A stretch of 64,000 bases of DNA from Escherichia coli (lineage in GTDB: Bacteria; Pseudomonadota; Gammaproteobacteria; Enterobacterales; Enterobacteriaceae): NCBI GenBank assembly GCA_902500205.1, contig GCA_902500205.1_4868.1. One strand, written 5' to 3'. Below the pieces are notes generated by a model that was not told the DNA's origin, made no database searches, and worked only from the letters and a program-made list of their open reading frames with translations. Positions 1 through 64,000 of the stretch are shown one piece after another (positions within the stretch are counted from its first letter, which is position 1; each line of letters opens with the position of its first letter). The translations under genes were made by a program, and so were the position numbers.

Positions 1-42
1 GTCGGTGGGCTGTTCGACCAACCGCGACCATGGCATCTTTGG

Positions 43-498
43 GTGATGCACCTCACTGAACTCGACACCGGTGAAATTGTAACAGAAACCGCAGTTGCCA
101 CACTTGACGATTATACTTTGGCGGACTTCTGCGAACACGCTGAGGAGTTAGTTAAATCGTTACGCCCTGAACAGGAAGAGGGGAAGTATTTCGGTTATGC
201 ATTTGTGGCTGCACCGAACGAGCGGTACGACTTCAAAGCGGAAGAAGACCAGCTCATTGAAAACTTCATGCATTCTGGACTACTTGATACGTCGTTACAT
301 CTGTCGGAAGAGCAACAGTTCGTTAGTCGTGCAGAAATGGCAAAGTTACTTGTTGGTTATACTCGGAAGTTTGACGTGACCGTTGAACATGTCAAAGAAG
401 TACCAGAGATTGTGAGCAAGAAAGACGAGGTGGTACTTCCGGTTGACGAGGTCGTCGGTAAAGTAGCGACTGCGATAGGGGCAACAGGGGATTACTGA
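43..498 (+). CDS. hypothetical protein (acidic); 5' end may lie upstream of the window
   Basis: ORF from GTG 43/ATG 46; the frame is open back to position 1 so the true start may precede the window; stop overlaps next start (ATGA at 498). Confidence 0.45.
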   Translation: MMHLTELDTGEIVTETAVATLDDYTLADFCEHAEELVKSLRPEQEEGKYFGYAFVAAPNERYDFKAEEDQLIENFMHSGLLDTSLHLSEEQQFVSRAEMAKLLVGYTRKFDVTVEHVKEVPEIVSKKDEVVLPVDEVVGKVATAIGATGDY

Positions 499-707
499 TG
501 AATCTACGTTGGCCGATCGTGGCTGCTGTGTTGTTTTGTATCTATATCGCCATCAGCACCAGTACCCGCACTGCAGAACGTCGCGAGACCGCAACCAGTA
601 CGTTCAGAATGTGTATTGATCGAGTAGACCCGAACAATAGCACTTATCCTGACGCTGTGAACGCGTGTCGCAAAGCGGTTGCTGAGATATTGAAAGAGGA
701 AAAATAA
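498..707 (+). CDS. small protein with hydrophobic N-terminal segment (putative membrane protein)
   Basis: 69-aa ORF, start overlaps upstream stop; N-terminal stretch PIVAAVLFCIYIAIS is TM-like. Confidence 0.4.
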   Translation: MNLRWPIVAAVLFCIYIAISTSTRTAERRETATSTFRMCIDRVDPNNSTYPDAVNACRKAVAEILKEEK

Positions 708-792
708 TGGAAAACCTCACGCCGATTGAGATAGTGGTGCTATTAACCCTAGGTTACATGGATTTGATTTTAACCCCATTAATTATCGAGTG
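706..792 (+). CDS. possible 28-aa hydrophobic micro-protein
   Basis: ATG 706 overlapping the upstream stop, preceded by AGAGGA; peptide MENLTPIEIVVLLTLGYMDLILTPLIIE is almost entirely hydrophobic. Too short to be sure. Confidence 0.2.
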
Positions 793-797
793 AATAA

Positions 798-1283
798 ATG
801 AAACTACAAACCGAGGTTAAGGAAATACCCGCACAAACCGTGGCATCCGCGAGTGGACTGATACTGTCTATACCGTGCGACGAATTTAAAGACTCGGCCC
901 GTCCCGACGAAACGATATCGTTAGCATTACGTCGCGGACACGTTTTCTGTGAATTCGACGCGCCTGTGATTAAACCGTGTCAATCGTTCGGGGAAGTAAA
1001 GGCCGCCATTGATCGGATACGTTGTATTGAACTCGTACGCGTTTGCGGTTATGTATCGAACGTCTGCTATGGCGTTGTCGATGGTTACTTTCAACTCCGC
1101 GGTGAATTCACACCACACGGCCCACTCAAAGCGTTAGCGATTGAAGTGATGCGTGCAGGCACCATCACGATTTCTCCACGTATAGAACTCGATGGATATG
1201 GGAAGATTGTTTGCATCCCATCTTTCGATGTTGTGGCAGAAGAAACCCCACGTTATCAATTTCTACATACGGTGAAACAATGA
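798..1283 (+). CDS. hypothetical protein
   Basis: 161-aa ORF in the plus-strand gene series; stop overlaps the next start. Confidence 0.45.
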   Translation: MKLQTEVKEIPAQTVASASGLILSIPCDEFKDSARPDETISLALRRGHVFCEFDAPVIKPCQSFGEVKAAIDRIRCIELVRVCGYVSNVCYGVVDGYFQLRGEFTPHGPLKALAIEVMRAGTITISPRIELDGYGKIVCIPSFDVVAEETPRYQFLHTVKQ

Positions 1284-2287
1284 CAAAGCTTGTTTCGTTT
1301 TCAGCAGGGTTGGATTCCACCTGGATAATGTATCAGCTGTTGTGCAAAGCACCGGCCAATGAAGCGCGACATGTCCGTCCTGCATATTTCTCCATGTGGA
1401 ATGGAGGTAACGCGAACTTCATGGAAATTCTTTGTAGTGTGGCCATTGTTGAACGGCTAATGGACAGATACCACGCACAAACCGATCGTGTTACATGGGC
1501 GGTGCTCGGGGAAGAGAACTTTCCGCCTGTCGTTAGCGCCGGATACGCTAACGGCTGGTCGCCTCTGGTTCAGCAAGGCAATGTTGTTAACGGCCTCGCT
1601 AAACTGATGTGCGACATTACACGCAAACAGCACCACGCCTATGCAGTTATTGGCTGGAATAAGCTAGATGCGTTGGAGAATAGTCTAGAGCTGGGAGATT
1701 GGACATTAGACGAGTACGCACGCTTAAAGAACCTTTATAGCGAACTGATGTATTTCCAAGATCATGCCGGCCGCGTTCCACCGCTTCTAACACCTGCGTG
1801 GGATAAAGAGAAACTGGAAATGTGGCAGGAGTTGCCGGAAGACATTCGTAGATTGGTGCAGGTCAGTAACTACAACAACTACGAATTCGCGATAGACCGT
1901 GAGAATAACATGCTCATCGTTTATGCCCATCCGTCGGCAAAGTCGCAGAATTATCGTAGTCTTGGTATTACACCGTCTGTGGGATGGGAGATTAAAATTA
2001 ACGATGCTTACAGACGGGTATGGTGCTCTGCTCTCGGTAGTGCTATTTCTGCTATGGGTTTGGACGTACCGACTTTTGCTAACTTTAAGGACCCGAAAAG
2101 AAATCACACAACCTTTACGGTAACTGAAGATACTGAAAGACTATTTATCACGTCATTTACAGCAGAAGAGTGGTGCGAATATGCACCGCATTTTAAAGCG
2201 CTTCAGGAGAAAGAAAAAGAGAGAGCGAATAATGCCAAAGCAAGTAAAGCTGTGGACGCTCCAACTGGCGAAGTGGCGGATAGCTGA
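1280..2287 (+). CDS. PP-loop (adenine nucleotide alpha-hydrolase)-like protein
   Basis: Start moved to in-frame ATG 1280 (MTKLVSF..) overlapping the upstream stop; N-terminal SFSAGLDST resembles the SGGxDS PP-loop of PAPS-reductase/QueC-type ATP pyrophosphatases. Confidence 0.45.
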   Translation: MTKLVSFSAGLDSTWIMYQLLCKAPANEARHVRPAYFSMWNGGNANFMEILCSVAIVERLMDRYHAQTDRVTWAVLGEENFPPVVSAGYANGWSPLVQQGNVVNGLAKLMCDITRKQHHAYAVIGWNKLDALENSLELGDWTLDEYARLKNLYSELMYFQDHAGRVPPLLTPAWDKEKLEMWQELPEDIRRLVQVSNYNNYEFAIDRENNMLIVYAHPSAKSQNYRSLGITPSVGWEIKINDAYRRVWCSALGSAISAMGLDVPTFANFKDPKRNHTTFTVTEDTERLFITSFTAEEWCEYAPHFKALQEKEKERANNAKASKAVDAPTGEVADS

Positions 2288-2615
2288 AAAACGGAATTTG
2301 CCAAAGCTGGATATAACGGTTAAGTCGGGGCTGAAATATTTGGCACCCGACTGGGACTTTCTGATGGACTACAAGAAGTCTGACAAAGGCCCCGACGCAG
2401 AAGCTGCGTATACCAAACGCTACCTGCAGAAACTTAGTCGGTTGTTTGATGAAGACACTGATAAGTTGATAGAGATTCTCCGCCAGGGCGAGGTCGTACT
2501 AATGTGCTATTGCCCACCGGGGAAATTCTGTCATCGCCACTTGCTAGTTTCTTACCTTATTGAAATCGGTGAGTGGTTCGGTTATGAAGTAATTTACATG
2601 GGCGAGTTATCGTAA
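2232..2615 (+). CDS. hypothetical protein with CxC...CH motif (DUF4326-like?)
   Basis: In-frame ATG 2232 chosen to limit overlap; motif LMCYCPPGKFCHRHLL recalls the conserved Cys/His signature of a small phage/bacterial family, from memory only. Confidence 0.35.
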   Translation: MPKQVKLWTLQLAKWRIAEKRNLPKLDITVKSGLKYLAPDWDFLMDYKKSDKGPDAEAAYTKRYLQKLSRLFDEDTDKLIEILRQGEVVLMCYCPPGKFCHRHLLVSYLIEIGEWFGYEVIYMGELS

Positions 2616-2626
2616 GGAGAGTCATC

Positions 2627-3022
2627 GTGAAATTGATTATGCCTAAAACCGTTCCCAATCAGGATATGGTTACGACTACACTGTTTTCTGAATCATTACG
2701 CAACTCTGTACGTCAGACCGCTTCACGTCTAGACGTGGCAGTTGAAGAACTCGACCCTGAAGTCTTCATGAAGTATGCGTTTATTGCAGAAGGTTACGCG
2801 ATCGCCCTGAGTTATGCGCGGTATGTCGATGACGTGACAGAAGCTAAACGTTATTTAGAAGGCTGTTGTCAAGTTTTCCGTGAAGAAATCACCGAGATGG
2901 AGATGGTTGACCGTGGCTTACCTGAATTTGTAAAGGTGGGTTACGATAAGCTGTTGCAATCCATCGCGGATGAGATCAAACGTCGCGGGTTAACTGTGGT
3001 GCACAGCGCTACACTACACTAA
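2627..3022 (+). CDS. hypothetical protein
   Basis: GTG start 5 nt after AAGGAGAG; followed by a strong terminator. Confidence 0.55.
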   Translation: MKLIMPKTVPNQDMVTTTLFSESLRNSVRQTASRLDVAVEELDPEVFMKYAFIAEGYAIALSYARYVDDVTEAKRYLEGCCQVFREEITEMEMVDRGLPEFVKVGYDKLLQSIADEIKRRGLTVVHSATLH

Positions 3023-3036
3023 CGGCGTACGAGTAG

Positions 3037-3077
3037 GCTACCACACGATCATATGTGTGGTAGCTTATTTTTTTTTG
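3037..3077 (+). terminator. intrinsic terminator
   Basis: 10-bp stem GCTACCACAC / GTGTGGTAGC with 8-nt loop followed by TTATTTTTTTTTG. Confidence 0.7.
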
Positions 3078-3092
3078 TTTCTGGAGGCGTTA

Positions 3093-3626
3093 ATGGCAGA
3101 CCGCTATCAGCCCGACCTAACACTCTCGTCGAAAGCGCTTGTCGTGGCGTTGATTAATCACGATAACGGCTTGTCATTATCGCCTGACGAGATTGTGATA
3201 AGCGGAGTAGGGCCAATCGACTTAGGTGTTGAAAGTGCCCGTACCTCGCAAGCGTACATTGCGAAAGCACGTAAACCTAACGGCAAGAAGGTTACCGTCT
3301 ATTACGACCGTCTAGTCGCTAATAAGATTATCGACCCGCAAGGACCGATACTGGTTACTGTAGCTCCCGGCGACACCTATGCTGATTTAGCGACAGTTGT
3401 AAACCAGTTATGCGGTTTAAACTTGTCACGTGAAGACATCTCGACAGGGGTTATTACACCAACAAACGAGCCGTTGATTGCAGCGATGAGTGACGATTCA
3501 CCGGCTTGGACGGCTACCTTTACATTCACGGCGTTTAATGAAAAAGAAGCTGTGGCAAGTCTGGATGAAGAAACTGTTTTATGCATCGGTGATGATGCAG
3601 TGTTAACCTACGGAGACGATGCATAA
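3093..3626 (+). CDS. hypothetical protein
   Basis: ATG 3093 five nt after GGAGG; the longer ORF-track start (3057) lies inside the terminator hairpin. Confidence 0.55.
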   Translation: MADRYQPDLTLSSKALVVALINHDNGLSLSPDEIVISGVGPIDLGVESARTSQAYIAKARKPNGKKVTVYYDRLVANKIIDPQGPILVTVAPGDTYADLATVVNQLCGLNLSREDISTGVITPTNEPLIAAMSDDSPAWTATFTFTAFNEKEAVASLDEETVLCIGDDAVLTYGDDA

Positions 3627-4096
3627 TGGCAACTGTAGTCAAAAAGAAACGTTTGCATGAACTCGATTCTTACGACGGTGATAAGTCGAGCGCAGTAGCG
3701 CTTATTAGCGTTGATGAAAAGGAGTACAAACTTCCTCTCAGTGAAATCGGCGGCGGGGCAGATGCAAACCCTATCCAAAACTTATCCGGTGCTGACGGTA
3801 TCGTTGAAATAGATCCCAATATTGCGGACGACTTCATTATCCGTTTAGGTGACCCCACCACTGCGCTTTCTATCACACCTATTACCGACCCGGTTCCGGG
3901 TACGCGATATGAATTATTACTGACGCTACGTCAGGGTACCGGTGCAAACAAAATCACCTGGCCGGCTTCGGTTAAATGGCCTAACGGTGCAGAACCTCCG
4001 TTATCGTACACGCTAGACGCCGAGGATGTGTTGTCTTTGTCATCTACGGATGGCGGTACAACCTGGAAAGGGGCCATTTGCGGAACAGGATACTAA
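3626..4096 (+). CDS. hypothetical protein
   Basis: 156-aa ORF, start overlaps upstream stop. Confidence 0.5.
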   Translation: MATVVKKKRLHELDSYDGDKSSAVALISVDEKEYKLPLSEIGGGADANPIQNLSGADGIVEIDPNIADDFIIRLGDPTTALSITPITDPVPGTRYELLLTLRQGTGANKITWPASVKWPNGAEPPLSYTLDAEDVLSLSSTDGGTTWKGAICGTGY

Positions 4097-4099
4097 GCC

Positions 4100-7000
4100 A
4101 TGCGCAAATTTAAAATCTCTGCTAAACGACATGCGTTGAACTATGCGATGTCGCTGGCTTACGGACATCAGGACTTTGTTCGCCGCAATACCGGTCTCAC
4201 AAATGACGCCCACAAAGACCATTATCTGATTAACCCAGAAGGGGTGCTATCTAATAACCGGCATTTCATTGCTGACTCCATGGCAGTGTATCAACCTAAT
4301 GGTGACGCCACCACAGAAGGTCAATCGTTGCTGATTATTGGTTACTGTCACATGTACATTGCTACCAAAAACCGGATGTGGTTAGATGCGGCGATTCGTG
4401 CATGGGAAGCGTACGCTACCTACTATTACGCAGGTCAGGCCATTCCTGAGTCACCGCAACGTTGGATTTGTAACTGGCTAGTTAACGGTAAAGAACCGGT
4501 GCTGGCAGACTATCCGGTGCATCCGACCGAGCCAACCCACGGTGGTTACAAGTGTGTACCGGTAACGTTTACGAACGGGCGTTGTCAGATACCCCAAGGC
4601 GCACCGTTCTTTGGTGAGTATCTGAACAATTTCTTTTCTGCGCATCGTGGCCATCCTACCTGGGGCGCGGTTAATGCTGACGTACAGAAAATTAAGGAAT
4701 CGGAAGACGGGTTAATTGACTGGTCTAAAGTCCCTGATTACTTAATCACCAATCCAGAGAAACCTTACGATGTAAAAGCGTGGGTAGACTGGAACAGGAT
4801 GTTAAACGACCCAACCGGATATACCCCAATATGGGGTGGTTCTACCTCGAAAGGTCCGCGGTACGAACCCGACTGGTTTGTTGTGTGGACGGGTGAGAAG
4901 GTTCAAGACGGCGAAGTCATCGAATCTGGTTTACCTGATGCCCAGAAAGGAACCGTACAATTAAAGGACACCAGTATTAACGGTGTGTATTTGATTAACT
5001 ACGCATCCCAGGTACCTGTAGAACACGGCGGGTATTTGTTTGGCCGCAATGAGCCGTGGCACAACCGTCCAGTTCATACCCCGTTAAAAGGGTCTGTTAA
5101 CCAGATGGGTAACGCGGCAGATGCGGAAGTGTGGTTTATTGATGCCTGTTATCTGCTCTGGCGTATCACAGGTGAACCGCGCTATAAAGCCGCACTAGAC
5201 TCTGTGTTCTATACAGCGCATGAATACACGTATATCGATGCGAAGGACAAGTTTTTCCGACGTTCTAAGCTAGCCGAAACGCCATTTACAGATGGTATCT
5301 CGTACGACTATAAATACCCCAGCACCGTTGAGGTCGCTTACAGTCGTGATGAAAATGGTGATATTGTGTTCCGTTCTGAGAAAGCTGTGCAGAACTTTAT
5401 GGAACAGCAAGCCGTGCGTTTCAGGATAAACAGTCAATCGAAGTTACGTGTGACGTATGGCGGTGTTTGCGACAACGGTGATGCGCTTGCGTGTAAAGTG
5501 ATGGTGGATATCAACCCCGTTAAAGCGGATACTGAAGAAGTAAACTGGTACGGCTGTACGCTTCCAGGATCAACGTCGATGGAAGTAAAACAGCATGACA
5601 TCGGTTTAGGGCATCTGGCCAGAATGACTAATCCGGTCAACGGTGAAGATTACATCATTGCCGATGCGCGAGCATGTTCAGATTACGGTGGGTGTACGTG
5701 GCAGGAGAAGTTTGAGAGTAACATCTACGATGGTCGTTCAGGCACAATCGTAGAAGCGTTATTCCCGAACGACGATGCGGGCTTCATTATCGGTTTCTGG
5801 TTAACCGATGCTGGAGTTGCGCCCCCACAGTCAATTGTCTATCGTGCTGATGCCGATTTCAACTTCCGTTTCGAAGATACCAACAAGTGGCGTTGGTGGT
5901 GGATGTTGCCCGCGACTAACGGGGAATGGAAACAGGTTATTATTCGCCCTGAAGACGCAACACTCTCGGGCTATCAACCTGACCACGATACCGATGTCGA
6001 AACAAAACCGTCTGCGCCAAACTACACAACTATCGATCAGGTAACCATACTGCCCGATTCGGCTGTGGAGAATGCGCACTTTAGCTGGTATTGCGTAAAC
6101 GATGTTCCGCCACTGTTTAATGCAGATGATGGCTGGACATTAACGTTTCGCATCGCAATTCGGGGAGGTTCTGCATTTACGGGTAAAGTGGGCGATTGTA
6201 CGATAAAAGATTACCGTCTTGACTCGCTCGCGTATTGTCCAGGAACGATACCGTTCTCGAACATTTATTCGGAAGGAACGTATCAGCTAGGTGCATGGCA
6301 CGGGATGCCGTATCCTGGCTATCAGTATCCGTTTATGTACACCATACACACCGATGATCGCTACAAAGTCTGGCTCTTAAATCAGATTCGGTTTATGCAC
6401 GATTCACAAACCAACTACCAGGCGCAGTTAGGTGAGTTGGGTCCAGGTTGTGCGGCGTATATTTGGAACCGTTGGGATAACTACACTTACGGACCGGTAG
6501 ATACGTGGACAACGTTCCATTGGGGAGATGGACATCCGTGGGCAGGTTATCAGCCACGCGCGTATAACGCCGCTGCGCGTTGTTGGTACGAATTAGTTGT
6601 GCGTGGTAAAGAGGTTCCACCAGAGCTAGTAGAGTACGTTGAAAATTGGGCTAAGTGGCTCGTAGGGTTCTTAGACCGCTTTGACAACCACACTCCGAAT
6701 GAATTCCCTACGGCACCAAATAAACCGGTATGGGTAGAGAATGATTTCACAGCACATATGTGTGCGCTCTGGATAGCAGGCAGCGCTTATGCGGCAATGG
6801 CTGGCTGTACAGTGGAAGGGTTGAGCCGTATTATGGATATGGGGATGAAGGAGATGGGTGACAACTTCACCGTCACCGACATTCCAGGAAAAGCCATTAA
6901 CGGTGCCTGGTCTCCGTGGGCAAACCCTACTACGGATAACGGTCAGGCTTTTGGGTTTTATACTGGAGAAGCGATGCGTGCAATCGGGTTGTATCTCCTC

Positions 7001-7117
7001 TATAAAGAACACGGCCCAGGACATGATATTTATCGTGACTTGGCAATACCCGACCACACAACAGCTTCACTCGATATAACGTTTACTATCCCAGACGATC
7101 CGCTCGAAACTAATTAA
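4100..7117 (+). CDS. large hypothetical protein (1005 aa), Trp/Tyr/Gly-rich; possibly virion-associated or carbohydrate-active
   Basis: Uninterrupted 3-kb ORF tightly coupled to upstream gene; no motif I can name with confidence. Confidence 0.65.
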   Translation: MRKFKISAKRHALNYAMSLAYGHQDFVRRNTGLTNDAHKDHYLINPEGVLSNNRHFIADSMAVYQPNGDATTEGQSLLIIGYCHMYIATKNRMWLDAAIRAWEAYATYYYAGQAIPESPQRWICNWLVNGKEPVLADYPVHPTEPTHGGYKCVPVTFTNGRCQIPQGAPFFGEYLNNFFSAHRGHPTWGAVNADVQKIKESEDGLIDWSKVPDYLITNPEKPYDVKAWVDWNRMLNDPTGYTPIWGGSTSKGPRYEPDWFVVWTGEKVQDGEVIESGLPDAQKGTVQLKDTSINGVYLINYASQVPVEHGGYLFGRNEPWHNRPVHTPLKGSVNQMGNAADAEVWFIDACYLLWRITGEPRYKAALDSVFYTAHEYTYIDAKDKFFRRSKLAETPFTDGISYDYKYPSTVEVAYSRDENGDIVFRSEKAVQNFMEQQAVRFRINSQSKLRVTYGGVCDNGDALACKVMVDINPVKADTEEVNWYGCTLPGSTSMEVKQHDIGLGHLARMTNPVNGEDYIIADARACSDYGGCTWQEKFESNIYDGRSGTIVEALFPNDDAGFIIGFWLTDAGVAPPQSIVYRADADFNFRFEDTNKWRWWWMLPATNGEWKQVIIRPEDATLSGYQPDHDTDVETKPSAPNYTTIDQVTILPDSAVENAHFSWYCVNDVPPLFNADDGWTLTFRIAIRGGSAFTGKVGDCTIKDYRLDSLAYCPGTIPFSNIYSEGTYQLGAWHGMPYPGYQYPFMYTIHTDDRYKVWLLNQIRFMHDSQTNYQAQLGELGPGCAAYIWNRWDNYTYGPVDTWTTFHWGDGHPWAGYQPRAYNAAARCWYELVVRGKEVPPELVEYVENWAKWLVGFLDRFDNHTPNEFPTAPNKPVWVENDFTAHMCALWIAGSAYAAMAGCTVEGLSRIMDMGMKEMGDNFTVTDIPGKAINGAWSPWANPTTDNGQAFGFYTGEAMRAIGLYLLYKEHGPGHDIYRDLAIPDHTTASLDITFTIPDDPLETN

Positions 7118-7122
7118 GTGTA

Positions 7123-7160
7123 TACCAGCCACCCCGAAGGATGGCTGGTACGCTTTATTT
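7123..7160 (+). terminator. intrinsic terminator
   Basis: TACCAGCCACCC-CGAA-GGATGGCTGGTA hairpin followed by CGCTTTATTTTATTT. Confidence 0.6.
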
Positions 7161-7162
7161 TA

Positions 7163-7190
7163 TTTCAGATAGATGTTATCTCAGTGAACC
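7163..7190 (+). promoter_or_regulatory. conserved intergenic motif, copy C (TTTCAGATAGATGTTATCTCAGTGAACC)
   Basis: One of five related ~30-nt motifs, all on the plus strand just upstream of plus-strand genes; contains AGATA...TATCT dyad. Confidence 0.35.
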
Positions 7191-7244
7191 TCTGAAATTT
7201 ACGTTTCAATCAGAGCTTATGTCATGTATTAAGGAGCAATTAAA

Positions 7245-7577
7245 ATGTCCAAAGTCTATCACATTGCGGTATTGCGTCAGGCAACTGACCTTGAAGGCGA
7301 CGGTGAACTTCGAATGCAGGAAGCCATTCTGAGCACCGTTAAAGAACTTAACCAAGCAAACAATTTCGATGCACGCTTCGAGGCGCTGCCTGTAAGCCGT
7401 AACGCTTTCTACGGCAGTCAAATCCTGGCAACCCAGTTTGCGATGGCTTTAAGTGACTTGCGCAATAACCCTAGTCCTGAAACCGCGACGAAGATGAACA
7501 AACTGTCGTTATGGATGAATAACCTGGACGTCCCCGCAGCATCCACTGTAAGTGGTTTGGGGGTGGTTAATGGGTAG
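7245..7577 (+). CDS. hypothetical protein
   Basis: ATG preceded by TAAGGAGCAATTAAA; 110 aa. Confidence 0.6.
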   Translation: MSKVYHIAVLRQATDLEGDGELRMQEAILSTVKELNQANNFDARFEALPVSRNAFYGSQILATQFAMALSDLRNNPSPETATKMNKLSLWMNNLDVPAASTVSGLGVVNG

Positions 7578-7905
7578 AGTAATCCGTGTTGCCAGACCAA
7601 TGCGTCTCAATAGGACGCTGATGATAAATCGTGATATCAGTGAAGCTGTAAAACAGTTGTCGAATATCGACGGTTACACCTTTAAAGTGATAACACTGTA
7701 CGACTACCCAGAAGGCAAAGTTCCGCAAGAGGCGCTGGATAAATTCGTTAATGTATTAGACGATTGCCTTAAGAGCCCAACGGACGTAAATCTTATCAAA
7801 CTAAACACCATGTCCCTTGCGCTGTACCGGCTGCGTAAAATGGGCATTCATGCTCGCATCGGTAAAGGCGACCAAACGTTAGCCGAATACTGGGCTAAAC
7901 AGTAA
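7570..7905 (+). CDS. hypothetical protein
   Basis: In-frame ATG 7570 (MGRVIRV..) overlapping upstream stop by 8 nt. Confidence 0.5.
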   Translation: MGRVIRVARPMRLNRTLMINRDISEAVKQLSNIDGYTFKVITLYDYPEGKVPQEALDKFVNVLDDCLKSPTDVNLIKLNTMSLALYRLRKMGIHARIGKGDQTLAEYWAKQ

Positions 7906-7932
7906 GCTATTTTAAATCCTAAGGAGCATTAA

Positions 7933-8451
7933 GTGAATATTATCATGAACCTGTATACCAAACGGGAACGTAACGTTTTAGAATCTGGCGTTGCCCCGGA
8001 AGTATTGGCTGCGGGGGATATTAGTATCGACCCATTGAAAGTGAAAGTCGCAGAACTGTTCCCTCGCGACGAATGGGACATCTGGTATTTCCGTTGTTCG
8101 TCGGTATTAAATGCAATCAAGCAACTGTCTGATTATCAGCCTGGTCCGTATATCGGTACCTGGCACTGGTACGTTCCACGCACACCAAACTTCCTCTACT
8201 TACACGATGACGATAAACGTACCCATATTCGCACTGTAGCGACGCCTGCGCGTTTGGAGCGTTATCTGGAGCTAATCCACGACCGGCCTCGTAACGAGCT
8301 GCAGAGCATCGTAGAGGTGCTCAGACAGGTACCTTTAGACGGTATACTGGAACTGGACATGAAAATCGCCGATCGTCCGAGACATTACTGGGAATTTTCC
8401 TGGGTAGACGCGAAGTACGAAAACCATAACGTTATCTATCTGAAGCGTTAA
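7933..8451 (+). CDS. hypothetical protein
   Basis: GTG start 6 nt after AAGGAG. Confidence 0.55.
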   Translation: MNIIMNLYTKRERNVLESGVAPEVLAAGDISIDPLKVKVAELFPRDEWDIWYFRCSSVLNAIKQLSDYQPGPYIGTWHWYVPRTPNFLYLHDDDKRTHIRTVATPARLERYLELIHDRPRNELQSIVEVLRQVPLDGILELDMKIADRPRHYWEFSWVDAKYENHNVIYLKR

Positions 8452-8461
8452 GGGGGACAGG

Positions 8462-8782
8462 ATGTTGAACTGGTTACTGGCGCTGATTAACAAGCGACAA
8501 AAACAACTGTACGAAGAAAACCGAGAATTAGCTGCCGCTAACCGTCGTGTACAGGCCGATAACTTGCAGTTAAGACACGACCTCGCGGAACTGGGCGTTA
8601 ATGCGAGTAGGCTCTGCACGCACATAAGTCGCTGTCACGACATTATCGAACGTATTGGACACTACCATCTTACGTCTCCTGCGCGTCGCGTCTATGACGC
8701 GGCCGTCCAGGGATTGAAAGATACCAGGAATGTGTACGACGAGATGTTAGAAGAGTTTAGCAAACGTGAGGATAAATACTAA
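8462..8782 (+). CDS. hypothetical protein (predicted coiled coil)
   Basis: 106-aa ORF with heptad-like Leu/Ala/Arg repeats. Confidence 0.5.
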   Translation: MLNWLLALINKRQKQLYEENRELAAANRRVQADNLQLRHDLAELGVNASRLCTHISRCHDIIERIGHYHLTSPARRVYDAAVQGLKDTRNVYDEMLEEFSKREDKY

Positions 8783-9165
8783 TGGAAATGCCAACGAACA
8801 CCGACTTAGCACTGGCAATCGAACACATGAAAAACCATCAGCTGACGTTACTGAATGCAAGCACAGAAGGGCAACGTCAAGGGTATGCGCTCGTTGCAAA
8901 AGCAGCGTTAGAACTTAACAAGATTCTACTCGCTAAACTTTACGGGCTGGAAAACAGCGTGCTCCATGCGTCGCACCTGGGCGAAGCCAGCGAGTTAGTT
9001 ACGAATGTGCGGCTGTATGCAAGTCGTGAAATGGAACGTTTAACCAACGAATGGAATGTCCAGTGTAACGGCGAGCGTGCTGATAAAGATCCGCGTAAAG
9101 TCGCACTGACGCCGGGCGTGTACATCAAAGACGGCACCATTGACGAATACAGCGGATTTAACTGA
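8782..9165 (+). CDS. hypothetical protein
   Basis: Start overlaps upstream stop; 127 aa. Confidence 0.5.
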   Translation: MEMPTNTDLALAIEHMKNHQLTLLNASTEGQRQGYALVAKAALELNKILLAKLYGLENSVLHASHLGEASELVTNVRLYASREMERLTNEWNVQCNGERADKDPRKVALTPGVYIKDGTIDEYSGFN

Positions 9166-9188
9166 TCGGCGGATAAGGGTGATTGTGA

Positions 9189-9614
9189 ATGGTAACCATA
9201 GACGTAGCTATCTCTATCGAGCTTCAACGCATCGGTGTAGGTACACTAAAACTTCGTTATCGTGATTTACCGCATTACAACAAGATGTTTGATGTTGGGG
9301 TGATAAAGTTTTATAACCGGTACGGGCCAAGAGAACTATGTCTATGGTTTGTCGAGTTAGCGATAACTTATGGCGAGTTTTATCATCCTAATGTACCGCA
9401 TGTCGAACATGTGTCAAGAGGGCACCTGGAAACTTCCAGAGAGTTCTATCAGCGATTGTATGGCGCGATGGAGGAGTCCGCACCCATCGACTACGACGTA
9501 CCACCTGAACTGTTATTAATCGACCATGAAGGAGAAGCCGGTGTCTATTTCATTACAGGGACTGACTATTCACGAGATTCAGAAATATTTACTCGAGGGC
9601 GGGAAACTGACTGA
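9189..9614 (+). CDS. hypothetical protein
   Basis: 141-aa ORF. Confidence 0.5.
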   Translation: MVTIDVAISIELQRIGVGTLKLRYRDLPHYNKMFDVGVIKFYNRYGPRELCLWFVELAITYGEFYHPNVPHVEHVSRGHLETSREFYQRLYGAMEESAPIDYDVPPELLLIDHEGEAGVYFITGTDYSRDSEIFTRGRETD

Positions 9615-9846
9615 CGACTATCAAACCGCAGATATGTTGCTACAGTCATTTGTACCGTTACGTGCTGAGTATTACGAAATCGCGTTCCTGGGCGATGAAT
9701 ATTGTGTCCGCACGCAAGGGCGTGAATACGAAGCAGTTCGCGTACCACGAACACTCGGCGGGGTGATGATACTTATCGCTAATATCGAAGCACTCAATGC
9801 GAAATGTGCGTTATACATCGCACAAGGAGGTCGCAATGGATTTTAA
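9541..9846 (+). CDS. hypothetical protein
   Basis: GTG 9541 shortly after AAGGAGAA; a longer in-frame start (9526) would overlap the upstream gene more. Confidence 0.35.
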   Translation: MSISLQGLTIHEIQKYLLEGGKLTDDYQTADMLLQSFVPLRAEYYEIAFLGDEYCVRTQGREYEAVRVPRTLGGVMILIANIEALNAKCALYIAQGGRNGF

Positions 9847-9994
9847 GTGGGAACCGTTAACGTTAGCAGAAATTCGTAACAGAATCGATAGAGCTATTGC
9901 AAGGAGAAAACATGTTCGGCCTGTTTCAGGAGAAAAAACAGTTGCGTCGCCAATTAGAAATACTGGAATTGGAACTCAGCCTATCAAAGACTGA
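9836..9994 (+). CDS. possible small protein (52 aa)
   Basis: ATG 9836 five nt after AAGGAGG, but overlaps the next, better-supported gene in another frame. Confidence 0.25.
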   Translation: MDFKWEPLTLAEIRNRIDRAIARRKHVRPVSGEKTVASPIRNTGIGTQPIKD

Positions 9995-10313
9995 GTTGGA
10001 AATTTCGAAAGAAGCGTGGAAAAGAAATCTTGATGAATCTTTCGAAGAACGCCGTAAGCTTACGCGATTACTTTCTGAGGAACAGTCTAAGAACCGGAAA
10101 CTCGAAGATGAGCTACGGGATGCCCGACGAGATGCGGATCTGCGTGACAAGATGTTAGGATGGAACCTGGGTGCCCTAATCTATTTCATAGAGCAACGTT
10201 GGGAACCAAAAACACTCCTTGAGTTGCTCTATGAAAAACTCTCCTGTGTAGGTAAACGTTCTGCGGCCATCGAGTATTTCCGTAGTCACGGTTTCGAGGT
10301 AAAAGATGAGTAA
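9912..10313 (+). CDS. coiled-coil protein
   Basis: ATG 9912 five nt after AAGGAGAAAAC; strongly charged heptad sequence (LELELSLSKTELEISKEAWKRNLDESFEERRKL). Confidence 0.5.
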   Translation: MFGLFQEKKQLRRQLEILELELSLSKTELEISKEAWKRNLDESFEERRKLTRLLSEEQSKNRKLEDELRDARRDADLRDKMLGWNLGALIYFIEQRWEPKTLLELLYEKLSCVGKRSAAIEYFRSHGFEVKDE

Positions 10314-10391
10314 ATTAGAGGTTGGCAGGCTGTTCGTTAATCCTTAAAAAACAACAGTTTCAAATTAGTTACGACCATAAGGAGTATTAAA

Positions 10392-11195
10392 ATGTTAAAG
10401 CCACGCAAACAGAAAAGATTACAGTTTGTCAAAATAGTACATCCACAGTCCCATCGTGTTACAGGTGGACGTCTCTACGTGGGTAAACACCGTAGTCGTC
10501 TTATCACCTGGTCGGCAATGGCCAACGTAGCCACCCAACTCCAGGCAATGGTTGAAGACCGTTGCCAGTTAAAAGGGGATTTCTTTCAAGAGAAGAAACC
10601 CTATCGTGATATCTTCCGTACACTAAAGGCGTGCTGGGTACTCAGCTGGGTGCCTGGCCGCGAACAACTTTATTTTCTGCGTAAGTTCCCACGCCCTATG
10701 CCGAAGGAAAACATTAACGTTTTCTTAGACAAACTAAAACGCTTTAATGACATCGGCATAAACGCTAATAAAGAGCAAGTTTCTGCTACAGTAGCAGCCC
10801 GAAAACACTTACGCGATTATGTGGCCGATCGAGATGTTGAGTTCGCTTATATGACGCCGACTGTACCGCTGCTAAACGGTGATGCATTGAAAGCGAAGAT
10901 GGAAGAGATCGCGTTGAAGTTTCCTAACATCAGACACATCGCACCAGACGCGGTACTACAGCTGAACACTGAAGGCTGCACGCGTTTACCGACAGTCTCT
11001 GACACGGTGTTAGTATCAACACCTGATGTTCCTGATGGAAAGTCGTTCCTTGAAATGATAAAGAAACGTACAGAGGGTGGATATCAACCGATCTTTCTGG
11101 ATTCCCTTTCACAACATCCTGAAGTAGAACAAGAATTTAACATGAACACTAACAGCCCTTACGACTCCCTATACAAGGACGATAATGATGCTTAA
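10392..11195 (+). CDS. hypothetical protein
   Basis: ATG preceded by TAAGGAGTATTAAA; 267 aa. Confidence 0.6.
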   Translation: MLKPRKQKRLQFVKIVHPQSHRVTGGRLYVGKHRSRLITWSAMANVATQLQAMVEDRCQLKGDFFQEKKPYRDIFRTLKACWVLSWVPGREQLYFLRKFPRPMPKENINVFLDKLKRFNDIGINANKEQVSATVAARKHLRDYVADRDVEFAYMTPTVPLLNGDALKAKMEEIALKFPNIRHIAPDAVLQLNTEGCTRLPTVSDTVLVSTPDVPDGKSFLEMIKKRTEGGYQPIFLDSLSQHPEVEQEFNMNTNSPYDSLYKDDNDA

Positions 11196-11613
11196 GCCTA
11201 AGAAACGTAAAGATGGTGCGGTCATTTTCTCTCCGAGAATCGCTGTAGCAGTTGGTAAGAAATTACTGGTCCAGGACGGTAAGTGGGTCAGTGACGGATT
11301 CAGTCAGTACACCTCGCTATGCATGTCTTCCGAGATGAATCAGATGCACGGGAAGAAAGTACGTGACCGACGATCTCAGATGCCAAAAGTTATCCGTGTT
11401 GTGGCCGGCTGGTATAAGCGATACATGAAAAAGAACTTCCCACACGCAGCGCCGCCGTTTGAAGAAGGGTCTTTTGTTCGTACAGAACCCACCGAAGCGG
11501 GTGGCGAATTACCGGTGCGTACCGGCACGGCGTATTCGACGCTGACTTCCTTGTGTCGTCAGTCGTACGAAAAGCAGAAGGCGTTGAAGGACACTCTACT
11601 CCACATCAACTAG
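11185..11613 (+). CDS. hypothetical basic protein
   Basis: 142-aa ORF overlapping upstream stop; Lys/Arg-rich N-terminus. Confidence 0.5.
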   Translation: MMLKPKKRKDGAVIFSPRIAVAVGKKLLVQDGKWVSDGFSQYTSLCMSSEMNQMHGKKVRDRRSQMPKVIRVVAGWYKRYMKKNFPHAAPPFEEGSFVRTEPTEAGGELPVRTGTAYSTLTSLCRQSYEKQKALKDTLLHIN

Positions 11614-11650
11614 GATGACGCTTATCCCAAGGGTAGCGAATAAAGCAGTA

Positions 11651-11687
11651 CCCTACTCCTTCGGGAGTAGGGTTTCTTCTTTTTTTG
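11651..11687 (+). terminator. intrinsic terminator (UUCG tetraloop)
   Basis: CCCTACTCC-TTCG-GGAGTAGGG followed by TTTCTTCTTTTTTTG. Confidence 0.75.
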
Positions 11688-11706
11688 CCTAGTCCGATTA
11701 CAATTA

Positions 11707-11740
11707 TTTTCAGATATATATTACTTAGGTGAGAGTTAAC
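11707..11740 (+). promoter_or_regulatory. conserved intergenic motif, copy A (TTTTCAGATATATATTACTTAGGTGAGAGTTAAC)
   Basis: 32 of 34 nt identical to copy B at 59957; followed by palindrome AGAGTTAAcaaTTAACTCT and then a gene with AAGGAG RBS. Confidence 0.4.
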
Positions 11741-11784
11741 AATTAACTCTTATCTAATCGACCATTATCTTAAGGAGTTTTAAC

Positions 11785-12231
11785 ATGTACATTCTGAATA
11801 ACGAACTTACTAAATACGCTAGCAAAAACCCGATTATGATTTCTTTCCTAATCGTGATGGCGGCCAACAAACAAGACCCTAGCGAATTCACTACTGAGGA
11901 CTTCGAAGAGATTATCGCCAACGCCAAAGAAGCCACGTTCCAGACCACAGAACCTACTCGCGACGAGTTCCCTCTAGGTGAAGCCGGCGATGTAATGTTT
12001 AACGACATGATTGCTTCGTACTACATCAATAGACGTGGTATGGAAATCGAATACGACGAACTTCCTACTAGCAGCTTTGCTGAAATGATTCGTGATTATC
12101 GTCGTCAAGTTGTCTCTGACGACATCGTAAAGAAATACATGGCACAAATCAGCCCATTCAGTCTTGAATTCGAAAACCGTGCAATCGCCTTAGCGACGCA
12201 TCGCCTGCGTTTAGAAAAAGAAGTACACTAA
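11785..12231 (+). CDS. hypothetical acidic protein
   Basis: ATG preceded by TTAAGGAGTTTTAAC; 148 aa. Confidence 0.6.
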   Translation: MYILNNELTKYASKNPIMISFLIVMAANKQDPSEFTTEDFEEIIANAKEATFQTTEPTRDEFPLGEAGDVMFNDMIASYYINRRGMEIEYDELPTSSFAEMIRDYRRQVVSDDIVKKYMAQISPFSLEFENRAIALATHRLRLEKEVH

Positions 12232-12292
12232 CAATAACCCGGCGGGCAAAGTCCCGCCAATCAACCTGCAATCTACAAAAAAGGAATATCCC

Positions 12293-12511
12293 ATGCGCAA
12301 CCTCTTCTCCAAATCTGAAATCAAACCTGTTGTTGAAACCACCGCCAAACGTAAGCCTGACATGATTGACCTGCTGCTGAAAATGTCTGCAGCAGAAGCC
12401 AAAGCTTTCATGAAAACAATGAAAGACGGCGATAAAATGATTGACAACGTTGAAGTAACCTACGGTGTTAAAGACCGCCCAAAGAATAACGGCCTTGTGT
12501 GGGTCTGTTAA
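12293..12511 (+). CDS. hypothetical small protein (72 aa)
   Basis: ATG preceded by AAAAGGAATATCCC. Confidence 0.5.
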   Translation: MRNLFSKSEIKPVVETTAKRKPDMIDLLLKMSAAEAKAFMKTMKDGDKMIDNVEVTYGVKDRPKNNGLVWVC

Positions 12512-12532
12512 TCGACGATTGAGGATAAAGTC

Positions 12533-12964
12533 GTGAACGTAATCAAAAAGCTGAACGGCGATACTTTCCATGCTCTGATGCCGAAGGGTGCACGTATTCG
12601 GATAAACAACAAAAACAAACCCTATAAGACGGACTACACGTTCGACACCACTGACCACGCATTCGGTATCTGCGACGAAGGGACGAACGATGTCAAATGG
12701 ATTATCGTGGTATACGAAACGTCTAGTGGGTATAAGTTCTGGGATGCCTATGAACTGCAGAAGGGCTATTGGTGGTATGTCAGTTGGGAAGCTTTCAATG
12801 ACAAGGTATCTTATTCGTGGAACGACTTCCCGCACTTTTGCTGGGATAGTTGGTTTCATGATTGCGGGGATAAGATTTCTGATCTTGTCCAGGAACTCTA
12901 CAAACACTACAAAGAACACAATGGAAACTTCGTCTATCCTGAATGGGAGCAGTCGAAGTCGTGA
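12533..12964 (+). CDS. hypothetical protein (Trp-rich)
   Basis: GTG start after GAGGATAAAGTC. Confidence 0.5.
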   Translation: MNVIKKLNGDTFHALMPKGARIRINNKNKPYKTDYTFDTTDHAFGICDEGTNDVKWIIVVYETSSGYKFWDAYELQKGYWWYVSWEAFNDKVSYSWNDFPHFCWDSWFHDCGDKISDLVQELYKHYKEHNGNFVYPEWEQSKS

Positions 12965-12968
12965 AGAA

Positions 12969-13000
12969 AAGGGAGCTTCGGCTCCCCTTCTTTTTTTGTT
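12969..13000 (+). terminator. intrinsic terminator (UUCG tetraloop)
   Basis: GGGAGC-TTCG-GCTCCC followed by CTTCTTTTTTTG. Confidence 0.7.
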
Positions 13001-13117
13001 TCCTTTTCTTTTTTGTTTGCTCTTGTTCGGATTCTGGTACGCTCTACGCTTTTAATATGCTGGCAGGAGGTCTAAAAATCTTACGACCTCAATAATCCCT
13101 TAACTCGAGTTAACGCG

Positions 13118-13915
13118 ATGTCTTTTACTTCAAAACAGAATCTGCTAAAACTCATCAACGAAGAGAATAAGATAAGCCCACCGCTTACCTTTGACGATGT
13201 TGATATCGGACTGCCGGAGGTTGTGTCAGTAGACGGTCGTGATTCGGAGGTAGTCCTTACCTCGAAGATGCGCGGTGATGAAGGTACGCAAGTGATTGTG
13301 GACTACCATCGTCGTCCATTAGAGGACTACCTTAAAGGCGATGTTGCCTTTGGAGACGAGGACGTGCAAACCACGCACGACTTACTCGCGGCGATTAACG
13401 AGCGTTTTAATCTGTCTATCTTACCTGAGGATATCGAAGATAACCCCATTGATGGACAGACGCACACAGTCGTTGCTGTTGAAACTTCCCACGAGTGGCG
13501 AAGTCAAGCGGTCATCGAGCTGAAACCTGCTACACCTCTGGCAGAAGTAATAACCAATACAGAGTTGAGCGGTCTTCTGTACCCGGATCACCAGGACATC
13601 CAGTTGGGTCAGGCGTATATCTATTCGCGCGACATCGATTGTAGCCACATCTCTCGTTTCCTGAGCCTCTTAGCGGTCGGTATCGAAGTAGATGACACGG
13701 CGTTAGCAATCGAACTCAACAAATGTGTTCCTGAGATTTGGGTGGCTGAAGATACCCCATCCCCGTATAACTTGCGTGGTGCTACTGTCGTATTCGACGG
13801 CGTACCTGCAGACTTACCGGGAGCAAATACGGCGTTCGCGAAAGTCGTGTCAGTGCAACTGACCGATAAATGTACGAACTTCCAGGGCACCCTCAACTTA
13901 CACTTTAACAACTAG
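13118..13915 (+). CDS. family-A paralog 1 (265 aa)
   Basis: Shares the N-terminal family-A pattern (..L..IN..N....P.T.......G.P......GRD...V...) and the C-terminal LHFNN-type ending with its neighbours. Confidence 0.65.
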   Translation: MSFTSKQNLLKLINEENKISPPLTFDDVDIGLPEVVSVDGRDSEVVLTSKMRGDEGTQVIVDYHRRPLEDYLKGDVAFGDEDVQTTHDLLAAINERFNLSILPEDIEDNPIDGQTHTVVAVETSHEWRSQAVIELKPATPLAEVITNTELSGLLYPDHQDIQLGQAYIYSRDIDCSHISRFLSLLAVGIEVDDTALAIELNKCVPEIWVAEDTPSPYNLRGATVVFDGVPADLPGANTAFAKVVSVQLTDKCTNFQGTLNLHFNN

Positions 13916-13925
13916 GAGGGTATAG

Positions 13926-14768
13926 GTGTCTATTTACGATAAGCCCTCGAAAGAGATGTTGTTAGATGCTATTAACCGACAGAACGGATTAACGGCCAAT
14001 CCACTCACATGGGAGCAGGTTGCAACTGGCTTCCCTGAGTCTGTCCAAACGCCTGGCGCTGACCGGAATACGCGTGTGCTCTTATACGGGTTGAACGGCA
14101 AGGGCTACAAAGGCAACGTTACGCTCGAATACGACCGTATCGAAATGGAAATTCTGTTCAGGAACGTAATACCGGTAGTCGTTGCCGACCCGGTAAATAA
14201 ACTCTCTGAGTTGTTGCCGTTTCTGAATGCGAAATACGGCTTGTCTTTAGTTGCCGACGATATCGTTGACCAGTCAGTAAAAGATTTGGGAGAAAGCTGG
14301 TTAATCGATGTGACTATTAAGCCCGGTTGCTTGGCCTGGCAAGGTGGTTTCCGTTTACGCTTTGCGAAGTTCTTCCCGAACTTGGCGGATGTGGTGACGG
14401 ATGTTGACCTCAGCGCAATTATCGCGCCGTTCGTGGTTGCTAGTAAACCACAGGCCGAGTATGTGGCGTATGGTTACGATTGGACTGAACTGCAAAAACA
14501 GTTCACCACCGATTGGGTTTACAACCGTGCAATCACTGCAGCGGATGTTGAGTTGTTGAATGAAGTGGTGCCATTAAAGTTTGCATATGTGACGGGGGCG
14601 AATGCGCAACCTGAACAAATTGCACTCCAAGGTGCACGATTTATGGGGATAACTTCAGTCACACCGAACGATAGTTACAACCCCGATTATCAGCGTGTGG
14701 CGATTATCAAGCTAGCTGCGGACAGCAACTACGCCGGTAATCTCATCCTTCATTATCTCCCGATATAA
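13926..14768 (+). CDS. family-A paralog 2 (280 aa)
   Basis: GTG start after AGGAGG; N-terminus MSIYDKPSKEMLLDAINRQN...ADRNTRVLLYG...YKGNVTLEYDRIEMEILF fits the family pattern. Confidence 0.65.
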   Translation: MSIYDKPSKEMLLDAINRQNGLTANPLTWEQVATGFPESVQTPGADRNTRVLLYGLNGKGYKGNVTLEYDRIEMEILFRNVIPVVVADPVNKLSELLPFLNAKYGLSLVADDIVDQSVKDLGESWLIDVTIKPGCLAWQGGFRLRFAKFFPNLADVVTDVDLSAIIAPFVVASKPQAEYVAYGYDWTELQKQFTTDWVYNRAITAADVELLNEVVPLKFAYVTGANAQPEQIALQGARFMGITSVTPNDSYNPDYQRVAIIKLAADSNYAGNLILHYLPI

Positions 14769-14778
14769 GGATTTTGAC

Positions 14779-15624
14779 ATGCCACTTTTAGCCACAGCTG
14801 TAAAGATTATTATCGCGGAGGTTAACGTCGAAAACAATCTCGATTTAAAAGTCGAGGATGTTGTTTTTGGTGTCCCTGCGATTCCAACGTCTGACGAAGA
14901 CTTGGCAAAAGCTAACGGTCACAACGCGATGGTGCGCATTCAGGCATTGGCCACGGCTAATGCTATCGGTGCCACTACCGTCTATTACGATCGTGTTGAC
15001 TTCGCAGACATGTTTACCGATCCGGACGGGATTCAACCTTTACGTGTTCCTGCGCGTCTCGATGCTGTTTACCAGATGCATGACGTGGTCGGGTTAATTA
15101 ACCAGTATTACGGTCTCAGCCTTAAACCTGCAGATGTGGTGAATACCGAAATCGACAGGAAGACATGGCGTGTGGATCTGATTGCCACGCCCACTTCCTT
15201 AGGTTGGATAGGGCAACAACAGGTACAGCTGTTACCAGGCGATGCGTTGCTTCCTGCAAACTTCGAACCGTTAACAGTGATGCCTTACGAGTATCCGTAT
15301 TTCAACATCAAGGTCGGTCAAGGTGCAGTTTATTCGTATCCCTGGCGCTTTGATAATTTCGCGGAGGAATTTCAACGACTAGGTGCTGCGATAACCACAG
15401 AACGTCTGGCACAGATTCTCAAAACGGTCACCGGTGATAACTGGACAACATACCGTAACCCTATCGACTTTAACCTTCGTGAAGCCGTCGTCGTCTATAA
15501 CGGGCGTAACAAAGCGGAATTACCAACCAACCCAGCAGTCGACAACGTGCTGATTGTGGAGCTGTCGTTGTACTGTCTGAATTTTGGCGGGCGTTTGTAT
15601 TTGCATTACAACGACCCTGATTAA
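14779..15624 (+). CDS. family-A paralog 3 (281 aa)
   Basis: RBS AAGGA; conserved ..YYDRVDFADMF.. segment and C-terminal ..LYLHYND. Confidence 0.65.
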   Translation: MPLLATAVKIIIAEVNVENNLDLKVEDVVFGVPAIPTSDEDLAKANGHNAMVRIQALATANAIGATTVYYDRVDFADMFTDPDGIQPLRVPARLDAVYQMHDVVGLINQYYGLSLKPADVVNTEIDRKTWRVDLIATPTSLGWIGQQQVQLLPGDALLPANFEPLTVMPYEYPYFNIKVGQGAVYSYPWRFDNFAEEFQRLGAAITTERLAQILKTVTGDNWTTYRNPIDFNLREAVVVYNGRNKAELPTNPAVDNVLIVELSLYCLNFGGRLYLHYNDPD

Positions 15625-15645
15625 TCCTGAGTAAAGGAAGTAAGA

Positions 15646-16557
15646 ATGAAACCTTTAAACAAAACGTCCGATAAGCTGGTTCTGGATTTTATTAATGAGA
15701 AAAACCCAGACGCAGAACTGGAACTTTCTAAAATAACGCTCGGCACACCGACCCCTATTAGCGATGAAGGTGCTGATCGCAATACCAGCATGACCCTGAC
15801 TGCGAAAAAGAACTCCGGGTACATCGGTACTCAGGACGTGACTTATAATCGCCTGGAAGGCGGTGCGCTGTTCCGTAATGTAACAGCATACCTCGACGTT
15901 AAACTGCCGAAAACCACCACAGACCTGCTGACGACCCTGAACACCCAATACGGATTGAAGCTGACCGAAGACGATATCGTTCCGGCGGCTATTCCGGAAA
16001 ATACCAACCCGCCGCTGACTAACCCGAACGATCCGGACCCAGCACCGGTTGACCATGTCATTACCTTCAAAGAAGACTGCTACGCTTATCTGGGCAGCAT
16101 CCCGGTTAAAATCGGTGCTAAGCCTCAGGTTGGTGAACGTCTGAGTCTGGTGGTAACACAAACCAAGCTCGACGGCCTGGTTTACCCAGATGGTCCAAGC
16201 GAAGCGAAGGGTCAGGGCTACATCTACTCTTACGGTGTAGACTGCACAGCAATCGCAGCATTCCTGAAAGTACAGGCGAAAGGTGTTATCGCTGGCGACT
16301 CTGCATTCCCGGTTGAGCTGAATAAAGTTGTGCCGGAACTGTGGGTTGCATCTGATGAGCCTGCGGATTATAACCTGAAAGGCGCTAACGTGTTGTATGT
16401 TGGTTCTACTGCTGACGATGGCACTGCTTCAGGCGACGAACCTAAGAAACCGGTTGAAGGTGCAAACACTGCTTACAACCAGGTTCTGCTGCTGCAGCTG
16501 GATGACACTCTGTGCACCAACTTCCAGGGCATCATGTACCTGCACTTTAATGCCTAA
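15646..16557 (+). CDS. family-A paralog 4 (303 aa)
   Basis: RBS AAGGAAG; N-terminus ..KLVLDFINEKNPDA...ADRNTSMTL... and C-terminal CTNFQGIMYLHFNA almost identical to paralog 1 ending. Confidence 0.7.
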   Translation: MKPLNKTSDKLVLDFINEKNPDAELELSKITLGTPTPISDEGADRNTSMTLTAKKNSGYIGTQDVTYNRLEGGALFRNVTAYLDVKLPKTTTDLLTTLNTQYGLKLTEDDIVPAAIPENTNPPLTNPNDPDPAPVDHVITFKEDCYAYLGSIPVKIGAKPQVGERLSLVVTQTKLDGLVYPDGPSEAKGQGYIYSYGVDCTAIAAFLKVQAKGVIAGDSAFPVELNKVVPELWVASDEPADYNLKGANVLYVGSTADDGTASGDEPKKPVEGANTAYNQVLLLQLDDTLCTNFQGIMYLHFNA

Positions 16558-16568
16558 TTAGGCCTCGC

Positions 16569-16610
16569 TGGGAGGAGGAAATCCTCCTCCTGGCTACTCC
16601 TTTCTTTTTT
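16569..16610 (+). terminator. intrinsic terminator
   Basis: GGGAGGAGGA-AAT-CCTCCTCC hairpin followed by a T-run. Confidence 0.6.
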
Positions 16611-16626
16611 GGCCGAGGAGGCTATT

Positions 16627-17466
16627 ATGGCTTTATATAGTCTGTCTCAGCGACAATATCTGTACGATGCGATTAATGCCGAAAACCCGGATGCTGTTCT
16701 ACCGATGGGTTTAGACAATGCTATCATCGGTACGCCGAAAGCAATCACACCGACAGCAAGCGGTGCCAACACCGAGATTATCATTCGTGGTCGTCAAGGT
16801 CGTGGCTATATCGGTCCTCAGACGTTCCGTTATAAGCGCTTGTCGCTGAACGACTTATTTAAGAACATGACACCTCAGGTAACTGCACCGAATGCCTACG
16901 GTTGGTTGAACGTGGAGTCGAAACGTACTGCGTTTGCGCAGAACCTGAACGGTCGTTATGGATTAAACCTGGTTGCAGACGATATCCCAGAACAATACGT
17001 TTATCTGAACGTAAACAACACGATGCGTATTAACGCTAGCTGTATCCAATACACTGGCAGCATCACCTTTATGTCTATCCGGGGTAAGAATAGCCTCGAA
17101 GACCTCGTGGTAAACGACATCTTGTTGGCTTTGAACCACCCTGCAGCAGCAAGCACTGGTAAGAAATACATGGGCTTCTTGACGTACGGGGAAGACTTTA
17201 CCGATGAAGTGCAGGTTATGGCCTCGTTTAAGAACGGGCGAATGGATGTAGGAAGTAACTTTGATTTGGGTTACACGTCCAATCTGATGGCCACATTGGT
17301 CGCACGTGGGGTACCGTCGTTTGATCCGACGAACTGCACAATTACCCGCTACAAAACGAGTGAGTTGGCGACCGCCAATAAAGCGTACGATAACGTATTG
17401 CTGATTACCGGCATTCAGAACGACCCGAAAGTAATCGGCGAGTGTATGTTGCACTACAACAACTAG
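16627..17466 (+). CDS. family-A paralog 5 (279 aa)
   Basis: ATG 16627 after GAGGAGG; C-terminal ..MLHYNN. Confidence 0.65.
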   Translation: MALYSLSQRQYLYDAINAENPDAVLPMGLDNAIIGTPKAITPTASGANTEIIIRGRQGRGYIGPQTFRYKRLSLNDLFKNMTPQVTAPNAYGWLNVESKRTAFAQNLNGRYGLNLVADDIPEQYVYLNVNNTMRINASCIQYTGSITFMSIRGKNSLEDLVVNDILLALNHPAAASTGKKYMGFLTYGEDFTDEVQVMASFKNGRMDVGSNFDLGYTSNLMATLVARGVPSFDPTNCTITRYKTSELATANKAYDNVLLITGIQNDPKVIGECMLHYNN

Positions 17467-17476
17467 GAATTAGCGA

Positions 17477-18364
17477 ATGGCTATTTATCAACCTTCTAAA
17501 GACGTCCTGTTGGCAGCAGTGAACGCACAGAACTCGCTTGCTGTTAAGATGACTGACATCATCTGGTCCACGCCAAAGGACATCCGTGGTACGGAGAAGG
17601 AAACGCTGACTAACCGTAACACGCAAATTAAAATTACGGCAGATGGGGTAACGGGCTCTACCTGGTCGGGTAAGAAAAATGTCTTCTACAACCGCATGAA
17701 AGTCGAAGACTTGTTAGTGCTGATCGGTGACACGTTGGCGATCGGCCCATCCAACGAAACCTTGTATGCGGCCATTCCTGGACTGAACCAACGTTACGGT
17801 TTTGTTCTGGAAGAAGCTGACCTGCAGGACGCAGATATCGAGTGGAACGGTGATAAGACCGAAGGAACTGTGCGCGTTGTTGCACATCCAGAGTCTATCG
17901 GTTGGGTTGGACAGGCGACATTTAAAGTCGTGAAAGGTGATGAGTCGTTAGTCTCTGCAGTCACCACTAACGTCCTGACCGGTCTGAAATACCCGAACGG
18001 TCAGATGGGTTCCGAAACCGTTACTGCGGTCATTGCAGAGGTTTATTCCTACCCGTACAACTTCACTAAGTACCGAGATGCTCTGCTGGCATACAAGCCG
18101 GGTATTCTGTCTGGACAGCCGTTAACGGATATGGTTAACCTGCTGAAAGATATTACGGGTACTGCATGGGTAGCGACCACTTCCGCTTCCTACGGTTTGG
18201 CGGGCGCGGAGGTTATCAGCGTTGGTCTGAATGACCCTGTTGCAATGCCGACAAACGCGAAGTACAAGTATGCGCTGGTGTTGAAACTGCCTGTTACCTG
18301 TACCACCATCGTCGGAACGTTGTATCTCCAGTTCAACGATCTGGACGATCCAAGCGAGGTATAA
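17477..18364 (+). CDS. family-A paralog 6 (295 aa)
   Basis: N-terminus MAIYQPSKDVLLAAVNAQN...NRNTQIKIT...; C-terminal ..LYLQFNDLDD. Confidence 0.65.
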   Translation: MAIYQPSKDVLLAAVNAQNSLAVKMTDIIWSTPKDIRGTEKETLTNRNTQIKITADGVTGSTWSGKKNVFYNRMKVEDLLVLIGDTLAIGPSNETLYAAIPGLNQRYGFVLEEADLQDADIEWNGDKTEGTVRVVAHPESIGWVGQATFKVVKGDESLVSAVTTNVLTGLKYPNGQMGSETVTAVIAEVYSYPYNFTKYRDALLAYKPGILSGQPLTDMVNLLKDITGTAWVATTSASYGLAGAEVISVGLNDPVAMPTNAKYKYALVLKLPVTCTTIVGTLYLQFNDLDDPSEV

Positions 18365-18367
18365 TTG

Positions 18368-19195
18368 ATGATCAACTATGCTAAGCCGTCAAACGAGTTG
18401 GTCTTTGACCTCATTAACCGGGATAACCCAAACCTACCTATTAAAGCGTCGCCGGCAAACTGCTACGTGGAGAAAGTGACACAGGTTCCCGTTAATGCAG
18501 CTTCCAACAACCGCAATACGTCGGCACGCTTGCGCGGTATTCAGGGTTCCGGATTTCGAGACGCAATCACCGTTTATTACGACCGTGTGAACTTAGCGCG
18601 GTTATTGCCGTGGGGTCCTTCTGTCCAGGCGCAGTTCGTCACGTTTGACGCTCCCAACCTCCACTCAGCCTTTTCGGTGCTCTTGGATACTTACGGAGTA
18701 AACTTCTCTGCAATCGATATCTATAACCTCCCACTGGCGGGCCCCAATACCCCAAATTACACCAATACACAGAACATCGTAGCGCTATCGACATCTCCGG
18801 CTTATATCGGTTCTGCGACGTTGCGTTATAACCGTGGTTTACCGGTACTAGACACTTCGGTGAAATCGGATGTCTTGAATGCGATTCAAGAGCCTATCTC
18901 GCCGTCTCTCGGTAAGAAGTGTATTGATTTGTTGACGTACGGTATTGACTTTACCGCGTATAAAAACCTACTGACAGTAGATGCTTCTGGCCTACCGCAG
19001 TGGGCTGGTTTGCGTAAGGTGTTGGATGACCTGGGTATTCCGAACTACGCGGGGCCACTGAACAGTAACACCGTTCAGGATGTGCCGACTTCCACCGCTC
19101 AGTTCGCTAACAAATCGTACGACCGCGTGGTTATCCAAACGGGCATCGATGAGGAAGGCGTGAAAGGCGTGGCGTACTACCACTATAACAGCTAA
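18368..19195 (+). CDS. family-A paralog 7 (275 aa)
   Basis: MINYAKPSNELVFDLINRDNPNL...NNRNTSARL...VYYDRVNLARLL; C-terminal ..YYHYNS. Confidence 0.65.
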   Translation: MINYAKPSNELVFDLINRDNPNLPIKASPANCYVEKVTQVPVNAASNNRNTSARLRGIQGSGFRDAITVYYDRVNLARLLPWGPSVQAQFVTFDAPNLHSAFSVLLDTYGVNFSAIDIYNLPLAGPNTPNYTNTQNIVALSTSPAYIGSATLRYNRGLPVLDTSVKSDVLNAIQEPISPSLGKKCIDLLTYGIDFTAYKNLLTVDASGLPQWAGLRKVLDDLGIPNYAGPLNSNTVQDVPTSTAQFANKSYDRVVIQTGIDEEGVKGVAYYHYNS

Positions 19196-19200
19196 GTGTA

Positions 19201-19226
19201 GGGGCTCTTCGGAGCCCCCTCTTTTG
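19201..19226 (+). terminator. intrinsic terminator (UUCG tetraloop, short T-run)
   Basis: GGGGCTC-TTCG-GAGCCCC followed by CTCTTTTGG. Confidence 0.5.
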
Positions 19227-19242
19227 GCGATGCGGAGTCCCT

Positions 19243-20655
19243 ATGCTATTTTACTCGAAGGAGTCGGCACTGCTTGTATACGACCAAGTCAATCGGGATA
19301 ACCCTGATTTAGTTGTTAAGCTGACGCCGGCTATCGCTGCTTTAACCGGCGGCCCAACTTCAGTTACGTTAAACCAACGTAACACCAAAGCTGTTTTCAC
19401 CGGGTATCCAGGGACAGGTGTACAAGGTAATGTTACCGTGTACTACGACCGGATTAACCTGGCCACTTTATTTAATTTTGTGCCGACTGTGGCTATCAAA
19501 GATACAGTCTTAACGGTACGAGACGCGCTACCTGCAATAAACGACGCATTGGGGCTTACATTAGTTGCTTCTGATTTGCAGTCACCTGACGCAAGTTTAC
19601 CTAAACCGAGCGCTTCGCCGCAGACGTTGAAATTAAATATCTCAGGTAATTGCCCTGCGTTTACAGGCAGCTTAACGATACGTTATACCGTCCCGAGCGG
19701 TGCAATTTACCCCGATTCTGGACCTGGCCCTAAAACGTTGCTGCAAGGTAACACTATCGCGGGTTATTTCGGAACAACCACAATTGCAGAGTTGTTTACA
19801 CACTCTCAACTTCTTAATGCCACTATATCGGCCGGTGCGTTACCACCGGTACATTCTGGTGCCGAAGGTTGGTACAAGTTCTTTTACCAGGGTAGGGTTA
19901 TTTACCTCCCGATCAGTCCTGTCGCTAGCTCCATCTCCTGGAATACGTTATATACAAACGGACTCGTTTACGGAACAGATGATAATGGTAAATACCCTGC
20001 GGCGACGCCCGTTAACCAGGGACGCATCATTAGCTTTACAGGCGCAGACAACAAAAGGTTTTACTTCCGCGTTCGTCTACCTAGTGCTGGGAAGGACCCA
20101 TACGTCAGCGGCACCCCAACTGCCGCTGAGTTAGCAGGTAGTGAGTTTGAGATGTTCAACTTTCTGTATAATGGAACGTGGGACAAACCGATTAACAGTT
20201 ACTGGACGCTGTTCTGTTTATTGAAAGATACACTGAAGACCAACGTCGCCTATCATCGCATGGCGACGTTGTCTGGAGCCAGTTGGACAAACTTAGGAAA
20301 ATCATCGAGCGCAGGCAACTACTACTGGTTCCCGGTGCTGGAGTTGGTGGATAAATCCACAGTTACCTTGGGTTTAGAAGATATCCATGGTGCGGTAGAT
20401 TACAGTCTCCAACCGTGCAGCGTGTCCGCAGAAAACACGTTTAGTCTCAAGCCGTTGGTGCTCGGTAATCCAGATACTACCGATTTCGAACCGGTAGTTG
20501 TTACTTCAGAAAACAGTTTCGCACTGCATCCGCCTGCTTTAATGCTGCCGAAGACAGTCGATTTCCAACCTATTGCGGCTACCGCTGAAATGTATACGCC
20601 CCCTGACAAGACAACGTTAACGTCTCTTAACGGTGAACTGGACGGCTTTAAGTAG
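19243..20655 (+). CDS. family-A N-terminal domain protein with extended C-terminal region, ends NGELDGFK (470 aa); cassette copy 1, gene a
   Basis: N-terminus MLFYSKESALLVYDQVNRDNPDL...NQRNTKAVF...VYYDRINLATLF; contains SGPGPKTLLQGN..GYFG; C-terminal SLNGELDGFK. Confidence 0.7.
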   Translation: MLFYSKESALLVYDQVNRDNPDLVVKLTPAIAALTGGPTSVTLNQRNTKAVFTGYPGTGVQGNVTVYYDRINLATLFNFVPTVAIKDTVLTVRDALPAINDALGLTLVASDLQSPDASLPKPSASPQTLKLNISGNCPAFTGSLTIRYTVPSGAIYPDSGPGPKTLLQGNTIAGYFGTTTIAELFTHSQLLNATISAGALPPVHSGAEGWYKFFYQGRVIYLPISPVASSISWNTLYTNGLVYGTDDNGKYPAATPVNQGRIISFTGADNKRFYFRVRLPSAGKDPYVSGTPTAAELAGSEFEMFNFLYNGTWDKPINSYWTLFCLLKDTLKTNVAYHRMATLSGASWTNLGKSSSAGNYYWFPVLELVDKSTVTLGLEDIHGAVDYSLQPCSVSAENTFSLKPLVLGNPDTTDFEPVVVTSENSFALHPPALMLPKTVDFQPIAATAEMYTPPDKTTLTSLNGELDGFK

Positions 20656-20666
20656 AGGTATCATCT

Positions 20667-21665
20667 ATGTCTTTTACTTTGCGTTGGAAAAATCCAAACG
20701 TAATCCCTACGGTAGTAAAAATCTACCGTGACGTTAAAGATATCACACCAAGCGCTTTGCCTGAACCGATTGCAACGCTCTCAAATGGCGAGACAGAATG
20801 GCGTGATGCCACCGCCAAACCAGGCGCAATCTATTATTACCTTCTAACGGTAACCGCCAACGGTAAAACAGTGGCATCGTCTAGCCAGAAATACACCATT
20901 GAGATAAAGCGTGGGATTGGCCCAATGACTATTCTAAACGGTAACGACCGTTTAGGGTTTATGGGTGCGGTTCCTTACGACGAACAATGGCTTCCGTCGC
21001 AAATGCCACCTGCATTTTTGGCGATGTTCCCTAATCTATTAACCGATCGTGTGGCGTTGTATAAATTTACCCGAAACGGGAAAATCTATTACATGCTATC
21101 TAATACGTCGCAGTTCCCGAATACGCCTGTGGACTGGGCTTCCCTCTATCAAGCCGGTTTAGTCTATGGTACAGGCGATGCTGGCCCAGAGAACGGCCAT
21201 GGAACGCTACCAGACACTCCACAAGACGCTAAGATAGTCCACAAAGGGGATACGTACATTATGCGGCTTCCTCGCGGCCTGACGATGTCTAGCGAGCCTC
21301 CTGCGTATCCTTTCGTAGCTGACTATAATGGGAAAACCCATGATGAAATCGCTTCTCTAACCAACCCGTGTGAGTATAACGATTTACTTTACACGATGGT
21401 TAACGAGGTGCCGTGGAAACAGCGTTGGGCTAACTGGGCAACGAACAGTTATACTTTTCTGGGGCAGGGTACTTTGGGAACCTTGGCAGCGTATTTCGGC
21501 GGTGGTGTTCTCTGTATGGAACACGACACCGCGGAAGACCGTGTGCTCCATCGTGGTATCTTTAACAATGCCGGTGGAACACCCGTATCAGCGATTCAGC
21601 GTATAAACTATTTATCACCCACCACGAAAGGGCGTTACTACCCTATCTTTGAACTGGTCGAGTAA
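20667..21665 (+). CDS. cassette copy 1, gene b (332 aa), structural-type protein
   Basis: Paralogous to 24121-25107 (shared IYRD..ITPSALPEP.ATL.NGETEW.D, GL.YG..GPGPE.GHG.LPD). Confidence 0.65.
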   Translation: MSFTLRWKNPNVIPTVVKIYRDVKDITPSALPEPIATLSNGETEWRDATAKPGAIYYYLLTVTANGKTVASSSQKYTIEIKRGIGPMTILNGNDRLGFMGAVPYDEQWLPSQMPPAFLAMFPNLLTDRVALYKFTRNGKIYYMLSNTSQFPNTPVDWASLYQAGLVYGTGDAGPENGHGTLPDTPQDAKIVHKGDTYIMRLPRGLTMSSEPPAYPFVADYNGKTHDEIASLTNPCEYNDLLYTMVNEVPWKQRWANWATNSYTFLGQGTLGTLAAYFGGGVLCMEHDTAEDRVLHRGIFNNAGGTPVSAIQRINYLSPTTKGRYYPIFELVE

Positions 21666-21674
21666 GGGGCAGTC

Positions 21675-22598
21675 ATGACTATACGGTTAAGCTGGCCGTC
21701 CCAAGCCAGCAAAGGTCTTACCGCGATTGAAATCTACCGCAAGGAAGGTTGGAACGCAACAATCGACGTTTACAATCCAGGCACACCCCACGCAACTTTA
21801 TCAGGCAACGCGGTAGAGTTCGTAGATAATATCGATACCCTGACGAAGAATACAACCTATCGTTATTGGGTAGCTGCTGTGAAGGACAGTGAACGACTTA
21901 TCGGCAATCCGATTACGCAAGGATTCTATCCGGACACCGGGCCGGGTCCGCAAACAATCCTGCGCGGTGACTGGGCTTCAGGTTATTTCGGTACAGTACC
22001 GAATACAGAGTTCTTTAATACTGCCGAGTTAAAACTCATGTTAACTGCGCAGCAGGGAAACATGTTTGTCTACGACCCTCAGGAATGGCACAAGTTTATT
22101 TTCCGTGGGAGAATTGTCTTCTTCCCAGCGACGATGCATTCGAAAACCAACTCGGTACAAATGGCGTATCAGTACGGTATGATGTACGGGACCGATGATG
22201 TCGGAAGTATTGTTCCGCAGGGAGCCACGGCGACTAAACAAGATTGTAAGGTCACGAAGGATGGTCGTACGTACCGTATCCGATTACCTTACGCAGTCCC
22301 GTACGACGCTGTTCTCTCAGGACAGGATTACAACAACGGTGAATGGCGAAACACAATGGGCCGTTTGTATCCTGTCGGTGCAGAGTTCGCAGCCCTCGGT
22401 CTTGGTGCGATTGACTCACTTGCAAGACAAGGCGCGACTGCGCAGCCGAATGAGTCAGGTGCCGCTGTATTAGCTCCTTTGTGGAGCAACAACATATTCG
22501 CTTATGCGTATGGCACCGTGCCTATGGGGATTAGTAACACCGCAGGTGTCGGGAACTCGGCCACGATATTCTTTGCTTTCGAATTAGTCTTACCGTAA
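21675..22598 (+). CDS. cassette copy 1, gene c (307 aa), structural-type protein
   Basis: Paralogous to 25110-26009 (IEIYRK.GWNATIDV..PGTP.ATL.G, TTYRYW.AAVKD.ER, TGPGPQ..L.GDW..GYFGTV, C-terminal ELVLP). Confidence 0.65.
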   Translation: MTIRLSWPSQASKGLTAIEIYRKEGWNATIDVYNPGTPHATLSGNAVEFVDNIDTLTKNTTYRYWVAAVKDSERLIGNPITQGFYPDTGPGPQTILRGDWASGYFGTVPNTEFFNTAELKLMLTAQQGNMFVYDPQEWHKFIFRGRIVFFPATMHSKTNSVQMAYQYGMMYGTDDVGSIVPQGATATKQDCKVTKDGRTYRIRLPYAVPYDAVLSGQDYNNGEWRNTMGRLYPVGAEFAALGLGAIDSLARQGATAQPNESGAAVLAPLWSNNIFAYAYGTVPMGISNTAGVGNSATIFFAFELVLP

Positions 22599-22611
22599 CG
22601 GAGTAAAAGCC

Positions 22612-24108
22612 ATGGGGTTGTATACAGAACCTTCAATGGAACTGCTCTGCCAACAAATTGTGCGTGACAATCCCGGTTTAGCAGGAAAAATCACCGCTGA
22701 CTCCGTTGGGGTCAGGGGTGTTCCTGTTGCGAGAAACGTTAACGGACGAAACACACAGATTACGTTGGTAGGAAAACCTGGTAAAGGATTTGCTGGGGAA
22801 ATAACGGTATATTACGACCGGTTGAATCTGGCCAGTCTGTTCAAGTCTGGCCCGAATATGGTGAGTATTCCACGTAGCGCACAAACCCATGCGGAAGCGT
22901 TACCGGCGTTCAATGAATTGAACGGGTTGAACTTAACCGCGAGTGACATCACCAGTCCAAACGTTGCATTAATGAAATACGCTACGCCGGAAACTATAAC
23001 TCTGACGGCGCACGCTAACTCCTTGTGCTATACCGGGTCATGCAAGATGACCTATGTTTACGAACCGATTGCGATGTATCCGAAGTCGGGCCCTGGGCCA
23101 AAAGGATTAATGGCCGGTAATGAGTTATACGGATTCTTTGGGCTGGTAAGCGCGGAAGAGTTATTCACATCTGATGAAATGGTGTATGCCCTCTATAACG
23201 GCACCAACTGGCCTAACCGCTACGCTATCAAGTGGCTCAAATTCTTTCTGAATGGGGCGGTAGTGTTTGTTCCGACCCGTGCGATTTGCAACGTTACCTG
23301 GGCAGACCTGTACAACAAGGGTGCAATATTTGATTCCGGAGACGCAGGACCTCGCCCGAAGTCGACTTACACACCTGTCGATGTTGAACAGTTGAAATAC
23401 ATGGTAAAACGGGATGATGAAGGAACGCATTATTTCAGAATGTCTATCCCGTATTACACCGAGAACGCCGCCGCGCCTGATTGGAGTAAACCGCCGTCAA
23501 TCACCTCTATCCTGTCACTGACCAGCAAATTGGGGTCGGTGAACGTATATGGGGAATGGGGAACTCTTAGCACGACTGATGCTAACTTCCTGGATTCCGT
23601 GTGGTTACGACACCAGTTCGGTGCCGACCAAGCGTATTACCAGTCTATCAGTGGGAGCTATCGTTCATACACCTACATCTACACCTCTTCTGGCTTTTGG
23701 CCAATCCTGGAGATGTTTGATGTTGCCAATGAACCTGTGCCGTTGATTGACGAAGGTGCAGAACTAACATGGGCACCGTCCGTGGTTACTCTGACGGACA
23801 TCGACCAAAATGAATCGCTTCGTGTGGTGCCTATTACGGAAACCTCCGCTGCAGCGAATCCACGTCCGTTAGTTTTCAACACCGACAACACCGAAACTGC
23901 CACCCCTGCCTGGGTGCGGGAAGCGTCATCAGACTCACCACGTCCTCTGCTTGCCACGACGGACAATGATGAACGTGCATATTCCGTCGCGGTAACAGGC
24001 ATGGCTAGCGTTAAGATTAGACCGATTATTCTCACGACTGACCAAATCGCCCAACCTTCAAAAATTACTCTGGGCGATACTAACGGTGAGTTGGATGGAT
24101 TCCAATAA
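22612..24108 (+). CDS. family-A N-terminal domain protein with extended C-terminal region, ends NGELDGFQ (498 aa); cassette copy 2, gene a
   Basis: N-terminus MGLYTEPSMELLCQQIVRDNPGL...NGRNTQITL...VYYDRLNLASLF; contains SGPGPKGLMAGNELYGFFG; C-terminal TNGELDGFQ. Confidence 0.7.
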   Translation: MGLYTEPSMELLCQQIVRDNPGLAGKITADSVGVRGVPVARNVNGRNTQITLVGKPGKGFAGEITVYYDRLNLASLFKSGPNMVSIPRSAQTHAEALPAFNELNGLNLTASDITSPNVALMKYATPETITLTAHANSLCYTGSCKMTYVYEPIAMYPKSGPGPKGLMAGNELYGFFGLVSAEELFTSDEMVYALYNGTNWPNRYAIKWLKFFLNGAVVFVPTRAICNVTWADLYNKGAIFDSGDAGPRPKSTYTPVDVEQLKYMVKRDDEGTHYFRMSIPYYTENAAAPDWSKPPSITSILSLTSKLGSVNVYGEWGTLSTTDANFLDSVWLRHQFGADQAYYQSISGSYRSYTYIYTSSGFWPILEMFDVANEPVPLIDEGAELTWAPSVVTLTDIDQNESLRVVPITETSAAANPRPLVFNTDNTETATPAWVREASSDSPRPLLATTDNDERAYSVAVTGMASVKIRPIILTTDQIAQPSKITLGDTNGELDGFQ

Positions 24109-24120
24109 GAGGTAACGACA

Positions 24121-25107
24121 ATGGCTTTTACAATTCGTTGGACGAACAATAACCCTGGGGCTTCGACCGTGAAGCTGTACCGCGACACCAAACCTCTGGT
24201 GCGTACGGCATTACCTGAACCTCTGGCAACGTTCACTAACGGGGAAACTGAGTATACTGACCGAACAGCGATACTGGGGACAACGTATTACTACATGACC
24301 ACTGTGACAGTGGGAAGCCGAACACTGTTCAGTCCGCAGAAATCAATTCTGATTCAGAACCGTCGCGGTATCGGCATCGTGACTCCACAGTACGGTGATG
24401 ACCGCTTTGCGTATTACGGGTATGTGGCGTACGGTGAATTGCCTAGCGCGGCTGATTATCCGCCAGGGTTTGTGGCCATTTCTGGATATGACCCAACTGT
24501 TAAGCCGGGCTTGATTAAGTTCCAGCTAGACGGTAAAATTCTGTATCTGTTTAGTGGTCTTCGTGTGAACGGCAACACGCTGTATAGCCGTGATGCGATT
24601 TATAACGCGGGTTTGCTGTACGGTGTGGAGGGACCTGGTCCGGAAGGCGGTCATGGTGATTTACCTGACGTTGACCAGGCTGGGGAGTTTACGTGGTTGG
24701 GTGACCGCTATCGGATGCGCCTGCTGCGCGGGTTAACGCTCGACAGTGAAAGCCCGGTCATGACACTCGACGCACAGTGGAACGGTAAACTCCATGACGC
24801 GTCACCGTATACTGCCGATAGCGAATACAACCGACTCATCTATGGGATAAGTAGCTGGTTCCCAGAAAAGAAAAAAGTGATGTCCCTGATAAAGTGGTCG
24901 AACACCAGCATATTCGGAAGTGGATCGCTGGTGGCAGGCCGTGGGGCGCATTGTCAGGAGTTTGACCCAGACAGTAAGTTGGGGCTGACGCGCGGATGGG
25001 CGGCGGCGGATTCCACTGATACCGTGGATAACCTCCAGCGTATACAACATGTCCCTGCGACCGTGGGCGGTATTTGGATTCCAGTAATCGAGCTTATCGA
25101 GGATTAA
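24121..25107 (+). CDS. cassette copy 2, gene b (328 aa)
   Basis: Paralog of 20667-21665. Confidence 0.65.
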   Translation: MAFTIRWTNNNPGASTVKLYRDTKPLVRTALPEPLATFTNGETEYTDRTAILGTTYYYMTTVTVGSRTLFSPQKSILIQNRRGIGIVTPQYGDDRFAYYGYVAYGELPSAADYPPGFVAISGYDPTVKPGLIKFQLDGKILYLFSGLRVNGNTLYSRDAIYNAGLLYGVEGPGPEGGHGDLPDVDQAGEFTWLGDRYRMRLLRGLTLDSESPVMTLDAQWNGKLHDASPYTADSEYNRLIYGISSWFPEKKKVMSLIKWSNTSIFGSGSLVAGRGAHCQEFDPDSKLGLTRGWAAADSTDTVDNLQRIQHVPATVGGIWIPVIELIED

Positions 25108-25109
25108 TC

Positions 25110-26009
25110 ATGCCTATTACATTAAACTTTGCACAACGGAAGCCACAGGCGCTCGATAACATTGAAATCTATCGCAAGACGCCGGGCAACGCCACCATTG
25201 ATGTTAATGCACCGGGAACGCCTCTGGCAACCCTTCCGGGTGACGCTACATCGTACGAAGACAACGCTGTGGAAAACAACACCACTTACCGTTATTGGAT
25301 AGCTGCGGTTAAAGACGGTGAGCGTGTCTTCAACACCCCTACCGCCCAAGGGTTCTTTTTAGACACCGGGCCTGGCCCCCAGAAACTGTTATACGGCGAC
25401 TGGCACGCCGGATACTTTGGAACAGTAACGCCAGCAGAGTTATTCACTAACGCGGAACTGAACAGCCTCGTGGTGAATATGTTCAGTTCCGCCGTTGGTG
25501 CCTGGCATAAGTTCATTTACAAAAACCGTATTCTGTTTATGTCCGATAACTCGATAATATACGCTAGCCCGCAGTTCATTTATAACCAGGGGCTGATGTA
25601 CGGCCAGGATGGCAACGGATATGTGCCGAGCTGGGCTAGTGCACGTAACCAACGCCGCACGGTGACGAAAAACGGTTACGAATACGTGGTGCGCTTGCCG
25701 TATTTGTTCGACTACAAATACTGGACGTCTTTCGTTGGAAGCGGTAACACCGAGTTGTATCTCGACGGTGAGTGGTTTAACACCTTCGCGCGCCTGTACA
25801 ACTACAGTGGGCAGTTTCCGCGCTTTGACGACATTCCGGTCGGTCCAATCGATTCGGTTACTGCCCAACAATCTGCATTCTTTGCGGCTATGAATAACTT
25901 GTCCGCTCAGTGGTACAACCGTCCACCCTACCCAGAGTCGCCGTCATGGGGTAACTACGGTACCGATACAATACGCTCTATTGCGGTACTTGAACTCGTT
26001 CTGCCTTAA
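25110..26009 (+). CDS. cassette copy 2, gene c (299 aa)
   Basis: ATG 25110 (MPITLNF..) chosen over the upstream in-frame start; paralog of 21675-22598. Confidence 0.6.
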   Translation: MPITLNFAQRKPQALDNIEIYRKTPGNATIDVNAPGTPLATLPGDATSYEDNAVENNTTYRYWIAAVKDGERVFNTPTAQGFFLDTGPGPQKLLYGDWHAGYFGTVTPAELFTNAELNSLVVNMFSSAVGAWHKFIYKNRILFMSDNSIIYASPQFIYNQGLMYGQDGNGYVPSWASARNQRRTVTKNGYEYVVRLPYLFDYKYWTSFVGSGNTELYLDGEWFNTFARLYNYSGQFPRFDDIPVGPIDSVTAQQSAFFAAMNNLSAQWYNRPPYPESPSWGNYGTDTIRSIAVLELVLP

Positions 26010-26029
26010 CAGGAGACTTCATGGGATTG

Positions 26030-26065
26030 TATAGCGCACTTTACCATAACAGCTAAAAATAGGCC
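26030..26065 (+). pseudogene. 11-codon remnant resembling a collapsed family-A gene (MGLYSALYHNS)
   Basis: AGGAG RBS plus ATGGGATTGTAT.. similar to the start of gene 22612 (ATGGGGTTGTATAC..); ending ..LYHNS resembles family C-termini (..YHYNS, ..LHYNN). Confidence 0.3.
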
Positions 26066-26088
26066 CTTCGGGGCCTATTTTCTTTTTT
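26056..26088 (+). terminator. intrinsic terminator (UUCG tetraloop)
   Basis: AATAGGCCC-TTCG-GGGCCTATT followed by TTCTTTTTT. Confidence 0.75.
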
Positions 26089-26099
26089 AGGACGTTGCA

Positions 26100-27419
26100 A
26101 TGATCAACTATAACAAACCTGTCATGCAACTGGTTTGGGATCAGATTAATCGTGATAACCCGCAGCTCAAGAAACCGCTCAACGCAACCAACGTGGCGTT
26201 ATTACAAGGTCCTTTAACCAATGCCTTGCGCGATGGTCGCAACAGCCGTATCGTGGTAAACGGATTACAGGGTGGTGGTTACAGCGGTAAGATGGACATC
26301 TACTACGACCGCTTAAACCTTTCGCAGTATTTTAAAGGCGTCAGCGTACCGGTTAAAGTACCTTATCGGGCGACGGTCTACCGCGACATCATCGATCGGA
26401 TTTCCGCAGCTTGTGGGTTGGTGCTTACTGCTGACGATTTAACGTATCCTGACAGCCAGTTTGCAATGATCACTGTGGCAACGGGCGATCGGACGGTGGC
26501 GATTAAATCGGATAACCCCGCATTCACGGGTTATATTCCTATTAGCTTTATTCGTGAAGAGCCCAGCTTTGCCGACTTGTACCACACCACCGAAACCGGA
26601 GCTTGGGAACCCATGGATGTTTACAGCACGGTCTATCGACTCGACTGGAGCATGTACACTCAACAGATAATCAATATCCCAATGGGTACCCCGCTGCGAC
26701 TAAACAGTAACTCGTACATGACCCAGTTCATCGCGGCGCTGTCGGCATGGTCGGGCATCCCGTTCACTATCGGTAATGCTGCTACTGATAACCCGTATGA
26801 CCTCTATGGGTATGTCGCTACACGCAATAACAACCCAGGCTTAGACCCTGATATGCGTGGGGAGTACAAATACTGCGTGAAGTTGACGCCACCTGAGGAT
26901 ATGGGTAATCTCCGCCGTCCGTTCTTCTTGCACTTTGGTCCGAAAAATAACGTGGCCTATTTGGCGCAGGAAGAGGACGTCGAGCGTTATGCGCGTTACA
27001 TGAGTTTCCGGGAAACCAGCCCAAATTCGATGAGCGTCACGTTGTATCAAAACGAGTACGTGTTGACTCGGGCAGAATCGCCTGAAACAGCGGATGATTT
27101 AACGGGTTCCCCGTATGGCACTCGATACTGTACCGGGAGTATTCGACGGCTGATGCAACACGCGTTTCCGACCGAAGAGATGTTCCAAGAAAGTATTGCT
27201 AACCGACGTCGGGTACTGTACCACACTGCTTACACCACCACGACATCAGCTATTACTTACCAGGGATTATACCGTAACGGATACCAATCCAAACAAATGA
27301 CGAGCCTCTACTCGAATTACTGTAACTATTTCATCTATTACGACCCAAGCAAAGGCGGCTATATGGTCTACAGTCCATATAGCAAAACCGCCCCGGTCCC
27401 TTGGTATCCACCGCTATAG
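26100..27419 (+). CDS. family-A N-terminal domain protein, 439 aa, C-terminal SKTAPVPW motif
   Basis: N-terminus MINYNKPVMQLVWDQINRDNPQL...DGRNSRIVV...IYYDRLNLSQYF; C-terminus YSPYSKTAPVPWYPPL related to next gene. Confidence 0.65.
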   Translation: MINYNKPVMQLVWDQINRDNPQLKKPLNATNVALLQGPLTNALRDGRNSRIVVNGLQGGGYSGKMDIYYDRLNLSQYFKGVSVPVKVPYRATVYRDIIDRISAACGLVLTADDLTYPDSQFAMITVATGDRTVAIKSDNPAFTGYIPISFIREEPSFADLYHTTETGAWEPMDVYSTVYRLDWSMYTQQIINIPMGTPLRLNSNSYMTQFIAALSAWSGIPFTIGNAATDNPYDLYGYVATRNNNPGLDPDMRGEYKYCVKLTPPEDMGNLRRPFFLHFGPKNNVAYLAQEEDVERYARYMSFRETSPNSMSVTLYQNEYVLTRAESPETADDLTGSPYGTRYCTGSIRRLMQHAFPTEEMFQESIANRRRVLYHTAYTTTTSAITYQGLYRNGYQSKQMTSLYSNYCNYFIYYDPSKGGYMVYSPYSKTAPVPWYPPL

Positions 27420-27433
27420 ACTAAGGTGCCACC

Positions 27434-29611
27434 ATGTCCTACACTCCTGATTTAGTGGCGACCGTGATTCGGTCGCTCAACCGTAAAAACGCGGTCGCCA
27501 GAGCAGTAGACCCCGCTAACGTACGCCTGGTGTCCGTGGCGCATCGTGACGAAAAAACCCTAGACGTCACACTGACAGGGGGTCCGGGGTATTCTAGTTA
27601 CGGTCAAATTACGGCCCAGGTCACGAAGCAAAATATTGCTGATTATTTCGCTAAGGTTAAGTTGGATGCCATTCCCACTTGTGCGTCCATCCACGAACTG
27701 TTGCCACATTTAGACACTCTACTAGGGATTACCTTTTTAACCGACGACTTTGAAGACCTGCCCATCACTTGGACAAACAATGCTGCGCGCATCACGTTCC
27801 AGGCGAAACAGACAAGTCTTATCTGGTACGGCAGCCAAACGCTAGATGTGATAAACGGTGACGTGGATATCAACACTGTCTACACTGTTACCAATATCAT
27901 TTTCACGCTAAAGGCTGCGAATAAACAGCAGTGGATTAACTTCTACTCTAATGCAGCCAAACGGATCGTGGATCTTGATAAAGTCGATGTCAGCGCCCCG
28001 ATGTCCCCGGAGGATATAGGCCAAACCTCTGCGTATAACAGCGTCGTAGCTTTGACCGCTAGACCGGGGAGCGGGATGTTTGGAACGAAGTATGTGTTCT
28101 TCTCACGTAACAAACTCGAGACATATGCAGGCAAAACCACATACGTCCCGGACGATTTCACCGGTAGCCTGCATGATGCTCTGGCCATCGAGACACTCGG
28201 CATTCGGAGTGTTTTTGATGTAAACGAAATTGCTCCTGTAGAGAACCTGACAGGCGAGTGGCCGAGACAAGTGCAATTGGCACCCGTAGAGGGTTCGTAC
28301 AAAGTCATGGGCAGCGCCACGTTGAATGTGGCACGCTATCAAGATAACGAGCAAACCCTTAACCTGAACTACACAACTACGTCGCAACTTTCGGACAGCT
28401 ACTGGGCCACAACGTTGATCAACCATGCGGCCTGCGGGCGTTTGTTTGTTAACGTGACCGTAGATGCGGGGGCTTTCGTTTATCGCGACAGCAACCTGAA
28501 ACCGACGTTCGTTATCGACGAATTGCCGCAAATTGGCGAGGTGGTTTGGAACTTCGTTAACCGGGGAACCATTCTTGGTCGTGGTGGTTCGGGTGTGGTC
28601 TACTCTATGCCTGCGAACACATCAGCGGACGGAGCTGACGCAATCCACATTAGCGATACCTTCCGTGGCAAAGTCACCATCGAAAACTACGGCACCATCG
28701 CCGGTGGTGGGGGTGGGGGCGACTACTATGCGTTTAGCACCACCAAGATCGGTGGAGCTGGTGGTGCGCCTCTCGGGCCAGGCGCGGCGGTGCCCAGCGA
28801 CACCAATAACCGTAACGGCTTAGCTGGGTCCCGTGACAAAGGCGGTGCTACCCAGTTAGTCGTCGCGCAATTTACCGGCTACCAGAGTCGCTACTATGGC
28901 GGTCCGGGTGGGGATTGGGGCCAGCCGGGACGTTATACAGCGTTCGAGCAATGGAACACCCCGGCTACCGGCTCGCCGGTCTATGTCTACGGTCGTGAAG
29001 ACGGGATGTCATGGACTCGCCCTGGGATGGCAGGCGAAGCCGTCGGTGGGAATAAAAGTATCGTCAACTGGGTATCCGTCGGAACGGTGAAACCGAATGT
29101 CACCGACGAGTACCAAGAGTTCCTCGACTACCTCGCAGATTTAGATGCCAACCGACTGGCTAGTGCGGATGGGATAGATAAAGTCACCGACCCAACCAAA
29201 CCTGTAGTTGTGGAGTTCTTAGGTACGATTATTTCAGGTACGCTGTTCAAAAAGCAAAACATACCCGGCGGTTTGGTGGGAACACCATACGGCGATGCTG
29301 TAGCCAACTTACCAGCCACCACATTGTTTGGTATCATGGCACACTGTGTATCGGAGTTTGATATTGTGCACGACACTTGGCGTTACAACCGCGCGGTAAT
29401 GTTCACGCTAAAACCCGCACCTACCGGGGCGATTAGCCTCGCTGTGGAACGCAACCGGGTGAAATCGGCTACCAGTAGTGCACCGGTGGAGAAGTTCTAC
29501 GTCGATCGCTTCGTGTATTACGATGCGTATCTCGGTAAAATGATGGAATGTAATCCGTATACCAAATCTGCCCCTAAACCGTGGGTGCGGCCAACGATAC
29601 CGTTATCGTAA
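27434..29611 (+). CDS. family-A-related large protein, 725 aa, Gly-rich internal segment, C-terminal TKSAPKPW motif
   Basis: Weaker N-terminal family resemblance; internal GGGGGGDYYAFSTTKIGGAGGAPLGPGAAVP; C-terminus NPYTKSAPKPWVRP parallels the preceding gene. Confidence 0.65.
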   Translation: MSYTPDLVATVIRSLNRKNAVARAVDPANVRLVSVAHRDEKTLDVTLTGGPGYSSYGQITAQVTKQNIADYFAKVKLDAIPTCASIHELLPHLDTLLGITFLTDDFEDLPITWTNNAARITFQAKQTSLIWYGSQTLDVINGDVDINTVYTVTNIIFTLKAANKQQWINFYSNAAKRIVDLDKVDVSAPMSPEDIGQTSAYNSVVALTARPGSGMFGTKYVFFSRNKLETYAGKTTYVPDDFTGSLHDALAIETLGIRSVFDVNEIAPVENLTGEWPRQVQLAPVEGSYKVMGSATLNVARYQDNEQTLNLNYTTTSQLSDSYWATTLINHAACGRLFVNVTVDAGAFVYRDSNLKPTFVIDELPQIGEVVWNFVNRGTILGRGGSGVVYSMPANTSADGADAIHISDTFRGKVTIENYGTIAGGGGGGDYYAFSTTKIGGAGGAPLGPGAAVPSDTNNRNGLAGSRDKGGATQLVVAQFTGYQSRYYGGPGGDWGQPGRYTAFEQWNTPATGSPVYVYGREDGMSWTRPGMAGEAVGGNKSIVNWVSVGTVKPNVTDEYQEFLDYLADLDANRLASADGIDKVTDPTKPVVVEFLGTIISGTLFKKQNIPGGLVGTPYGDAVANLPATTLFGIMAHCVSEFDIVHDTWRYNRAVMFTLKPAPTGAISLAVERNRVKSATSSAPVEKFYVDRFVYYDAYLGKMMECNPYTKSAPKPWVRPTIPLS

Positions 29612-29654
29612 TTTAACGAGGAACTTGACGGGTTTAAAGCCTGAAGATAAACCA

Positions 29655-29690
29655 TGCCCTCTTCCCCACGGGGAAGAGGCTTTCTTTTTA
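29655..29690 (+). terminator. intrinsic terminator
   Basis: CCTCTTCCCC..GGGGAAGAGG hairpin followed by CTTTCTTTTT. Confidence 0.7.
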
Positions 29691-29716
29691 TGACCCTATC
29701 AACTCAGGAGGTTATC

Positions 29717-30307
29717 GTGGTCGATCGTTGGAGTAAAGAGGGCATTATTCGTGCCAAAGTAAACATCGAAGCCGGTTACGTTAATAACCCGAAAGATTTG
29801 GGTAAAGCAACGAACCGTGGTGTCACCGAACTCACGGCGCGTGAATATGGCTATAAAGGGGATATGCGTGACCTGAGCTTAGAAATCGCGTTAGACATTT
29901 ACAACAAGCTCTGGTGGCAGCGAATGCGTTTAGACCAGATTATGAAAATGAATGTCCTGCTAGCTGACCGGATGTTTGACTTCGGCATTAACGCAGGACG
30001 CGGTAACTGTATCAAGTCCCTGCAACGTATTCTGAACGTATTAAACCGTCAGGGTAAACTATACGATGATATCGATGCCGATGGTGGTATCGGGCCACGT
30101 ACGTTAACAGCGTTAGAAGGCTTCATCAAAGCCCGTGGGGAAGAGGGCCTGAATCGACTGATGTTCGCTTTAACCTGTCATCAGGTTGCGTATTACACGG
30201 AAATCAGTGAAGGGCGTGAGGATAACGAAGAGTTTACTTACGGCTGGTATGGCCGCGTCTATCAGGAAATGCCAGACTACGTGGCTAAGTTGGGGATGTG
30301 CAAATGA
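29717..30307 (+). CDS. putative endolysin, glycoside hydrolase family 108-like N-terminus
   Basis: GTG 29717 five nt after AGGAGG; N-terminal EAGYVNNPKDLGKATNRGVTE resembles the GH108 signature (EGGYVNDP.D.GG.T..GIT) as I recall it; position at head of a lysis-type cassette. Confidence 0.55.
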   Translation: MVDRWSKEGIIRAKVNIEAGYVNNPKDLGKATNRGVTELTAREYGYKGDMRDLSLEIALDIYNKLWWQRMRLDQIMKMNVLLADRMFDFGINAGRGNCIKSLQRILNVLNRQGKLYDDIDADGGIGPRTLTALEGFIKARGEEGLNRLMFALTCHQVAYYTEISEGREDNEEFTYGWYGRVYQEMPDYVAKLGMCK

Positions 30308-30379
30308 AACAGAATTGGTTTGCTGCCTTAATGAAAGCTATCTGGCGCGCCCTTGTTTTTGCCGCAAGGAGAAAACGTA

Positions 30380-30532
30380 ATGACCCACCGTCCAACTCCG
30401 CCTAAGTTCCCCGAAGTACAAACCGTTCCGGAAACGTATTACGATTCTGGGTTCTTCAAACTATTACGCGCGATCTTCTGTCGGAGGGTAAAACCATGCA
30501 ATACGACAACGACGACTGGCCGAAAGGCTTAA
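30380..30532 (+). CDS. possible small lysis-associated protein (50 aa)
   Basis: ATG 7 nt after AAGGAGAAAAC; Pro-rich N-terminus, poly-Thr tail. Below ORF-track size cutoff. Confidence 0.25.
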   Translation: MTHRPTPPKFPEVQTVPETYYDSGFFKLLRAIFCRRVKPCNTTTTTGRKA

Positions 30533-30588
30533 TGCCCATTTTACTGGGATTAATGGTCCTCACGATGCTCGTGCGTTATATGACGTGA
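30496..30588 (+). CDS. possible small membrane protein (30 aa; holin/spanin-like candidate)
   Basis: ATG 7 nt after GGAGGG; single TM-like segment GLMPILLGLMVLTMLV; overlaps previous small ORF in another frame. Confidence 0.25.
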   Translation: MQYDNDDWPKGLMPILLGLMVLTMLVRYMT

Positions 30589-30595
30589 GGTCAGT

Positions 30596-31237
30596 ATGGA
30601 AGCACTTAAGTATAAGTTGTTAGAGAAGCCGTGGTTTATCCTCACGGATGATTTCCATTTCGAGTTTACGTTGCGCAGCCTCTATCGTGAACAGACCGGA
30701 ATGGATGCGATGGTAGCATTAGCAGGTGTGCATCCGGATACCCCGTTATGGGTAACGGTACCGAGAGGATTTGTGACGGACCTGGCAAGCATTCCAGAAG
30801 CGTTACGTCCTATCCTGCATCCGGATGGGCCTTGGGCTGCTGCCGCTTGTGTGCATGATTTGTTTTACCAGAAACGTTCATCGGTAGGCTTTTACCCTGA
30901 CACCGTTGAAGGTAATCTATCTCGTGCTTGCGACAAAACATTCGCTGACCTGATGTTCTTACGCATCATGGAGGCATTAGGCGTTGACACCTTTATTCGT
31001 AAGTCCTTCTACCGTGCCGTTCACGAGTTTGGTTGGCCGTCCTATGTAGACGATAACTCTAAGGTGGTTTATAGCCGGCCGGTAGAAAAGACGTTGTCCT
31101 ATAATCGCAACTACCTGTTCTTTAGAACGTCGCGTACGTTAGCGATTCCTGAACACGAACGTGTTGACATTACTAATGGGCAACCGGTAAACGTGCAGTA
31201 TTTGAATATCAAACGTGCGTTCCTGACTACCCCTTAA
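30596..31237 (+). CDS. DUF1353-like protein
   Basis: Motif VPRGFVTDLASIP matches the G.(V)TDGASIP signature of DUF1353 as I remember it. Confidence 0.45.
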   Translation: MEALKYKLLEKPWFILTDDFHFEFTLRSLYREQTGMDAMVALAGVHPDTPLWVTVPRGFVTDLASIPEALRPILHPDGPWAAAACVHDLFYQKRSSVGFYPDTVEGNLSRACDKTFADLMFLRIMEALGVDTFIRKSFYRAVHEFGWPSYVDDNSKVVYSRPVEKTLSYNRNYLFFRTSRTLAIPEHERVDITNGQPVNVQYLNIKRAFLTTP

Positions 31238-31246
31238 GGAGAGAAA

Positions 31247-31762
31247 ATGTTTCATCCGAATCCTGCCAACTTCGCGTTAAAAGAGTTGATGCCGCAGGAG
31301 TACATCGCGAAATACGGTGAAGGTGCTATTCGTTTCCTTAATCCGTTACTGTTAATCTCGCTCCAACAGATTCGTAATCGTTTTGGGCGGATGGTGATTT
31401 TAACCAGTTCCCAGCAACAGCGTAGTCTGCGTACCCTGCAGTTCTTTATTAATCAAGAGAAACCAAAGGGTGGAGATTGGCAAACTCGTGCAAACAAACT
31501 GTACGCCGAATCAGGCAGTATGCATAAATTCGGTAATGCGTTTGATGCAACAATGCTTGATACTCCGTTGCAGAAAGTACACGACTATATTGCCGCGAAC
31601 CCTAACGAGTTTCCGTTTATTCACTTTATCGAGTGCGATATTACCTGGCTACATGTTGACGTACGCAACCAGCCTGATATCACCTTCTGGTCACCGACAC
31701 GTGGTACCGTTAAAGTGGTTAAGCAACAACCCATCGATTGGAGCAAGCTAGTTAAAATCTAA
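31247..31762 (+). CDS. putative M15-family peptidoglycan peptidase-like protein
   Basis: SMHKFGNAFD fits the SxHxxGxAxD zinc-site motif of peptidase M15 (VanY / L-Ala-D-Glu peptidase type); RBS AAGGAGAGAAA. Confidence 0.4.
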   Translation: MFHPNPANFALKELMPQEYIAKYGEGAIRFLNPLLLISLQQIRNRFGRMVILTSSQQQRSLRTLQFFINQEKPKGGDWQTRANKLYAESGSMHKFGNAFDATMLDTPLQKVHDYIAANPNEFPFIHFIECDITWLHVDVRNQPDITFWSPTRGTVKVVKQQPIDWSKLVKI

Positions 31763-31842
31763 GCCACTTTAATCAAAAGTAATATCATTTATCATTTGAT
31801 ACGTTTAATGCGCTTAGAGAGCGTTTTAGAGGGTAAATAAAG

Positions 31843-31888
31843 CCCTTACCCACTCCCGTAAGGGGAGTGGGTAAGCATTATTTATTTT
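31843..31888. terminator. bidirectional intrinsic terminator
   Basis: CTTACCCACTCCC-GTAA-GGGGAGTGGGTAAG flanked by A-run upstream and T-run downstream; sits between converging plus and minus genes. Confidence 0.7.
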
Positions 31889-32369
31889 CTTCTAACGGAA
31901 CAATCGTAATCGGAGTAGGAACTTCACCGATAAACCCGCTGCTGCAGCGAAAGAATGTCATCCCTTTACCTTCGCCGGTATACGGGTTCACATCCGAAAA
32001 AGAGTAAGTGGGGCTATCGTTTACGGTTTTATTAATACGGTAATAACGCTCACCTGTGGTGGTGTTAACATTCCCGTCGATTTTGCCAATTGTATCTTTA
32101 AACATCATCGGTGACTCTAGTTTGCCACCGTCCCACGTTGCTACCCAGTTTGCACCCACATCCATTACTGTTACTGACCGCGGCATCATCTGTAGATTGT
32201 CCAGAACCGGACGGTAGTCTACAAACTTCTCCTGTGTCCCTGTGCATGTATAAATCACCAAGTCGTGATTCTTTACCGGTGTGCTGCTAAATTGTCCGAT
32301 GTTGCTTGGTGACTGGACGCAACCGGTCAACAGGCTTATAAACGCGAATACGATAAATAGACGTTTCAT
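31878..32369 (-). CDS. predicted lipoprotein (163 aa)
   Basis: N-terminus MKRLFIVFAFISLLTGCVQ: positively charged start, hydrophobic core and L-T-G-C lipobox; isolated minus-strand gene between plus-strand units. Confidence 0.6.
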   Translation of the reverse strand: MKRLFIVFAFISLLTGCVQSPSNIGQFSSTPVKNHDLVIYTCTGTQEKFVDYRPVLDNLQMMPRSVTVMDVGANWVATWDGGKLESPMMFKDTIGKIDGNVNTTTGERYYRINKTVNDSPTYSFSDVNPYTGEGKGMTFFRCSSGFIGEVPTPITIVPLEENK

Positions 32370-32492
32370 AAGGTACCTTTCAGTGTTAAAAAAATTTCTC
32401 GTTTAACGGCCAACTTTACTGTCATATTAAGCCCGCTATGTGGTTTTTGGAATGTTTAGTATGCACCGTTCGCCTACTACGAGGAAACAACC

Positions 32493-33041
32493 ATGGCAGT
32501 TATCTCTGCAAAAGACCAACTCGTCGCGCTGTTTAATGCTGCAAACAGCGGGCTGTCCAGTCCGTTAACTTCTGCTGACGTTACATTCGGCGCTGTTGCT
32601 GACTATTCACCAGCTGATTCTGGAGACACTCGCAACTCCAAACTTACCATCACCGCCACTGCGGAATCCGCTAACTTTACTGGCGAGAAAGAGCTGCATT
32701 ATACCCGTCTCAATTCATTGAACATCATCGGTGCGAAAGCAGTGACCGCTGACCAGGCAGAATGGGATACCGATGATGAAGTGCTTGCTTTTGTCAACGC
32801 AGATCTAATTGCCGCCGGTAAAACGGAAGATGCGTTTGCATTGTCTGAACTCACCATTACACGCGAGGACGGCAGCAGTGGTGAGAAAATCATCACTGTT
32901 AAGGTGAAAGAAGGCCACATTAAATACCAACCTGCCAGCCTTGCTGTTTATACAGTAACGCAGCCAATCGTTAAAACCGACCTGAGCACCACCAATGGTG
33001 AACTGGACGGATTCGACGGCAAAGGTCACGCTGTCATGTAA
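32493..33041 (+). CDS. short family-A-like protein ending TTNGELDGFDGKGHAVM (182 aa)
   Basis: N-terminal pattern (..DQLVALFNAAN...GDTRNSKLTI...HYTRLNSLNII) and C-terminal NGELDGF motif link it to the 13-29 kb array. Confidence 0.6.
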   Translation: MAVISAKDQLVALFNAANSGLSSPLTSADVTFGAVADYSPADSGDTRNSKLTITATAESANFTGEKELHYTRLNSLNIIGAKAVTADQAEWDTDDEVLAFVNADLIAAGKTEDAFALSELTITREDGSSGEKIITVKVKEGHIKYQPASLAVYTVTQPIVKTDLSTTNGELDGFDGKGHAVM

Positions 33042-33077
33042 CAGAGCAATTAGTAGTTTCTAAGAAATAAATAAAAG

Positions 33078-33118
33078 GTACCTACCTCCCTTCGGGGAGG
33101 TAGGGCCTTTATTTTCTT
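33078..33118. terminator. bidirectional intrinsic terminator (UUCG tetraloop)
   Basis: CCTACCTCCC-TTCG-GGGAGGTAGG with A-run upstream and T-run downstream; ends both the plus gene and the minus-strand operon. Confidence 0.75.
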
Positions 33119-33121
33119 TGC

Positions 33122-33793
33122 TTACATGCCGAGTGATTCGGACAATGTTTTTAAACCGGTGTAATCGCGCTTTTCAGCTAACTCACGGATTTGGCGTTTG
33201 TTATCTGCCATTGCTGAGTGCAACACCTGGTCGCGTGCAACAATAGCGCCCAACAACGCTTTACATTGGTCTACTGTAAACGGACTGTGCTTAGTATTCA
33301 GCGTATCGAGCCAGTATTCTGGTGCGGTATCTGCCTGAATGTATTGACCGAGGATGGTACGCGACGATTCATCGGCTTGAAAGTGACTACCTTCAAACTC
33401 GATATAACCATGACGCACATCTTCGTAGCGATGGTCAAGTTCCAACAGCATCTTCTGCACGTCTTCGTAAATGTAACGTGCGGTAGATTTCAGATTCCCG
33501 CGAATTTCGTCGAGGTCAATCTCCAGCACATTAGCAATAAACTCTTTCGTGCGTTTCAATGTGAAGTTAGCTTCAATCTCCGACATCTCATACAGCTTCA
33601 TGCGTGCCAGGGCTTCTTTATCAGACATCCCTTCGATGAGATGGTAATGGAGTAATGCACAAAATCCGGTACGACCCTGATCCTGCGCACCGATTCGTTC
33701 CATGAAATTGCCGTGACGATCAATCGGCAAATCACGCTGGAAATAACGGGCGCGGATCTCTTCGTTCGTTAAGCTTTTGTCAGTAACAGACAT
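33122..33793 (-). CDS. hypothetical protein, last gene of the rSAM/fibre operon
   Basis: ATG 5 nt after GAGGAGG; 223 aa; no assignable motif. Confidence 0.55.
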   Translation of the reverse strand: MSVTDKSLTNEEIRARYFQRDLPIDRHGNFMERIGAQDQGRTGFCALLHYHLIEGMSDKEALARMKLYEMSEIEANFTLKRTKEFIANVLEIDLDEIRGNLKSTARYIYEDVQKMLLELDHRYEDVRHGYIEFEGSHFQADESSRTILGQYIQADTAPEYWLDTLNTKHSPFTVDQCKALLGAIVARDQVLHSAMADNKRQIRELAEKRDYTGLKTLSESLGM

Positions 33794-34335
33794 TCGTCCT
33801 CCTCAATCAGGCCAAGTTCTAACAACAAACCGAAGTCCAGCATCTGGAAGTCCTGATCGAGGTTACCGGCCCACAACAGAGAAATGTTGTGTTGCTCTTC
33901 TTCTTCCAACTGCGGGAGCAGGTGTTCTTCGAAGATTTGACGTTCTGTGTAATAAGCGTCAACCGGGTTATTGGAGCGTAAGTTACGAATACGCATCCGC
34001 GGGAATGACAAGCCCAATGCCACTAAACTTTCAGGACTGGCTTCATCAATAGAGTGACGTAGCAGTTCGATTTTGTGGCGTGGGTATGCAAGCAGTCGCT
34101 TCTCAAAGCCAGGGTTGCGCTTTTCGATTTCCGCGACAGACTCGTGTCCTTTCTCAACGCAGTAGACCGGGATCATCACATTCAGCCCGTATTTAATCAA
34201 CAGGCTTTGGATTTCATCAGTGAAGTCTTCCCCTGCCACAATTGCGTGCACATTGTACAGCTTGCTTTTGCGCAGGAAGCGATCGACCAAGTGCAGTTTA
34301 CGCTTCGTAAAATTGTGAATCAGTATTGACTTCAT
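33769..34335 (-). CDS. hypothetical protein (188 aa) in rSAM cluster
   Basis: Start set at internal ATG (MKSILIHNF..) to limit overlap with upstream rSAM gene; acidic C-terminus. Confidence 0.45.
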   Translation of the reverse strand: MKSILIHNFTKRKLHLVDRFLRKSKLYNVHAIVAGEDFTDEIQSLLIKYGLNVMIPVYCVEKGHESVAEIEKRNPGFEKRLLAYPRHKIELLRHSIDEASPESLVALGLSFPRMRIRNLRSNNPVDAYYTERQIFEEHLLPQLEEEEQHNISLLWAGNLDQDFQMLDFGLLLELGLIEEDECLLLTKA

Positions 34336-35626
34336 TCTGGGCTCCGTTTTGTAATTTTTCTGCTTCAGCACGTTGGCGTACACAACGTGAACAATAGCAC
34401 ATGGATTTATCATGCAAATCTGATGCGCGGGTCGTACCAGTTTTCTGATACCAATATTCCGCCGCCATCAGCTTCGCAGTAGTCCAACCACACTGACGAC
34501 GTTCGGCGTGATACGCTTTACGGTCTTCCAGTGTACCTTCACCGTTTTCGTACGATGCTGCTGCGCAGCTACCGCAACTGTGTTTCATCGGACACCCTAA
34601 ACAGGTTTCTGGGTAGTTGGTGTACTGCGTTTGAATCTCTTCTAACAGCTTACCACCGTCCAGGCTCACAAACTCACGACCGACCAGTTCTGCTACAGCA
34701 GAACGGGAAGTTACCGTGGACATGAAACGGTTACAACCGTAAATCTTGCGATCAAAGCCGAGACAGGTCATGTGCGTCAACGTACCGCAGTACGGTTTCA
34801 GGCGTTCTGGGTCGAGACGAACAGAGTCGTCATGTAAGAGTTTGTCACGCCAATCCGGGTCCCAAGTTGCCATAAAGTTCAGGCCATCCGGGATGATGTG
34901 TGTAATCGTGTTACGCGGGTTGGTGTGCAGACCCTTCTCAATCCAGTAGTCCATCACGTCCATCATCTGGTTCGCGATATCCAACGCCATATGGCGCGGC
35001 AGGATATCTTCGTACGTTACGTTACCAGAGATGGTACCACCGCCGGACATGTCAATTAACGATTTCATGCTGGCGGCATAGTGCGGCAATGTATCGATCG
35101 TAAACGTCGCCTTTACGCCCAGCTCAGCGATGCCAACGCTCTTCAGGTAATTGTAACCGCGTACCGCAGCTTCGTACGACCCTTCACGCGTCGTGGTAAA
35201 GATACGATATTTGTCATGGACTTCAGGTAAACCATCGATGGAGACCCCAATAGACAGTTTGTCTTTCCAGCGCTCGATAATTTCTTTGTTCAGCGGTCGG
35301 TCCAGAAGTGTACCGTTCGTGGAGATACTGAACATATACGGGCGATTGTGTTCTGCGCATAACTTCTCTGCGGTTTCAAAGGCCGCCAAAAGAAGTTTAG
35401 GCTGCATGAACGGCTCACCACCGATGATATCGATGATGACTTCAACGTTCGGGATATCTTTATCGCGCTCGAAACAAGCGTGGATAAAATCAATCACGTC
35501 TGCTACTTTGTTGTTACGCGGATATTTACGCTCGTAGCAGTATTCGCAGTCCAGGTTACATGACAAGTTAGTCACAACCTGATACGTGCGTGGTGTGTAC
35601 TGGATTTGCTGTTCGCTATTACTCAT
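34298..35626 (-). CDS. radical SAM enzyme with SPASM-like C-terminal Cys cluster (putative peptide-modifying maturase)
   Basis: CNLDCEYC (CX3CX2C) near N-terminus, GGEP motif, and C-terminal CLGCPMKHSCGSC (Cx2Cx5Cx2C) plus further Cys, as in SPASM/twitch auxiliary cluster domains. Confidence 0.75.
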   Translation of the reverse strand: MSNSEQQIQYTPRTYQVVTNLSCNLDCEYCYERKYPRNNKVADVIDFIHACFERDKDIPNVEVIIDIIGGEPFMQPKLLLAAFETAEKLCAEHNRPYMFSISTNGTLLDRPLNKEIIERWKDKLSIGVSIDGLPEVHDKYRIFTTTREGSYEAAVRGYNYLKSVGIAELGVKATFTIDTLPHYAASMKSLIDMSGGGTISGNVTYEDILPRHMALDIANQMMDVMDYWIEKGLHTNPRNTITHIIPDGLNFMATWDPDWRDKLLHDDSVRLDPERLKPYCGTLTHMTCLGFDRKIYGCNRFMSTVTSRSAVAELVGREFVSLDGGKLLEEIQTQYTNYPETCLGCPMKHSCGSCAAASYENGEGTLEDRKAYHAERRQCGWTTAKLMAAEYWYQKTGTTRASDLHDKSMCYCSRCVRQRAEAEKLQNGAQNEVNTDSQFYEA

Positions 35627-36533
35627 TGTTCGCCGCCCGTTTACGCTTAGCAGAAATTACACGGTTGATGTAGTTATACGCATCAACGCCGATAGAACGC
35701 GCCAGGCGATTACAGCCGACTTCCAATATCTCTGGCGCGTTCTGAATTTGCTCCTGCGTACCGTCGGCGTTAAGCCACAGCACTTCACTGCACGTGTTGC
35801 ACTCGGTATCGAACATTTTACTGATCGCAAGCCCACATTCAGAATCGTTCTGCATGTTAAGGCGTTCGATATTGTCGAGTATTTTCCAATACCCGTACAT
35901 GAAGTTCATGACGTGGTCTGGCGATAACGGTTTCGGCATCATCGCATCAAACAGCAACGACATACCACCTGGACGGTAATGATAGATTGCTCGGTGCAGC
36001 TCGATGAAATCTTCGTACCAGCGTTTATCGCCTAACTGGTCACGCGTCATCACACCCCAGGTGTAATAGTTGTCCAGCTCGTACAGCACTTCCAGCGCTT
36101 CGTGATTACCACCGTTTACAAAGTTCATAAACGGACGTTCCGACTTCTTGTAGCCGTCAATGGACACAAAGATAAGGTCGAACTGTTTCAGCAACGGCAG
36201 ATGTGATTTACGCATCTTTAAACCGTTGGTGTACATGTGATGACGGAGGTTCGGATGAGACTCCTTCAACTCATTCACGAAGTCTTCAATCTTGCGCTGC
36301 GCTAACAGCGGCTCACCGCCCGTCCAATGAATCTCACCGATATCCGGATTCTTCTCTAAAATCGAGAGAATCTCTTCACGTTGAAACTCACGAGAAGTAT
36401 CTTCTCTATCCATGTAATAAGCCCCTCCACAGAAGCTACAGTCTAAGTTACACTTAGAAGTTGCGACAACCGACAGAATTGACGGTTTGTCGTACAGTTC
36501 AGACGAGATCCTGGATTCTACTTGATCTGTCAT
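35619..36533 (-). CDS. radical SAM enzyme (second, 304 aa)
   Basis: CNLDCSFC (CX3CX2C) and WTGGEPLL motifs; ATG 36533 (MTDQ..) after GGAG; C-terminal region has additional Cys (ECNTCSE). Confidence 0.7.
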   Translation of the reverse strand: MTDQVESRISSELYDKPSILSVVATSKCNLDCSFCGGAYYMDREDTSREFQREEILSILEKNPDIGEIHWTGGEPLLAQRKIEDFVNELKESHPNLRHHMYTNGLKMRKSHLPLLKQFDLIFVSIDGYKKSERPFMNFVNGGNHEALEVLYELDNYYTWGVMTRDQLGDKRWYEDFIELHRAIYHYRPGGMSLLFDAMMPKPLSPDHVMNFMYGYWKILDNIERLNMQNDSECGLAISKMFDTECNTCSEVLWLNADGTQEQIQNAPEILEVGCNRLARSIGVDAYNYINRVISAKRKRAANNE

Positions 36534-36555
36534 TGCAGGTTGCTCCAGTATATTT

Positions 36556-37443
36556 TTAAATATAATCAATGGCGAATAAAGGATCTTCGTCTACATTAGC
36601 GCCAGGCACCAGTAACATCGGGTCGTGATAGGCAGCTAAAATTTTGTTCAGGTCGGCATGTCTTTCGTTCAAGCGTTTCAAATCGGCCAACGTAACCGAA
36701 CGACTACGAATCTCAGAAACAGCTTCTGCTTCTTCTTTCGTTAAATCCACCTTCGTTAAGAGGAAGCTTACCAGCTTACTCAAATCCGCTTCTGTCGCCG
36801 GGTAATCCCCATATCGGGTTTGAACCAGGTGTTGCATCCACGGCTTACGAATACGTTTGGTGATTTCGAAATCGTCAGTCAGCGCATACCAGACAGAACG
36901 CTTTTTATCCCACACGAACTTATAGCTATACGCCATCATGTCCGCTAAACGGGTGATGCCGAGTTCTTTATATCCCTCGATATCGATGTACGGTTCGGTG
37001 TCGAAATACGTTTCCGTATCGGCAGGTACCAGTACAAAGTAGTAAGGGAATGAGCCCAGATAGTCCGGACTCCACCAACGGCGCGCCATCGGTTTTGCTT
37101 CGAGTTCGTCAAACGGTGTAAACATCAGTTCTAAATCGACACTGTTGTTCAAAATCCCTTCACTGAAGAAATACTTACCGTCGACTAACACGCCACGAGA
37201 GTTACCATCGCCGTTAAAGATAACGATGGCCTCTGCAACCATATCACGGATCTTAAACGTATTTTCTACGGTGTAGTTCTTCTTGTCGGTCAAGAAGCGA
37301 CCACGAACCTTTGGCCACTCACCAGGAATCTGTGCAATCAGTCTGACTTTGTCAGCGAGGTGTGCACGCACCGAATCTGGGGAAGATAGATGCAGCGGGT
37401 GGTTGAATGTGGTTTTATACGCAAGATGCAAATCGTTTTTCAT
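36556..37443 (-). CDS. hypothetical protein (295 aa) between precursors and rSAM genes
   Basis: ATG after GGAG; no recognisable motif; position suggests accessory or partner role. Confidence 0.5.
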   Translation of the reverse strand: MKNDLHLAYKTTFNHPLHLSSPDSVRAHLADKVRLIAQIPGEWPKVRGRFLTDKKNYTVENTFKIRDMVAEAIVIFNGDGNSRGVLVDGKYFFSEGILNNSVDLELMFTPFDELEAKPMARRWWSPDYLGSFPYYFVLVPADTETYFDTEPYIDIEGYKELGITRLADMMAYSYKFVWDKKRSVWYALTDDFEITKRIRKPWMQHLVQTRYGDYPATEADLSKLVSFLLTKVDLTKEEAEAVSEIRSRSVTLADLKRLNERHADLNKILAAYHDPMLLVPGANVDEDPLFAIDYI

Positions 37444-37465
37444 TTAATACTCCGAACGTTTTCTG

Positions 37466-37672
37466 TTATCGATTCCCCGCTCCACGGCTACAGCTTCCGC
37501 TGCAGGACCAGCTACACCCACCATTACAGTTATAGTGAGAAAGCGGTAAGCCAGCCAGGTTATTTGTGGTCGACACGGTGCCCTGGTTAGCGATATAGTT
37601 GTTTGCCTGTGCGGTTGTAATGTAACCTTCTGCCGTAACGAGACGGTTTCGAATAGTCTTGAGACTGATCAC
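37466..37672 (-). CDS. leader + Cys-rich core small protein 3 (68 aa)
   Basis: GTG start 5 nt after GGAGG; N-terminus MISLKTIRNRL.. parallels the two larger paralogs; core HYNCNGGCSWSCSGSCS. Confidence 0.55.
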   Translation of the reverse strand: MISLKTIRNRLVTAEGYITTAQANNYIANQGTVSTTNNLAGLPLSHYNCNGGCSWSCSGSCSRGAGNR

Positions 37673-37687
37673 ATAAGCCTCCGTCGG

Positions 37688-38092
37688 TTAGGAGTTAGGA
37701 CCTGAACAACCACCAGAGCACGCACCTGAGCAGTTTGCGGAGCAGGATTTACCACAACCCCCAGAACAGCTGCCTGTGCACGTGCCGCTACAACCACCAG
37801 AGCACGAAGAGCTACAGCCCGTGCAGCTGCTGCTACAGCCTGATACACAGTTTGCCGAACAAGTCGACCCACAACCGCCCGTAGCAGACCCAGTACATCC
37901 GCCAGAACAACTCGAGCAACTAAAAGAGCATGTGCCACCACAGTCATAGTGCGAACGGCCTTGACCTGCGAACAAGTCGGCGTTATTCGTAGCTTTATTG
38001 CGAATGTAGTTTTGCACATTCGTGGTGTTCTTTAAAGCGTTTGCATCGATCGCGTTTAATCGGTTATTCAGTTCTTTTAATCCAATTGCCAT
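37688..38092 (-). CDS. leader + Cys/Gly/Ser-rich core protein 2 (134 aa)
   Basis: N-terminal ~48 aa conserved with neighbours (MAIGLKELNNRLNAIDAN..); C-terminal ~85 aa is C-(S/T)-G-x-C repeats with about 20 Cys. Confidence 0.65.
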   Translation of the reverse strand: MAIGLKELNNRLNAIDANALKNTTNVQNYIRNKATNNADLFAGQGRSHYDCGGTCSFSCSSCSGGCTGSATGGCGSTCSANCVSGCSSSCTGCSSSCSGGCSGTCTGSCSGGCGKSCSANCSGACSGGCSGPNS

Positions 38093-38102
38093 TTAATCCC
38101 CC

Positions 38103-38495
38103 TTAGCGACCTGAACAGCCACCGGAGCAGGCTCCGGAACAACTGGAAGAACATGAGCCACCGCAACCACCTGTGCAGTTACCGGTACAGCTACTACTGC
38201 AACCACCAGAACAACCAGAGCAACCAGAACAGTTACCGCCACACGTCGAAGAACAGCTACCGATACAAGAAGCAGAACAGCTTCCTGAACAGCTCGAACA
38301 GCCATGCGAGCAACCGTTAGAGCACGTCCAAGAACATGTCCCGCCGCAATCTAGCTGTGTTTTCGTCCAACCCCCAAATCGGTCTGCCGCGTTATGGGCT
38401 TTAGAGGCCACTTGCGCGTCGATACGGGGGCCTGTCGCCATGTTAGCTTCGACTATCTGGACGCGGTTTCTGACGTCTTTAATAGATATCGCCAT
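38103..38495 (-). CDS. leader + Cys/Gly/Ser-rich core protein 1 (130 aa)
   Basis: ATG after AAGGAAG; MAISIKDVRNRVQIVEAN.. leader-like region, then DCGGTCSWTCSNGCSHGCSSCSGSC.. core. Confidence 0.65.
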   Translation of the reverse strand: MAISIKDVRNRVQIVEANMATGPRIDAQVASKAHNAADRFGGWTKTQLDCGGTCSWTCSNGCSHGCSSCSGSCSASCIGSCSSTCGGNCSGCSGCSGGCSSSCTGNCTGGCGGSCSSSCSGACSGGCSGR

Positions 38496-38496
38496 T

Positions 38497-38541
38497 ACGC
38501 TTCCTTAAAAAGTAGAACGAGCGGACTATGTCCATAAACAT
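38497..38541 (-). terminator. hairpin with partial T-run between fibre gene and Cys-rich genes (attenuator or partial terminator)
   Basis: On the minus strand GAGCCGGACTATG-tttatgga-CATAGTCCGCTC followed by GTTCTACTTTTT, immediately upstream of the first Cys-rich gene RBS. Confidence 0.4.
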
Positions 38542-38560
38542 AGTCCGGCTCGTAAACAAG

Positions 38561-39763
38561 TTACTTAGTACCCGCTTCAGCTTGAACATCGTCGCGCGAG
38601 GTGAGGTTGTTGTTAACGTGAACAGCAGCCTGCACAACACCGCCATACTGTTTATGGAGGTAATTCGGGTGTGGGTTATCCGCAGCCGCATGGTTCGCCA
38701 GATTCTGGTTTGCCTGCGAAATTGCGTTGGTGTTGTTTACAACCTGAGTTTTAAGACTGTTGATTTGTCCTTGCAGGTTATCAATTTGCTGTTGGAAGTC
38801 TTTGCCCTGATTCTCAAGATCCGTGACACGCTGATTTGTTTCATTCAGCGCAGACTGAAGATCGTTAACCTTCTTCTGTAATTGCAACACCAGAGAATTA
38901 AGGTTAGCTAATGCTAACGACATTTTCTGGTAATTTTGAGCAACCACGTTAAGCTGGTCGTTCCACGCGGCTAACGAAGCCACAATTGCATCGATGCGTT
39001 GCCCCAACGCTGTGTCTGCTGCTCTTAAGTCGCCGATATCTTTGATAGTGGCGTCAATGGCAGTCTGTACACTTTGAATCAGAGCACGAATCTCCGTCTC
39101 CGTCAGGCCATTAACCTGATGAATGTCGAGATTGTGTACGTTACCTTCGGCGTTGATGTGGGTATTTAAGGCGTCGAGGAAGTCGTTTTTCAGACCACCC
39201 AGAATACCTTTAATTTCTTCCAGCTGTACTGCAGAGCCGGAGTTAATCGCATCTTTAATCCCCGCGAGTACGGTAATGATATACTCAAAACCGTAGATAT
39301 CGCCAAGGTCTTTATACGTCGGTGCGGACGGGAACGTATCGGGTACGTTCCGAAGATCCTTGAAGTCCACCACGCGGTCTTCAATTTTCAACGACGCAAT
39401 CGCTTGTCGGATGCCTTCGACGTTCGCGGACTGAAAACCACCGACAACTTGCGCAGAGACTTCGATATCAGTAGGAATGGCCGTGTTAGTTACCACCACA
39501 CCCATGACCACTTCGCGGTTCTTGGTCATTTTCTGATATGCAGTATGTGCAAAAATCAGCTCGTAGTCTGTACCGCGTTTGTACGGGTAGACACCTGGTT
39601 TATTCGCAGCCGCCAAGCGGAAGGTATCCGCGTAGAAAGCTCCGTCAGGAAATGCAAAAGCCCGGTTAACTTTACCAGAACCTAACGTAATACGCCGCGT
39701 AACGGCGTTCGACGTTAATGTCCCGGTAAGGTCGAGCGGGTACTGATAAATGATTTCGGCCAT
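38561..39763 (-). CDS. tail-fibre-like coiled-coil protein (400 aa)
   Basis: ATG 39763 (MAEIIYQ..) 7 nt after AAAGGAG; N-terminal module shared with the three giant proteins (..AFYADTFRL....G.DYELIFAH); Gln/Asn/Leu heptad coiled coil in C-terminal third. Confidence 0.65.
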   Translation of the reverse strand: MAEIIYQYPLDLTGTLTSNAVTRRITLGSGKVNRAFAFPDGAFYADTFRLAAANKPGVYPYKRGTDYELIFAHTAYQKMTKNREVVMGVVVTNTAIPTDIEVSAQVVGGFQSANVEGIRQAIASLKIEDRVVDFKDLRNVPDTFPSAPTYKDLGDIYGFEYIITVLAGIKDAINSGSAVQLEEIKGILGGLKNDFLDALNTHINAEGNVHNLDIHQVNGLTETEIRALIQSVQTAIDATIKDIGDLRAADTALGQRIDAIVASLAAWNDQLNVVAQNYQKMSLALANLNSLVLQLQKKVNDLQSALNETNQRVTDLENQGKDFQQQIDNLQGQINSLKTQVVNNTNAISQANQNLANHAAADNPHPNYLHKQYGGVVQAAVHVNNNLTSRDDVQAEAGTK

Positions 39764-39810
39764 TGCCAAACTCCTTTGATTGGGGCTTCCTTGCCCCATA
39801 GCGCTAACTG

Positions 39811-42800
39811 TTAGGTACGGAACATAAGATTGACCTGGATAATATCAGGCTGTTGCCATCCTCTCTCGTTCACCCAATCGTGCGCAATCGTTAACGTAAG
39901 ATCATCGCCATCCCACGCCACGATCGGCGGTGGGAATAAACCCTGAGCGCCCGTGGTAACAACCGGAATTGCACCCGCCACATCCACAAACGTGTAGCTA
40001 CGGCTGTTCAAAACAACTGGTGTGCCGTAGGTCTCTCCCCCCAATGGTAAGATTTGAATCTTACTATCCGAAAGATCGGTGGTGATTGGTAGTCCCCCCG
40101 CGTCCGTGAAAAGCCAAGAGCAAATATGCTGGTTGGCCATCTCAAGCGCTGGGGAACTCAACACAGCAGAGAAAGTAAACGTACATGGCACGCCTGCGGG
40201 CAGAGAGTGCTGTTTGTGATACACGGTATGTGGTGTTGGCATTAGCACTTCTGGATTTTCTTCAATGTTAACATCCTTACCTTCCGCCTCGACGTTGTAT
40301 AAAAATCTATCTACCGTATCCCATGGGGCGATGTTGACATTAAAGGTCGTTTCTACTCCCGGTGTACCTGGGACGACGAATTTACTTTGTATCACCACTA
40401 TCATCATTCCTGAGGTCGGAGAGAAAGCAGGCGTAGGGATACCCACCCACTCCATTCCCAACGATGCCGCTTCACCGTTCTCATCGGCCGTTACCGTCGC
40501 AATTGTTGTAGGATGTTTCCAAAACGCCCCCGACTTGTTTGCCTGAGTAAACGCCGGCAAAGTTTTCAAGCCTTCGAAACGTTTGGAGACCATCGGTTTA
40601 CCGCGACGCTGTGCGTCAGATACGGTATAAAGCAACTGACTATCCAGATAGCCTTTCGTAGCATCGATAGACAAAGGACCCATCGCTTCTTTACGCAATG
40701 GTGCCAGTCTGCCCGTTGCCGCATCCCTTCCCACTTCCACATCATGCTTATTCTCAACCGCCGCATGTTCCAACAGTTGTTTCACCGCCCCCAATCGCTT
40801 AGCATGTTCGACGTTAGTCTCGACGACTCGCGACGAGCCCGTTTTAACATACCCGATATAGAGTTCCGTTTCAGTGTCTGGATGTTGAATCACGTCCATT
40901 ACGTACTTCGGTGTACCATTTTCTACCTTGGCGTGCAGGTAGAATGTCCGGTTCTGATGGTTTGTTGGAAATGCTGCGCTGAGGTCAATATACCACGTAG
41001 GCAGCTTATAAGTGCTCGAGCCGAAACGCAGGTCAACTTCCTCAGTCACATATACCAGCCAACCTTCAGCTGTTTCCACACCAGCAATGACAACCGATTC
41101 AGTCGGGCCACTAAAATTAGGAGCCGCGACAAAATCTCTCGACGACGTTGCGATACCACCACAATAGACGTAGTCGAGAGATGAGTTGTGTAGCATCACC
41201 TGATCACGATGAGCCAGATAAGCTGGGCTGACTGGAGTGTGTGACGGTGCCATACGTCCAACGCCGTGTGGAGCAGAAGAACGCGTCCAGGTACCATTAG
41301 ACAGCGTAAGACCAACAGCGTAGTTAAGCGCACCCAAGTCGCCAATCAGGCGCAAGGTTAACGTGTGTGGAAGATACAACCCGAACTGCGTACCATCTAC
41401 CGACACCAGTGTAGGTTGTCCCGGCCGGCGTGTTTTTCCTCCCGTTATCTCACCCAACGTAGCATAGTTCAAGTCATAGTCGAGGTTGTTATAGAAGTCA
41501 AACAAAGCCAATATCGCTGCGGGGAATGTTACCTGCCCGTTGCTGATTGTTGGTTTCAGTGTAAAGTAGTAGATATCCAACACGTTAACGTTGTTCACAG
41601 TACGCGTACATGCTACTTGTGCTAACGTGAGCGGTGTGGCCGTACCAATGCCGATGAACCAAACGGAGAACAATGCCTTTCCTGCGTTATTTGCGGCAAG
41701 GATAAATTCCGAAGCATAACCATTCGCAGCGCCTGCCGGTGCACCGTCGATGATCATCTGCTTCATCTTATTCCATTCGGCTTGTGACAGCGTCAACCGA
41801 TCGGCATGAATCGTGAAAGTGCCAGAAACGTTGTGGTAAGGGAATGTTTCTGGCCCTGTGCAATACCAGCCGTTTAACTCTGTACCAGGCGACGCCGGTG
41901 TAACAATGTGGCACATCTGCGACAGATTCTCGTACGTGGTAGAATCCACTACACGACGATTGTTAGTTGGTCCATACCCCGCTTTACCTGAGTAAGTGGT
42001 GTTCGGATCAAACTCAACTTCAATTGCCAAACGGGAACGTGGCTGTGACAACCAGATAAGTCTGGAATTCGCTCCCAGAGTCAGCGGATACGCCATACCC
42101 AGCTCGTAGATAGAACCACGACCTTGGTTTAACGTTACCGCACTAAACCTTCTGGCAGTGAAGTTGTAGTCGCACGACAGGTACTCGTACCAACTCACAC
42201 CGTCGTCTAACGTGGTAATCGTGACAATTGGCATTAGGTCACGATCGCCGGCATGTCCTTGCGAAACGATATATTTGTCTTGCGATGTTGCAAAGGTTTG
42301 GTTATTAGCTTGACCTTCGCCCCACTTCCGGCTCGGAATCCCAATCTCAGCACCACCGTTATAACGAACCGCGGTAAGATCAGCCACAATAGGGAATCGA
42401 TCAGCCCCTTCCAGCGTTACCGTCATTGAACTGCAATCAACAACAAAGCTTGACACCCATTGTTTAAAGCTAATCGTCTGCCCTGTGCTGGAGGCAAACC
42501 AGACTGTTGGCGTTAAACCAACACGAAATTTCAGCCCATCAACACCAATCGCGTGATTACACTCAGGACCATGTACAAAGTTGATTGCATTGTTCCACTT
42601 CGCTAACGCGTCTGCGTAGATCTGTGTAACTGGTGCTGGGAGCGCATCGGAAGGTGCACGTTTCTGTCCCTGTCGCAGATAAACGTTTTCACCCGACGTT
42701 AATATCCCGCCTGTTAACGCATCCGCCACAAACGTGTTGCTACCACCCGGATTAAGTTCGTTGAGTGCGATGCTACGCATACTCACGAAATAGTTACCGG

Positions 42801-44994
42801 AGGTAAGCACCGTACGCAACAGGTAGACACGTTCATTACAAACAATCAAATCGTCTGTAGAAGCGTTTGGAGCCCACGGTGCTGTCGTTACTGTGCCCGC
42901 ACCATTACCGTTCTTGTAATCACCCAACACCACTTTAACAACACGATGATGTTTTGCATGGTCAATCGTCCCATCGAAGATGACCAAGTAGTACGCACCG
43001 TCACTGCCTAAGCAGATCATTGCATCTGTACCGGTAATCACAATAGCAACCAGATTCACCCCAGGATACGCCGACATTCCAGCGGGTCGATAACGTACGG
43101 ACGTCTGCTGCATATTTTCCAGCGTATTGCTTGGCGACACATCGGCATAGGCGTAATAGATAGTCCAGTCACCTGGTGGATTCCCGTTAGAACCGTTACG
43201 GAGCGAGTAAACCTTACCAGACTCGTAACGCGCCAAACCTTTCTGCCAGGTTTGGTTTTTGGTATACCCTTCGTAGTTCCCCTGGACTGGTATAGGCAAG
43301 AAGTTATTGTTGCCGTACGATGATCCGCCGACAGTCCATGCGGGCAACAGCGTAGCAATCTTGTCATTCAGTGTGTCAATCTTTTGTTCAAGCAAGAAGC
43401 CCTGACGCGAAGTGACCATCTTATCCGAGGTAGTGTCGATTGCATCCCACAGTTTAGCCAAACCTGTAACAGACGTGGATGCGTACGGCACGTTATCGAG
43501 ATCTGCAATGGTGTGGGTGTGCGTTGTAAGCGCTTTGCCTGATAGCACGGTACGCAATGCGTTAGTAACTGGCTTTTCTAACGGTCCGGTATTGTTCATC
43601 TTCTCAATACCGAAATCTGCCGCGGTTAAGGTCAGATGCATCTGCCCGTTTGAATCTAATACAAACCCTTTACCGTTGACTGTATACGTGTCGTCCACAT
43701 ATCCGTCGAGTTTGTTCTTCAAGTCAGTAACAGCTTTTTGGGAAATCGCTGTGGACGCTGCAGCGGACGCCGAAAGGTTAGTAATCGCAAACAAACCCTG
43801 CACAGTTGTGGTTGCTGCAGGCAGCTCCGCATTCATGTAAAGTTTGTTTGTTTCTTTACCAGAGCCGTAAATCTTCAACGTGTCGCTGGACTTGAAGTAG
43901 GCGTTTGCTGGAAGTATCTTCACCGAGGTCAAGTACATCTTAACCATATCCGGTGTAACAAGATACACGCTATTATACACAGGTGCAAGCACACCCGCAT
44001 CATAATCGCCCCACTTGTCACCTGCTTTACCCGAGTGAACCCAAAGCGTGTTCAGACCAGCACTGAACTCCGTAGCGATGCCCGGTTCGTTGTTATCCTG
44101 GTCAGCTTTTAATACCAGCGGTTTTGTCGAGGTGATGATGAACTTCTCACCCTTCATGCTGATAACGTGACCAGACGTTGTTTGGAACGTAATCGCGTCG
44201 TTATTCAGAACACGCATACGGCCCAGTAAATCACCCAGGGTATTATCCAGAAGCATGTCAACGTGTTTCTGTTGGATGCCACTGGTAGACATTAACGTCA
44301 CTAGCTCTGCCAGGGTACGTCCGAATGCCTTAGTCGCATCTACGGCTTTGCCGAGTACCGGGAGAGCGCCAATGTCACCGCAGGTGTAACCATGTGCATT
44401 TTTAATCAGGTGGTGTTGATACATTTCGTCATCAAACACCTGCTTACCGTTCTGATAAATCAAATCGGTAACTTCGGCAAAAGCCTCATCCAGCTCGTGG
44501 GCGCGCTCTAAAATACCCAGACGGATATCTTCCAACGCCTTTACGATTTCATCGCGAAGAATCGCTTCTTCGAGGTCTTTTGGCGGGTCGATTGGCGAGA
44601 TAATCGGCGGATATTTCATCAGCTCAGACCAATCGCAGTTACGCGGGTCTTTCATATCTGTCTTAACCAGATACTTGCCGATTTCAGAAGCAGGGATGCG
44701 ATACTGTCGACCAACCGACAACAACTCGTATTCTACCTCTGTGGCGTTCAGCAGCATTATGCTGCCGTATATTGCATCGTTCTCAGCCTCGGCTAATTCC
44801 TGGAAGTAATGTCCTAGGAAATAATCGAGACCTTCTATTAACTTGCGTTTGGTTCCGGTTGTTTTATCGGTAACGGTTAACGTTAACCCGATGCGATAGA
44901 ACGGTGCTTCGACGGGAATGACCGCCGAATAACGGTTCGGGTAAGTAGCGGTACTGAGCGTACCGTTAAACTGCGCCGCATCTTCTCTCGGCAT
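39811..44994 (-). CDS. giant tail-fibre / receptor-binding-like protein (1727 aa)
   Basis: ATG 44994 (MPREDAAQF..) after AGGAG; shared N-terminal module (APFYRIGLTL...GLDYFL); fibre-type motifs (TTTVQGLFAIT, ISQKAVTDL, HTHTIADL). Confidence 0.75.
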   Translation of the reverse strand: MPREDAAQFNGTLSTATYPNRYSAVIPVEAPFYRIGLTLTVTDKTTGTKRKLIEGLDYFLGHYFQELAEAENDAIYGSIMLLNATEVEYELLSVGRQYRIPASEIGKYLVKTDMKDPRNCDWSELMKYPPIISPIDPPKDLEEAILRDEIVKALEDIRLGILERAHELDEAFAEVTDLIYQNGKQVFDDEMYQHHLIKNAHGYTCGDIGALPVLGKAVDATKAFGRTLAELVTLMSTSGIQQKHVDMLLDNTLGDLLGRMRVLNNDAITFQTTSGHVISMKGEKFIITSTKPLVLKADQDNNEPGIATEFSAGLNTLWVHSGKAGDKWGDYDAGVLAPVYNSVYLVTPDMVKMYLTSVKILPANAYFKSSDTLKIYGSGKETNKLYMNAELPAATTTVQGLFAITNLSASAAASTAISQKAVTDLKNKLDGYVDDTYTVNGKGFVLDSNGQMHLTLTAADFGIEKMNNTGPLEKPVTNALRTVLSGKALTTHTHTIADLDNVPYASTSVTGLAKLWDAIDTTSDKMVTSRQGFLLEQKIDTLNDKIATLLPAWTVGGSSYGNNNFLPIPVQGNYEGYTKNQTWQKGLARYESGKVYSLRNGSNGNPPGDWTIYYAYADVSPSNTLENMQQTSVRYRPAGMSAYPGVNLVAIVITGTDAMICLGSDGAYYLVIFDGTIDHAKHHRVVKVVLGDYKNGNGAGTVTTAPWAPNASTDDLIVCNERVYLLRTVLTSGNYFVSMRSIALNELNPGGSNTFVADALTGGILTSGENVYLRQGQKRAPSDALPAPVTQIYADALAKWNNAINFVHGPECNHAIGVDGLKFRVGLTPTVWFASSTGQTISFKQWVSSFVVDCSSMTVTLEGADRFPIVADLTAVRYNGGAEIGIPSRKWGEGQANNQTFATSQDKYIVSQGHAGDRDLMPIVTITTLDDGVSWYEYLSCDYNFTARRFSAVTLNQGRGSIYELGMAYPLTLGANSRLIWLSQPRSRLAIEVEFDPNTTYSGKAGYGPTNNRRVVDSTTYENLSQMCHIVTPASPGTELNGWYCTGPETFPYHNVSGTFTIHADRLTLSQAEWNKMKQMIIDGAPAGAANGYASEFILAANNAGKALFSVWFIGIGTATPLTLAQVACTRTVNNVNVLDIYYFTLKPTISNGQVTFPAAILALFDFYNNLDYDLNYATLGEITGGKTRRPGQPTLVSVDGTQFGLYLPHTLTLRLIGDLGALNYAVGLTLSNGTWTRSSAPHGVGRMAPSHTPVSPAYLAHRDQVMLHNSSLDYVYCGGIATSSRDFVAAPNFSGPTESVVIAGVETAEGWLVYVTEEVDLRFGSSTYKLPTWYIDLSAAFPTNHQNRTFYLHAKVENGTPKYVMDVIQHPDTETELYIGYVKTGSSRVVETNVEHAKRLGAVKQLLEHAAVENKHDVEVGRDAATGRLAPLRKEAMGPLSIDATKGYLDSQLLYTVSDAQRRGKPMVSKRFEGLKTLPAFTQANKSGAFWKHPTTIATVTADENGEAASLGMEWVGIPTPAFSPTSGMMIVVIQSKFVVPGTPGVETTFNVNIAPWDTVDRFLYNVEAEGKDVNIEENPEVLMPTPHTVYHKQHSLPAGVPCTFTFSAVLSSPALEMANQHICSWLFTDAGGLPITTDLSDSKIQILPLGGETYGTPVVLNSRSYTFVDVAGAIPVVTTGAQGLFPPPIVAWDGDDLTLTIAHDWVNERGWQQPDIIQVNLMFRT

Positions 44995-45026
44995 TGCAAA
45001 CACTCCTAATCTGTAATAAAACGGAG

Positions 45027-45056
45027 ACCGCCCTCCCAATAACGGAAGGGCGGTTT
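45027..45056 (-). terminator. weak intrinsic terminator between giant fibre genes
   Basis: ACCGCCCT..AGGGCGGT hairpin followed on the minus strand by CTCCGTTTTATT; likely partial read-through. Confidence 0.4.
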
Positions 45057-45089
45057 ACCTACGGACTACCCGCCCGTAGGCAGTCCGTC

Positions 45090-48000
45090 CTAAGAGGCCC
45101 ACTCACCCGAGTTGTTGCCTTCGTTTCTACGTTCAGTATCCAACGTTTGTAAAATCCAATCCCATGTCCTGGTGGGGATGTGGAATGGATTACGCTTCTC
45201 AATGAGAATCGTTTCGCCACCAGTGCGAAGTTCCACCGGTGTCGTTTCAGTAATCACGAACATCGGATTACCACTACTACCTACGCCATTAATAGTGAAC
45301 TTCGCTTGCAACGGCGGCACAGAACCTTCCGGAGGCACGAACACGATGTGAATTGGCTGCATCGGTTTCGTGCGGGCAAGAGTCCTGGATATCTGAACAG
45401 CTGTTGTCGATGCACTGAAAGGTATAACATTACCCGGAATTTTCTCACTACCCACGATGATATATCCAGGGTAGTTAGAGAGCATTGTCCCATTTACCGA
45501 CACAAAACGCTCAGTTTGAGTTGGGCGATAAGCCCGCATAAAGCCGTACTTCCATTCACCACCGTTAGACGTATAGTCTGCAGGAGCCGACTCAAGTAGC
45601 GGAGCACCACGTTTCTGCAGCCCTTTATAAAACGGCGCTGGGAGTTTACCGTTCGGTGCAAGTTCCGGATAACCCTCACTTGCAGCAGACATCGTGATGT
45701 ATTCCGTAACCGGGTGATCAACGTTATCTCCAAATGACGCAAAAGGTACCGTTGTTACTGTCATCTCCTCGTGGTCGGAAGACTGTCTATCTGGCGTCCT
45801 TTCAATATACGACTCAAACAGTGAACGTAAATAATGGAAACGATTTATATCCACATCTGAGATGATCGGCTGCATCAAACCGTGGTTAATAGTCACGTTG
45901 TCTCGAGTTTCAATACCGGAAACGTGGATGGCTAGCGCCCCACCTTTAAAGTAATCGATCGCATCAAACGGAATGTCGTATTCCATTTCGTAAACCTGCA
46001 CCAGCGGATTGGCTATCAACTTAGAAACCATTGAGATGCGCAGTACCTGCGTATCAACAATGTATCGATAACGTACAAGCCAACGATCTCCAAGCGGCGC
46101 AAGCTCACTATCGGTATGAACCGAAAGAAAATCTAAACACTCGGTAGATTGGCTCGTCAGGTTTTTAATTACCCTCGGATTTTCAAGCACCTTATTTGTA
46201 ACACTGCCCTGCGTGGTCGAGATGATGCCTCCAGTTGCTTGGTTATAAGGAGACCTGATGAAGCCACAATTCAATTCTGGACGATTGCCACTCCATCTCA
46301 GTACCCTAGTCATGCTTTTATCATCTGCAGACGGGGCCATGAAGTTTAATGTGATATCGCGAACGCGAACTGTTTGTGCTTCCGACAAATCAACATCGAC
46401 CACCACAGAACCTTCAAACGTCGCCATCCCTTTTTCTTTCGGGTTGCTTGGTGTAAACCAGCAGTACGGTGATGCGCTTTCTGTGGAGACAACCGCTCCA
46501 ACAAACACTAGGCTTGAAATGGTACTATCAAATTTATAATCGAATAACCCTCGGTCTAATCGAATATAGTGGTTACCAGAAACTGGACTATTAGGGTACG
46601 CATAAAGCCACTGTTTAGGCAACGGATCGACTTTGTTTAGCGGTAACATTTTTGGGTTATCCGTCAACGACCAGTCGGCATTACTCACTCCGTGCGCCAG
46701 ACGTGTTTCGAAGTGCCGTTTAAGTTCGGACGCCATGCCAAAATCAAACGTCGTTTCAAACTCGTAAGTCGTACCTGCAACCAATCCCGTCTCGGGTACA
46801 TCAATATGTCCGATATAGCCGCGTTCCAAGTTAATACCTTCCGTGTCCACAATAGGTTCGGCGCGCGAATATAACGCATCGGTTATCATGTTCACATAGA
46901 GGTAATGCCTTAAACCATTCGGCGTCTTAACAAACTCCTGCAGGCGGGCAACTTTGGTGTTTTTATCCGAGGCCCCAACCGCAAAGTCACCGTCGTAAAT
47001 TGTGAAACGAATTGCGGCTGCTTTAGCGCTATCGTTACACTCGGCACGGAATGCTAAGCAGTGTTGCTTCCACCCCTCCTTGACAGTCGCCTCCAGATAC
47101 CCCGCTTCTGTAATACCCGCACCGATAATTTCACCGTCCAGATAAACAGAAACAGCACCACCGCCACGAACCCAAATCCGTAGTTTACCAGAGTCGCAAC
47201 GAACCCACGTTTTCGCCAAGAGGTTAACGACTGACAAATCACCCATTCCGGTTGTCGTTAAACCAATCTGCGCACCGTAGTTCGTTTCCGGGACGGCAAC
47301 CTCAAACCCACTAAAATCAATACCGTCACCGATATTAATTACCGCGTTCTGCCACGTTCTTTCCATACGGTTATCTGGAGAGAACCACTGGAACATCGGG
47401 GTGGTTTGCAGGTCTATCGAACCAGATACCGTCCCCTCTTTACGTGCACCATTTAACAGATAGAAATAATTCAAATCCGTTACGGCGAGGGTGGTACGTG
47501 TAGATCCCACAGTCCAAGTCTTACCACGCACAGCGGCAAAATCGGTCACGGAATCCTCTTTCGCGTTTGCTAGCGCAGCTGCAACTACGTCTAAACGTTT
47601 TGACAAATCGTTCAGAACGTTCGGGGTAACGCCGCGATTACCCGACAAGCCGTTTAGGTTGGTAGAATATCGAGCGATACCGGGAACTGTTTGAGAAGCC
47701 GTTGGGATCTGTAAATCGGCGAAGTTGTGATGGTGACCTTTATCACTAAGACCGGTAACTGCTTCTGCCAACGCATCAGAAAGTGGTTTATCGACGTCAG
47801 CTGTGTTATCAGCCAAGTCTAAACCTAAATCCTTTTTCGTCAGCGTTCGACTACCAGTGTTCATCGGCTGGTTATTCAGCAGCGTTGTCTTCCTGACGTA
47901 CGAAGACAGGTCGCCCTCATACGGCAAAAGCGCCGACGGGGTGACTGCTTGTCCCTTGACTACATCGCTCGGCTTATCAGTCAGCGTCACAACGCCTGGT

Positions 48001-49220
48001 TCAGAGGTCGTCGCGGGTTTGGCTGTGACCTTCCCGGTGACGGGATCGGCTTTTGACCCTTTACCCGTGAAAGTGATGCCGTTCACCCCGCTAATGTACA
48101 GTTTGTTGTCATCCGGGTCAACGGTACCACCGCCGGTACCAGGGTCTTGTTGATAGCCCATGAGAGCAGTTGTGGTCAGTAACGTCGTGCCATTAAGCGT
48201 CAGCTTATCCATCCCCAAGGCACTGCCAGTCGACTCAATACGTAATGTATTGATGCCTGCTTTCCACTCCATAAACCGGACGGTTCCAGTAGTGTCGGCA
48301 TACCCACACGCCAACACAACAGAGCCATTAGATTTAAGAGTGAATGCCTCAGCAGAGAACACAATTTCGGATTCACCAGCAGGAGAACGGAACAGGGCAC
48401 GAGTACCAGATATCGTCGCGTTAAACACCCCTTTGGATTCTTTCGATACCCATTTAGAAATGTACTTGTCGATATCCGATTGTTGCAGACCCAGTGCACG
48501 GACCTCGCTGGTTAACTGACGCAACGTCTTTCCATACGCCAGGAAAGTATCTGGCGTTTTCAGGTTGACAGGATGCGCACCGGCCTGCGCCGCGGTAGTC
48601 CCATGAGGGTTAGTCGACGCAATGTGTCCGGGGTAGTTAAATGTGGCGATTTCAGTTCCTAAGCCCAAAACCGCATCTTTCAGCTCAGTAAGCTTTTCAC
48701 GAATCTGCTCGTTGGCCGCCCCGGCATCTAACTCCACATCATGCACTGCAGAGGCAACATACTTTTTATTCAGCATGTCTGACCAAGCTACCGCTGCAGG
48801 GGTGGCTGGGTACAGGGAAGGTCGATTACCTAAAAGCAGCCAATCTGCAGCCGTTGGATTGTTGAGTGCCTTAATTAGCTCATCTAACATCTCAATCAAA
48901 CCACTGTAAAACGTACCCCCGAGCATCTGGCCTTCAAAGACCACCGCACCACGCAGTTTAGGGTTAATAAGATGCACCCCGCAAAACACCGGGGTCGTCA
49001 CCGAGTCGTCCAACGGTGTTAAAGCATACTCCAGCTCATAGTCCGTCCCGCGGGTAAGCGGTATGGACGAGCCGGCGAGCCTTACCACCAATCCTTCGAA
49101 AAACGGGCGATGATCTAGCATCACCACCCGATCGTTAGGATTGTCGGAGTCGATGATACGTTCCTCGATGAAGTGACACTCAGGATTTACACCCCGAGGA
49201 TCGTAAGGATACGTTTTCAT
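45090..49220 (-). CDS. giant tail-fibre-like protein (1376 aa)
   Basis: ATG after AAGGAG; shared N-terminal module (..PFFEGLVVRL......GTDYELEYAL); classic fibre motif EPGVVTLTDKPSDVVKGQAVTPSAL. Confidence 0.75.
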   Translation of the reverse strand: MKTYPYDPRGVNPECHFIEERIIDSDNPNDRVVMLDHRPFFEGLVVRLAGSSIPLTRGTDYELEYALTPLDDSVTTPVFCGVHLINPKLRGAVVFEGQMLGGTFYSGLIEMLDELIKALNNPTAADWLLLGNRPSLYPATPAAVAWSDMLNKKYVASAVHDVELDAGAANEQIREKLTELKDAVLGLGTEIATFNYPGHIASTNPHGTTAAQAGAHPVNLKTPDTFLAYGKTLRQLTSEVRALGLQQSDIDKYISKWVSKESKGVFNATISGTRALFRSPAGESEIVFSAEAFTLKSNGSVVLACGYADTTGTVRFMEWKAGINTLRIESTGSALGMDKLTLNGTTLLTTTALMGYQQDPGTGGGTVDPDDNKLYISGVNGITFTGKGSKADPVTGKVTAKPATTSEPGVVTLTDKPSDVVKGQAVTPSALLPYEGDLSSYVRKTTLLNNQPMNTGSRTLTKKDLGLDLADNTADVDKPLSDALAEAVTGLSDKGHHHNFADLQIPTASQTVPGIARYSTNLNGLSGNRGVTPNVLNDLSKRLDVVAAALANAKEDSVTDFAAVRGKTWTVGSTRTTLAVTDLNYFYLLNGARKEGTVSGSIDLQTTPMFQWFSPDNRMERTWQNAVINIGDGIDFSGFEVAVPETNYGAQIGLTTTGMGDLSVVNLLAKTWVRCDSGKLRIWVRGGGAVSVYLDGEIIGAGITEAGYLEATVKEGWKQHCLAFRAECNDSAKAAAIRFTIYDGDFAVGASDKNTKVARLQEFVKTPNGLRHYLYVNMITDALYSRAEPIVDTEGINLERGYIGHIDVPETGLVAGTTYEFETTFDFGMASELKRHFETRLAHGVSNADWSLTDNPKMLPLNKVDPLPKQWLYAYPNSPVSGNHYIRLDRGLFDYKFDSTISSLVFVGAVVSTESASPYCWFTPSNPKEKGMATFEGSVVVDVDLSEAQTVRVRDITLNFMAPSADDKSMTRVLRWSGNRPELNCGFIRSPYNQATGGIISTTQGSVTNKVLENPRVIKNLTSQSTECLDFLSVHTDSELAPLGDRWLVRYRYIVDTQVLRISMVSKLIANPLVQVYEMEYDIPFDAIDYFKGGALAIHVSGIETRDNVTINHGLMQPIISDVDINRFHYLRSLFESYIERTPDRQSSDHEEMTVTTVPFASFGDNVDHPVTEYITMSAASEGYPELAPNGKLPAPFYKGLQKRGAPLLESAPADYTSNGGEWKYGFMRAYRPTQTERFVSVNGTMLSNYPGYIIVGSEKIPGNVIPFSASTTAVQISRTLARTKPMQPIHIVFVPPEGSVPPLQAKFTINGVGSSGNPMFVITETTPVELRTGGETILIEKRNPFHIPTRTWDWILQTLDTERRNEGNNSGEWAS

Positions 49221-49232
49221 TCAAAAATCTCC

Positions 49233-52200
49233 TTAATCACGAATAATAAGTGTTCGACCTGACGTGTTTTTCGGATTGAACGTCATCATCTTGGACGGGT
49301 GTGCCACCAGTGGAATTTTACCTGTATCCACTGGTCGGAACGAACTGTATGAATAGTTGCACATCGCGCTGTTCATCTCATTGATCGTTGAACCTGCATC
49401 CACCACGCCAGTAAAGAATCTTGCGCGGTTTAAGCCGGAATAGTTAATCGCATAGTCAAGGAACGTGGCGTAATAACGATTCTTTGTCGGCATCGTGTTC
49501 AGGTTAGCGTAAGTCAAACGCGCTTCTGTGTCGGAACTAAACAAACCACCCACGCCGTGATAAATCGGCGTACTCGGATCGGTAATCAGTTTCGTCAAGT
49601 CGATATAGTCAGGACGGAGACGGGTAGACAAATCCTCAGTCCACGACTCGCCGGTCGACTGCAAGGTGTATTTCAGCGTCTTTGTTGTCGCGGTTAGCGT
49701 CAGCTCAAAGTTAATCGTTTTGGAATCGATGTTAATCGTTCCCACGAACGAAATACCGTCCGCTGTTCGCGCGTGGCTGAAACGCACCGATGGATTAAGT
49801 GCCGTCCAGTCATGGCCGGCACCAGTAACGCCATTCAGACCAATAACAACCTGTGCAGCACGTCCGTAGTTAACCGCGATTCCCGCATACGTGCTCACGC
49901 CGCCTGGAGTGGTAATACGTCCTGCGGTGCGTGCGACGAGTACAGAAATACGGTGCATGAACGTGGCCGAGTGATGGCAACACCCAATTACCGTTTCTAG
50001 CACACTGTCCGCTGTTGCGGTTAAAGGTGTCCACGTTGCGGTAATGCCGTTATTCTGGAACATCGGGAATGTGTTGTGGACAAAACGATAATCGGTTACA
50101 GATAAACTGGTTGTTTTAAACGTCCATTTATCAGCAGCCGGATCGTAGTCCGCTTTCAACATAGGTGTATAGCTGCTAGCCTGCGCGTAACGCCAATCGG
50201 CATCTATACGTTTTGTACCCGGTGCGCCCGTGGACCACACAGGCCCGCCAGTACCGTAAGTAAATCCGAATTCAGCTTGCGTCATGCCCCGACGAATATG
50301 GGCGTTATCATCCTCGATATGCTCGCCTAATTCACGGAACTCACCTAAACGCGTCACGTTGCGGATTTCTACAAAAACCACACCGGTTTCACTGGTGATG
50401 ATGGAACCTATTTTGGTCATCGTCTCAGTTTCTGCCGTGTTTGGATTTTCGTAGATAATGTACTTGCCGTCATCGCCCGCCGCGTCAACATACACGCCAA
50501 ACTCAGCATCTTCGTGCGTCGCTGGGAATAGCTCCGCCAAGTTAAATGTGGAGAGAGGTACTTTGTACTCGCGACCAACGAAATAATCGTTCGCTTTAAT
50601 AGTAACCATCCAGTCGGTGTAAGTGATGCCGTTTTCAATGATGTCCGTGCCGGGTAAACCGTAACGAATAATGTTGATTGAAGCACCAGAGTCGACTGTC
50701 TTCGCAACCTTCTCTATCTCTGTGATGGCGTCCGCCTGTCGGATGACCTCACCGCCGTCTAATGCCAGCGTGGCATCGTCAACCGCGGTGCCGAACTGTA
50801 CTAAACCGAACTCCGTCGTTGTTGCACGCTTAATCCCGAGCGCAGCAGGAGTGTGTGTGTGACCGACGACTGCGTACTTGTCCAGCTCAGCTCGTTGGAG
50901 CGGGGAAATCGGCAATTGCACATCTGGGATGTTCTGTACGTTCGATAAGCCGAAGTTAGTTTTATCGATGTAAATAGAACTCGTCAGTGGCATGTCGTTG
51001 ATGTACGATTTAACAGCAACCAACTTGCCCGTAAACTGCTGATCCAATTTCTTGATGAGTGCCGGCGTTGCGGCCAAGTCCTCACGATCACCGAATTCAG
51101 TAGCCAACAAACGGACAGCCATCAGGCCAAGGTCGTCGGACTCCGGTGGAACAAAAGTACAAATGAACGGAACAGACTGAATACCGTTGCCGTTAATGGT
51201 TACAGTAGCTGTGGATGTTCCGTAAAACAGTCCATCACCACCTGACTCGTTACCCGGCAGGTACGGCCCGACCGTAGTAGGGTCCAATAGTTTCTTACCG
51301 TTGAACTCCAATCCACGGGAATCCGGATAAAGGATGAGTTGGTTAGCCCCACCTTGCCATGTAATCGGATTGTTCCCGGCGTTAACGGTTTGCGAATCGC
51401 GTCCAATAAAACGGATAACCTTCGGGTCAACCGTGAATTGTGCACCCACTCCTTCAGACTCATCGGTACCCACTGCTGACGTTATCGAAGTCAGGCCAGG
51501 CTTCATACCGAAAGTGCCGTTGATAGACTGTGCAGCCGCCGGTAAACGTAAAAGCTTATTCGCCAGCGTTGACAGTTTCGGCAACAGATTGTTAACGTAA
51601 TCTGTCAGCTGCGGTTGCGTTTTTCCGTATACCAGTGTCGCGTCCGAAGCAATACCGTTATTCTCCAAAGCACGGATTGCGCCCCACGAATCGCGATGTG
51701 GGTTATCCTTGCGCGGCACGTGCGTATGTGCCGGTGCATCACGGTACAGCTTATCGACAATCTGGTGATATTTTACCAGCAGCTGGTACACGTCGTTGTT
51801 AACGTCAGGTGCCGGTGCGCCTGGTAATGAACGAATCTGGACGTAATCGTTCTCACCTGCCCACCAGTTTAGGTTGACGCCCGATTTAAACTTCAACCAT
51901 TTTGCGACATCAGTTTTCTGATACCCTGGTGCAAATTCGCTCGGTGGGTTGTCAACGTTAAAGCTGTAGTTAACGGTTTGCTTGCTTGTTTTAACGGTAA
52001 TGTCGTAAACGCCGTTACCTTCGCGTCTGACCACGCTAAGCTCAATATCACCCGCCAACTCGGTATCGGTCAGGCCAGTCGTCAACGTATAGCTGTAATT
52101 AGACGAACCAGAACCAATCGCCGTCGTTAAGGTAAGATAAATCGCGCGTTGCTTCAACTGAAGACGCAGGATACTTGTCCCACCGTTTGCGTAACAGAGC

Positions 52201-52946
52201 ATCCAATCGATCAACTCGCCTGGGTTTAACGTTGTTTCCGGTGGAATGCTCGGTAAACGGTGTTTTACCGCTAACGAATACGCATTGAACGTCGTGTTCT
52301 GGTAAGATAACGAATAACGACGACGAGACGCGTTATACGTGTAGCCGCCAGTACCGTCGTACGTCGCATACTGCTCGGATGTGATAAGCGTGACACCGGC
52401 GCGATATTGAAGGTCTAACGTGTTACGAGCAATCGGGTCAACGCGACTGATCGCTTCACCGAGCTTAGCGCCAACCGCAACAATGGCTTCCATCAACTCG
52501 GATTCGCCACGCCAGTTTTCCCAGTCGAACTTAATATCGACCGGTGGGAAATATAAATCCCCAATGACGTTATCCCATTGGCAGTCCACGGGATAGCGAT
52601 CTTTATTCGCTTCTCGTTCTGCGGCGATCATTTCTGCAGTGGCTTCACCGATGCCAATTGCGTGGTAATCGAGTGTAAAGCCACTCTGATATTTCGGGTT
52701 GGTAATCCACACACCACCATGACAAACATGGCCAGTGCGTGCCATGCCCGTAACGTACGCATGGGTGATGACGTAATCATCACCTAATGTTAATTTCTTG
52801 CCGCCACTCTTGACCACCAGGGATGTGGTATAAAAGGGGGCGTGTGCGGGGAACAACATCCGGTACTTAGTACCGATCGGCGTTACCGCTTCACCGGTCT
52901 GCATATTCCCCGGTTCTTGATAGTGCGGGTCAGGGACGACAGCCAT
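49233..52946 (-). CDS. giant tail-fibre-like protein (1237 aa), first gene of minus-strand operon
   Basis: ATG 7 nt after AAGGAG; N-terminal module (..APFYTTSLVV.....LGDDYVITHA); VGHTHT and TTEFGLVQFGTAVDDATLALDGGEV fibre-like segments. Confidence 0.75.
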   Translation of the reverse strand: MAVVPDPHYQEPGNMQTGEAVTPIGTKYRMLFPAHAPFYTTSLVVKSGGKKLTLGDDYVITHAYVTGMARTGHVCHGGVWITNPKYQSGFTLDYHAIGIGEATAEMIAAEREANKDRYPVDCQWDNVIGDLYFPPVDIKFDWENWRGESELMEAIVAVGAKLGEAISRVDPIARNTLDLQYRAGVTLITSEQYATYDGTGGYTYNASRRRYSLSYQNTTFNAYSLAVKHRLPSIPPETTLNPGELIDWMLCYANGGTSILRLQLKQRAIYLTLTTAIGSGSSNYSYTLTTGLTDTELAGDIELSVVRREGNGVYDITVKTSKQTVNYSFNVDNPPSEFAPGYQKTDVAKWLKFKSGVNLNWWAGENDYVQIRSLPGAPAPDVNNDVYQLLVKYHQIVDKLYRDAPAHTHVPRKDNPHRDSWGAIRALENNGIASDATLVYGKTQPQLTDYVNNLLPKLSTLANKLLRLPAAAQSINGTFGMKPGLTSITSAVGTDESEGVGAQFTVDPKVIRFIGRDSQTVNAGNNPITWQGGANQLILYPDSRGLEFNGKKLLDPTTVGPYLPGNESGGDGLFYGTSTATVTINGNGIQSVPFICTFVPPESDDLGLMAVRLLATEFGDREDLAATPALIKKLDQQFTGKLVAVKSYINDMPLTSSIYIDKTNFGLSNVQNIPDVQLPISPLQRAELDKYAVVGHTHTPAALGIKRATTTEFGLVQFGTAVDDATLALDGGEVIRQADAITEIEKVAKTVDSGASINIIRYGLPGTDIIENGITYTDWMVTIKANDYFVGREYKVPLSTFNLAELFPATHEDAEFGVYVDAAGDDGKYIIYENPNTAETETMTKIGSIITSETGVVFVEIRNVTRLGEFRELGEHIEDDNAHIRRGMTQAEFGFTYGTGGPVWSTGAPGTKRIDADWRYAQASSYTPMLKADYDPAADKWTFKTTSLSVTDYRFVHNTFPMFQNNGITATWTPLTATADSVLETVIGCCHHSATFMHRISVLVARTAGRITTPGGVSTYAGIAVNYGRAAQVVIGLNGVTGAGHDWTALNPSVRFSHARTADGISFVGTINIDSKTINFELTLTATTKTLKYTLQSTGESWTEDLSTRLRPDYIDLTKLITDPSTPIYHGVGGLFSSDTEARLTYANLNTMPTKNRYYATFLDYAINYSGLNRARFFTGVVDAGSTINEMNSAMCNYSYSSFRPVDTGKIPLVAHPSKMMTFNPKNTSGRTLIIRD

Positions 52947-53013
52947 TTTACACTCCTTTTCTCTGAGGGCGTCGAGTTCATACTATGACCCGAATCCTTA
53001 GAGGAAACAGCCA

Positions 53014-54276
53014 GTGACTACTGCTTATCAAGTGCGGGCCGACAGCGCTTTTGGCTTCTCTCGAGACACCCGAACTTGGGGAACCATCGATGTCACGCAG
53101 CCCTTAAATACCCTTTGTGCTAACTACCACTTTTTCGAAGTAGGACTAGAAGCACTAGGTGCTGAATATACCTTCTATAGCCAGTATCACCTGGCTGATT
53201 TACAAAACCGTACGGACACGTTGCAAGATTGGTTAAACACCAAGTCAGGAATCGCGATTCCAACGCTTGGGAAGGGCCTACCGAAGCTCGAATTCGTTGA
53301 GGCACATTACCAGTCTATTAATGCAGATGTGCCCGTAGAAACGCACCTGTGCCCTCCTGGGTACCATTACACTCAGGACTTCAATCCCGATGATGCACAC
53401 GACGTTGTTGTAGTCTGCGACGATGAGTGGAAAGAGAAATACCGTACTGGGGTGCTGTACAACATCAACGGCCAGTGGGTACCTCACCAATCTGACCCAG
53501 TGGGCGTTCGCTTAACCGGCGCTGGTAATATCGTGCGGCGTGCCAATACACCTGACATCGGCTGTCTGGTGATGGCAAACATCGGTAAAGTAAAGACCTA
53601 CCCCATATCCGGTTTAACGATGAACAAACTCGATACTACGCGAGATTACTATTCTTCGTTAATGTTGACCTTACCCGATTCCATTACAGGGAAAACCGTT
53701 GGGTTCGTCATCGGAGGTATTCTGCATTGGTTGCCGCCGCAGGGCTATTTCAGCGACCGTGCGATTATGCTGAGTCTGCCAAACCTTAGCGTGGCGAAGA
53801 TTGTATTGGAAACCCGTCGCTATTACGATTGGGACGCCATCGGTGTAGGTGATTTAAGTACGCCTACGTCCGTTCAACGTATTCGTAACTCAGAAACGTT
53901 AAAAGCGTTGCTGACGCACGAATCCTCGTTTATCTTTACGATAGACAACCCGTATCTCGAAAAAGAGATTCACGGAATAAGCCACAACGCTATCTGGGGC
54001 CGGTTCTATTTAAAAGACCCAACTGACCCAGATGGGAAGAAAACGCTAGGTCCTATCTTTAACCGTATTGGTAAATGTGTAGGGTACTGGCCGACCTGGG
54101 AAGAAGGGGAGTGGGTCTTTAATACCACATTCTTCGACCGGGAAAACTTTTTGTTGGGGAACGCGCGTTGGTATAACCAGAATTTGGTAAACGACGCGCA
54201 GGCAATCGTCGGGCCTTTCGGGGCTTGGGGTAAGCCATTTGTTGAAATGCATCGCTACAAAGCACGAAAAAAATAA
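53014..54276 (+). CDS. hypothetical protein (420 aa)
   Basis: GTG start after AGAGGAAACAGCCA; divergent from the minus-strand fibre operon. Confidence 0.55.
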   Translation: MTTAYQVRADSAFGFSRDTRTWGTIDVTQPLNTLCANYHFFEVGLEALGAEYTFYSQYHLADLQNRTDTLQDWLNTKSGIAIPTLGKGLPKLEFVEAHYQSINADVPVETHLCPPGYHYTQDFNPDDAHDVVVVCDDEWKEKYRTGVLYNINGQWVPHQSDPVGVRLTGAGNIVRRANTPDIGCLVMANIGKVKTYPISGLTMNKLDTTRDYYSSLMLTLPDSITGKTVGFVIGGILHWLPPQGYFSDRAIMLSLPNLSVAKIVLETRRYYDWDAIGVGDLSTPTSVQRIRNSETLKALLTHESSFIFTIDNPYLEKEIHGISHNAIWGRFYLKDPTDPDGKKTLGPIFNRIGKCVGYWPTWEEGEWVFNTTFFDRENFLLGNARWYNQNLVNDAQAIVGPFGAWGKPFVEMHRYKARKK

Positions 54277-54282
54277 AAGGTA

Positions 54283-54326
54283 AACCCTACTCCCAACGGG
54301 AGTAGGGTACCTATATCTTTTTTTGC
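54283..54326. terminator. bidirectional intrinsic terminator
   Basis: CCCTACTCCC-AAC-GGGAGTAGGG with A-run upstream and T-run (TCTTTTTTTG) downstream. Confidence 0.7.
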
Positions 54327-54337
54327 CTGCAGGCCGA

Positions 54338-54547
54338 TTACGCGTTTACGTAATAGATGGCGTTGCCGAACATTTTGTTGTTGCCGCCACAAGCGGTAAC
54401 TTTAAATGCTACGCCGCCTTCAGCTTCGGCTTTCTTAGCCAGCGCTTCGGTAACTTCGGTAACGGTGCTCAGTCCAGAAACCTGAACGGTGCCTGCTTCT
54501 ACCAGACCAGAAACGTCGCTGCCTGCGGTGATTTCACGAATGCTCAT
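54338..54547 (-). CDS. DUF1471 (YhcN/BhsA family)-like small protein lacking a signal peptide
   Basis: C-terminal SGLSTVTEVTEALAKKAEAEGGVAFKVTACGGNNKMFGNAIYYV matches the DUF1471 domain pattern of enterobacterial stress proteins; RBS GGAGA. Confidence 0.5.
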   Translation of the reverse strand: MSIREITAGSDVSGLVEAGTVQVSGLSTVTEVTEALAKKAEAEGGVAFKVTACGGNNKMFGNAIYYVNA

Positions 54548-54641
54548 TTACTTATCTCCATTAACAAATGATAGCAGAAGAACCCTATGTTCAACTACTT
54601 GTACTTCGAGGCATATTAACTGCCCCGACTCGTAAATTAGT

Positions 54642-54728
54642 TGACAATAAACCGGCTTTTGTGCGAAAAAAGTGGCTAACTGTGCACAAGCGATTCGGGT
54701 TATCGTTACAGTTAGGGGTTTATTGTCA
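54642..54728. repeat. 12-bp perfect inverted repeat pair TGACAATAAACC / GGTTTATTGTCA separated by 63 bp
   Basis: Read directly from sequence at 54642-54653 and 54717-54728, in the leader region upstream of the minus-strand DUF1471-like gene; minus-strand TATAAT-like hexamer overlaps at 54731-54736. Confidence 0.5.
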
Positions 54729-54754
54729 CATTATACCCCACACACGTAAATAAC

Positions 54755-55687
54755 TTAGTGCGGTGTACTGGTGTCGTTGCCCGGACCATGGCCAGTATGT
54801 ACGTGAAGAGTAAAGGTGATGCCGCCGATAACCGATTCGGTAACTGTGAATGTGCCCTTACCTTCACCCTTGCCGTTATAGAGGAAATCTTTACCTACTT
54901 CCAGGTTACCGGTAAATAGATTCGTTGGACAATCGGTCTTCCAGTCTTCAGTCGTCCATGCCATGTTTTTCGACGCTGTAGAGTTGCGAGTTTCGCACTT
55001 CTCGTTAATCGTCTTTGTCTCGAGATTAATAGAACGTTTAGCATAAATGAAAGCGTCCTCTTTATTGATATTAATCTTCGACCGGCAGGCGTTTTCAAAC
55101 CCTAAATCATCCTCTGGAGAGTTGAGGTAGAACTTACGCCCTTCGTCATCCACCAACTGGCAAAACCCGTCACGGGTATTCAGCTGGAGCAGATACGCGT
55201 TTTTCTCACCGTTAGTCATACTGGTACGTAAAGTAACGTGACCATCCATCGGGGAGATATTCAGTACGTAGGCGTTAGAGAGGTCATCGGCCATCTGGTT
55301 TACTGGGTCAGCAGACCAGGCGTATACCCCATCTTCCAGTCGCTTAACGTTACTATTGTTTAAATCTTCCCAGAAGTACATATCGGTTTCACCGATACGC
55401 CAGATTCTTACGTAGTCTTCTTTTTTCACATCCGGAGGGTTAACCCGGTTGCTGTTGGACTTCATCCATTTTGCAGTGATGGCATTACCTTGCTTTACAG
55501 TAAGGTTGTCAGTACCACTTAAACTGTTGTGTTGCTTCTCTACAGGTGTCTCTGTTGCATCGACAGCTGTTGGATTAATAAAGTTAACTTCGATAGGGAT
55601 GACTTTAACTCGAGTGGCACCACGAGGTTTATCTTCCGCGACGATACCTATCGAGAAGATGTGCAACCCTGACTTAGATTTATTCAT
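54755..55687 (-). CDS. hypothetical protein (310 aa)
   Basis: ATG 6 nt after GGAGG on minus strand. Confidence 0.55.
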   Translation of the reverse strand: MNKSKSGLHIFSIGIVAEDKPRGATRVKVIPIEVNFINPTAVDATETPVEKQHNSLSGTDNLTVKQGNAITAKWMKSNSNRVNPPDVKKEDYVRIWRIGETDMYFWEDLNNSNVKRLEDGVYAWSADPVNQMADDLSNAYVLNISPMDGHVTLRTSMTNGEKNAYLLQLNTRDGFCQLVDDEGRKFYLNSPEDDLGFENACRSKININKEDAFIYAKRSINLETKTINEKCETRNSTASKNMAWTTEDWKTDCPTNLFTGNLEVGKDFLYNGKGEGKGTFTVTESVIGGITFTLHVHTGHGPGNDTSTPH

Positions 55688-55867
55688 ACCACCCTCCTCT
55701 CATACTACACTTTTTTACGTTTCGATCTCATCGTTTGACAATCGAGGAAAGTACGGGGGTAAGGGGGTTTATGTATTGGATGCGAACATAAACGGAGGTA
55801 TCCGTAGGATACCGACATCCTTTTTGTAGTTGACCTTGACTTCTAACCTAACGAGGAGTGCAGTACC

Positions 55868-56185
55868 ATGTCTTTATTTCAAACCATTAAAAGTGCATTA
55901 GAGCGTAATGATGCAGACAGTGCCTTTACTGCGTTACAGAAAGCCAGTAACGGGAAGCTAGACAGCGTCTTTGCTAACAATCAAAGAATGCGCTTTTACA
56001 AAGTCGGGGAAGTAGACCAGTTCTACGACGAACTGTTTACGGGAGTAGTGCAAAGCGCGGTATACGCCATACCGACTGAACAATTAAGTCAGTTTGAAAA
56101 AGGGATGCGTTACCAGCGGTTAAGTAACGACTACTCATTACTGAATCTGGCTATCGATGACTGCATCGTACTGGTTGTATACTAA
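55868..56185 (+). CDS. hypothetical protein (105 aa)
   Basis: ATG after GAGGAG. Confidence 0.5.
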   Translation: MSLFQTIKSALERNDADSAFTALQKASNGKLDSVFANNQRMRFYKVGEVDQFYDELFTGVVQSAVYAIPTEQLSQFEKGMRYQRLSNDYSLLNLAIDDCIVLVVY

Positions 56186-56187
56186 GT

Positions 56188-56217
56188 TTTTACAGATAGA
56201 TGTCATCTTAGTGAGCA
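56188..56217 (+). promoter_or_regulatory. conserved intergenic motif, copy D (TTTACAGATAGATGTCATCTTAGTGAGC)
   Basis: Related to copies C and E; followed by TGTGTATAAAC (extended -10-like) and a small hairpin before gene 56306. Confidence 0.35.
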
Positions 56218-56305
56218 TTGTGTATAAACCCACAGTCGCTTAAACACCAACTGTTCTTTAGTAACAGTTTTTGGTCACTTTAGTGTACTTTAAAGGAAAT
56301 ACCAA

Positions 56306-57544
56306 ATGTATAACGAATACGAATTAGTTTACCAGACACCGAAAGAAGCATTCTTTAATGCAGTAATTACTAACTCAATTGTACTGTTGGGAATGCAGTT
56401 CAATATTCGGAGTATGGCTTACAGCGACGTAACGTGGCAGGATTGTGCGTGCCTGCCACAAAAGCTCTCAACCGTTGTCGAAAAGCGGCTGCTTGACAAA
56501 GGGGAAGTAAAGTGCCGTTTAGGCCACCACGTCTCTGACTTAGCGCCGTGGGTTGAATTAACCATGACATTCGAAGGGGATACGCGGGTAGCTTACCTAT
56601 CGGGTAATCAAAACATCGGACGCGCCATTGCTGAGGGTAACACAATGTGGGTGCACTACATTCTTACTCTGCTGATCGATAAACCGGTGTTCGAGTTAAC
56701 ACCAGACATGCCTACACTAAGCGATAGCAACTGGTGGACTGGCGGAGAGCTGAATACAGGGTTTAATGAGAAATTACAAAACTTTAATTCAGAGCGGCTT
56801 GATGTTGATGCGGAAGTGTTGGTGCAGCAGTTCCCCGAATTCACTGCGTACCAAATTACTACCGTATGGAATAGAGCGGTAAGCAAGCGCAGATTCTACA
56901 CGAAAAACGCACCGCGTGAAGCAGCCAAACCTGTGGAAATTGACGAAGAGACCAAGGAAGCACTGCGTGATCTAGTCACCATAGCCAATGATAGCAATAT
57001 GATGTTCTGGACATCTGATGAAAACGCTAACCATTATTTCGGTGAGATGTTAGACGCCGATGTTTGGTCAGTAATGCCGATAACAGAGCCAGGAAACCTT
57101 AAAGATTACTATAAGGTCGAAAAGGATGAGGTGGTTAATGAGAAAGTCCTCACTCTTCTTGCTGTTTTCCGCGAAGTTATCCAGTCAGAAATACTGTTAA
57201 GCATCTATAAACGCAAGACCCCGGCCAGTGAAAATGACACGGCGTGGGTATTTGACTGCCGACCGACAAATACAATATCGCCTGCGTTCTGGATACAGGT
57301 GACAGGAAAGCTGCAGCGTGTGAACAGTTATGTTGTTTCTCGCCTGCCAGATTCTGAAATGCGCTCCGTTGCCGAACCTGCTTATTTGATGTCGGCGAAG
57401 GCGGTACGGGATGCGTGGGGTACCAACGAACTGAAACAATGGCATTACGACGCTATCATCAAATGGGGTGTTAACAATGGCTGGAAAGAAGTGACTAAGT
57501 ACGGCCGTCAACTGTTGTTTGTCGCTGATTTGCGTTTACTGTAA
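56306..57544 (+). CDS. hypothetical protein (412 aa)
   Basis: ATG after AAAGGAAATACCAA. Confidence 0.6.
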   Translation: MYNEYELVYQTPKEAFFNAVITNSIVLLGMQFNIRSMAYSDVTWQDCACLPQKLSTVVEKRLLDKGEVKCRLGHHVSDLAPWVELTMTFEGDTRVAYLSGNQNIGRAIAEGNTMWVHYILTLLIDKPVFELTPDMPTLSDSNWWTGGELNTGFNEKLQNFNSERLDVDAEVLVQQFPEFTAYQITTVWNRAVSKRRFYTKNAPREAAKPVEIDEETKEALRDLVTIANDSNMMFWTSDENANHYFGEMLDADVWSVMPITEPGNLKDYYKVEKDEVVNEKVLTLLAVFREVIQSEILLSIYKRKTPASENDTAWVFDCRPTNTISPAFWIQVTGKLQRVNSYVVSRLPDSEMRSVAEPAYLMSAKAVRDAWGTNELKQWHYDAIIKWGVNNGWKEVTKYGRQLLFVADLRLL

Positions 57545-57552
57545 TCTCGTCA

Positions 57553-57585
57553 TCGGGGGTCTTGTACCCCCTTCTTATTTTTTAA
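57553..57585 (+). terminator. intrinsic terminator
   Basis: GGGGGT-CTTGT-ACCCCC followed by TTCTTATTTTTT. Confidence 0.65.
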
Positions 57586-57604
57586 CCGTAAAGAGTATTT
57601 AACC

Positions 57605-58186
57605 ATGCCACAACCAATTATTGAACAACATGAAATGAACTACGAAGAACTGACCCGCCGCTATCGCGTGAAAGCCCCACGGGTAGTAGAAGGTTGCGAG
57701 AAATACAAAGAAGCAGACTTCGTGGTATTCCAACGCGAAGGTGTTCCGATGTTGGTGTTCGTAAAACACGTCACCACCGATAACGACGACCGTCTAGTGA
57801 TGCTGTATAACGTGATGGCTACCGTACTAGATACTGATATTGGGTTGTTACGTCGTTATAAATCATCCTACGAACAAAAAGCGAAGGTGGTTGCTTTTGA
57901 CTTACCACGCACGGTACTAGTAGATGGTTCCCGTCCGGCTATTCTTCGTTTTACGAAAAGCGAAGACGACAGTAACCCAGCGCATACTGTTCAGCCACTA
58001 ACGCTGTCGCAAGATACGTTACAGCAGAACGGCGGGATGGATTGGCTAAACGTCATGTTACCGGGCCTAGCTGAAGGTCAGGAACTGCATCTGGTTTGCT
58101 ACACCCCATCCGTTGAGCACACCTATGCGCGTTACCTTACCGAAGAACACGGTTTCCGTAACCACCGTGGTATTTACATTGCGTAA
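57605..58186 (+). CDS. hypothetical protein (193 aa)
   Basis: Complete ORF after the terminator. Confidence 0.5.
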   Translation: MPQPIIEQHEMNYEELTRRYRVKAPRVVEGCEKYKEADFVVFQREGVPMLVFVKHVTTDNDDRLVMLYNVMATVLDTDIGLLRRYKSSYEQKAKVVAFDLPRTVLVDGSRPAILRFTKSEDDSNPAHTVQPLTLSQDTLQQNGGMDWLNVMLPGLAEGQELHLVCYTPSVEHTYARYLTEEHGFRNHRGIYIA

Positions 58187-58195
58187 GGTGAGTGT

Positions 58196-58759
58196 ATGTC
58201 CCGTTTACTAGAAATTCGAAACGATATCTGGCAAGAGCACATCCGCAACGATCCGGAGTGGGAAGGAGTTGAAAGTGATTTACCGGATAACCCCGACCAG
58301 CTGTTGGTGTTCCTTTATAGCGATAAAGCCAAACAGATCAAGGGGATATTTGAACGCAAAACGACAAGCTTGTCGACCTTACTGAGCTGCATTTGCTGTG
58401 GCGTCAGTGAGCTTGATCCCAATCTATTCACCAACTATCTTGCGCGTAAAGTCCGTACACCGCTACTGGAGGTTACACTCCCGCCAGATATTCGTATCAG
58501 TAAAACCGTACCGACCGTTTTGCGTTTACAGGATGTGTCTGGTAGTAGCGACGACGGGGAAACAACGATTACCCTTTCCTCGTCAGAGGGTGAACTCGCA
58601 ACCGAATCGTTTCTTAGCGAAGTCGAGGCCGGATTAAAGCAGGACGTAATCGTCTATAATCTCGGCGGTGTGCCCATTGAACCCATTTTACACTTCTTTG
58701 AAAGCCAAACCTGCCATCTTGTAGAAAGCTTAACATACCACTTTAAAGGAGCTTTATGA
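58196..58759 (+). CDS. hypothetical protein (187 aa)
   Basis: ATG after AAGGTGAG. Confidence 0.5.
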   Translation: MSRLLEIRNDIWQEHIRNDPEWEGVESDLPDNPDQLLVFLYSDKAKQIKGIFERKTTSLSTLLSCICCGVSELDPNLFTNYLARKVRTPLLEVTLPPDIRISKTVPTVLRLQDVSGSSDDGETTITLSSSEGELATESFLSEVEAGLKQDVIVYNLGGVPIEPILHFFESQTCHLVESLTYHFKGAL

Positions 58760-59286
58760 TGAAACTCGAAGGCTACGTTGTTACTGATAAACCTTTTGCT
58801 GAAGCCAACCTGTCGCGTTCACAGGTTGTTTATAAAGACATCGATGTGCCTGCCGAAATCGTTAAAGCGAATCCCAGCTGGCTAATCAACCACGTTTCTT
58901 TGGAAATCACCAATCCGTTTATCAACGATCCAACCGACCCATTTGTCGACATGGGTAATTTCCGCGATATTCTTTCCCCGCATCAATACCAGACAGTGGC
59001 ACAGAAGAAAGGGAACTTGCTCACCGAAACGAATGAGTGGGAGCGTATCCAAGAGCGTCATCCTGAAAAGGGTTTAATGGAAATTTATCACCAACACCCT
59101 AAAGAGTTTGACAAATTACCCCTGTGGGCATCGGTGGCGTATAACTGCAGTGGGATATATGACCATCTGTTGCTGAGCGGATACGATGGCGCAATACACG
59201 CAGCCGAAGGCCCGCACACGCCGGTGACTGCTTATCACACATTTCACCCAGCGCGCATCACTTTCATCGAAACGTTGAGTGTGTAG
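58756..59286 (+). CDS. hypothetical protein (176 aa)
   Basis: ATG after AAAGGAG, overlaps upstream stop. Confidence 0.55.
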   Translation: MMKLEGYVVTDKPFAEANLSRSQVVYKDIDVPAEIVKANPSWLINHVSLEITNPFINDPTDPFVDMGNFRDILSPHQYQTVAQKKGNLLTETNEWERIQERHPEKGLMEIYHQHPKEFDKLPLWASVAYNCSGIYDHLLLSGYDGAIHAAEGPHTPVTAYHTFHPARITFIETLSV

Positions 59287-59291
59287 TTTAT

Positions 59292-59334
59292 CTCCAGTAA
59301 CCACGAGGGTTACTGGAGTCCTCTTATTTTTTAC
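59292..59334 (+). terminator. intrinsic terminator
   Basis: 11-bp stem CTCCAGTAACC / GGTTACTGGAG with loop ACGAG followed by TCCTCTTATTTTTT. Confidence 0.75.
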
Positions 59335-59365
59335 ACTTAACTCAAATTAATTTGAGGTGTGGTAT

Positions 59366-59953
59366 ATGACAGAACGTATTTTACGACTGCAAGAGAACAG
59401 GTTAGAAGACCTGCACGTAATGCGTAGTCGTGGCTTGTTTCCGGTGGGGCTTGATGTGAGTGGATTATTAACTGCCGCAGAGCACGGGGACAAGGTCATT
59501 ACAATGCATTCACGTGGGAACGAAGTGGTCTCTGCGATTTTCATCGATAAGGTTATTCCGGACTCGGAAAGTGGTAAGGTGGCGGGACACATCATTTACG
59601 AATACTTTCGCAGCATTCTATACGAGGAAAAGATAAATGTCAAAACTTTTATGGAGTACGCTAAGCGAAATAACTACATCGATGCGCGACTGATGGTCAC
59701 GGAAGGCACCCCAACTATAAACGGTAAAGTCCACCATCGTTTACTTGGAGCACAGTTGCCGAGACTAGGCGAGATACCAACGACGATAGAGCTGCACCAA
59801 AAAACAGATTGGCGACACAAAATCGAAGTGCTTCACAAGCTTTACGATTTATCGATCGTTCAAATCAAACTGGTGGACTTTACGCCTGCAAATATGCAAA
59901 TCGCTAAGCGCGCGTTGGGTTTTCGTATTCTTAACACAACCTTCACATTGTAA
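59366..59953 (+). CDS. hypothetical protein (195 aa)
   Basis: ATG 59366 after GAGGTG that lies inside a conserved CTCAAA..TTTGAG hairpin. Confidence 0.5.
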   Translation: MTERILRLQENRLEDLHVMRSRGLFPVGLDVSGLLTAAEHGDKVITMHSRGNEVVSAIFIDKVIPDSESGKVAGHIIYEYFRSILYEEKINVKTFMEYAKRNNYIDARLMVTEGTPTINGKVHHRLLGAQLPRLGEIPTTIELHQKTDWRHKIEVLHKLYDLSIVQIKLVDFTPANMQIAKRALGFRILNTTFTL

Positions 59954-59956
59954 AAT

Positions 59957-59990
59957 ATCTCAGATATATATTACCTAGGTGAGAGTTAAG
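59957..59990 (+). promoter_or_regulatory. conserved intergenic motif, copy B (ATCTCAGATATATATTACCTAGGTGAGAGTTAAG)
   Basis: Near-identical to copy A; followed by GAGTTAAgagaTTAACTC palindrome and then a terminator-like hairpin. Confidence 0.4.
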
Positions 59991-60002
59991 AGATTAACTC
60001 AA

Positions 60003-60033
60003 TGGCTACCTTCGGGTAGCCTATTCTTTTTTA
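60003..60033 (+). terminator. intrinsic terminator-like hairpin (UUCG tetraloop) downstream of motif B
   Basis: GGCTACC-TTCG-GGTAGCC followed by TATTCTTTTTT. Confidence 0.65.
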
Positions 60034-60057
60034 AACCAATCGACTATAGAGTAAAAC

Positions 60058-60459
60058 ATGACTATCAAGAAGTTCTTACAAACAGTAGTAGTTCTGGCCG
60101 CATGTGGCATCGCAGCAACTTATGCTTTCGATAAGCCAGACGTGACTGAATACGTATCTGCGGATTCCGATTACGGTATTGCACCGAATGAAAAACCGGA
60201 ACTGATGCGTGAGGTCGAACAGTTACAAATCTACAAACTGACGGATGGTAAGAACTGCACAGGGCTGGTTATCGCTGATAAGAAACTGAAAATGTATCAG
60301 CGATTAACCGACATATCGTGCGATCAACCAAAAGTCACTTCGGTCAGCGTATCGCCGTTGGAATTACCAGATCTGGTTGCTGTGAGTTTTTATCACAACG
60401 ATGTGCTCGTTGGTCGCATCACCCTCATTCGTGGAGATATCAAAAATGAAATGCAATAA
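60058..60459 (+). CDS. secreted protein, probable lipoprotein (133 aa)
   Basis: N-terminus MTIKKFLQTVVVLAACGIAATYA: hydrophobic core with L-A-A-C lipobox-like sequence. Confidence 0.55.
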   Translation: MTIKKFLQTVVVLAACGIAATYAFDKPDVTEYVSADSDYGIAPNEKPELMREVEQLQIYKLTDGKNCTGLVIADKKLKMYQRLTDISCDQPKVTSVSVSPLELPDLVAVSFYHNDVLVGRITLIRGDIKNEMQ

Positions 60460-60937
60460 CGTTAATCACCACTTGGCCAAAGTGGTGCTTTTTACTGTGC
60501 TGTTGATGGCACTTGTTGTTGGGCTACGGATTTCTAAGGCGCACGCTGACGAATTCAGCGGGTTCCAGGGCAGTATTAACGGCAGCATTCCAGCATATAC
60601 CCGCACCATCAATCTTAATGATAAGCCGTTCTGGTGCAATGCGCGTAAGCTGCTTAAGAAACAGTGTCGTGTAGTTGACATATCCTTCAACGGACGTGTC
60701 GCTATCGTACACCGTCCGGGCGATAAAGATTGCCCAGGTGGTTGGTGGGGTGCAGTCGACCGTCACAACGGTGACGCGTTATGGCTTATCCCTAATCGTG
60801 ATGAACTATCAGTGGAGAAAATTTGCAGCAAAGATTTCAGGGCCGGTTTTGTACAGCGACCTGATACCAAAACTCTGGCCTCCATCGCTATGTACTACGG
60901 TATGGAAACCATCAAAACAATCGACTATTCAGAATAA
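60446..60937 (+). CDS. secreted Cys-containing protein (163 aa)
   Basis: ATG 60446 after GGAGA; signal-peptide-like MKCNNVNHHLAKVVLFTVLLMALVVGLRISKAHA; six Cys in mature part. Confidence 0.5.
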   Translation: MKCNNVNHHLAKVVLFTVLLMALVVGLRISKAHADEFSGFQGSINGSIPAYTRTINLNDKPFWCNARKLLKKQCRVVDISFNGRVAIVHRPGDKDCPGGWWGAVDRHNGDALWLIPNRDELSVEKICSKDFRAGFVQRPDTKTLASIAMYYGMETIKTIDYSE

Positions 60938-60959
60938 CTCAAAAAATTGAGGTGCTATT

Positions 60960-61370
60960 ATGAAACATTTTTTATTACCAGTTTTACTTGCTACTCTGGC
61001 CATTAGCTTCTTCGCTCGTGCTGGAAGTATCGAGTTACCAAAAGTTGTTAACGATCACGAATACGGCGGAGAGTTCTGGTGCCAGAACTCTGACGTACAA
61101 GGCGGTAGCTGCCAGATCGTTGCGATGTCCGATAACAACCGTTACCTGTTAGTGAAAACGATGGGCGGTGTCGCATGTGGCGACCCTGAATACGGGGTTA
61201 TTAACATGGCAACCGGGCAAGCCGAATCCATGAACTATAATGATAACCAAGCCTGCAGTGGTGAAGCCGTTGCTGAGTTTACACGCGACCCAGGCGACAA
61301 TGCCCTGACGGTTATCATGTACGACCCTACGATTAAGAAAAACGTAGGCATCAATAAACTCGACTTTTAA
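60960..61370 (+). CDS. secreted small protein (136 aa)
   Basis: Signal-peptide-like MKHFLLPVLLATLAISFFARA; RBS GAGGTG within conserved hairpin; Cys-containing mature region. Confidence 0.55.
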   Translation: MKHFLLPVLLATLAISFFARAGSIELPKVVNDHEYGGEFWCQNSDVQGGSCQIVAMSDNNRYLLVKTMGGVACGDPEYGVINMATGQAESMNYNDNQACSGEAVAEFTRDPGDNALTVIMYDPTIKKNVGINKLDF

Positions 61371-61383
61371 GTAAGGAAACAAC

Positions 61384-61767
61384 ATGCGTGGATTTATGGG
61401 TATTATCGCGGCGGTGTTCTTGACCGCTTCCGCTTCAGCTACAACCAGCGTAGAAGATTTACTGCCGGGCACACCGTATCAGTACAACCCGCCTTCATTC
61501 GAAGTCTGTACTGGCGACGATGGCAGATGTGAAGAAGTCAGCCGTCACGACGAGTATATCCTGGTCCACGCAAAGGGCGAGGAAACTTGTCCGGCTGGTT
61601 ACTACTTCTTGTTGAACTCAAAGGCACAAGAGATTGTGCCGGTAGAGACAATAACGTGCGACCCGACGCTTCGCGCGTCGCTCGCTTACAATACGAAAAC
61701 CAAACAGCGCCTCCTGGTTATTGAACAACAAGGCGAAGTGCGTGGTTCAATAGCGCTCGACCAGTAA
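61384..61767 (+). CDS. secreted small protein (127 aa)
   Basis: Signal-peptide-like MRGFMGIIAAVFLTASASA; Cys spacing loosely parallel to the preceding gene. Confidence 0.55.
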   Translation: MRGFMGIIAAVFLTASASATTSVEDLLPGTPYQYNPPSFEVCTGDDGRCEEVSRHDEYILVHAKGEETCPAGYYFLLNSKAQEIVPVETITCDPTLRASLAYNTKTKQRLLVIEQQGEVRGSIALDQ

Positions 61768-61775
61768 CCGAAAAG

Positions 61776-61804
61776 TTTTCAGACAGATGTTATAACGTGA
61801 GATG
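61776..61804 (+). promoter_or_regulatory. conserved intergenic motif, copy E (TTTTCAGACAGATGTTATAACGTGAGATG)
   Basis: Related to copies C and D; followed by hairpin GTGAGATG-ACGACC-CATCTCAC. Confidence 0.35.
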
Positions 61805-61813
61805 ACGACCCAT

Positions 61814-61867
61814 CTCACTTTGGCCCTGCGGTGATTTCCCCAACACTTAGCCGCAGGGTCCTTTTTA
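61814..61867 (+). terminator. intrinsic terminator-like hairpin with long loop
   Basis: CCCTGCGG ... CCGCAGGG followed by TCCTTTTT. Confidence 0.5.
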
Positions 61868-61896
61868 ATCGACTATTACCCGTAAGGATTAAGCAA

Positions 61897-62397
61897 ATGA
61901 ACATGAACATTCTCGACGATACCCGTTCTTCTTTCTTTACTCAGATGAACGTTAACCCTGAACGTACCCGTGCTATTCTTTCTACTGGTTGGAAGTTGAA
62001 GTTGTTAGGCGAGTTAACCCTCAATCGCACCGACTGGCCAGCAGAAGCAACCGTACTGATTAACAGCATTCACAGCGAGTGGCTAGATGCTGCGTTGAAT
62101 GCCCCACAACTACGTCCGTACTATCGGATGCTTCACGCGGGATATGAAGTATACCGCAAAGGTTGGTACGATGCAGCCACATATTGCAACATCCCTGGAG
62201 GTCGTGAAGACAACACCGTCGACCACGTATTAGTGAATAACTTCTGGGGCGACCAAATTGAGGTCTTACAACTCTCTACCGGTGACCGTATTCCGGCCTG
62301 TGAGTTATTCGAAACTAACGCACAAATGTACGAACCGTATGCAATGATTCGTGGCCATAAGGTCCCAATCATTTCCCTTATGCATATGGGGCTGTAA
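61897..62397 (+). CDS. hypothetical protein (166 aa)
   Basis: ATG 61897 (MNMNILDD..) 8 nt after AAGGA; the longer ORF-track start lies inside the terminator region. Confidence 0.5.
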   Translation: MNMNILDDTRSSFFTQMNVNPERTRAILSTGWKLKLLGELTLNRTDWPAEATVLINSIHSEWLDAALNAPQLRPYYRMLHAGYEVYRKGWYDAATYCNIPGGREDNTVDHVLVNNFWGDQIEVLQLSTGDRIPACELFETNAQMYEPYAMIRGHKVPIISLMHMGL

Positions 62398-62404
62398 ATA
62401 CGAG

Positions 62405-62434
62405 AGGTAGCCTACGGGCTACCTTCTTTTTTTG
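62405..62434 (+). terminator. intrinsic terminator
   Basis: GGTAGCC-TACG-GGCTACC followed by TTCTTTTTTTG. Confidence 0.75.
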
Positions 62435-62451
62435 TTGAAGAAGGATTAAAC

Positions 62452-63078
62452 ATGAACGAGATTACCCTGATTCGTTTCATCGACGACATGGTGACGTGTC
62501 AGAAAGCGAATCGTCGGGATACCAAACTGCGTATCAATCTGATGGAAGAAGAGGTAGAAGGGTTTCTGGAATACCCGCGATTGGTGAAGTGGTTTAAAGA
62601 AGCACTGCCGCGTAGCTGGGAACAGCTAGAAGCGTGGTTTGCTCTACCTATTGCAGAACGTAACCCTAACAATACGATCTTTACCGGAACCACTGCATTA
62701 GATTTGGCTGGTTCGGTGGAGCAACCTAAACGTTTGGTTTTCTTCTACGTCAATGGCGATTCAATAATGGCTGATACAGTTAACTGGATTTCTGATGAGT
62801 TGACTGTAAACACCACTTTGGTCGGTAGCGCTGCTGATGCCTGGGTTGTTGGTCAGCACCAATCGCAACCGTACGAAGAAATCAAAACCGGTTATTTAAT
62901 CCCGATATATCTCGACGGCGTGGCACCCGGTCGTAGTGCCGAACTGTTCAAATTCCTGCTTACTGAAACGTTAAAGGTTGTCGATTCTGATGCCGGGCGG
63001 GCGTGGTATGAATTAACCAAAGAGCGCACCGATAGTTTTTGGGAATCACTCGGACACCGTAAGTTTATTCCGCAATAA
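62452..63078 (+). CDS. hypothetical protein (208 aa)
   Basis: ATG after GAAGGATTAAAC. Confidence 0.55.
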   Translation: MNEITLIRFIDDMVTCQKANRRDTKLRINLMEEEVEGFLEYPRLVKWFKEALPRSWEQLEAWFALPIAERNPNNTIFTGTTALDLAGSVEQPKRLVFFYVNGDSIMADTVNWISDELTVNTTLVGSAADAWVVGQHQSQPYEEIKTGYLIPIYLDGVAPGRSAELFKFLLTETLKVVDSDAGRAWYELTKERTDSFWESLGHRKFIPQ

Positions 63079-63088
63079 CTCTCCTCTC

Positions 63089-63123
63089 TGGAACCCTTCG
63101 GGGTTCCATTTCTTCTTTTTTAC
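63089..63123 (+). terminator. intrinsic terminator (UUCG tetraloop)
   Basis: GGAACCC-TTCG-GGGTTCC followed by ATTTCTTCTTTTTT. Confidence 0.75.
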
Positions 63124-63174
63124 GCATGACCTTTTGGATATGAACGACTAATACTTTCTCATTAGAAGGCAAAC

Positions 63175-64000
63175 ATGCTCAAGGTCGAACGTATCATTTT
63201 GAAAGGATTTACCGGCATGGGGTTACATGAAATCGAAACGTTTGATTTCACCCTTAAGTCAACCGTTACCATCATCCTCGGTGGCAACGGCTGCGGTAAA
63301 ACAAGCCTCCTATCTGTTTTTCTCCCCTTAGCTCCAGCAAAATCAGAATTCCGTGAAGGTGGTTCCTACACTAACTACGCGTTAGTTGGGGACGACCGTC
63401 TTAAGTTTGAAGTCCTGCGTCGTGGCTCTTCTCTGTCTTGTAGTATCTTCAACATCACTAAAGGTGTCTCCGTCGTAGACTCGGTAAACGCCAAAGTTTA
63501 CAACTCCATGGTGGAACAGTTAACCGGGATCACCAAAGAAATCAAAGAGTTAATTAACGGTGAAACCTTATTAACAGACGCCACCACTGAAGTTCGTCGT
63601 AAATGGTTTACGTTAATGTCAGAATCTGATCTGACGTACGTTGTTGGTTGTTATCGTCGTCTGCGTAAACTCGCTTCCAGTTTAAGTGGGGCCATTGAGC
63701 ACACCGGCCGTAAAATCGGTGAGGCAAAAATGCGCGTGGTGGACGATGAAGAAGATCGTGCACGTTTGGAAGTTCGTTTGAAAGAACTGGACGTTGAGCT
63801 TCAGGAACTAAACCGCACCATTGAAGCGAGACCCGGTTTAGATAACGCCGTTTCGGTTGATAGTATCCGGAAACGCATTGCTTCGTTGCAACCGGCCGTA
63901 AAACTCATTATAGAGCGTTATGGTGTTCTGCCTTCTGACGAACTGATTAACGAGTTTCAAAGTCGTGTAGTTGCCTGGCGTGAGCAAGCTGCCTCTGCTG
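63175..64000 (+). CDS. SbcC/Rad50-like ATPase (recombination/repair nuclease subunit), N-terminal part; 3' end beyond window
   Basis: Own translation of a frame absent from the ORF track: MLKVERIILKGFTGMGLHEIETFDFTLKSTVTIILGGNGCGKTSLL.. with Walker A GGNGCGKTS followed by a long charged coiled-coil-like region; open to the window end. Confidence 0.5.
   Translation, partial: MLKVERIILKGFTGMGLHEIETFDFTLKSTVTIILGGNGCGKTSLLSVFLPLAPAKSEFREGGSYTNYALVGDDRLKFEVLRRGSSLSCSIFNITKGVSVVDSVNAKVYNSMVEQLTGITKEIKELINGETLLTDATTEVRRKWFTLMSESDLTYVVGCYRRLRKLASSLSGAIEHTGRKIGEAKMRVVDDEEDRARLEVRLKELDVELQELNRTIEARPGLDNAVSVDSIRKRIASLQPAVKLIIERYGVLPSDELINEFQSRVVAWREQAASA

What the first reader, a model, noticed from the sequence alone, without database searches (positions are those of the whole stretch)
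31843..33118. Strand-switch island with a lipoprotein gene and an orphan family-A gene between two bidirectional terminators
Between two bidirectional terminators lie a minus-strand gene for a lipoprotein (MKRLFIVFAFISLLTGCVQ, LTGC lipobox) and a plus-strand short family-A-like gene ending NGELDGFDGKGHAVM. Phage-encoded lipoproteins in such insulated positions are often superinfection-exclusion or receptor-masking factors (as with T5 Llp or the Cor proteins). The displaced family-A member suggests the array was split by insertion of the lipoprotein gene or that the member was transposed.
Basis: partly seen in the sequence, partly recalled or inferred. Interest (0 to 1): 0.55.

Follow-up and report, generated by a model that had tools for sequence, protein, structure and literature searches.

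The report
Jumbo-phage lipoprotein beside abundant fibre-protein gene
In this SPN3US-like giant Salmonella phage, two back-to-back single-gene units encode an already known, very abundant virion protein and an uncharacterised outer-membrane lipoprotein that always sits among host-recognition genes and may block the phage's receptor, though this is untested.

Summary
The window is an SPN3US-like (Seoulvirus) jumbo phage.

**Anatomy**
- Two strong hairpins, 31845-31875 and 33081-33104, have T-runs on both strands.
- They enclose a minus-strand 163-aa lipoprotein gene (SPN3US gp159 orthologue) and a plus-strand 182-aa gene (gp160 orthologue).

**The 182-aa gene is not a displaced remnant**
- It belongs to DUF7941, which is SPN3US "paralog family B".
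- SPN3US gp160 is among that phage's most abundant virion proteins (>300 copies).
- The divergent lipoprotein/gp160 pair recurs in every one of the more than 20 related Salmonella, E. coli, Proteus and Erwinia jumbo-phage genomes listed in both searches (six examined in detail).
- In the relatives compared, each gene has a conserved TATG motif, which is the phiKZ late-promoter consensus, and nearly always its own terminator.

**The lipoprotein**
- It belongs to a small family found only in chimalliviruses.
- A lipobox matches in 16 of 17 members, and all have two conserved mature cysteines.
- The predicted fold is a small beta-barrel with no Pfam match.
- It shows no similarity to T5 Llp beyond the signal peptide.
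- Its gene always lies among fibre or DUF7941 genes. In Goslar it directly follows the tail fibre and its chaperone.
- It is absent from SPN3US virions but abundant in Goslar virion preparations.
- It is missing from Cronobacter phage CR5.

A receptor-masking or exclusion role is the best guess (about 0.4) and remains unproven.

The parts
31845..31875 (.). Bidirectional intrinsic-terminator-like hairpin between the convergent M15-like peptidase gene (+) and the lipoprotein gene (-).
   Evidence: 13-bp stem with T-rich tails on both strands. z = -6.0 and -5.1. A strong hairpin with a T-run follows the lipoprotein stop in all 6 phages checked, with different stem sequences.
31878..32369 (-). Gene for a 163-aa lipoprotein, the orthologue of SPN3US gp159. 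The mature part is a predicted small beta-barrel of about 145 aa with two conserved cysteines.
   Evidence: ORF. 93% identical to SPN3US gp159. Matches phrog_9559 only. dN/dS 0.14. AF2 model pLDDT 80.5, pTM 0.70, strands over residues 27-144. C42 and C142 are invariant.
32319..32369 (-). Signal peptide and lipobox (MKRLFIVFAFISLL-TGC). Cys17 is the predicted lipidated first residue of the mature protein, and +2 is Val.
   Evidence: The PROSITE-like lipobox rule is met in 16 of 17 family members, and none has Asp at +2.
32421..32426 (-). Conserved TATGAC (read on the minus strand), a candidate phiKZ-type late promoter and start site for the lipoprotein gene. The predicted +1 G is at 32423, giving a 54-nt leader.
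   Evidence: GTCATA is invariant in 7 phages in a region of 59% mean identity. TATG is the phiKZ nvRNAP late-promoter consensus, with G as +1 (PMC4666361).
32460..32463 (+). Conserved TATG, a candidate late promoter and start site for the 182-aa gene. The predicted +1 G is at 32463, giving a 30-nt leader with a GAGGAAA ribosome-binding site.
   Evidence: TATG lies 30-35 nt upstream of the start codon in 7 of 7 phages aligned. Consensus from PMC4666361.
32493..33041 (+). Gene for a 182-aa short DUF7941 protein, the orthologue of SPN3US gp160 (paralog family B, a highly abundant virion protein). It has the N-terminal DUF7941 subdomain and a C-terminal VKTDLSTTNGELDGF motif.
   Evidence: Pfam PF25613 at 41.7 bits, above the cut-off of 27, over residues 5-101. 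phrog_4862 at E = 1.9e-75. 98.3% identical to SPN3US gp160 over 174 aa. Abundance data from PMC5694885 and PMC10052503. C-terminal motif shared with the ORFs at 19243-20655 and 22612-24108.
33081..33104 (.). Bidirectional intrinsic-terminator-like hairpin between the convergent 182-aa gene (+) and the DUF4376 gene (-).
   Evidence: 10-bp GC-rich stem and TTCG loop, with an A-run upstream and a T-run downstream. z = -6.2 and -6.0. An equivalent hairpin with a T-run follows the gp160-like gene in 5 of 6 phages checked.

Best explanation
The island is two back-to-back monocistronic transcription units of an SPN3US-like, nucleus-forming jumbo phage. Each unit probably runs from its own phiKZ-type late promoter (TATG, start sites about 40 bp apart) to an intrinsic terminator shared with the convergent neighbour.

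**Plus-strand unit.** It makes the gp160 orthologue, a short DUF7941 protein. In SPN3US this protein is present at several hundred copies per particle. It is analogous to the short, very abundant DUF7941 protein gp23 of phage Goslar, which is proposed to polymerise head-to-tail into host-recognition filaments.

**Minus-strand unit.** It makes the gp159 orthologue.
- Shown from sequence: the protein is a Sec/LspA-type lipoprotein precursor.
- Inferred: after lipidation at Cys17, the Lol pathway sends it to the inner face of the outer membrane, because +2 is Val and not Asp. There its disulfide-closed small beta-barrel binds a conserved envelope component.
- Most likely mechanism (inferred from gene context only): it occupies or alters the phage's cell-surface receptor late in infection. 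Superinfecting phages, and above all newly released progeny, are then not wasted on infected cells and lysis debris. This is the role established for T5 Llp, but performed here by an unrelated protein family.

The identities of the genes and signals are near-certain (at least 0.9). The receptor-masking function is a best guess.
For: **Identity**
- The window is 92-94% identical to Seoulvirus genomes. Annotation and synteny match SPN3US gp155-gp163.

**gp160 side**
- DUF7941 match.
- More than 300 copies per capsid, paralog family B (PMC5694885).
- About 583 spectra in wild type and 509 in tailless particles.
- Goslar short DUF7941 gp23 is at about 2140 copies, and Goslar gp22 forms filaments (preprint 10.64898/2026.04.21.720040).

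**Transcription units**
- TATG is conserved on both strands in 7 phages, and TATG is the phiKZ late consensus.
- Terminators follow both genes in the relatives.

**Lipoprotein**
- Lipobox in 16 of 17 members, none with Asp at +2, and exactly two mature cysteines in all.
- Beta-barrel model with pLDDT 80.5.
- Non-virion in SPN3US.
- Accessory gene: absent from CR5 and from several Erwinia phages that keep gp160.
- It is the fastest-evolving gene of its neighbourhood, with dN 0.035 and dS 0.26.
- The family is restricted to chimalliviruses: 13 clusters among 1.84 billion representatives.
- The gene always lies among host-recognition genes. It follows tail fibre + Caudo_TAP in Goslar and L004, and tail fibre + DUF4376 in L006. 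It lies between DUF7941 genes in L008, and at the end of a DUF7941 array in L007, ChrisDB and Huxley.
- T5 llp has the same divergent arrangement with the receptor-binding gene oad.
- The phage carries a Gp38-type adhesin, a DUF7941-GP38 fusion at 27434-29611. This suggests an outer-membrane protein receptor that a lipoprotein could mask.
Against: - No phenotype is known for any family member.
- There is no sequence or structural similarity to Llp. No match to any Cor-annotated PHROG or to any Pfam family was found.
- The conserved TATG implies late expression, whereas classical exclusion genes such as T5 llp are early.
- The SPN3US receptor is reported to be the flagellum (PMC11428620), which an inner-leaflet lipoprotein cannot mask directly.
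- The family is conserved at 30-60% identity in phages of Salmonella, E. coli and Erwinia that carry different receptor-binding proteins. The Gp38-like adhesin domain is essentially confined to Seoulvirus, with only weak partial matches (25-28% identity) in Phobos and CR5, neither of which appeared among the lipoprotein matches. This fits a conserved envelope target better than a strain-specific receptor.
- In Goslar the homologue gp088 co-purifies with virions at about 740 copy-equivalents. This is unexpected for a pure host-envelope factor, unless membrane debris contaminates that preparation. PhuZ and chimallin do contaminate it.
Confidence: 0.4

Rival explanations
1. The lipoprotein is physically associated with the virion or with the DUF7941 filament network. 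It could bind the fibres, or anchor them or progeny particles to membrane. It is co-regulated with the abundant short DUF7941 gene because the two proteins work together.
For: - Goslar gp088, the family member, is among the most abundant unmodelled proteins in CsCl-purified virions: about 740 copy-equivalents at 77.8% coverage.
- The divergent gene pair with a shared promoter region is conserved across several genera.
- Both genes carry late-type TATG motifs.
Against: - SPN3US gp159 gave only 3 spectra in one of three wild-type replicates and is classed non-virion, while gp160 gave about 583.
- A Sec-exported lipoprotein is on the other side of the inner membrane from cytoplasmic virion assembly.
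- The Goslar preparation also contains PhuZ and chimallin at 100-200 copy-equivalents, so abundant late non-virion proteins do carry over.
- CR5 keeps gp160 without the lipoprotein.
Confidence: 0.2
2. The lipoprotein is a lysis-cassette component: an atypical outer-membrane spanin subunit, or another factor that weakens or regulates the outer membrane or cell wall at lysis.
For: - It is an outer-membrane-type lipoprotein with a late-type promoter motif.
- In the window, SPAsTU, Wellington, Asesino and L007 the gene lies within one to three genes of the endolysin, DUF1353 and M15-like peptidase genes.
Against: - There is no adjacent, overlapping or embedded inner-membrane spanin partner. The gene is monocistronic on the opposite strand.
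- It has no C-terminal transmembrane segment, so it is not a unimolecular spanin.
- The mature part is a folded barrel of about 125 aa, not a short proline-rich segment.
- In Goslar the gene is far from the endolysin gp024 and follows the tail fibre instead.
- The gene is absent from CR5 and from several Erwinia relatives, which must still lyse their hosts.
Confidence: 0.12
3. The lipoprotein is a periplasmic inhibitor of a peptidoglycan hydrolase (functionally like T4 Spackle or MliC/PliC), or a lipocalin-like binder of a lipid or envelope ligand (like Blc or YceI).
For: - The fold is a small closed beta-barrel.
- A weak BFVD hit to an RB49 "LprI-like lysozyme inhibitor" protein.
- The gene lies near two muralytic-type genes.
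Against: - No Pfam hit to MliC or any other family, for any of the 17 members.
- The family's conserved residues (R108, Y110, R111, G132, G134) are not the MliC/PliC motifs as I recall them. This was not tested formally.
Confidence: 0.12
4. One reading: the 182-aa gene is a family member recently displaced from the array, either because the lipoprotein gene was inserted or because the member was transposed.
For: - The gene belongs to the same DUF7941 family as the array at 13118-29611.
- Gene order around the pair differs between genera, through inversions, so rearrangements did occur at some point.
- The lipoprotein gene is present or absent among relatives.
Against: - Five genes separate it from the array.
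- It is a distinct, conserved orthologue group kept as a divergent pair with the lipoprotein gene, with gp160 protein identity down to about 45%.
- It has its own conserved promoter motif and terminator.
- It is the most abundant family member in the virion.
- It remains in place where the lipoprotein gene is absent, as in CR5.
Confidence: 0.05

Closest known systems
Salmonella phage SPN3US gp160 (SPN3US_0160), "paralog family B" = Pfam DUF7941 (PF25613)
   Same: - 98.3% identical over 174 aa and at the same genomic position.
- DUF7941 N-terminal subdomain.
- Known highly abundant virion protein at more than 300 copies.
   Different: - The window's copy has an 8-residue C-terminal extension (DGKGHAVM) after the conserved NGELDGF motif.
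- The location of family B proteins is disputed. SPN3US proteomics places them on the head, because they persist in tailless particles. The Goslar preprint proposes baseplate-anchored filaments.
Phage Goslar gp23 (short DUF7941 protein, about 2140 copies per virion)
   Same: - Similar size (180 aa), with a DUF7941 N-terminal domain and no C-terminal globular domain.
- Very abundant in the virion.
- Its gene is also a single plus-strand unit in a strand-switch position next to an endolysin gene and a terminator.
   Different: - Only the N-terminal ~70 residues align, and weakly (hhalign probability 63%, E = 7e-5; BLASTP finds nothing).
- It is an analogue, not a demonstrable orthologue.
- It lacks the NGELDGF tail.
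Phage T5 Llp (lytic conversion lipoprotein; blocks FhuA)
   Same: - A phage-encoded outer-membrane lipoprotein that is not part of the virion.
- Its gene is transcribed divergently from a host-recognition gene across a short shared promoter region (T5 oad/llp).
   Different: - Llp is 77 aa and the window protein is 163 aa.
- The only alignable part is the signal peptide.
- T5 llp is an early gene (established knowledge), whereas this gene carries a late-type motif.
- The target here is unknown.
Cor-type superinfection-exclusion lipoproteins of T1, phi80 and N15-like phages; F-plasmid TraT
   Same: Small outer-membrane lipoproteins encoded next to tail-fibre genes (Cor), or masking an outer-membrane protein receptor (TraT/OmpA). 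This is from general knowledge. Goslar gp088 occupies exactly the "after tail fibre and chaperone" slot.
   Different: No match to any Pfam or PHROG family other than phrog_9559, which has unknown function. No functional data.
Phage Goslar gp088 (YP_009820773.1)
   Same: - Family member at 31% identity, with lipobox LGGC and the same two conserved cysteines.
- Unknown function.
   Different: - It is co-directional with the tail fibre gp090 and chaperone gp089 and lies immediately downstream of them, rather than being divergent from a short DUF7941 gene.
- It is reported among the abundant proteins of purified virions, unlike SPN3US gp159.

Membership tests
Bacterial lipoprotein precursors (Lgt/LspA substrates) | Lipobox [LVI][ASTVI][GAS]C at the end of an N-terminal signal peptide with a basic n-region and a hydrophobic h-region (PROSITE PS51257-type rule). 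| tested here: met
   The signal is MKRLFIVFAFISLLTGC, with Cys17, two basic residues in the n-region and h-region mean hydropathy of 3.1. The rule is met in 16 of 17 family members, and the 17th has LIAC after a short signal peptide.
Bacterial lipoprotein precursors (Lgt/LspA substrates) | Actual diacylglyceryl modification, signal peptidase II cleavage and outer-membrane sorting. | not testable with these tools
   Indirect evidence only. No member has Asp at +2. In the Goslar peptide list, the peptide after the lipobox Cys was not found, although 77.8% of the protein was covered. That file was truncated when stored.
T5 Llp family | Sequence homology of the mature protein to Llp. | tested here: not met
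   hhalign of the family profile against T5 Llp aligns only residues 1-17, the signal peptide, at probability 36%. A profile search of PDB sequences does not retrieve Llp even at E <= 10.
T5 Llp family | Structural similarity to Llp (PDB 8a60_B, 7qjf_A). | tested here: not met
T5 Llp family | Binds and inactivates the phage's own outer-membrane receptor. | not testable with these tools
   This needs adsorption, plating-efficiency and binding experiments.
Cor / other catalogued phage exclusion or defence proteins | Match to a curated family model. | tested here: not met
   Pfam gave 0 families, NCBIfam 0 and PADLOC 0. PHROGs matched only phrog_9559, which has unknown function.
Two-component spanin, outer-membrane subunit (o-spanin) | A lipoprotein gene adjacent to, overlapping or embedded in an i-spanin gene (type II membrane protein), in the lysis cassette and on the same strand. 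| tested here: not met
   The gene is a monocistronic unit on the opposite strand, between a terminator and a divergent promoter region. No neighbouring ORF encodes an N-terminal transmembrane segment followed by a long periplasmic domain.
Unimolecular spanin (T1 gp11 type) | N-terminal lipobox plus a C-terminal transmembrane segment. | tested here: not met
   The C-terminus ...GEVPTPITIVPLEENK is polar and is modelled as disordered.
MliC/PliC lysozyme inhibitors | Match to the MliC family model and its conserved loop motifs. | tested here: not met
DUF7941 (PF25613) / SPN3US paralog family B (the 182-aa protein) | Score above the Pfam gathering threshold. | tested here: met
   41.7 bits against a cut-off of 27, at E = 1.3e-10. 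Residues 5-101 match profile positions 7-101 of 276. The match therefore covers only the N-terminal subdomain.
DUF7941 (PF25613) / SPN3US paralog family B (the 182-aa protein) | Orthology to SPN3US gp160 (sequence and synteny). | tested here: met
   98.3% identity over 174 aa at the syntenic position between gp159 and gp161.
DUF7941 (PF25613) / SPN3US paralog family B (the 182-aa protein) | Head-to-tail polymerisation into filaments. | not testable with these tools
   This has been shown only for Goslar gp22 by negative stain and predicted for gp23. No multimer prediction was available here.
Intrinsic (factor-independent) terminators | GC-rich stem-loop followed by a U-run on the transcribed strand. 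| tested here: met
   Both hairpins meet this on both strands. Their positions are conserved in relatives. Termination by the phage RNA polymerases was not testable.
phiKZ-type late (nvRNAP) promoters | 5'-TATG-3' with G as +1. | tested here: inconclusive
   TATG is present and conserved upstream of both genes in 7 phages, and the consensus is documented. However, TATG is necessary but not sufficient in phiKZ, and no 5'-end data exist for this phage.

The most novel reading that the evidence does not exclude
The lipoprotein is not merely an Llp analogue. It would be a partner of the DUF7941 filament system that is specific to nucleus-forming jumbo phages. In this reading it is exported to the outer membrane late in infection and binds the phage's own filament or adhesin proteins, or the envelope component they recognise. 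This would explain three observations: the gene is locked in a divergent pair with the most abundant DUF7941 gene, it tracks fibre genes in every lineage, and its product co-purifies with Goslar virions at hundreds of copies. Such a protein would control whether progeny stick to, or are released from, the debris of their own host.
Probability: 0.12. Interest if true: 0.7.

Novelty: new member of a known kind. Interest (0 to 1): 0.4.

Why it matters
- Nucleus-forming jumbo phages (Chimalliviridae) are studied intensively for therapy and for their cell biology. Their interplay with the host envelope, including receptors, superinfection exclusion and release, is almost unknown.
- This work separates a solved part from an open one.
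  - Solved: the "orphan" gene encodes the known abundant virion protein gp160.
  - Open: a small, well-delimited lipoprotein family specific to chimalliviruses, with a confident predicted fold. Its genes are tied to host-recognition genes.
- The proteomic data conflict: the lipoprotein is non-virion in SPN3US but abundant in Goslar preparations.
- If it is an exclusion or progeny-protection factor, it would be the first described for this phage family. It could also point to the still undefined cell-surface receptor.
- The analysis highlights a second contradiction, over whether DUF7941 proteins sit on the head or on the baseplate. The tailless-mutant data bear directly on that.

Tried and rejected
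- **First structure prediction.** The model from a 6-sequence alignment was unusable (pLDDT 40). It was rescued by adding distant members from the exhaustive search (17 sequences, pLDDT 80.5).
- **afdb50 fold library.** Not available.
- **P0018.** This 5404-aa hit from the exhaustive profile search is a eukaryote-like FN3-repeat protein. A local hmmsearch with the family profile finds no domain in it, so it was rejected as spurious.
- **"DUF2846" annotation.** One Erwinia phage homologue carries this label. No Pfam match for any of the 17 members supports it.
- **Co-occurrence with the Gp38-type adhesin.** This was tested and rejected. The adhesin domain of the 27434-29611 protein is essentially confined to Seoulvirus, with only weak partial matches in Phobos and CR5. 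The lipoprotein family also occurs in Erwinia and Goslar-like phages.
- **Sigma-70 promoters.** None were found in 29.5-35 kb. This is expected for a phage that uses its own RNA polymerases.
- **dN/dS.** It gave no sign of positive selection on the lipoprotein gene (0.14).
- **Host outer-membrane contamination in the Goslar preparation.** It could not be assessed. Only phage proteins are quantified in the held part of Table S4.
- **SPN3US infection time-course proteome.** Weintraub et al. 2019 (PMC6384053) is not held.
Full report
**What the window is.** The region 31700-33200 matches 34 phage records at 91-98% nucleotide identity. Twenty-three of these are full-length matches at 91.5-94.2%; the rest are fragmented matches to SPFM records. 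All are about 240-kb Seoulvirus-type jumbo phages: SPN3US, SEGD1, EC001, the SPFM series and Proteus phage 7. Gene order matches SPN3US gp138-gp171. These are nucleus-forming Chimalliviridae, which transcribe with their own RNA polymerases. Consistent with that, no sigma-70-like promoter is found in 29.5-35 kb, against 7.3 expected from shuffles.

**Checking the observation.**
- Hairpin 31845-31875 has a 13-bp stem. Hairpin 33081-33104 has a 10-bp stem and a TTCG loop.
- Both have T-rich tails on both strands and fold far better than shuffled sequence, with z between -5.1 and -6.2 on either strand.
- Between them lie a 163-aa minus-strand ORF (31878-32369) starting MKRLFIVFAFISLLTGC, and a 182-aa plus-strand ORF (32493-33041) ending NGELDGFDGKGHAVM.
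- Against SPN3US, both evolve under purifying selection, with dN/dS of 0.14 and 0.06.
- The hairpins lie between convergent genes: M15-like peptidase against lipoprotein, and the 182-aa gene against the DUF4376 gene. Their bidirectionality is what such junctions normally show.

**The 182-aa gene.**
- The 182-aa protein shares the family's N-terminal region. It also shares a C-terminal motif, T.L...NGELDGF, with exactly two members, the ORFs at 19243-20655 and 22612-24108.
- Pfam identifies the family as DUF7941. The 182-aa protein scores 41.7 bits against a cut-off of 27, covering only the N-terminal subdomain. The 725-aa last array member is a DUF7941-GP38 adhesin fusion.
- The 182-aa protein is 98.3% identical to SPN3US gp160.
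- The literature already describes gp160. It belongs to "paralog family B" and is one of the most abundant virion proteins, with more than 300 copies estimated (PMC5694885).
- A deeper dataset gives about 583 spectra in wild-type particles and about 509 in tailless particles, and classes it as "Head" (PMC10052503 supplement).
- A 2026 preprint on phage Goslar shows that DUF7941 proteins are specific to chimalliviruses and that gp22 forms filaments in vitro. It reports the short member gp23, which has the N-terminal domain and linker only, at about 2140 copies. It proposes a baseplate-anchored "fibre cloud" for host recognition.
- The window's protein resembles gp23 in architecture, but aligns with it only weakly and only at the N-terminus.
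- So the gene is a known, highly expressed structural gene and not an orphan. Whether its product sits on the head (SPN3US tailless-mutant data) or at the baseplate (Goslar model) is unresolved in the literature.

**Conservation of the gene pair.**
- Protein-level searches of the phage collection place the lipoprotein gene and the gp160-like gene next to each other. They are divergent and about 123-150 bp apart in every genome listed in both searches. These include Seoulvirus, SPAsTU, Asesino/phiEaH2/Stratton, Machinavirus (Huxley, ChrisDB, Machina), Wellington/Kwan and several pEa_SNUABM phages. Identity to the window protein falls to about 44-50% for the lipoprotein and about 45% for gp160.
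- The surroundings are rearranged. In ChrisDB and Huxley the lipoprotein gene abuts the end of the DUF7941 array. In Wellington the gp160-like gene converges on the array. In the window, SPAsTU and Wellington the lysis genes precede the pair.
- Cronobacter phage CR5 retains gp160 with no lipoprotein gene. The lipoprotein search found no Cronobacter record and seven fewer Erwinia records than the gp160 search.
- The pair therefore moves as a unit, gp160 is the constant member, and the lipoprotein gene is accessory. This contradicts the idea that a lipoprotein insertion displaced an array member.

**Transcription signals.**
- Aligning the divergent spacer from seven phages gives 59% mean identity. 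It reveals an invariant GTCATA, which reads TATGAC on the lipoprotein strand, about 54 nt upstream of the lipoprotein start. It also reveals a TATG 30-35 nt upstream of the gp160 start in all seven.
- 5'-TATG-3' with G as +1 is the experimentally defined late-promoter consensus of the phiKZ non-virion RNA polymerase. It is necessary but not sufficient (PMC4666361).
- Goslar gp23 and gp088 also have a TATG at comparable distances.
- A different, longer motif, CAGATAnATnTTA...GTGAG, precedes five non-structural genes elsewhere in the window and is absent here. It is probably the early class.
- A GC-rich hairpin with a T-run follows the lipoprotein gene in 6 of 6 phages and the gp160-like gene in 5 of 6. 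The stem sequences differ between genera.
- Inference: these are two back-to-back, monocistronic, probably late units, with predicted start sites at 32423 (-) and 32463 (+).

**The lipoprotein protein.**
- It matches no Pfam, NCBIfam or PADLOC model, and only phrog_9559, which has unknown function.
- An indexed search found only SPN3US-like and Erwinia jumbo-phage proteins.
- An exhaustive profile search of 1.84 billion representatives found 13 clusters, one of them spurious.
- Sixteen of 17 aligned members match the lipobox rule, and the 17th has LIAC after a short signal peptide. None has Asp at +2. All have exactly two further cysteines, C42 and C142, which are invariant.
- With the 17-sequence alignment, AlphaFold2 gives a confident model (pLDDT 80.5, pTM 0.70) of an all-beta domain spanning residues 27-144, with a disordered tail. 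C42 lies in the first long strand and C142 in the last. A barrel-closing disulfide is therefore plausible, but this is an inference, because no distance was measured.
- Foldseek against the PDB finds nothing at E <= 0.001.
- BFVD returns the protein's own family, which UniProt labels "Lipoprotein" in the Kwan and Huxley entries, plus weak hits.
- T5 Llp is in the PDB. It aligns with the family only over the signal peptide and is not among the structural hits.

**Genomic context of the family.** Seven further lineages, beyond the SPN3US-like and Erwinia phages, were examined.
- Goslar and a Goslar-like contig have the order short DUF7941 (gp091), tail fibre (gp090, with Phage_tail_fib and a C-terminal glycine-rich domain), fibre chaperone (gp089, Caudo_TAP), lipoprotein (gp088), gp087, then a DUF7941-glycosidase-like protein (gp086).
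- L006 has tail fibre, a DUF4376 protein and then the lipoprotein.
- In L008 the lipoprotein gene lies between two large DUF7941 genes.
- L007 has a DUF7941 array, then the lipoprotein gene, followed on the opposite strand by the M15-like and DUF1353 genes.
- In L005 the lipoprotein gene follows a 1375-aa protein with no Pfam match.
- The constant feature is therefore the host-recognition module, not the lysis genes.
- T5 offers a close anatomical parallel. Its llp gene is divergent from the receptor-binding gene oad across about 80 bp.

**Proteomic evidence.**
- In SPN3US, gp159 gave 3 spectra in one of three wild-type replicates and none in tailless particles. It is classed non-virion and is absent from the earlier virion tables.
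- In Goslar, gp088 is the fourth most abundant unmodelled protein of CsCl-purified virions, at about 740 copy-equivalents and 77.8% coverage.
- The peptide immediately after the lipobox cysteine was not found, although the next tryptic peptide was. This is consistent with a processed, lipidated N-terminus, but the stored file is truncated.
- The same preparation contains PhuZ and chimallin at 100-200 copy-equivalents, and its authors say large assemblies co-purify. Carry-over on membrane debris is therefore possible but not shown.

**Mechanism.**
- Shown: gene identities, family membership of the 182-aa protein, the lipoprotein signal, the predicted fold class, the conserved pairing and context, the motifs and hairpins, and the non-virion status in SPN3US.
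- Inferred: late transcription by the phage non-virion polymerase, outer-membrane localisation, and a disulfide-closed barrel.
- Best functional guess (about 0.4): a late-made outer-membrane lipoprotein that masks or alters the cell-surface receptor. This would limit superinfection and, above all, loss of progeny on debris. It would be functionally Llp-like but from an unrelated family.
- Points against this guess:
  - Late rather than early expression.
  - The flagellar primary receptor reported for SPN3US (PMC11428620).
  - Conservation across phages with different adhesins.
  - The Goslar virion data.
- Rivals:
  - True association with virions or DUF7941 filaments (0.2).
  - A lysis role (0.12). 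This is weakened by the lack of an i-spanin partner, the folded barrel, the Goslar context and the gene's dispensability in CR5.
  - A hydrolase-inhibitor or ligand-binding barrel (0.12).

**Verdict.**
- The "orphan or displaced gene" interpretation is rejected.
- The "exclusion lipoprotein" interpretation remains a reasonable but untested hypothesis, now backed by conserved context rather than by homology.
- The gp160 half is already known. The lipoprotein half is an uncharacterised, chimallivirus-restricted family, most simply filed as a new family within the known kind [quoted passage not shown].

Noticed in passing
window 31845-31875 and 33081-33104, compared with L001 (SPN3US): Both terminator hairpins differ from their SPN3US counterparts only by a reverse-complement flip of the loop (GTAAG versus CTTAC, and TTCG versus CGAA). 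The stems are identical. This looks like loop inversion at palindromes.
   Followed up: partly
window 60058-60459 (+), with upstream region 59954-60057: This is the only other lipobox-containing ORF in the window: 133 aa, MTIKKFLQTVVVLAACG, phrog_9424 of unknown function, no Pfam match. It is preceded by the early-type motif CAGATATATATTAC. As an early-expressed putative lipoprotein, it is an alternative candidate for superinfection exclusion.
   Followed up: partly
window, upstream of the genes starting at 7245, 11785, 56306, 60058 and 61831: A recurrent extended motif, (T)CAGATA(T/G)AT(A/G)TTA...(A/G)GTGAG, lies in intergenic regions before non-structural genes. It is probably the early (virion RNA polymerase) promoter class of this phage.
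   Followed up: no
window 19243-22598 and 22612-26009: A three-gene cassette is duplicated in tandem inside the array. Each copy has a 470-aa or 498-aa DUF7941 protein ending in NGELDGF, followed by two proteins of about 310-330 aa with FN3-like N-termini. The NGELDGF tail occurs only in these two proteins and in the 182-aa protein.
   Followed up: partly
window 27434-29611 (+): The last array member (725 aa, SPN3US gp155 orthologue) fuses a DUF7941 N-terminus to a T-even Gp38-type glycine-rich adhesin domain (E = 1.5e-18). It is a likely receptor-binding protein. The adhesin part is essentially confined to Seoulvirus, with only weak partial matches in Phobos and CR5.
   Followed up: partly
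window 30353-30588 (+): Between the GH108 endolysin gene and the DUF1353 gene lie small overlapping ORFs. One is a 30-aa ORF with a single hydrophobic segment (MQYDNDDWPKGLMPILLGLMVLTMLVRYMT). Similar 30-44-aa ORFs follow the endolysin gene in SPAsTU, Asesino, ChrisDB, Huxley and Wellington. It may be a lysis-related membrane peptide.
   Followed up: no
phage records LR535903-LR535908, LR535911-LR535913 and LR535917 (SPFM5-10, 12, 14, 15, 20): These SPFM genomes match the region only as 14-19 short pieces at about 97% identity. Their predicted lipoprotein and gp160 homologues are fragmented. This suggests local sequence-quality problems or scrambling in those records.
   Followed up: no
literature on SPN3US and Goslar; window 13118-29611 and 32493-33041: Published data conflict on where DUF7941 / paralog family B proteins sit. 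In SPN3US they persist at equal levels in tailless particles and are classed "Head". The Goslar preprint proposes baseplate-anchored filaments. The text of PMC5694885 lists gp161 as a family B member where its tables list gp160.
   Followed up: partly
L014 (SPAsTU) 3093-4764; L011 (ChrisDB) 3107-4187: Some relatives carry one to three extra genes of about 170-180 aa immediately downstream of the gp160-like gene. tblastn reports 2-3 gp160-like places per record. The short DUF7941 gene therefore appears to be tandemly amplified in some lineages.
   Followed up: no

Follow-up and report, generated by a model that had tools for sequence, protein, structure and literature searches.

The locus lies in the window (the whole 64-kb stretch of DNA analysed here), which represents an SPN3US-like jumbo phage (98–99% identity); the host group of this giant phage is Salmonella/E. 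coli. Downstream of four fibre genes on the minus strand follows a cassette of three Cys-rich ORFs (CysA, CysB, and CysC), a 295-aa protein, two radical SAM enzymes (rSAM2 and rSAM1), and proteins of 188 and 223 aa, closed by a terminator (Table 1). The first-pass annotation of this DNA had described the fibre genes, the Cys-rich paralogs, the enzymes, the three further proteins, and the terminator, and all of them were found where it had placed them. The cassette is flanked by virion fibre genes on one side and a DUF4376 protein on the other; close by is a gene with a tail assembly chaperone annotation. The fibre gene immediately upstream encodes a protein labelled virion structural protein in the SPN3US annotation (gp167), and its synteny is kept in all eight loci of the SPN3US group.

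Table 1. Features of the fibre block and the adjoining cassette in the 64-kb window.
Feature	Position	Strand	Description	Remarks
Four fibre genes	52946..49233, 49220..45090, 45039..39811, 39799..38561	−		match SPN3US gp170 to gp167
gp167-like	38561..39799	−	coiled-coil fibre/virion protein, 412 aa	gene immediately upstream of cassette
Stem-loop	38507..38553	−	16-bp stem (38517-38553) and U-rich tail	between gp167-like gene and CysA
CysA	38103..38495	−	CXXX-repeat protein, 130 aa, 21 Cys	PHROG 6085, 9e-41
CysB	37688..38092	−	CXXX-repeat paralog, 134 aa, 20 Cys	PHROG 6085, 3e-41
CysC	37466..37672	−	short paralog, 68 aa, 4 Cys	PHROG 6085, 3e-24
gp165-like	36556..37443	−	accessory protein, 295 aa	orphan fold
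rSAM2 (gp164)	35619..36533	−	radical SAM enzyme, 304 aa	CNLDCSFC, GGEP; PF04055, 58.6 bits
rSAM1 (gp163)	34298..35626	−	rSAM-SPASM enzyme, 442 aa	CNLDCEYC, GGEP, CLGCPMKHSCGSC
gp162-like	33769..34335	−	188-aa protein	PHROG 7988; synteny in SPN3US group only
gp161-like	33122..33793	−	223-aa protein, DUF4376 domain	PF14301, 35.4 bits (cutoff 25)
Terminator	33081..33104	both	bidirectional, intrinsic; 10-bp stem, 7 GC pairs	T-runs on either strand

The stem-loop preceding CysA folds with a minimum free energy of −28.8 kcal/mol (z −3.2) and is equally placed in eight related phages; the stem sequences differ, and a UAUG in or beside the loop is conserved. A terminator/attenuator function is possible, as is that of a signal for a phage polymerase. 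The cassette had initially been regarded as co-transcribed with the fibre genes. Adjacency and common strand hold, but strict co-transcription is not established because the conserved stem-loop with its U-rich tail separates the two. At the distal end, the bidirectional terminator serves the cassette on one side and gp160, which is convergent with it, on the other.

Both enzymes exceeded the cutoff of the Pfam Radical_SAM model (PF04055; 58.6 bits for rSAM2 and 55.6 bits for rSAM1, cutoff 29.5), which upholds their recognition from CX3CX2C and GGEP motifs, and profile comparison identified rSAM1 as a full rSAM-SPASM enzyme. Its best family match was the CXXX-repeat maturase TIGR04115 (3e-36; 125.6 bits vs. 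a cutoff of 350), and it matched PapB over the full length (NF047865, 1e-32, positions 12–319 of 330; 113.6 bits vs. a cutoff of 340); in the NCBIfam comparison it stayed under every family cutoff. The best solved relative of the rSAM1 family profile was the thioether maturase CteB (PDB 5wgg; 4.3e-35, residues 105–426); the alignment extended from the rSAM core through the SPASM domain, whose cysteines were in register. The match to anSME was significant but weaker (6e-17). The eight auxiliary-cluster cysteines are conserved over 16 homologs with identities down to 32%. An RRE is absent from rSAM1, which begins at the rSAM core, and the N-terminal RRE domain of CteB is unmatched, the alignment setting in only at CteB residue 105. 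These similarities support placing rSAM1 in the neighbourhood of thioether maturases (CXXX-repeat maturases, PapB, and CteB), and it is probably the maturase of the CXXX-repeat proteins beside it.

In rSAM2, C28/C32/C35, C245, and C274 are invariant, and the C-terminus is divergent with two to three conserved cysteines. Comparison with NCBIfam (MoaA, QueE, NrdG, and viperin, all near 40–45 bits) and with PDB yielded only matches to the generic core. Its position adjoining rSAM1 is conserved in two other loci (L004 and L020). The 295-aa gp165-like protein has no similarity to NCBIfam families and might be a substrate-handling or assembly factor. The 188-aa protein is restricted to the SPN3US group and had zero matches in Pfam, NCBIfam, and PDB. 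For the 223-aa protein, no PDB match was obtained, and PHROG matches to tail proteins were weak (phrog_2837, "tail protein", 2e-3).

In CysA, a helix at the N-terminus is followed by a junction motif of fibre-like type (NAADRFGG...LDCGGTCSWTC) and then by a ladder of cysteines. CysC shares the N-terminus and junction with CysA and CysB and is without the long ladder; it is missing from the CR5-like branch, and one of its relatives (P0195) runs on into a C-terminal domain of ∼140 aa. The alignment with PHROG 6085 takes in both the repeat and the segment that precedes it. The distance from one cysteine to the next is four residues in 36 of the 42 intervals of the Cys-rich paralogs, far above chance. 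Two ORFs in the whole window contain at least seven cysteines at ∼4-residue spacing, and a screen of the 64 kb for such runs revealed no further ORF beyond the cassette. CysA scored 19.6 bits with TIGR04114 (cutoff 20); a structural model of it (AF2) was unusable (pLDDT 42.6). Sequence comparison thus supports assigning CysA, CysB, and CysC to proteins of the CXXX-repeat target kind. Paralogy and the conserved N-terminus had been recognized before; the third protein is a short form with four cysteines, and the core is not simply hypervariable: across eight phages, 21 of 21 cysteines of CysA are invariant, compared with 10 of the 60 remaining core columns. The exact retention of 21 cysteines suggests that the structure is a defined one.

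The pairing of a SPASM enzyme with a Cys ladder is not confined to this phage. A CXXX-type ORF (at least seven cysteines, ∼4-residue spacing, same strand) was present within 3 kb of the rSAM1 relative in 72 of 80 viral loci (median distance 844 bp) vs. 8 of 80 generic bacterial rSAM-SPASM loci used as comparison set; enzyme and CXXX protein thus co-occur near-obligatorily in viral loci. The viral pairs usually lie amid tail or baseplate genes, and among 15 further loci with a PHROG functional category for the neighbours tested, 11 had neighbour genes scoring as tail, baseplate, or fibre; some relatives have non-tail surroundings (L020, L021, L023, and L065). The first-pass annotation knew of no such locus co-transcribed with tail-fibre genes; in fact, many phages have the arrangement in their tail modules. 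In a Deferribacter prophage, gp165-like, rSAM2-like, and rSAM1-like (38% identity) genes lie downstream of a GpJ-like tail protein, and the substrate (302 aa) carries HxHDDRYYTE fibre repeats and ends in KATNADQLGGQAGSYYRCSDCSWTCSSSC(xxxC)n (compare KATNNADLFAGQGRSHYDCGGTCSFSCSSC in CysB). In a 213-kb phage, the gene adjoining a T4 gp13-like gene encodes a fibre-like protein of 568 aa in which the same junction occurs along with the Pfam PF27846 Cxxx repeat, and in further loci the repeat is fused to a 940-aa protein or an F5/8-type-C-like domain.

Among the closest known systems is the CXXX-repeat target system of NCBIfam/TIGRFAMs (TIGR04115; TIGR04114/TIGR04117; Pfam PF27846), in which an rSAM-SPASM gene likewise stands beside proteins with cysteine at every fourth residue, and PF27846 also occurs in homologs of the phage targets. 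The phage version differs in the distance of rSAM1 from the equivalog cutoff, in targets that have a fibre-like N-terminus and are sited in the tail-fibre block, and, in the SPN3US-like lineage, in the addition of an orphan-fold protein and a further rSAM. To our knowledge, the definition of the reference system is purely genomic, with uncharacterized chemistry; a literature search for it returned no paper. PapB introduces Cys-X3-Asp β-thioethers into PapA (the ranthipeptide freyrasin), which is likewise made of repeated C-X3 units. A conserved acceptor residue like the Asp of PapA was sought in the Cys-rich cores and is absent, the SPN3US cores containing neither Asp nor Glu as acceptor; moreover, the phage substrates are 130 aa long with 20–21 cysteines, whereas PapA is a short peptide and the SCIFF substrate of CteB has six cysteines in 45 residues. 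The His-Xaa-Ser system (HxsB/HxsC, HxsD) resembles the cassette in its set of components: two rSAM enzymes, of which one is SPASM-type and the other smaller, together with an accessory protein and a substrate with a short-period repeat. Nevertheless, the scores (rSAM1 vs. HxsB 5e-21, rSAM2 vs. HxsC 6e-12) are far under cutoff, the phage repeat is CXXX instead of HXS, and gp165 has no counterpart in NCBIfam.

What, then, does the cassette produce? It had been read as a RiPP locus with leader-core precursors. According to such a scenario, the ∼48-aa N-termini would be leaders, the cores would be cross-linked by the rSAM enzymes, and a host or other protease would free bioactive peptides at lysis, with bacteriocin-like, signalling, or anti-competitor roles. 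The small size of the precursors, their occurrence as several paralogs conserved at the N-terminus and variable in the core, and an enzyme neighbourhood made up of RiPP maturases, are in keeping with it, as are bacterial relatives adjoining small precursors (59–100 aa) that resemble ordinary RiPPs (e.g., the CXXX peptides of L093 from Clostridium botulinum and L097 with three paralogs). However, no RRE was found in rSAM1 or the 295-aa protein, no peptidase or exporter was detected in the cassette with Pfam, NCBIfam, and PHROG (the 295-, 188-, and 223-aa proteins being an orphan fold, without matches, and DUF4376, respectively), targets reach 940 aa and are hence not peptides, and the exact number of 21 cysteines in eight phages and the tail-module context common to unrelated phages fit poorly. 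Furthermore, the presumed leader together with the junction has its homologue in the interior of long (200–570 aa) fibre-like proteins ending in the same Cys repeat. Because the CXXX domain forms the C-terminus of such proteins with the same junction motif in several phages, the "leader" resembles the stem of a fibre rather than a RiPP leader. Release of peptides is, therefore, considered unlikely.

Similarly improbable is that the modified proteins act inside the cell and outside the virion, be it as transient scaffold or chaperone of fibre assembly or as a host-takeover or metal-handling factor. The flanking DUF4376 protein, the neighbouring chaperone-annotated gene, the relatives in non-tail contexts, and the conserved hairpin, which may cause expression unlike that of the fibre genes, would agree with such a function, as would the published virion proteomes of SPN3US, which list gp160 and gp167 to gp171 (gp167 with 69–89% coverage by MS), whereas 161 to 166 are absent. 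This absence carries little weight, because the SPN3US annotation lacks CysA and CysC, the "gp166" call is an out-of-frame ORF over CysB, the searches were run against a local SPN3US protein database, and the cores are nearly devoid of tryptic sites; unannotated or mis-framed ORFs could not have been detected this way. The covalent junction of the CXXX domain to fibre-like or receptor-binding-like proteins elsewhere also suits a purely transient role poorly. Very unlikely is that the cysteines remain unmodified (structural or metal-binding, via disulfides or metal-thiolates) and the rSAM enzymes conduct other chemistry (formylglycine formation, nucleotide/cofactor chemistry, or modification of another fibre protein): the generic matches of rSAM2, the anSME relationship of rSAM1, and the missed family cutoffs would permit it, but the SPASM enzyme is linked to CXXX proteins, thioether maturases outscore anSME and any non-peptide family by far, and rSAM2 and a gp165-like protein accompany the cassette into a distant prophage.

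The reading favoured, with some reservation, is that the cassette is a maturation system of the tail-fibre module, which installs cross-links in a fibre-associated Cys-ladder domain. That gp163 acts on CysA, CysB, and CysC is very likely; their being virion components is somewhat favoured, and for thioether formation as the chemistry the case is evenly balanced. Of the two outcomes envisaged at first, a cross-linked virion-associated peptide or a bioactive one, the comparative data favour the former. The three proteins would be small and fibre-like, a short N-terminal helix and the fibre junction motif being followed by a shaft in which every fourth residue is cysteine. The RRE-less gp163 would work in the host cytoplasm, which is reducing and Fe-S-competent, and would abstract hydrogen atoms and join Cys sulfurs to carbons, within one chain or between neighbouring chains, giving thioethers as with CteB and PapB; in the SPN3US-like lineage, gp164 and gp165 would assist. 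The product would be a rod or tip that is held by covalent staples, insensitive to redox conditions, and incorporated in or attached to the baseplate/fibre apparatus. Covalent or metal-mediated reinforcement has precedents in the isopeptide chainmail of the HK97 capsid and in phage fibres with collagen-like or HxH metal-binding repeats. Common to these and the cassette would be the covalent or metal-mediated strengthening of a short-repeat virion part; there, however, the links are autocatalytic or metal-mediated, whereas the cassette would use dedicated radical enzymes. The pairing of enzyme and Cys ladder beside tail genes of many unrelated phages suggests that part of phage fibres is enzymatically stapled.

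In its 5.6-kb cassette region, the window shares 98-99% identity with Salmonella phage SPN3US and E. coli phage EC001 as well as with ∼30 further jumbo phages of Seoulvirus, and ∼80% with additional Salmonella and Erwinia phages. According to SPN3US numbering, the cassette comprises gp161 to gp166 and lies downstream of gp167 to gp170. In published SPN3US work, gp168, gp169, and gp170 are baseplate/tail-fibre candidates, and gp167 was detected in virions by proteomics. The gene set proposed in the first-pass annotation was found in its entirety on the minus strand, with the genes closely packed or overlapping (see table). Of the other products, gp161 contains a DUF4376 domain but has no sequence match in the PDB, and gp162 is without a match in Pfam, NCBIfam, or PDB. 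Beyond the cassette, a 163-aa lipoprotein-like gene (MKRLFIVFAFISLLTGC..., with lipobox; 31878-32369, minus strand) is isolated between bidirectional terminators (31845-31875 and 33081-33104) and adjoins the gene of the abundant virion protein gp160 (32493-33041, plus strand).

Features of the Cys-rich protein/radical SAM cassette in the window
Feature	Coordinates	Strand	Length
CysA (Cys-rich protein)	38495..38103	-	130 aa
CysB (Cys-rich protein)	38092..37688	-	134 aa
CysC (Cys-rich protein)	37672..37466	-	68 aa
gp165-like protein	37443..36556	-	295 aa
rSAM2 (gp164)	36533..35619	-	304 aa
rSAM1 (gp163)	35626..34298	-	442 aa
gp162	34335..33769	-	188 aa
gp161	33793..33122	-	223 aa
Bidirectional terminator	33081-33104		

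Both enzymes are radical SAM proteins. They contain the motifs CNLDCEYC/GGEP (rSAM1) and CNLDCSFC/GGEP (rSAM2), score 55.6 and 58.6 bits against PF04055 (threshold 29.5 bits), and the three cysteines of CX3CX2C are invariant in both alignments. The SPASM-like C-terminus ascribed to rSAM1 was borne out as well: C280, C288, C298, C342, C345, C351, C354, and C379 are conserved among 16 homologs, and in the profile built from these, CGt...YGCNRF and eCkeCplkesCs.sC align to the SPASM region of CteB. The Pfam SPASM model (PF13186) gave no score for rSAM1 at E ≤ 0.1. The match of the profile to the CteB structure (5wgg; 4.3e-35) spans CteB residues 105-426 and places the SPASM cysteines in register; the match to anSME is at 6e-17. 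As the alignment to CteB begins after the N-terminal RRE of the latter, rSAM1 lacks this domain. Its best NCBIfam families were TIGR04115 ("radical SAM peptide maturase, CXXX-repeat target family"; 3e-36) and then the ranthipeptide maturase PapB (1e-32, almost full length), followed by lesser matches to HxsB, anSME, SCIFF, CefB, and other peptide maturases, every one scoring far under its curated cutoff. Thus, rSAM1 is not a member of TIGR04115 (125.6 bits versus ≥350), although this is its best family, nor of the PapB family (NF047865; 113.6 bits versus ≥340), and the C-X3-D/E acceptors of PapB substrates are absent. Within the jumbo-phage clade, rSAM1 carries a C-terminal extension (34298-34420 in the window) that includes a further CxCxxC motif (CYCSRC in the window); the extension is missing from shorter relatives and could be an additional metal site.

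In the C-terminal part of rSAM2, where a SPASM/twitch enzyme would carry the cysteines of an auxiliary cluster, C245 and C274 are invariant, and C248 is present in most sequences. Matches of this enzyme in NCBIfam and PDB were confined to the generic core, none being family-specific or C-terminal. Identity with QueE, NrdG, MoaA, or viperin was rejected, because only the generic N-terminal core was matched (39-45 bits versus cutoffs of 131-284).

The three Cys-rich proteins, whose genes each have a good Shine-Dalgarno sequence, share an N-terminus of ∼48 aa, followed by cores with 21 (CysA), 20 (CysB), and 4 (CysC) cysteines, which are spaced by exactly four residues in 36 of the 42 intervals. 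The residue after Cys is mostly Ser, the following one mostly Gly; Asp and Glu do not occur in the cores, and Lys and Arg are almost absent. In eight phages, with rSAM1 identities down to 63%, each CysA ortholog contains exactly 21 cysteines, all of them aligned, whereas just 10 of the 60 non-Cys core columns show no variation. Tandem repeats in the genes are barely detectable at the DNA level (scores 38-67), which argues that the Cys pattern is maintained at the protein level; recent repeat expansion was rejected on the same grounds. Against TIGR04114, the three proteins scored 19.6, 17.1, and 13.7 bits (cutoff 20), and the Pfam family PF27846 (Cys-rich CXXX repeat) is precomputed on the homologous proteins P0168-P0178 and on the 568-aa protein of locus L005. 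An AF2 model of CysA (9-sequence alignment) had a pLDDT of 42.6, with the N-terminal helix alone at moderate confidence, and yields no structural inference. A profile of the N-terminus plus the junction to the Cys-rich core hit just 29 of 1.84 billion representatives, and one of these, the RTX-like P0218, was spurious. Another representative, P0195 (210 aa), combines a CysC-like N-terminus, the junction, and four cysteines with a β-rich C-terminal domain of ∼140 aa, the layout that would be expected for a fibre with a distal knob.

Phage tail regions likewise encode the nearest rSAM1 relatives outside the SPN3US/PhiEaH2/CR5 group, which show 33-39% identity. A Deferribacter abyssi prophage contains, in this order, a GpJ-like tail protein, three ORFs, a 302-aa fibre-like protein, homologs of the 295-aa protein (BLASTP 1e-9, HMM 2.6e-12) and of rSAM2 (1e-14), and a SPASM enzyme. 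The 302-aa protein contains HxHDDRYYTE fibre repeats and ends in 'KATNADQLGGQAGSYYRCSDCSWTCSSSC(xxxC)n'; at the matching position, the junction of CysB reads 'KATNNADLFAGQGRSHYDCGGTCSFSCSSC'. In a 213-kb metagenomic phage, a T4 gp13-like gene precedes a 568-aa fibre-like protein, which ends in the junction shared with CysB plus 28 cysteines (PF27846), and two radical SAM genes follow.

A scan of IMG/VR confirmed 185 relatives of rSAM1, from which 80 loci were retained. At 72 of these, an ORF with at least seven cysteines at ∼4-residue spacing was present on the same strand within 3 kb (median 844 bp), and for most of the remaining eight, a CXXX ORF was present in stop-to-stop reading. The CXXX proteins of the viral loci vary in length between 65 and 940 aa and contain as many as 63 cysteines; some additionally carry an F5/8-type-C-like domain, others a repeat region at the C-terminus. 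PHROG 6085, the family of the SPN3US Cys-rich proteins ("unknown function"), can be aligned to these proteins, and the alignment takes in part of the segment preceding the repeats. In the window, 1.8-2.5 kb separate rSAM1 from the CXXX genes, which lie on the same strand, the same pairing as in the TIGR04115/TIGR04114 system. That system is genomically defined but chemically uncharacterised, and the pairing of CXXX repeats with radical SAM enzymes is already contained in NCBIfam and Pfam models. Scanning contigs of bacterial genomes returned mainly generic rSAM-SPASM proteins, with CXXX ORFs at only 8-10 of 80 loci and small CXXX peptides (59-100 aa) in a minority, and is for this reason uninformative as to the prophage-borne fraction.

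For 22 further loci, the largest neighbouring genes were surveyed. Matches to tail, baseplate, or fibre families were found in 11 of these loci (L029, L037, L042, L045, L054, L057 (weak), L058, L060, L068, L074, and L080), four had only non-tail neighbour functions (L021, L023, L053, and L065), and no functional neighbour family was found in seven. The majority of these phages encode the SPASM enzyme alone; outside the SPN3US group, rSAM2 and the gp165-like protein occur only in the Deferribacter prophage and a single 279-kb phage. Several cassettes deviate in composition. In L017 (4543-5454; 83% rSAM1 identity), an additional rSAM2 paralog is inserted between CysA and CysB, so that the cassette has three radical SAM genes, and L060 (2973-12281; 246-kb viral contig) has four of them together with three CXXX proteins (140, 551, and 421 aa), after a tail-fibre gene. 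L020 (6883-10074; 279-kb viral contig) carries a variant cassette in a non-tail context, directly after a 909-aa helicase-like ORF: a 97-aa protein ending in ...GCESCAMGCHGPQ, the gp165-like protein, the rSAM-SPASM enzyme, and rSAM2, the two enzymes being swapped. In L029 (10026-13257), a collagen-like tail-fibre gene and then a reverse transcriptase (phrog_1423) lie just downstream of the cassette, so that a diversity-generating retroelement may act in this fibre module.

As the genomic linkage is strong, enzyme and CXXX protein are treated here as enzyme and substrate. The first-pass annotation read the locus as RiPP-like (sactipeptide/ranthipeptide), with leader-core precursors and their radical SAM maturases inside a tail-fibre operon. 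This reading fits the locus poorly, as no RRE (PqqD-like) was found and none of the eight products belongs to a peptidase or transporter family. The supposed leader makes more sense as a minimal fibre stem, because it contains a short helix with a heptad-like pattern, because its junction motif also occurs inside long fibre-like proteins, and because the locus is without the leader-handling parts of RiPP systems. We therefore favour CysA, CysB, and CysC as a structural target, that is, as a putative Cys-ladder shaft or tip of the fibre apparatus; in other phages, the CXXX domain is fused to fibre-like proteins. This ladder would be modified by gp163 in the cytoplasm. By analogy, the chemistry is most likely thioether formation, because this is the reaction of the nearest characterised enzymes, CteB and PapB. 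A conserved side-chain acceptor was not seen, and nothing but the next Cys recurs at a constant distance from every Cys; links to the backbone (α-carbon), from Cys to Cys residue, or between chains would be compatible with this pattern. That many tailed-phage lineages (jumbo enterobacterial phages, the Deferribacter prophage, and numerous metagenomic viral contigs) install thioether or related cross-links in their own fibre Cys-ladder via rSAM/SPASM enzymes is proposed tentatively, as a serious possibility still somewhat short of probable.

Cotranscription of the cassette with the fibre genes, also part of the original proposal, is plausible from the operon-like arrangement. However, a stem-loop (38507-38553, minus strand; 16-bp stem, U-rich tail, dG -28.8, z -3.2) lies between the gp167-like gene and CysA, and transcription of the cassette may thus be attenuated or separately initiated. 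A hairpin occupies this gap in all eight related phages (L007-L017), with differing stems but UAUG kept in or beside the loop, and a U-rich tail on most copies. This comparison relied on single-sequence folds, since RNAalifold gave no consensus owing to alignment register. The element could be a terminator/attenuator or a signal for the phage RNA polymerase. Another terminator-like hairpin (45023-45054, minus strand) lies across the TTG start region of the gp168-like gene (1742 aa); therefore, the four fibre genes may not be a single transcription unit either.

Published SPN3US virion lists pass from gp160 to gp167, gp161-166 being missing. The SPN3US records lack annotations for CysA and CysC, and "gp166" (JN641803/NC_027402 143409..143744; L002 7646-7981; 111 aa, MCKTTFAIKL...) is an out-of-frame call over the real 134-aa CysB gene; several long mirror or alternate-frame ORFs cover the Cys-rich genes. 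The virion lists, thus, do not decide whether CysA, CysB, and CysC are present, as the database searched had these ORFs unannotated or in the wrong frame and the cores are poor in Lys and Arg. Tryptic peptides expected from the N-termini include VQIVEANMATGPR, IDAQVASK, LNAIDANALK, NTTNVQNYIR, and ATNNADLFAGQGR. A collection of 15 billion proteins contains identical rSAM1 from 598 contigs and the 68-aa CysC from 230, but not the exact CysA and CysB sequences of the window; a whole-database search for CysA homologs returned only 16 proteins. Because gene callers miss or mis-frame the two long Cys-ladder ORFs, these proteins are invisible in phage proteomics and protein databases alike, which exposes a systematic annotation gap.

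Under the label "putative radical SAM superfamily proteins," genes of the cassette have stood in sequence databases since 2011, and full-text searches of the literature retrieved no paper on the pairing of CXXX repeats with radical SAM enzymes in phages, on a fibre role, or on SPN3US gp161-166. The fibre-associated biological reading of this known pairing is unusual. It is directly testable, as SPN3US serves as a genetic model for which amber mutants exist and proteomes of virions and of infection have been archived. If true, this would be the first case of a virion structural protein matured posttranslationally by a radical enzyme, and the uncharacterised CXXX-repeat/rSAM family would gain both a substrate and a role in biology. 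The "CXXX-repeat rSAM target" family, hitherto filed as RiPP-like, would largely be a phage fibre module. Such maturation would also represent a new principle of virion assembly: covalent reinforcement that radical enzymes install in the cytoplasm, whose reducing conditions preclude disulfides.

Follow-up and report, generated by a model that had tools for sequence, protein, structure and literature searches.

The stretch of DNA analysed in this study (the window, 64,000 nucleotides) is part of an SPN3US-like jumbo phage. An operon on its minus strand contains, in order, the genes for tail fibre gp167, three short cysteine-rich proteins (A, B and C), gp165, a small radical-SAM enzyme (rSAM2, gp164-like) and a larger SPASM radical-SAM enzyme (rSAM1, gp163-like). 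The following features were located:

38561..39799, minus strand: gp167-like fibre protein, 412 aa, directly upstream of A, with a long coiled coil and a C-terminal H-x4-NPHPNY motif
38517..38553, minus strand: RNA hairpin between the stop codon of the fibre gene and the ribosome-binding site of A (-25.5 kcal/mol, z -3.1)
38103..38495, minus strand: gene A, CXXX-repeat protein, 130 aa, 21 Cys (ORF); N-terminal helix and linker at residues 1-49, junction C50-G-G-T-C-S-W-T-C
37688..38092, minus strand: gene B, CXXX-repeat paralogue, 134 aa, 20 Cys (ORF); junction CGGTCSFSC
37466..37672, minus strand: gene C, short paralogue, 68 aa, 4 Cys (ORF with a GTG start); junction CNGGCSWSC, C-terminus GAGNR
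36556..37443, minus strand: Cys-free accessory protein (gp165-like, 295 aa), conserved alongside the two rSAM enzymes as their partner
35619..36569, minus strand: small rSAM (rSAM2, gp164-like), Pfam Radical_SAM 1e-15; start probably the ATG at 36533
34298..35626, minus strand: large rSAM/SPASM enzyme (rSAM1, gp163-like), 442 aa, the presumed cross-linking maturase
33769-34413, minus strand: ORF of a gp162-like gene, real start probably near 34335
33122-33793, minus strand: gp161-like DUF4376 protein (DUF4376 1.6e-8); this and the gp162-like product fall into PHROGs 7988 and 8169
33081..33104, both strands: hairpin resembling a bidirectional intrinsic terminator, with a 10-bp stem, 7 GC pairs and T-runs on both strands

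A preliminary description of this locus proposed three tandem paralogues, and this was borne out. A, B and C are minus-strand ORFs whose N-terminal regions alone are recognisably similar (A-B 3e-9, A-C 3e-4, B-C 9e-3), and all three match PHROG 6085 (A ~1e-41 to 9e-41, B 3e-41, C 3e-24). Alignment of the three proteins reproduced the described junction, H-Y-D/N-C-x-G-x-C-S-W/F-x-C-S, and the core sizes and the roughly 20 Cys in the larger two also held (81, 84 and 20 aa for A, B and C; 21 and 20 Cys in A and B). Consecutive Cys residues are four positions apart in 17 of 20 intervals in A and in 16 of 19 in B, the others being mostly three. The A and B cores consist of approximately 25% Cys and otherwise of small residues, the residue after Cys is Ser or Thr in 77-100% of the units, and neither core contains Asp or Glu. 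A G-G/A-G dipeptide (FGG, FAG, LAG) stands a few residues ahead of the core. A search of the whole 64-kb window in any frame found no long Cys-periodic tracts other than A and B.

These ORFs were not annotated in SPN3US (JN641803), where a wrong-frame ORF overlapping B was annotated in its place as gp166; A, B and likewise C were consequently outside the published virion mass spectrometry searches. Tryptic peptides that would be diagnostic of A are VQIVEANMATGPR, IDAQVASK, AHNAADR and FGGWTK, and those for B are LNAIDANALK, NTTNVQNYIR and ATNNADLFAGQGR. The exact A and B sequences had no match in a collection of 15 billion proteins, and C is recorded in databases, from 230 contigs, as a 'hypothetical protein'. 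Different gene callers choose different frames at this locus, and the low-complexity DNA does yield spurious ORFs in other frames, as had been pointed out before, gp166 being one of them. The idea that A, B and C are themselves non-coding by-products of such DNA has nevertheless a negligible probability. Tandem repeats in the underlying DNA are only weak, strong Shine-Dalgarno sequences precede each of the three ORFs (AAGGAAG for A, AAGGGGGA and GGAGG for the other two), and substitutions relative to orthologues concentrate at codon position 3 of the Cys frame (16/7/61 for A compared with pEa_SNUABM_29). This bias and the PHROG 6085 matches refute a DNA-repeat artefact. A, B and C are real genes under purifying selection.

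The three proteins form three orthologous groups, each retained in five genera, and the order fibre-A-B-C-gp165-rSAM2-rSAM1 is kept in Seoulvirus, Erskinevirus, Machinavirus, Wellingtonvirus and Derbicusvirus. A metagenomic phage has the same operon components, but its rSAM1 homologue (47% identical) lies upstream of A. The core had initially been described as hypervariable, a view that the orthologues contradict: in A, none of the 21 Cys columns varies among seven genomes from the five genera, and the core was better conserved than the N-terminal part in every orthologue comparison. Between the window and CR5, for example, identity was 41% in the N-terminal region, 69% in the core and 58% in the core without Cys. 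A DGR-like or otherwise hypervariable core was thus ruled out. Each of the five genera, like metagenomic phage L010, has an orthologue of C with 2-4 Cys. AF2 modelling of A with an eight-sequence alignment gave a pLDDT of 44.6, in which helix 5-20 alone was moderately confident and no autonomous fold was found for the unmodified monomeric core. This outcome would fit a core whose structure requires modification or oligomerisation. The local copy of Pfam gave no match for A, B, C or gp165.

The surroundings of A, B and C are those of a tail/baseplate fibre operon, in which gp168-170 lie further upstream of gp167 and the three genes lie between gp167 and the maturase genes. The gp167-like protein matches virion structural and tail fibre PHROGs, and its counterpart in Proteus phage 7 is annotated as a 'viral fiber protein'. 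In the SPN3US virion proteome, as tabulated in the supplement of PMC5694885, gp167 is present (44.8 kDa, SC/M 1.90), and so are gp168-170, but none of gp161-166 is. Four other genera have a hairpin of another sequence at the position of the one upstream of A, with a U-run after it in Asesino and Huxley; the hairpin is possibly a leaky terminator or attenuator. Lying between the fibre gene and A, this conserved terminator-like structure suggests that A is expressed below the level needed by a stoichiometric fibre partner. Downstream of the rSAM genes, the synteny of the gp162-like and gp161-like genes (33122..34413) is kept in five genera; their products, absent from the virion proteome, possibly have a role in fibre assembly. 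The minus-strand operon is closed by the terminator-like hairpin at 33081..33104.

The two rSAM genes lie 0.9-3 kb downstream of the Cys-tract genes. rSAM1 carries a CX3CX2C motif at residues 23/27/30 and SPASM cysteines at 280, 288, 298, 342, 345, 351, 354 and 379. Its best family matches are TIGR04115 (3e-36; 125.6 bits, cut-off 350) and PapB NF047865 (1e-32; 113.6 bits, cut-off 340), followed by HxsB (4.8e-21) and the QhpD-type TIGR03906 (3.8e-15), all far below the cut-offs, and the closest solved structure by sequence is CteB (5wgg, 3e-10). These profile scores place rSAM1 as a sister group to TIGR04115, tied with PapB. rSAM2 has its CX3CX2C motif at ORF residues 40/44/47 and C-terminal cysteines at 245/257/260/286; it is homologous over its full length to a 263-aa rSAM of a Deferribacter prophage module (1e-14) and weakly similar to HxsC (6e-12, far below the cut-off). 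For the gp165-like protein, neither a fold relative nor an HxsD-like match was found. No RRE/PqqD-like domain was matched in any component of the operon or in the accessory protein of any lineage examined. Similarly, searches of nine neighbouring proteins with Pfam and NCBIfam detected no peptidase, PCAT, exporter or cyclodehydratase/YcaO family in the operon. Microcin B17-type chemistry, which the core composition had first brought to mind, is therefore not supported. Activity of rSAM enzymes may be limited under aerobic growth, the condition used to propagate these phages.

Judged from their sequences, A, B and C belong to the catalogued CXXX-repeat kind of radical-SAM target (TIGR04114/PF27846; PHROG 6085). 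TIGR04114 is the sole NCBIfam match of the peptides, with scores of 19.6 (A), 17.1 (B) and 13.7 bits (C), all below the cut-off of 20; precomputed PF27846 matches exist for relatives P0118-P0128 and for the fibre of T4-like locus L008. Members of TIGR04115 at the full cut-off are the rSAMs of loci L011 (389 bits) and L037 (429 bits). True TIGR04115 loci were found in a siphoprophage, between tail fibre and holin/endolysin genes, and on a 205-kb viral contig beside CXXX proteins. We know of no biochemical characterisation of the TIGR04115/TIGR04114 family.

Outside the jumbo phages, bona fide fibre proteins of T4-like phages, prophages and gut phages end in this same module. The module comprises about 125 aa, with a helix, an L-x-G-Q-x4-Y-x-C-x2-3-C-S-W-x-C junction and a CXXX tract of approximately 20 C-[S/T]-G-x units. 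When viral contigs were scanned with peptide patterns, the first scan re-found mainly the jumbo clade, and a fibre-type alignment was used for the second. An exhaustive profile search yielded 246 cluster representatives at E<=1e-3; among the 145 matches bearing a tract, the tract lay at the extreme C-terminus in 114, and the N-terminal parts were collagen repeats, coiled coils or T4-like fibre sequences. Examples with a C-terminal tract are P0310, P0189 (collagen repeats), P0215 (coiled coil) and P0227. The profile match often spans the whole 'leader' (from profile positions 2-12 to ~125). The same junction with a 28-Cys tract ends a 302-aa HxH-repeat fibre in a Deferribacter prophage (L007) and the 568-aa fibre of L008. 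Homologues of rSAM1 (33-39% identity), rSAM2 and gp165 were all present in Deferribacter-prophage and T4-like tail modules. An rSAM gene lay within ~1.5 kb downstream on the same strand at 27 of 27 loci fetched by peptide pattern. Searches led by the rSAM instead recovered a Cys tract in three of three new contexts. At least five phage types unrelated to one another carry Cys-tract genes within their structural fibre operon. The tract was the sole feature common to the rSAM-linked loci of unrelated phages; the fibre shafts differ. The preliminary description had set structural or metal-binding proteins without rSAM linkage against its own reading; the homologues proved to be parts of structural (fibre) proteins, yet tightly rSAM-linked.

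Because of the TIGR04115 and PapB matches, the TIGR04114 score near the cut-off and the linkage at all 27 loci, the neighbouring radical-SAM/SPASM enzyme very probably has the A, B and C peptides as its substrates. The reading that we prefer, with a probability of about 0.6, is that SPASM rSAM chemistry cross-links A, B and C, which would serve uncleaved as fibre-tip proteins and not as a secreted RiPP or microcin-like peptide. They would be free-standing versions of the fibre C-terminal tip module, made late in infection in the cytoplasm from the fibre operon and recognised through the junction or the N-terminal segment. Modification would be carried out by the gp163-like SPASM rSAM with the gp164-like small rSAM and the gp165-like accessory protein. 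Going by PapB, CteB and QhpD, the nearest characterised enzymes, each Cys thiol would most likely form a thioether with a carbon of a nearby residue. A floppy Gly/Ser/Cys tail might in this way become a rigid ladder of small rings, resistant to proteases and unaffected by oxidation. Neither cleavage nor export would follow; the proteins would instead become part of the baseplate/fibre apparatus, with the gp167 fibre as the probable site, and the enzymes would be left out of the virion. The presence of three conserved paralogues hints that they may possibly form an A:B:C heterotrimer. We infer the modification, its chemistry, the virion incorporation and the stoichiometry from these data. A broader and more tentative proposal, which we would put somewhat short of an even chance, is that many phage lineages 'vulcanise' their distal fibre tips through an rSAM/SPASM ladder of ~20-160 Cys cross-links in a CXXX-repeat domain, and that in SPN3US-like phages this domain has been split into an A:B:C heterotrimeric tip on gp167.

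A classical RiPP pathway, in which the rSAM enzymes are guided by an N-terminal leader whose later removal releases the Cys-rich cores as bioactive peptides (bacteriocin-like or host-manipulating), is unlikely. The arrangement of a leader-like N-terminus and a Cys-rich C-terminus beside SPASM rSAM genes recalls such a pathway, as does the G-G/A-G dipeptide shortly before the core, and the nearest characterised enzymes are RiPP makers. However, a core more conserved than its 'leader' is the opposite of the RiPP pattern, and no peptidase, PCAT or exporter family was detected in the operon, though a host or prohead protease might conceivably do the cutting. No prohead-protease A-x-E site was seen by eye ahead of the core in A, B or C. 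Furthermore, the segment that had been taken for a cleavable leader aligns inside long fibre proteins carrying the same C-terminal tract, where it cannot be a cleavable N-terminal leader, and the location of the genes within fibre operons of at least five unrelated phage types likewise counts against a RiPP.

It is improbable that A, B and C are unmodified structural or metal-binding proteins (metallothionein-like or disulfide-stapled), with the rSAM enzymes directed at something else, for instance the large fibre proteins or some small molecule. A composition of about 25% Cys with small residues does resemble metal-thiolate proteins, and the peptide scores fall below the TIGR04114 cut-off. 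Metallothionein chelation uses C-x-C/C-x-x-C, of which the CxxxC period is atypical, and the nearest enzymes are cross-linkers of Cys in peptides and proteins. The adjacency of tract and rSAM across unrelated phages with different fibre shafts, and the recovery of the tract by rSAM-led searches, also argue against it. A role as non-virion assembly factors, in which A, B and C, modified or not, would be transient chaperones or scaffolds for gp167-170 that are later discarded, has an equally low probability. Tail-fibre assembly proteins are typically encoded just downstream of fibre genes, where A, B and C are found, the terminator-like hairpin suggests sub-stoichiometric expression, and the neighbouring DUF4376 and gp162-like products are also non-virion. 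Against this, the tract belongs covalently to the fibre C-terminus in many phages and so is at least initially part of the fibre; moreover, no similarity to known chaperone families was detected. C-terminal autocleavage is conceivable, but no Peptidase_S74-like domain adjoins the tract.

In the full-text literature searched, CXXX-repeat/rSAM systems were nowhere linked to phage fibres and these SPN3US genes were nowhere discussed, and the link therefore appears to be unreported. Two or three missing genes can be supplied to reference annotations. If the cross-linked fibre-tip reading is true, a function is obtained for the pair annotated as 'putative radical SAM superfamily proteins', unexplained for more than a decade in SPN3US-like jumbo phages, and phage tail-fibre tips become the biological context of the uncharacterised TIGR04115 maturases. 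True cross-linking would represent new post-translational chemistry in virion assembly and might bear on host recognition as well as on the rigidity of the fibres and on stability in the environment. The system would besides offer a source of enzymes that put many serial cross-links into one polypeptide. On the broader 'vulcanising' proposal, virion material cross-linked by enzymes would form a new class, rSAM/SPASM enzymes being known so far from peptide natural products and cofactors, and the 'CXXX-repeat RiPP' family would be a phage structural system and not a natural-product pathway.

Among known systems, the closest is the CXXX-repeat/TIGR04115 system (TIGR04114 tSAM_targ_Cxxx, TIGR04117, TIGR04115 rSAM_Cxxx_rpt, PF27846), which shares the tandem Cys-Xaa-Xaa-Xaa units, the richness in Gly, Ser and Thr and the adjoining SPASM rSAM. 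The SPN3US-type module has two rSAMs and a gp165-like protein, whereas the TIGR04115 type has one rSAM with 102- and 192-aa proteins, and its substrates, unlike those of the TIGR04115 type, form a conserved set of three whose N-terminal part has a defined helix and junction. The small T2/S16-type gp38 adhesin is encoded right after the long tail fibre gene, and its glycine-rich C-terminal domain forms the distal tip; it has, however, no sequence similarity to A, B or C, lacks Cys periodicity and needs no rSAM. Microcin B17 and linear azole peptides have a similar Gly/Ser/Cys-rich core, but microcin B17 requires the YcaO-type cyclodehydratase/dehydrogenase McbBCD, and the strict period-4 Cys and rSAM linkage set A and B apart. 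Formylglycine formation of the anaerobic-sulfatase type was also rejected, as the C/S-x-P/A-x-R motif is lacking.

The likeness to SCIFF/ranthipeptides put forward in the preliminary description holds in part. TIGR04115 and PapB are the best matches of rSAM1, and its similarity to CteB (TIGR03974; PDB 5WGG) includes the SPASM CxxCx5Cx3C region; CteB makes Cys-to-Thr thioethers, and A and B carry Ser/Thr after most Cys. SCIFF membership itself was rejected on scores and architecture: the SCIFF peptide model did not match A, B or C, the maturase model reached 53.9 bits against a cut-off of 425, SCIFF peptides differ in length and pattern (~45 aa, six Cys), and CteB has an N-terminal RRE, whereas the CX3CX2C motif of rSAM1 starts at residue 23. 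In HxsABCD and thuricin CD TrnC/TrnD, a short-period repeat substrate is likewise combined with two different rSAMs and an accessory protein, the repeat of HxsABCD being H-x-S compared with C-x-x-x here. For thuricin CD, two rSAMs are described as acting jointly in thioether formation (PMC12093266). PapA is described as having serial short Cys-containing motifs with one cross-linked ring each (PMC10739248). Like rSAM1, with which it aligned over residues 22-357, PapB (freyrasin, NF047865) is a SPASM rSAM without an N-terminal RRE; it links Cys to Asp/Glu in C-X3-D motifs, which the A and B cores cannot provide, and PapA is a small secreted RiPP, whereas A, B and C lie in a virion operon. QhpD is a SPASM rSAM that puts several intramolecular Cys thioethers into QhpC, a retained functional subunit with no released product. 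In QhpC (quinohemoprotein amine dehydrogenase gamma subunit, TIGR03906), three cross-links to Asp/Glu acceptors are made in an enzyme subunit, whereas approximately 20 cross-links in a virion component are proposed here.

The region matched Salmonella phage SPN3US and related phages (Seoulvirus, jumbo phages of about 240 kb) at 98-99% identity and more distant members at 79-81%. In this study, three Cys-repeat (CXXX) genes, A, B and C, were found on the minus strand exactly where the preliminary description had placed three open reading frames, within an operon whose gene order was identical in all five genera compared:

minus strand: giant baseplate/fibre proteins of 1237, 1376 and 1742 aa (SPN3US gp170-168)
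minus strand: 412-aa coiled-coil fibre (gp167)
38103-38495, minus strand: gene A, 130 aa, 21 Cys
37688-38092, minus strand: gene B, 134 aa, 20 Cys
37466-37672, minus strand: gene C, 68 aa, 4 Cys
minus strand: accessory protein (gp165), 295 aa
35619-36569, minus strand: small radical SAM (rSAM) protein (gp164)
minus strand: large rSAM protein (gp163), 442 aa
minus strand: two more small proteins, one with DUF4376
33081-33104: bidirectional terminator

A strong Shine-Dalgarno sequence lies at the proper distance before each of A, B and C. The N-termini align and lead to a common junction, C-x-G-x-C-S-W/F-x-C, as had been noted before; BLASTP with these regions alone gave E values of 3e-9, 3e-4 and 9e-3, and all three proteins matched PHROG 6085, a group without known function, with E values from 1e-41 to 3e-24. 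Nowhere else in the window, in any reading frame, is there a long tract with periodic Cys. The Cys spacing is overwhelmingly 4, with a few of 3, and the unit consensus is C-[S/T]-G-[G/S/T]; the residue after Cys is Ser or Thr in 77% of CxxxC units and in 100% of CxxC units, and the cores of A and B contain neither Asp nor Glu. Modelled as an unmodified monomer, peptide A was predicted to fold poorly (pLDDT 44.6), only helix 5-20 being moderately confident.

Orthologues were taken from SPN3US, pEa_SNUABM_29, Asesino, Huxley, Wellington and CR5, together covering five genera. A, B and C formed three orthologous groups, each present in every genome compared, and substitutions piled up at codon position 3 (16/7/61 for A against pEa_SNUABM_29). 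The three genes are real. Moreover, a metagenomic phage whose large rSAM is only 47% identical still encodes A-like and B-like proteins, each with 21 Cys, and a C-like protein of 60 aa. The core had been called hypervariable, a label that proved wrong because the orthologues are conserved, and the core more so than the N-terminal part (69% against 41% identity with CR5); all 21 Cys columns of A are invariant, and 20 of 23 are kept in B. A, B and C differ from one another, and each is under strong constraint.

Between gp167 and gp165 the SPN3US record (JN641803) carries only gp166 and leaves A, B and C without annotation. This gp166 is a wrong-frame reading frame over gene B (window 37669-38019, minus strand; 8684-9019 in locus L001). 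In addition, gp164 was annotated from an internal Met, too late, which removes its CX3CX2C motif (window 35619-36569, minus strand; L001 6620-7414). Related Erwinia phage records hold a mixture of correct, wrong-frame and opposite-strand reading frames at A, B and C. Neither A nor B occurred as an exact sequence among about 15 billion predicted proteins, where C was found on 230 contigs and the identical large rSAM on 598; A and B are missed by gene callers. A database search with A returned only 16 matches, several of them frame-shifted chimeras.

In the large rSAM, CX3CX2C occupies residues 23/27/30 and the SPASM cysteine set is complete. Its top family matches were TIGR04115, "radical SAM peptide maturase, CXXX-repeat target family" (3e-36), and PapB (1e-32), both under the curated cut-offs, and the closest solved structure was the SCIFF thioether synthase CteB. 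The peptides matched a single family, TIGR04114, "tSAM_targ_Cxxx", whose cut-off of 20 bits they missed with 19.6, 17.1 and 13.7 bits. Besides CX3CX2C, the small rSAM has three or four C-terminal Cys. The HxsB and HxsC models matched the large and the small rSAM, respectively, but weakly. In two IMG/VR jumbo-phage contigs (L017 and L018, both 7406-8326), an extra small rSAM copy lies between A and B, besides the usual pair. The last operon gene, encoding the DUF4376 protein (33122-33793, minus strand; 1.6e-8), accompanies the module in each of the five genera. Its product does not occur in the virion proteome and could serve in fibre assembly. Between the fibre stop codon and gene A lies a stable hairpin (38517-38553, minus strand; -25.5 kcal/mol, z -3.1), kept in position and not in sequence across the five genera (L003 ~4555-4582, L004 ~4549-4581, L005 ~4556-4582, L006 ~4547-4578); in Asesino and Huxley a U-run comes after it. 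The hairpin may act as a leaky terminator and so fix the ratio of fibre to maturation-gene expression.

Unrelated elements carry homologues of the large rSAM (33-39% identity) in their tail modules. In a Deferribacter abyssi prophage, a 302-aa fibre with HxHDxRY repeats, located 3' of a GpJ-like tail protein, ends in "...ADQLGGQAGSYYRCSDCSWTCSSSC..." and then 28 Cys at period 3-4, and is followed by a 250-aa protein and by rSAMs of 263 and 385 aa. In a T4-like phage, a 568-aa fibre adjoining a gp13-like neck gene ends in "...TLGGQPPDFYTCGGSCSWSCLSTC..." and then 28 Cys at period 4, and is followed by two rSAMs. Reading frames of 71 and 157 aa between this fibre and the accessory gene (L008 2083-2798), the first with CNMNCSFC, look like the two parts of a third radical-SAM gene that has been split or has decayed. 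Since gp165 and the Deferribacter 250-aa protein are homologous (E 1e-9), as are the small rSAM and its 263-aa counterpart (E 1e-14), the conserved unit has four parts: CXXX substrate, accessory protein, small rSAM and SPASM rSAM.

A profile built from A, B, C and three database relatives was run exhaustively against 1.84 billion cluster representatives and matched 246 proteins of 60 to 1800 aa at E<=1e-3. The Cys tract lay within 12 residues of the C-terminus in 114 of the 145 tract-bearing matches, and the N-terminal parts comprised collagen G-X-Y repeats, long coiled coils, T4-like fibre N-termini and gp12-like "ATxxEAxxG..KAVTP" repeats. Many matches covered profile positions 2-12 to about 125, so the "leader" of A, B and C has its homologue inside long fibre proteins, in the segment before the junction. 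About 45 diverse proteins gave the junction consensus NAxxLxGQxxSYYRCxNGCSWTCSSxCTGGCGNGCTGxC[LM]AGCTGGCSSCTGxC, which marks a defined domain and not mere low complexity. Extreme tracts also occur: in some proteins of 1600-1800 aa (among P0181, P0183, P0184 and P0187) the C-terminal tract spans about 600 aa and contains 145-168 Cys. One viral contig (L032 4127-10579) has five consecutive CXXX reading frames with 53, 76, 104, 21 and 63 Cys, and another (L041 5888-7258) a 457-aa frame with 90 Cys.

Viral-contig loci were picked by peptide pattern alone and then scanned with phmmer. In 27/27 loci, of which about 11 came from outside the jumbo clade, an rSAM gene followed on the same strand, no more than roughly 1.5 kb downstream. 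Two enzyme lineages were distinguished: the SPN3US type, with paired rSAMs and a gp165-like protein, found among isolated phages only in Seoulvirus, Erskinevirus, Machinavirus, Wellingtonvirus and Derbicusvirus; and a single rSAM of ~430-480 aa accompanied by small accessory proteins. Of three members of the latter that were tested, two passed the TIGR04115 cut-off (389 and 429 bits; L042 scored 305). In a siphoprophage that carries an enzyme of this lineage, the order is tape measure, Dit, Tal, 1373-aa collagen fibre, 226-aa CXXX protein, rSAM, holin and endolysin. A 177-kb human-gut phage contig (L014 9001-11272) has in-frame TAG in its CXXX and rSAM genes, and Gln at that position in the database protein indicates a TAG-recoded genome; its CXXX tract is N-terminal, not C-terminal.

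The published SPN3US virion proteome (PMC5694885) contains gp160, 167, 168, 169, 170 and 171; gp161-166 are all missing from it. Thus, the fibre proteins are in the particle, and the rSAMs and gp165 are not, as expected of maturation enzymes. A, B and C were undetectable there because they were missing from its search database. Seven tandem paralogues of 265-303 aa elsewhere in the window (13118-19195, plus strand; phmmer E 1e-7 to 1e-42) presumably represent one of the SPN3US virion paralogue families.

PapB, CteB and QhpD join Cys sulfur to a carbon of another residue by radical chemistry. Because these nearest characterised enzymes all make such bonds, serial thioether formation, roughly one per CXXX unit, is proposed. 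By analogy with N-x-x-C systems, a candidate acceptor is the Ser/Thr that follows each Cys, three residues before the next. The product would be a rigid, oxidation-proof and protease-resistant rod at the distal end of the fibre. The HxsB/HxsC pair is a precedent for two cooperating rSAMs. Thuricin CD is another (PMC12093266). Furthermore, exactly three paralogues are conserved in SPN3US-like phages, whereas in other phages the module belongs to one fibre that is presumably homotrimeric; this contrast suggests, speculatively, an A:B:C heterotrimer.

By analogy, the system would work like a RiPP maturation pathway, the modification itself being what we infer. A, B and C differ, however, from RiPP precursors: a core more conserved than its leader runs against the RiPP definition, the operon has no peptidase or exporter, and the leader is homologous to an internal fibre segment. 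The formal cut-offs of TIGR04114, TIGR04115, PapB and SCIFF were all failed. The system is filed here as a variant of the catalogued, uncharacterised CXXX-repeat/rSAM kind. No description tying this kind to phage tail-fibre tips was found in the literature searched.
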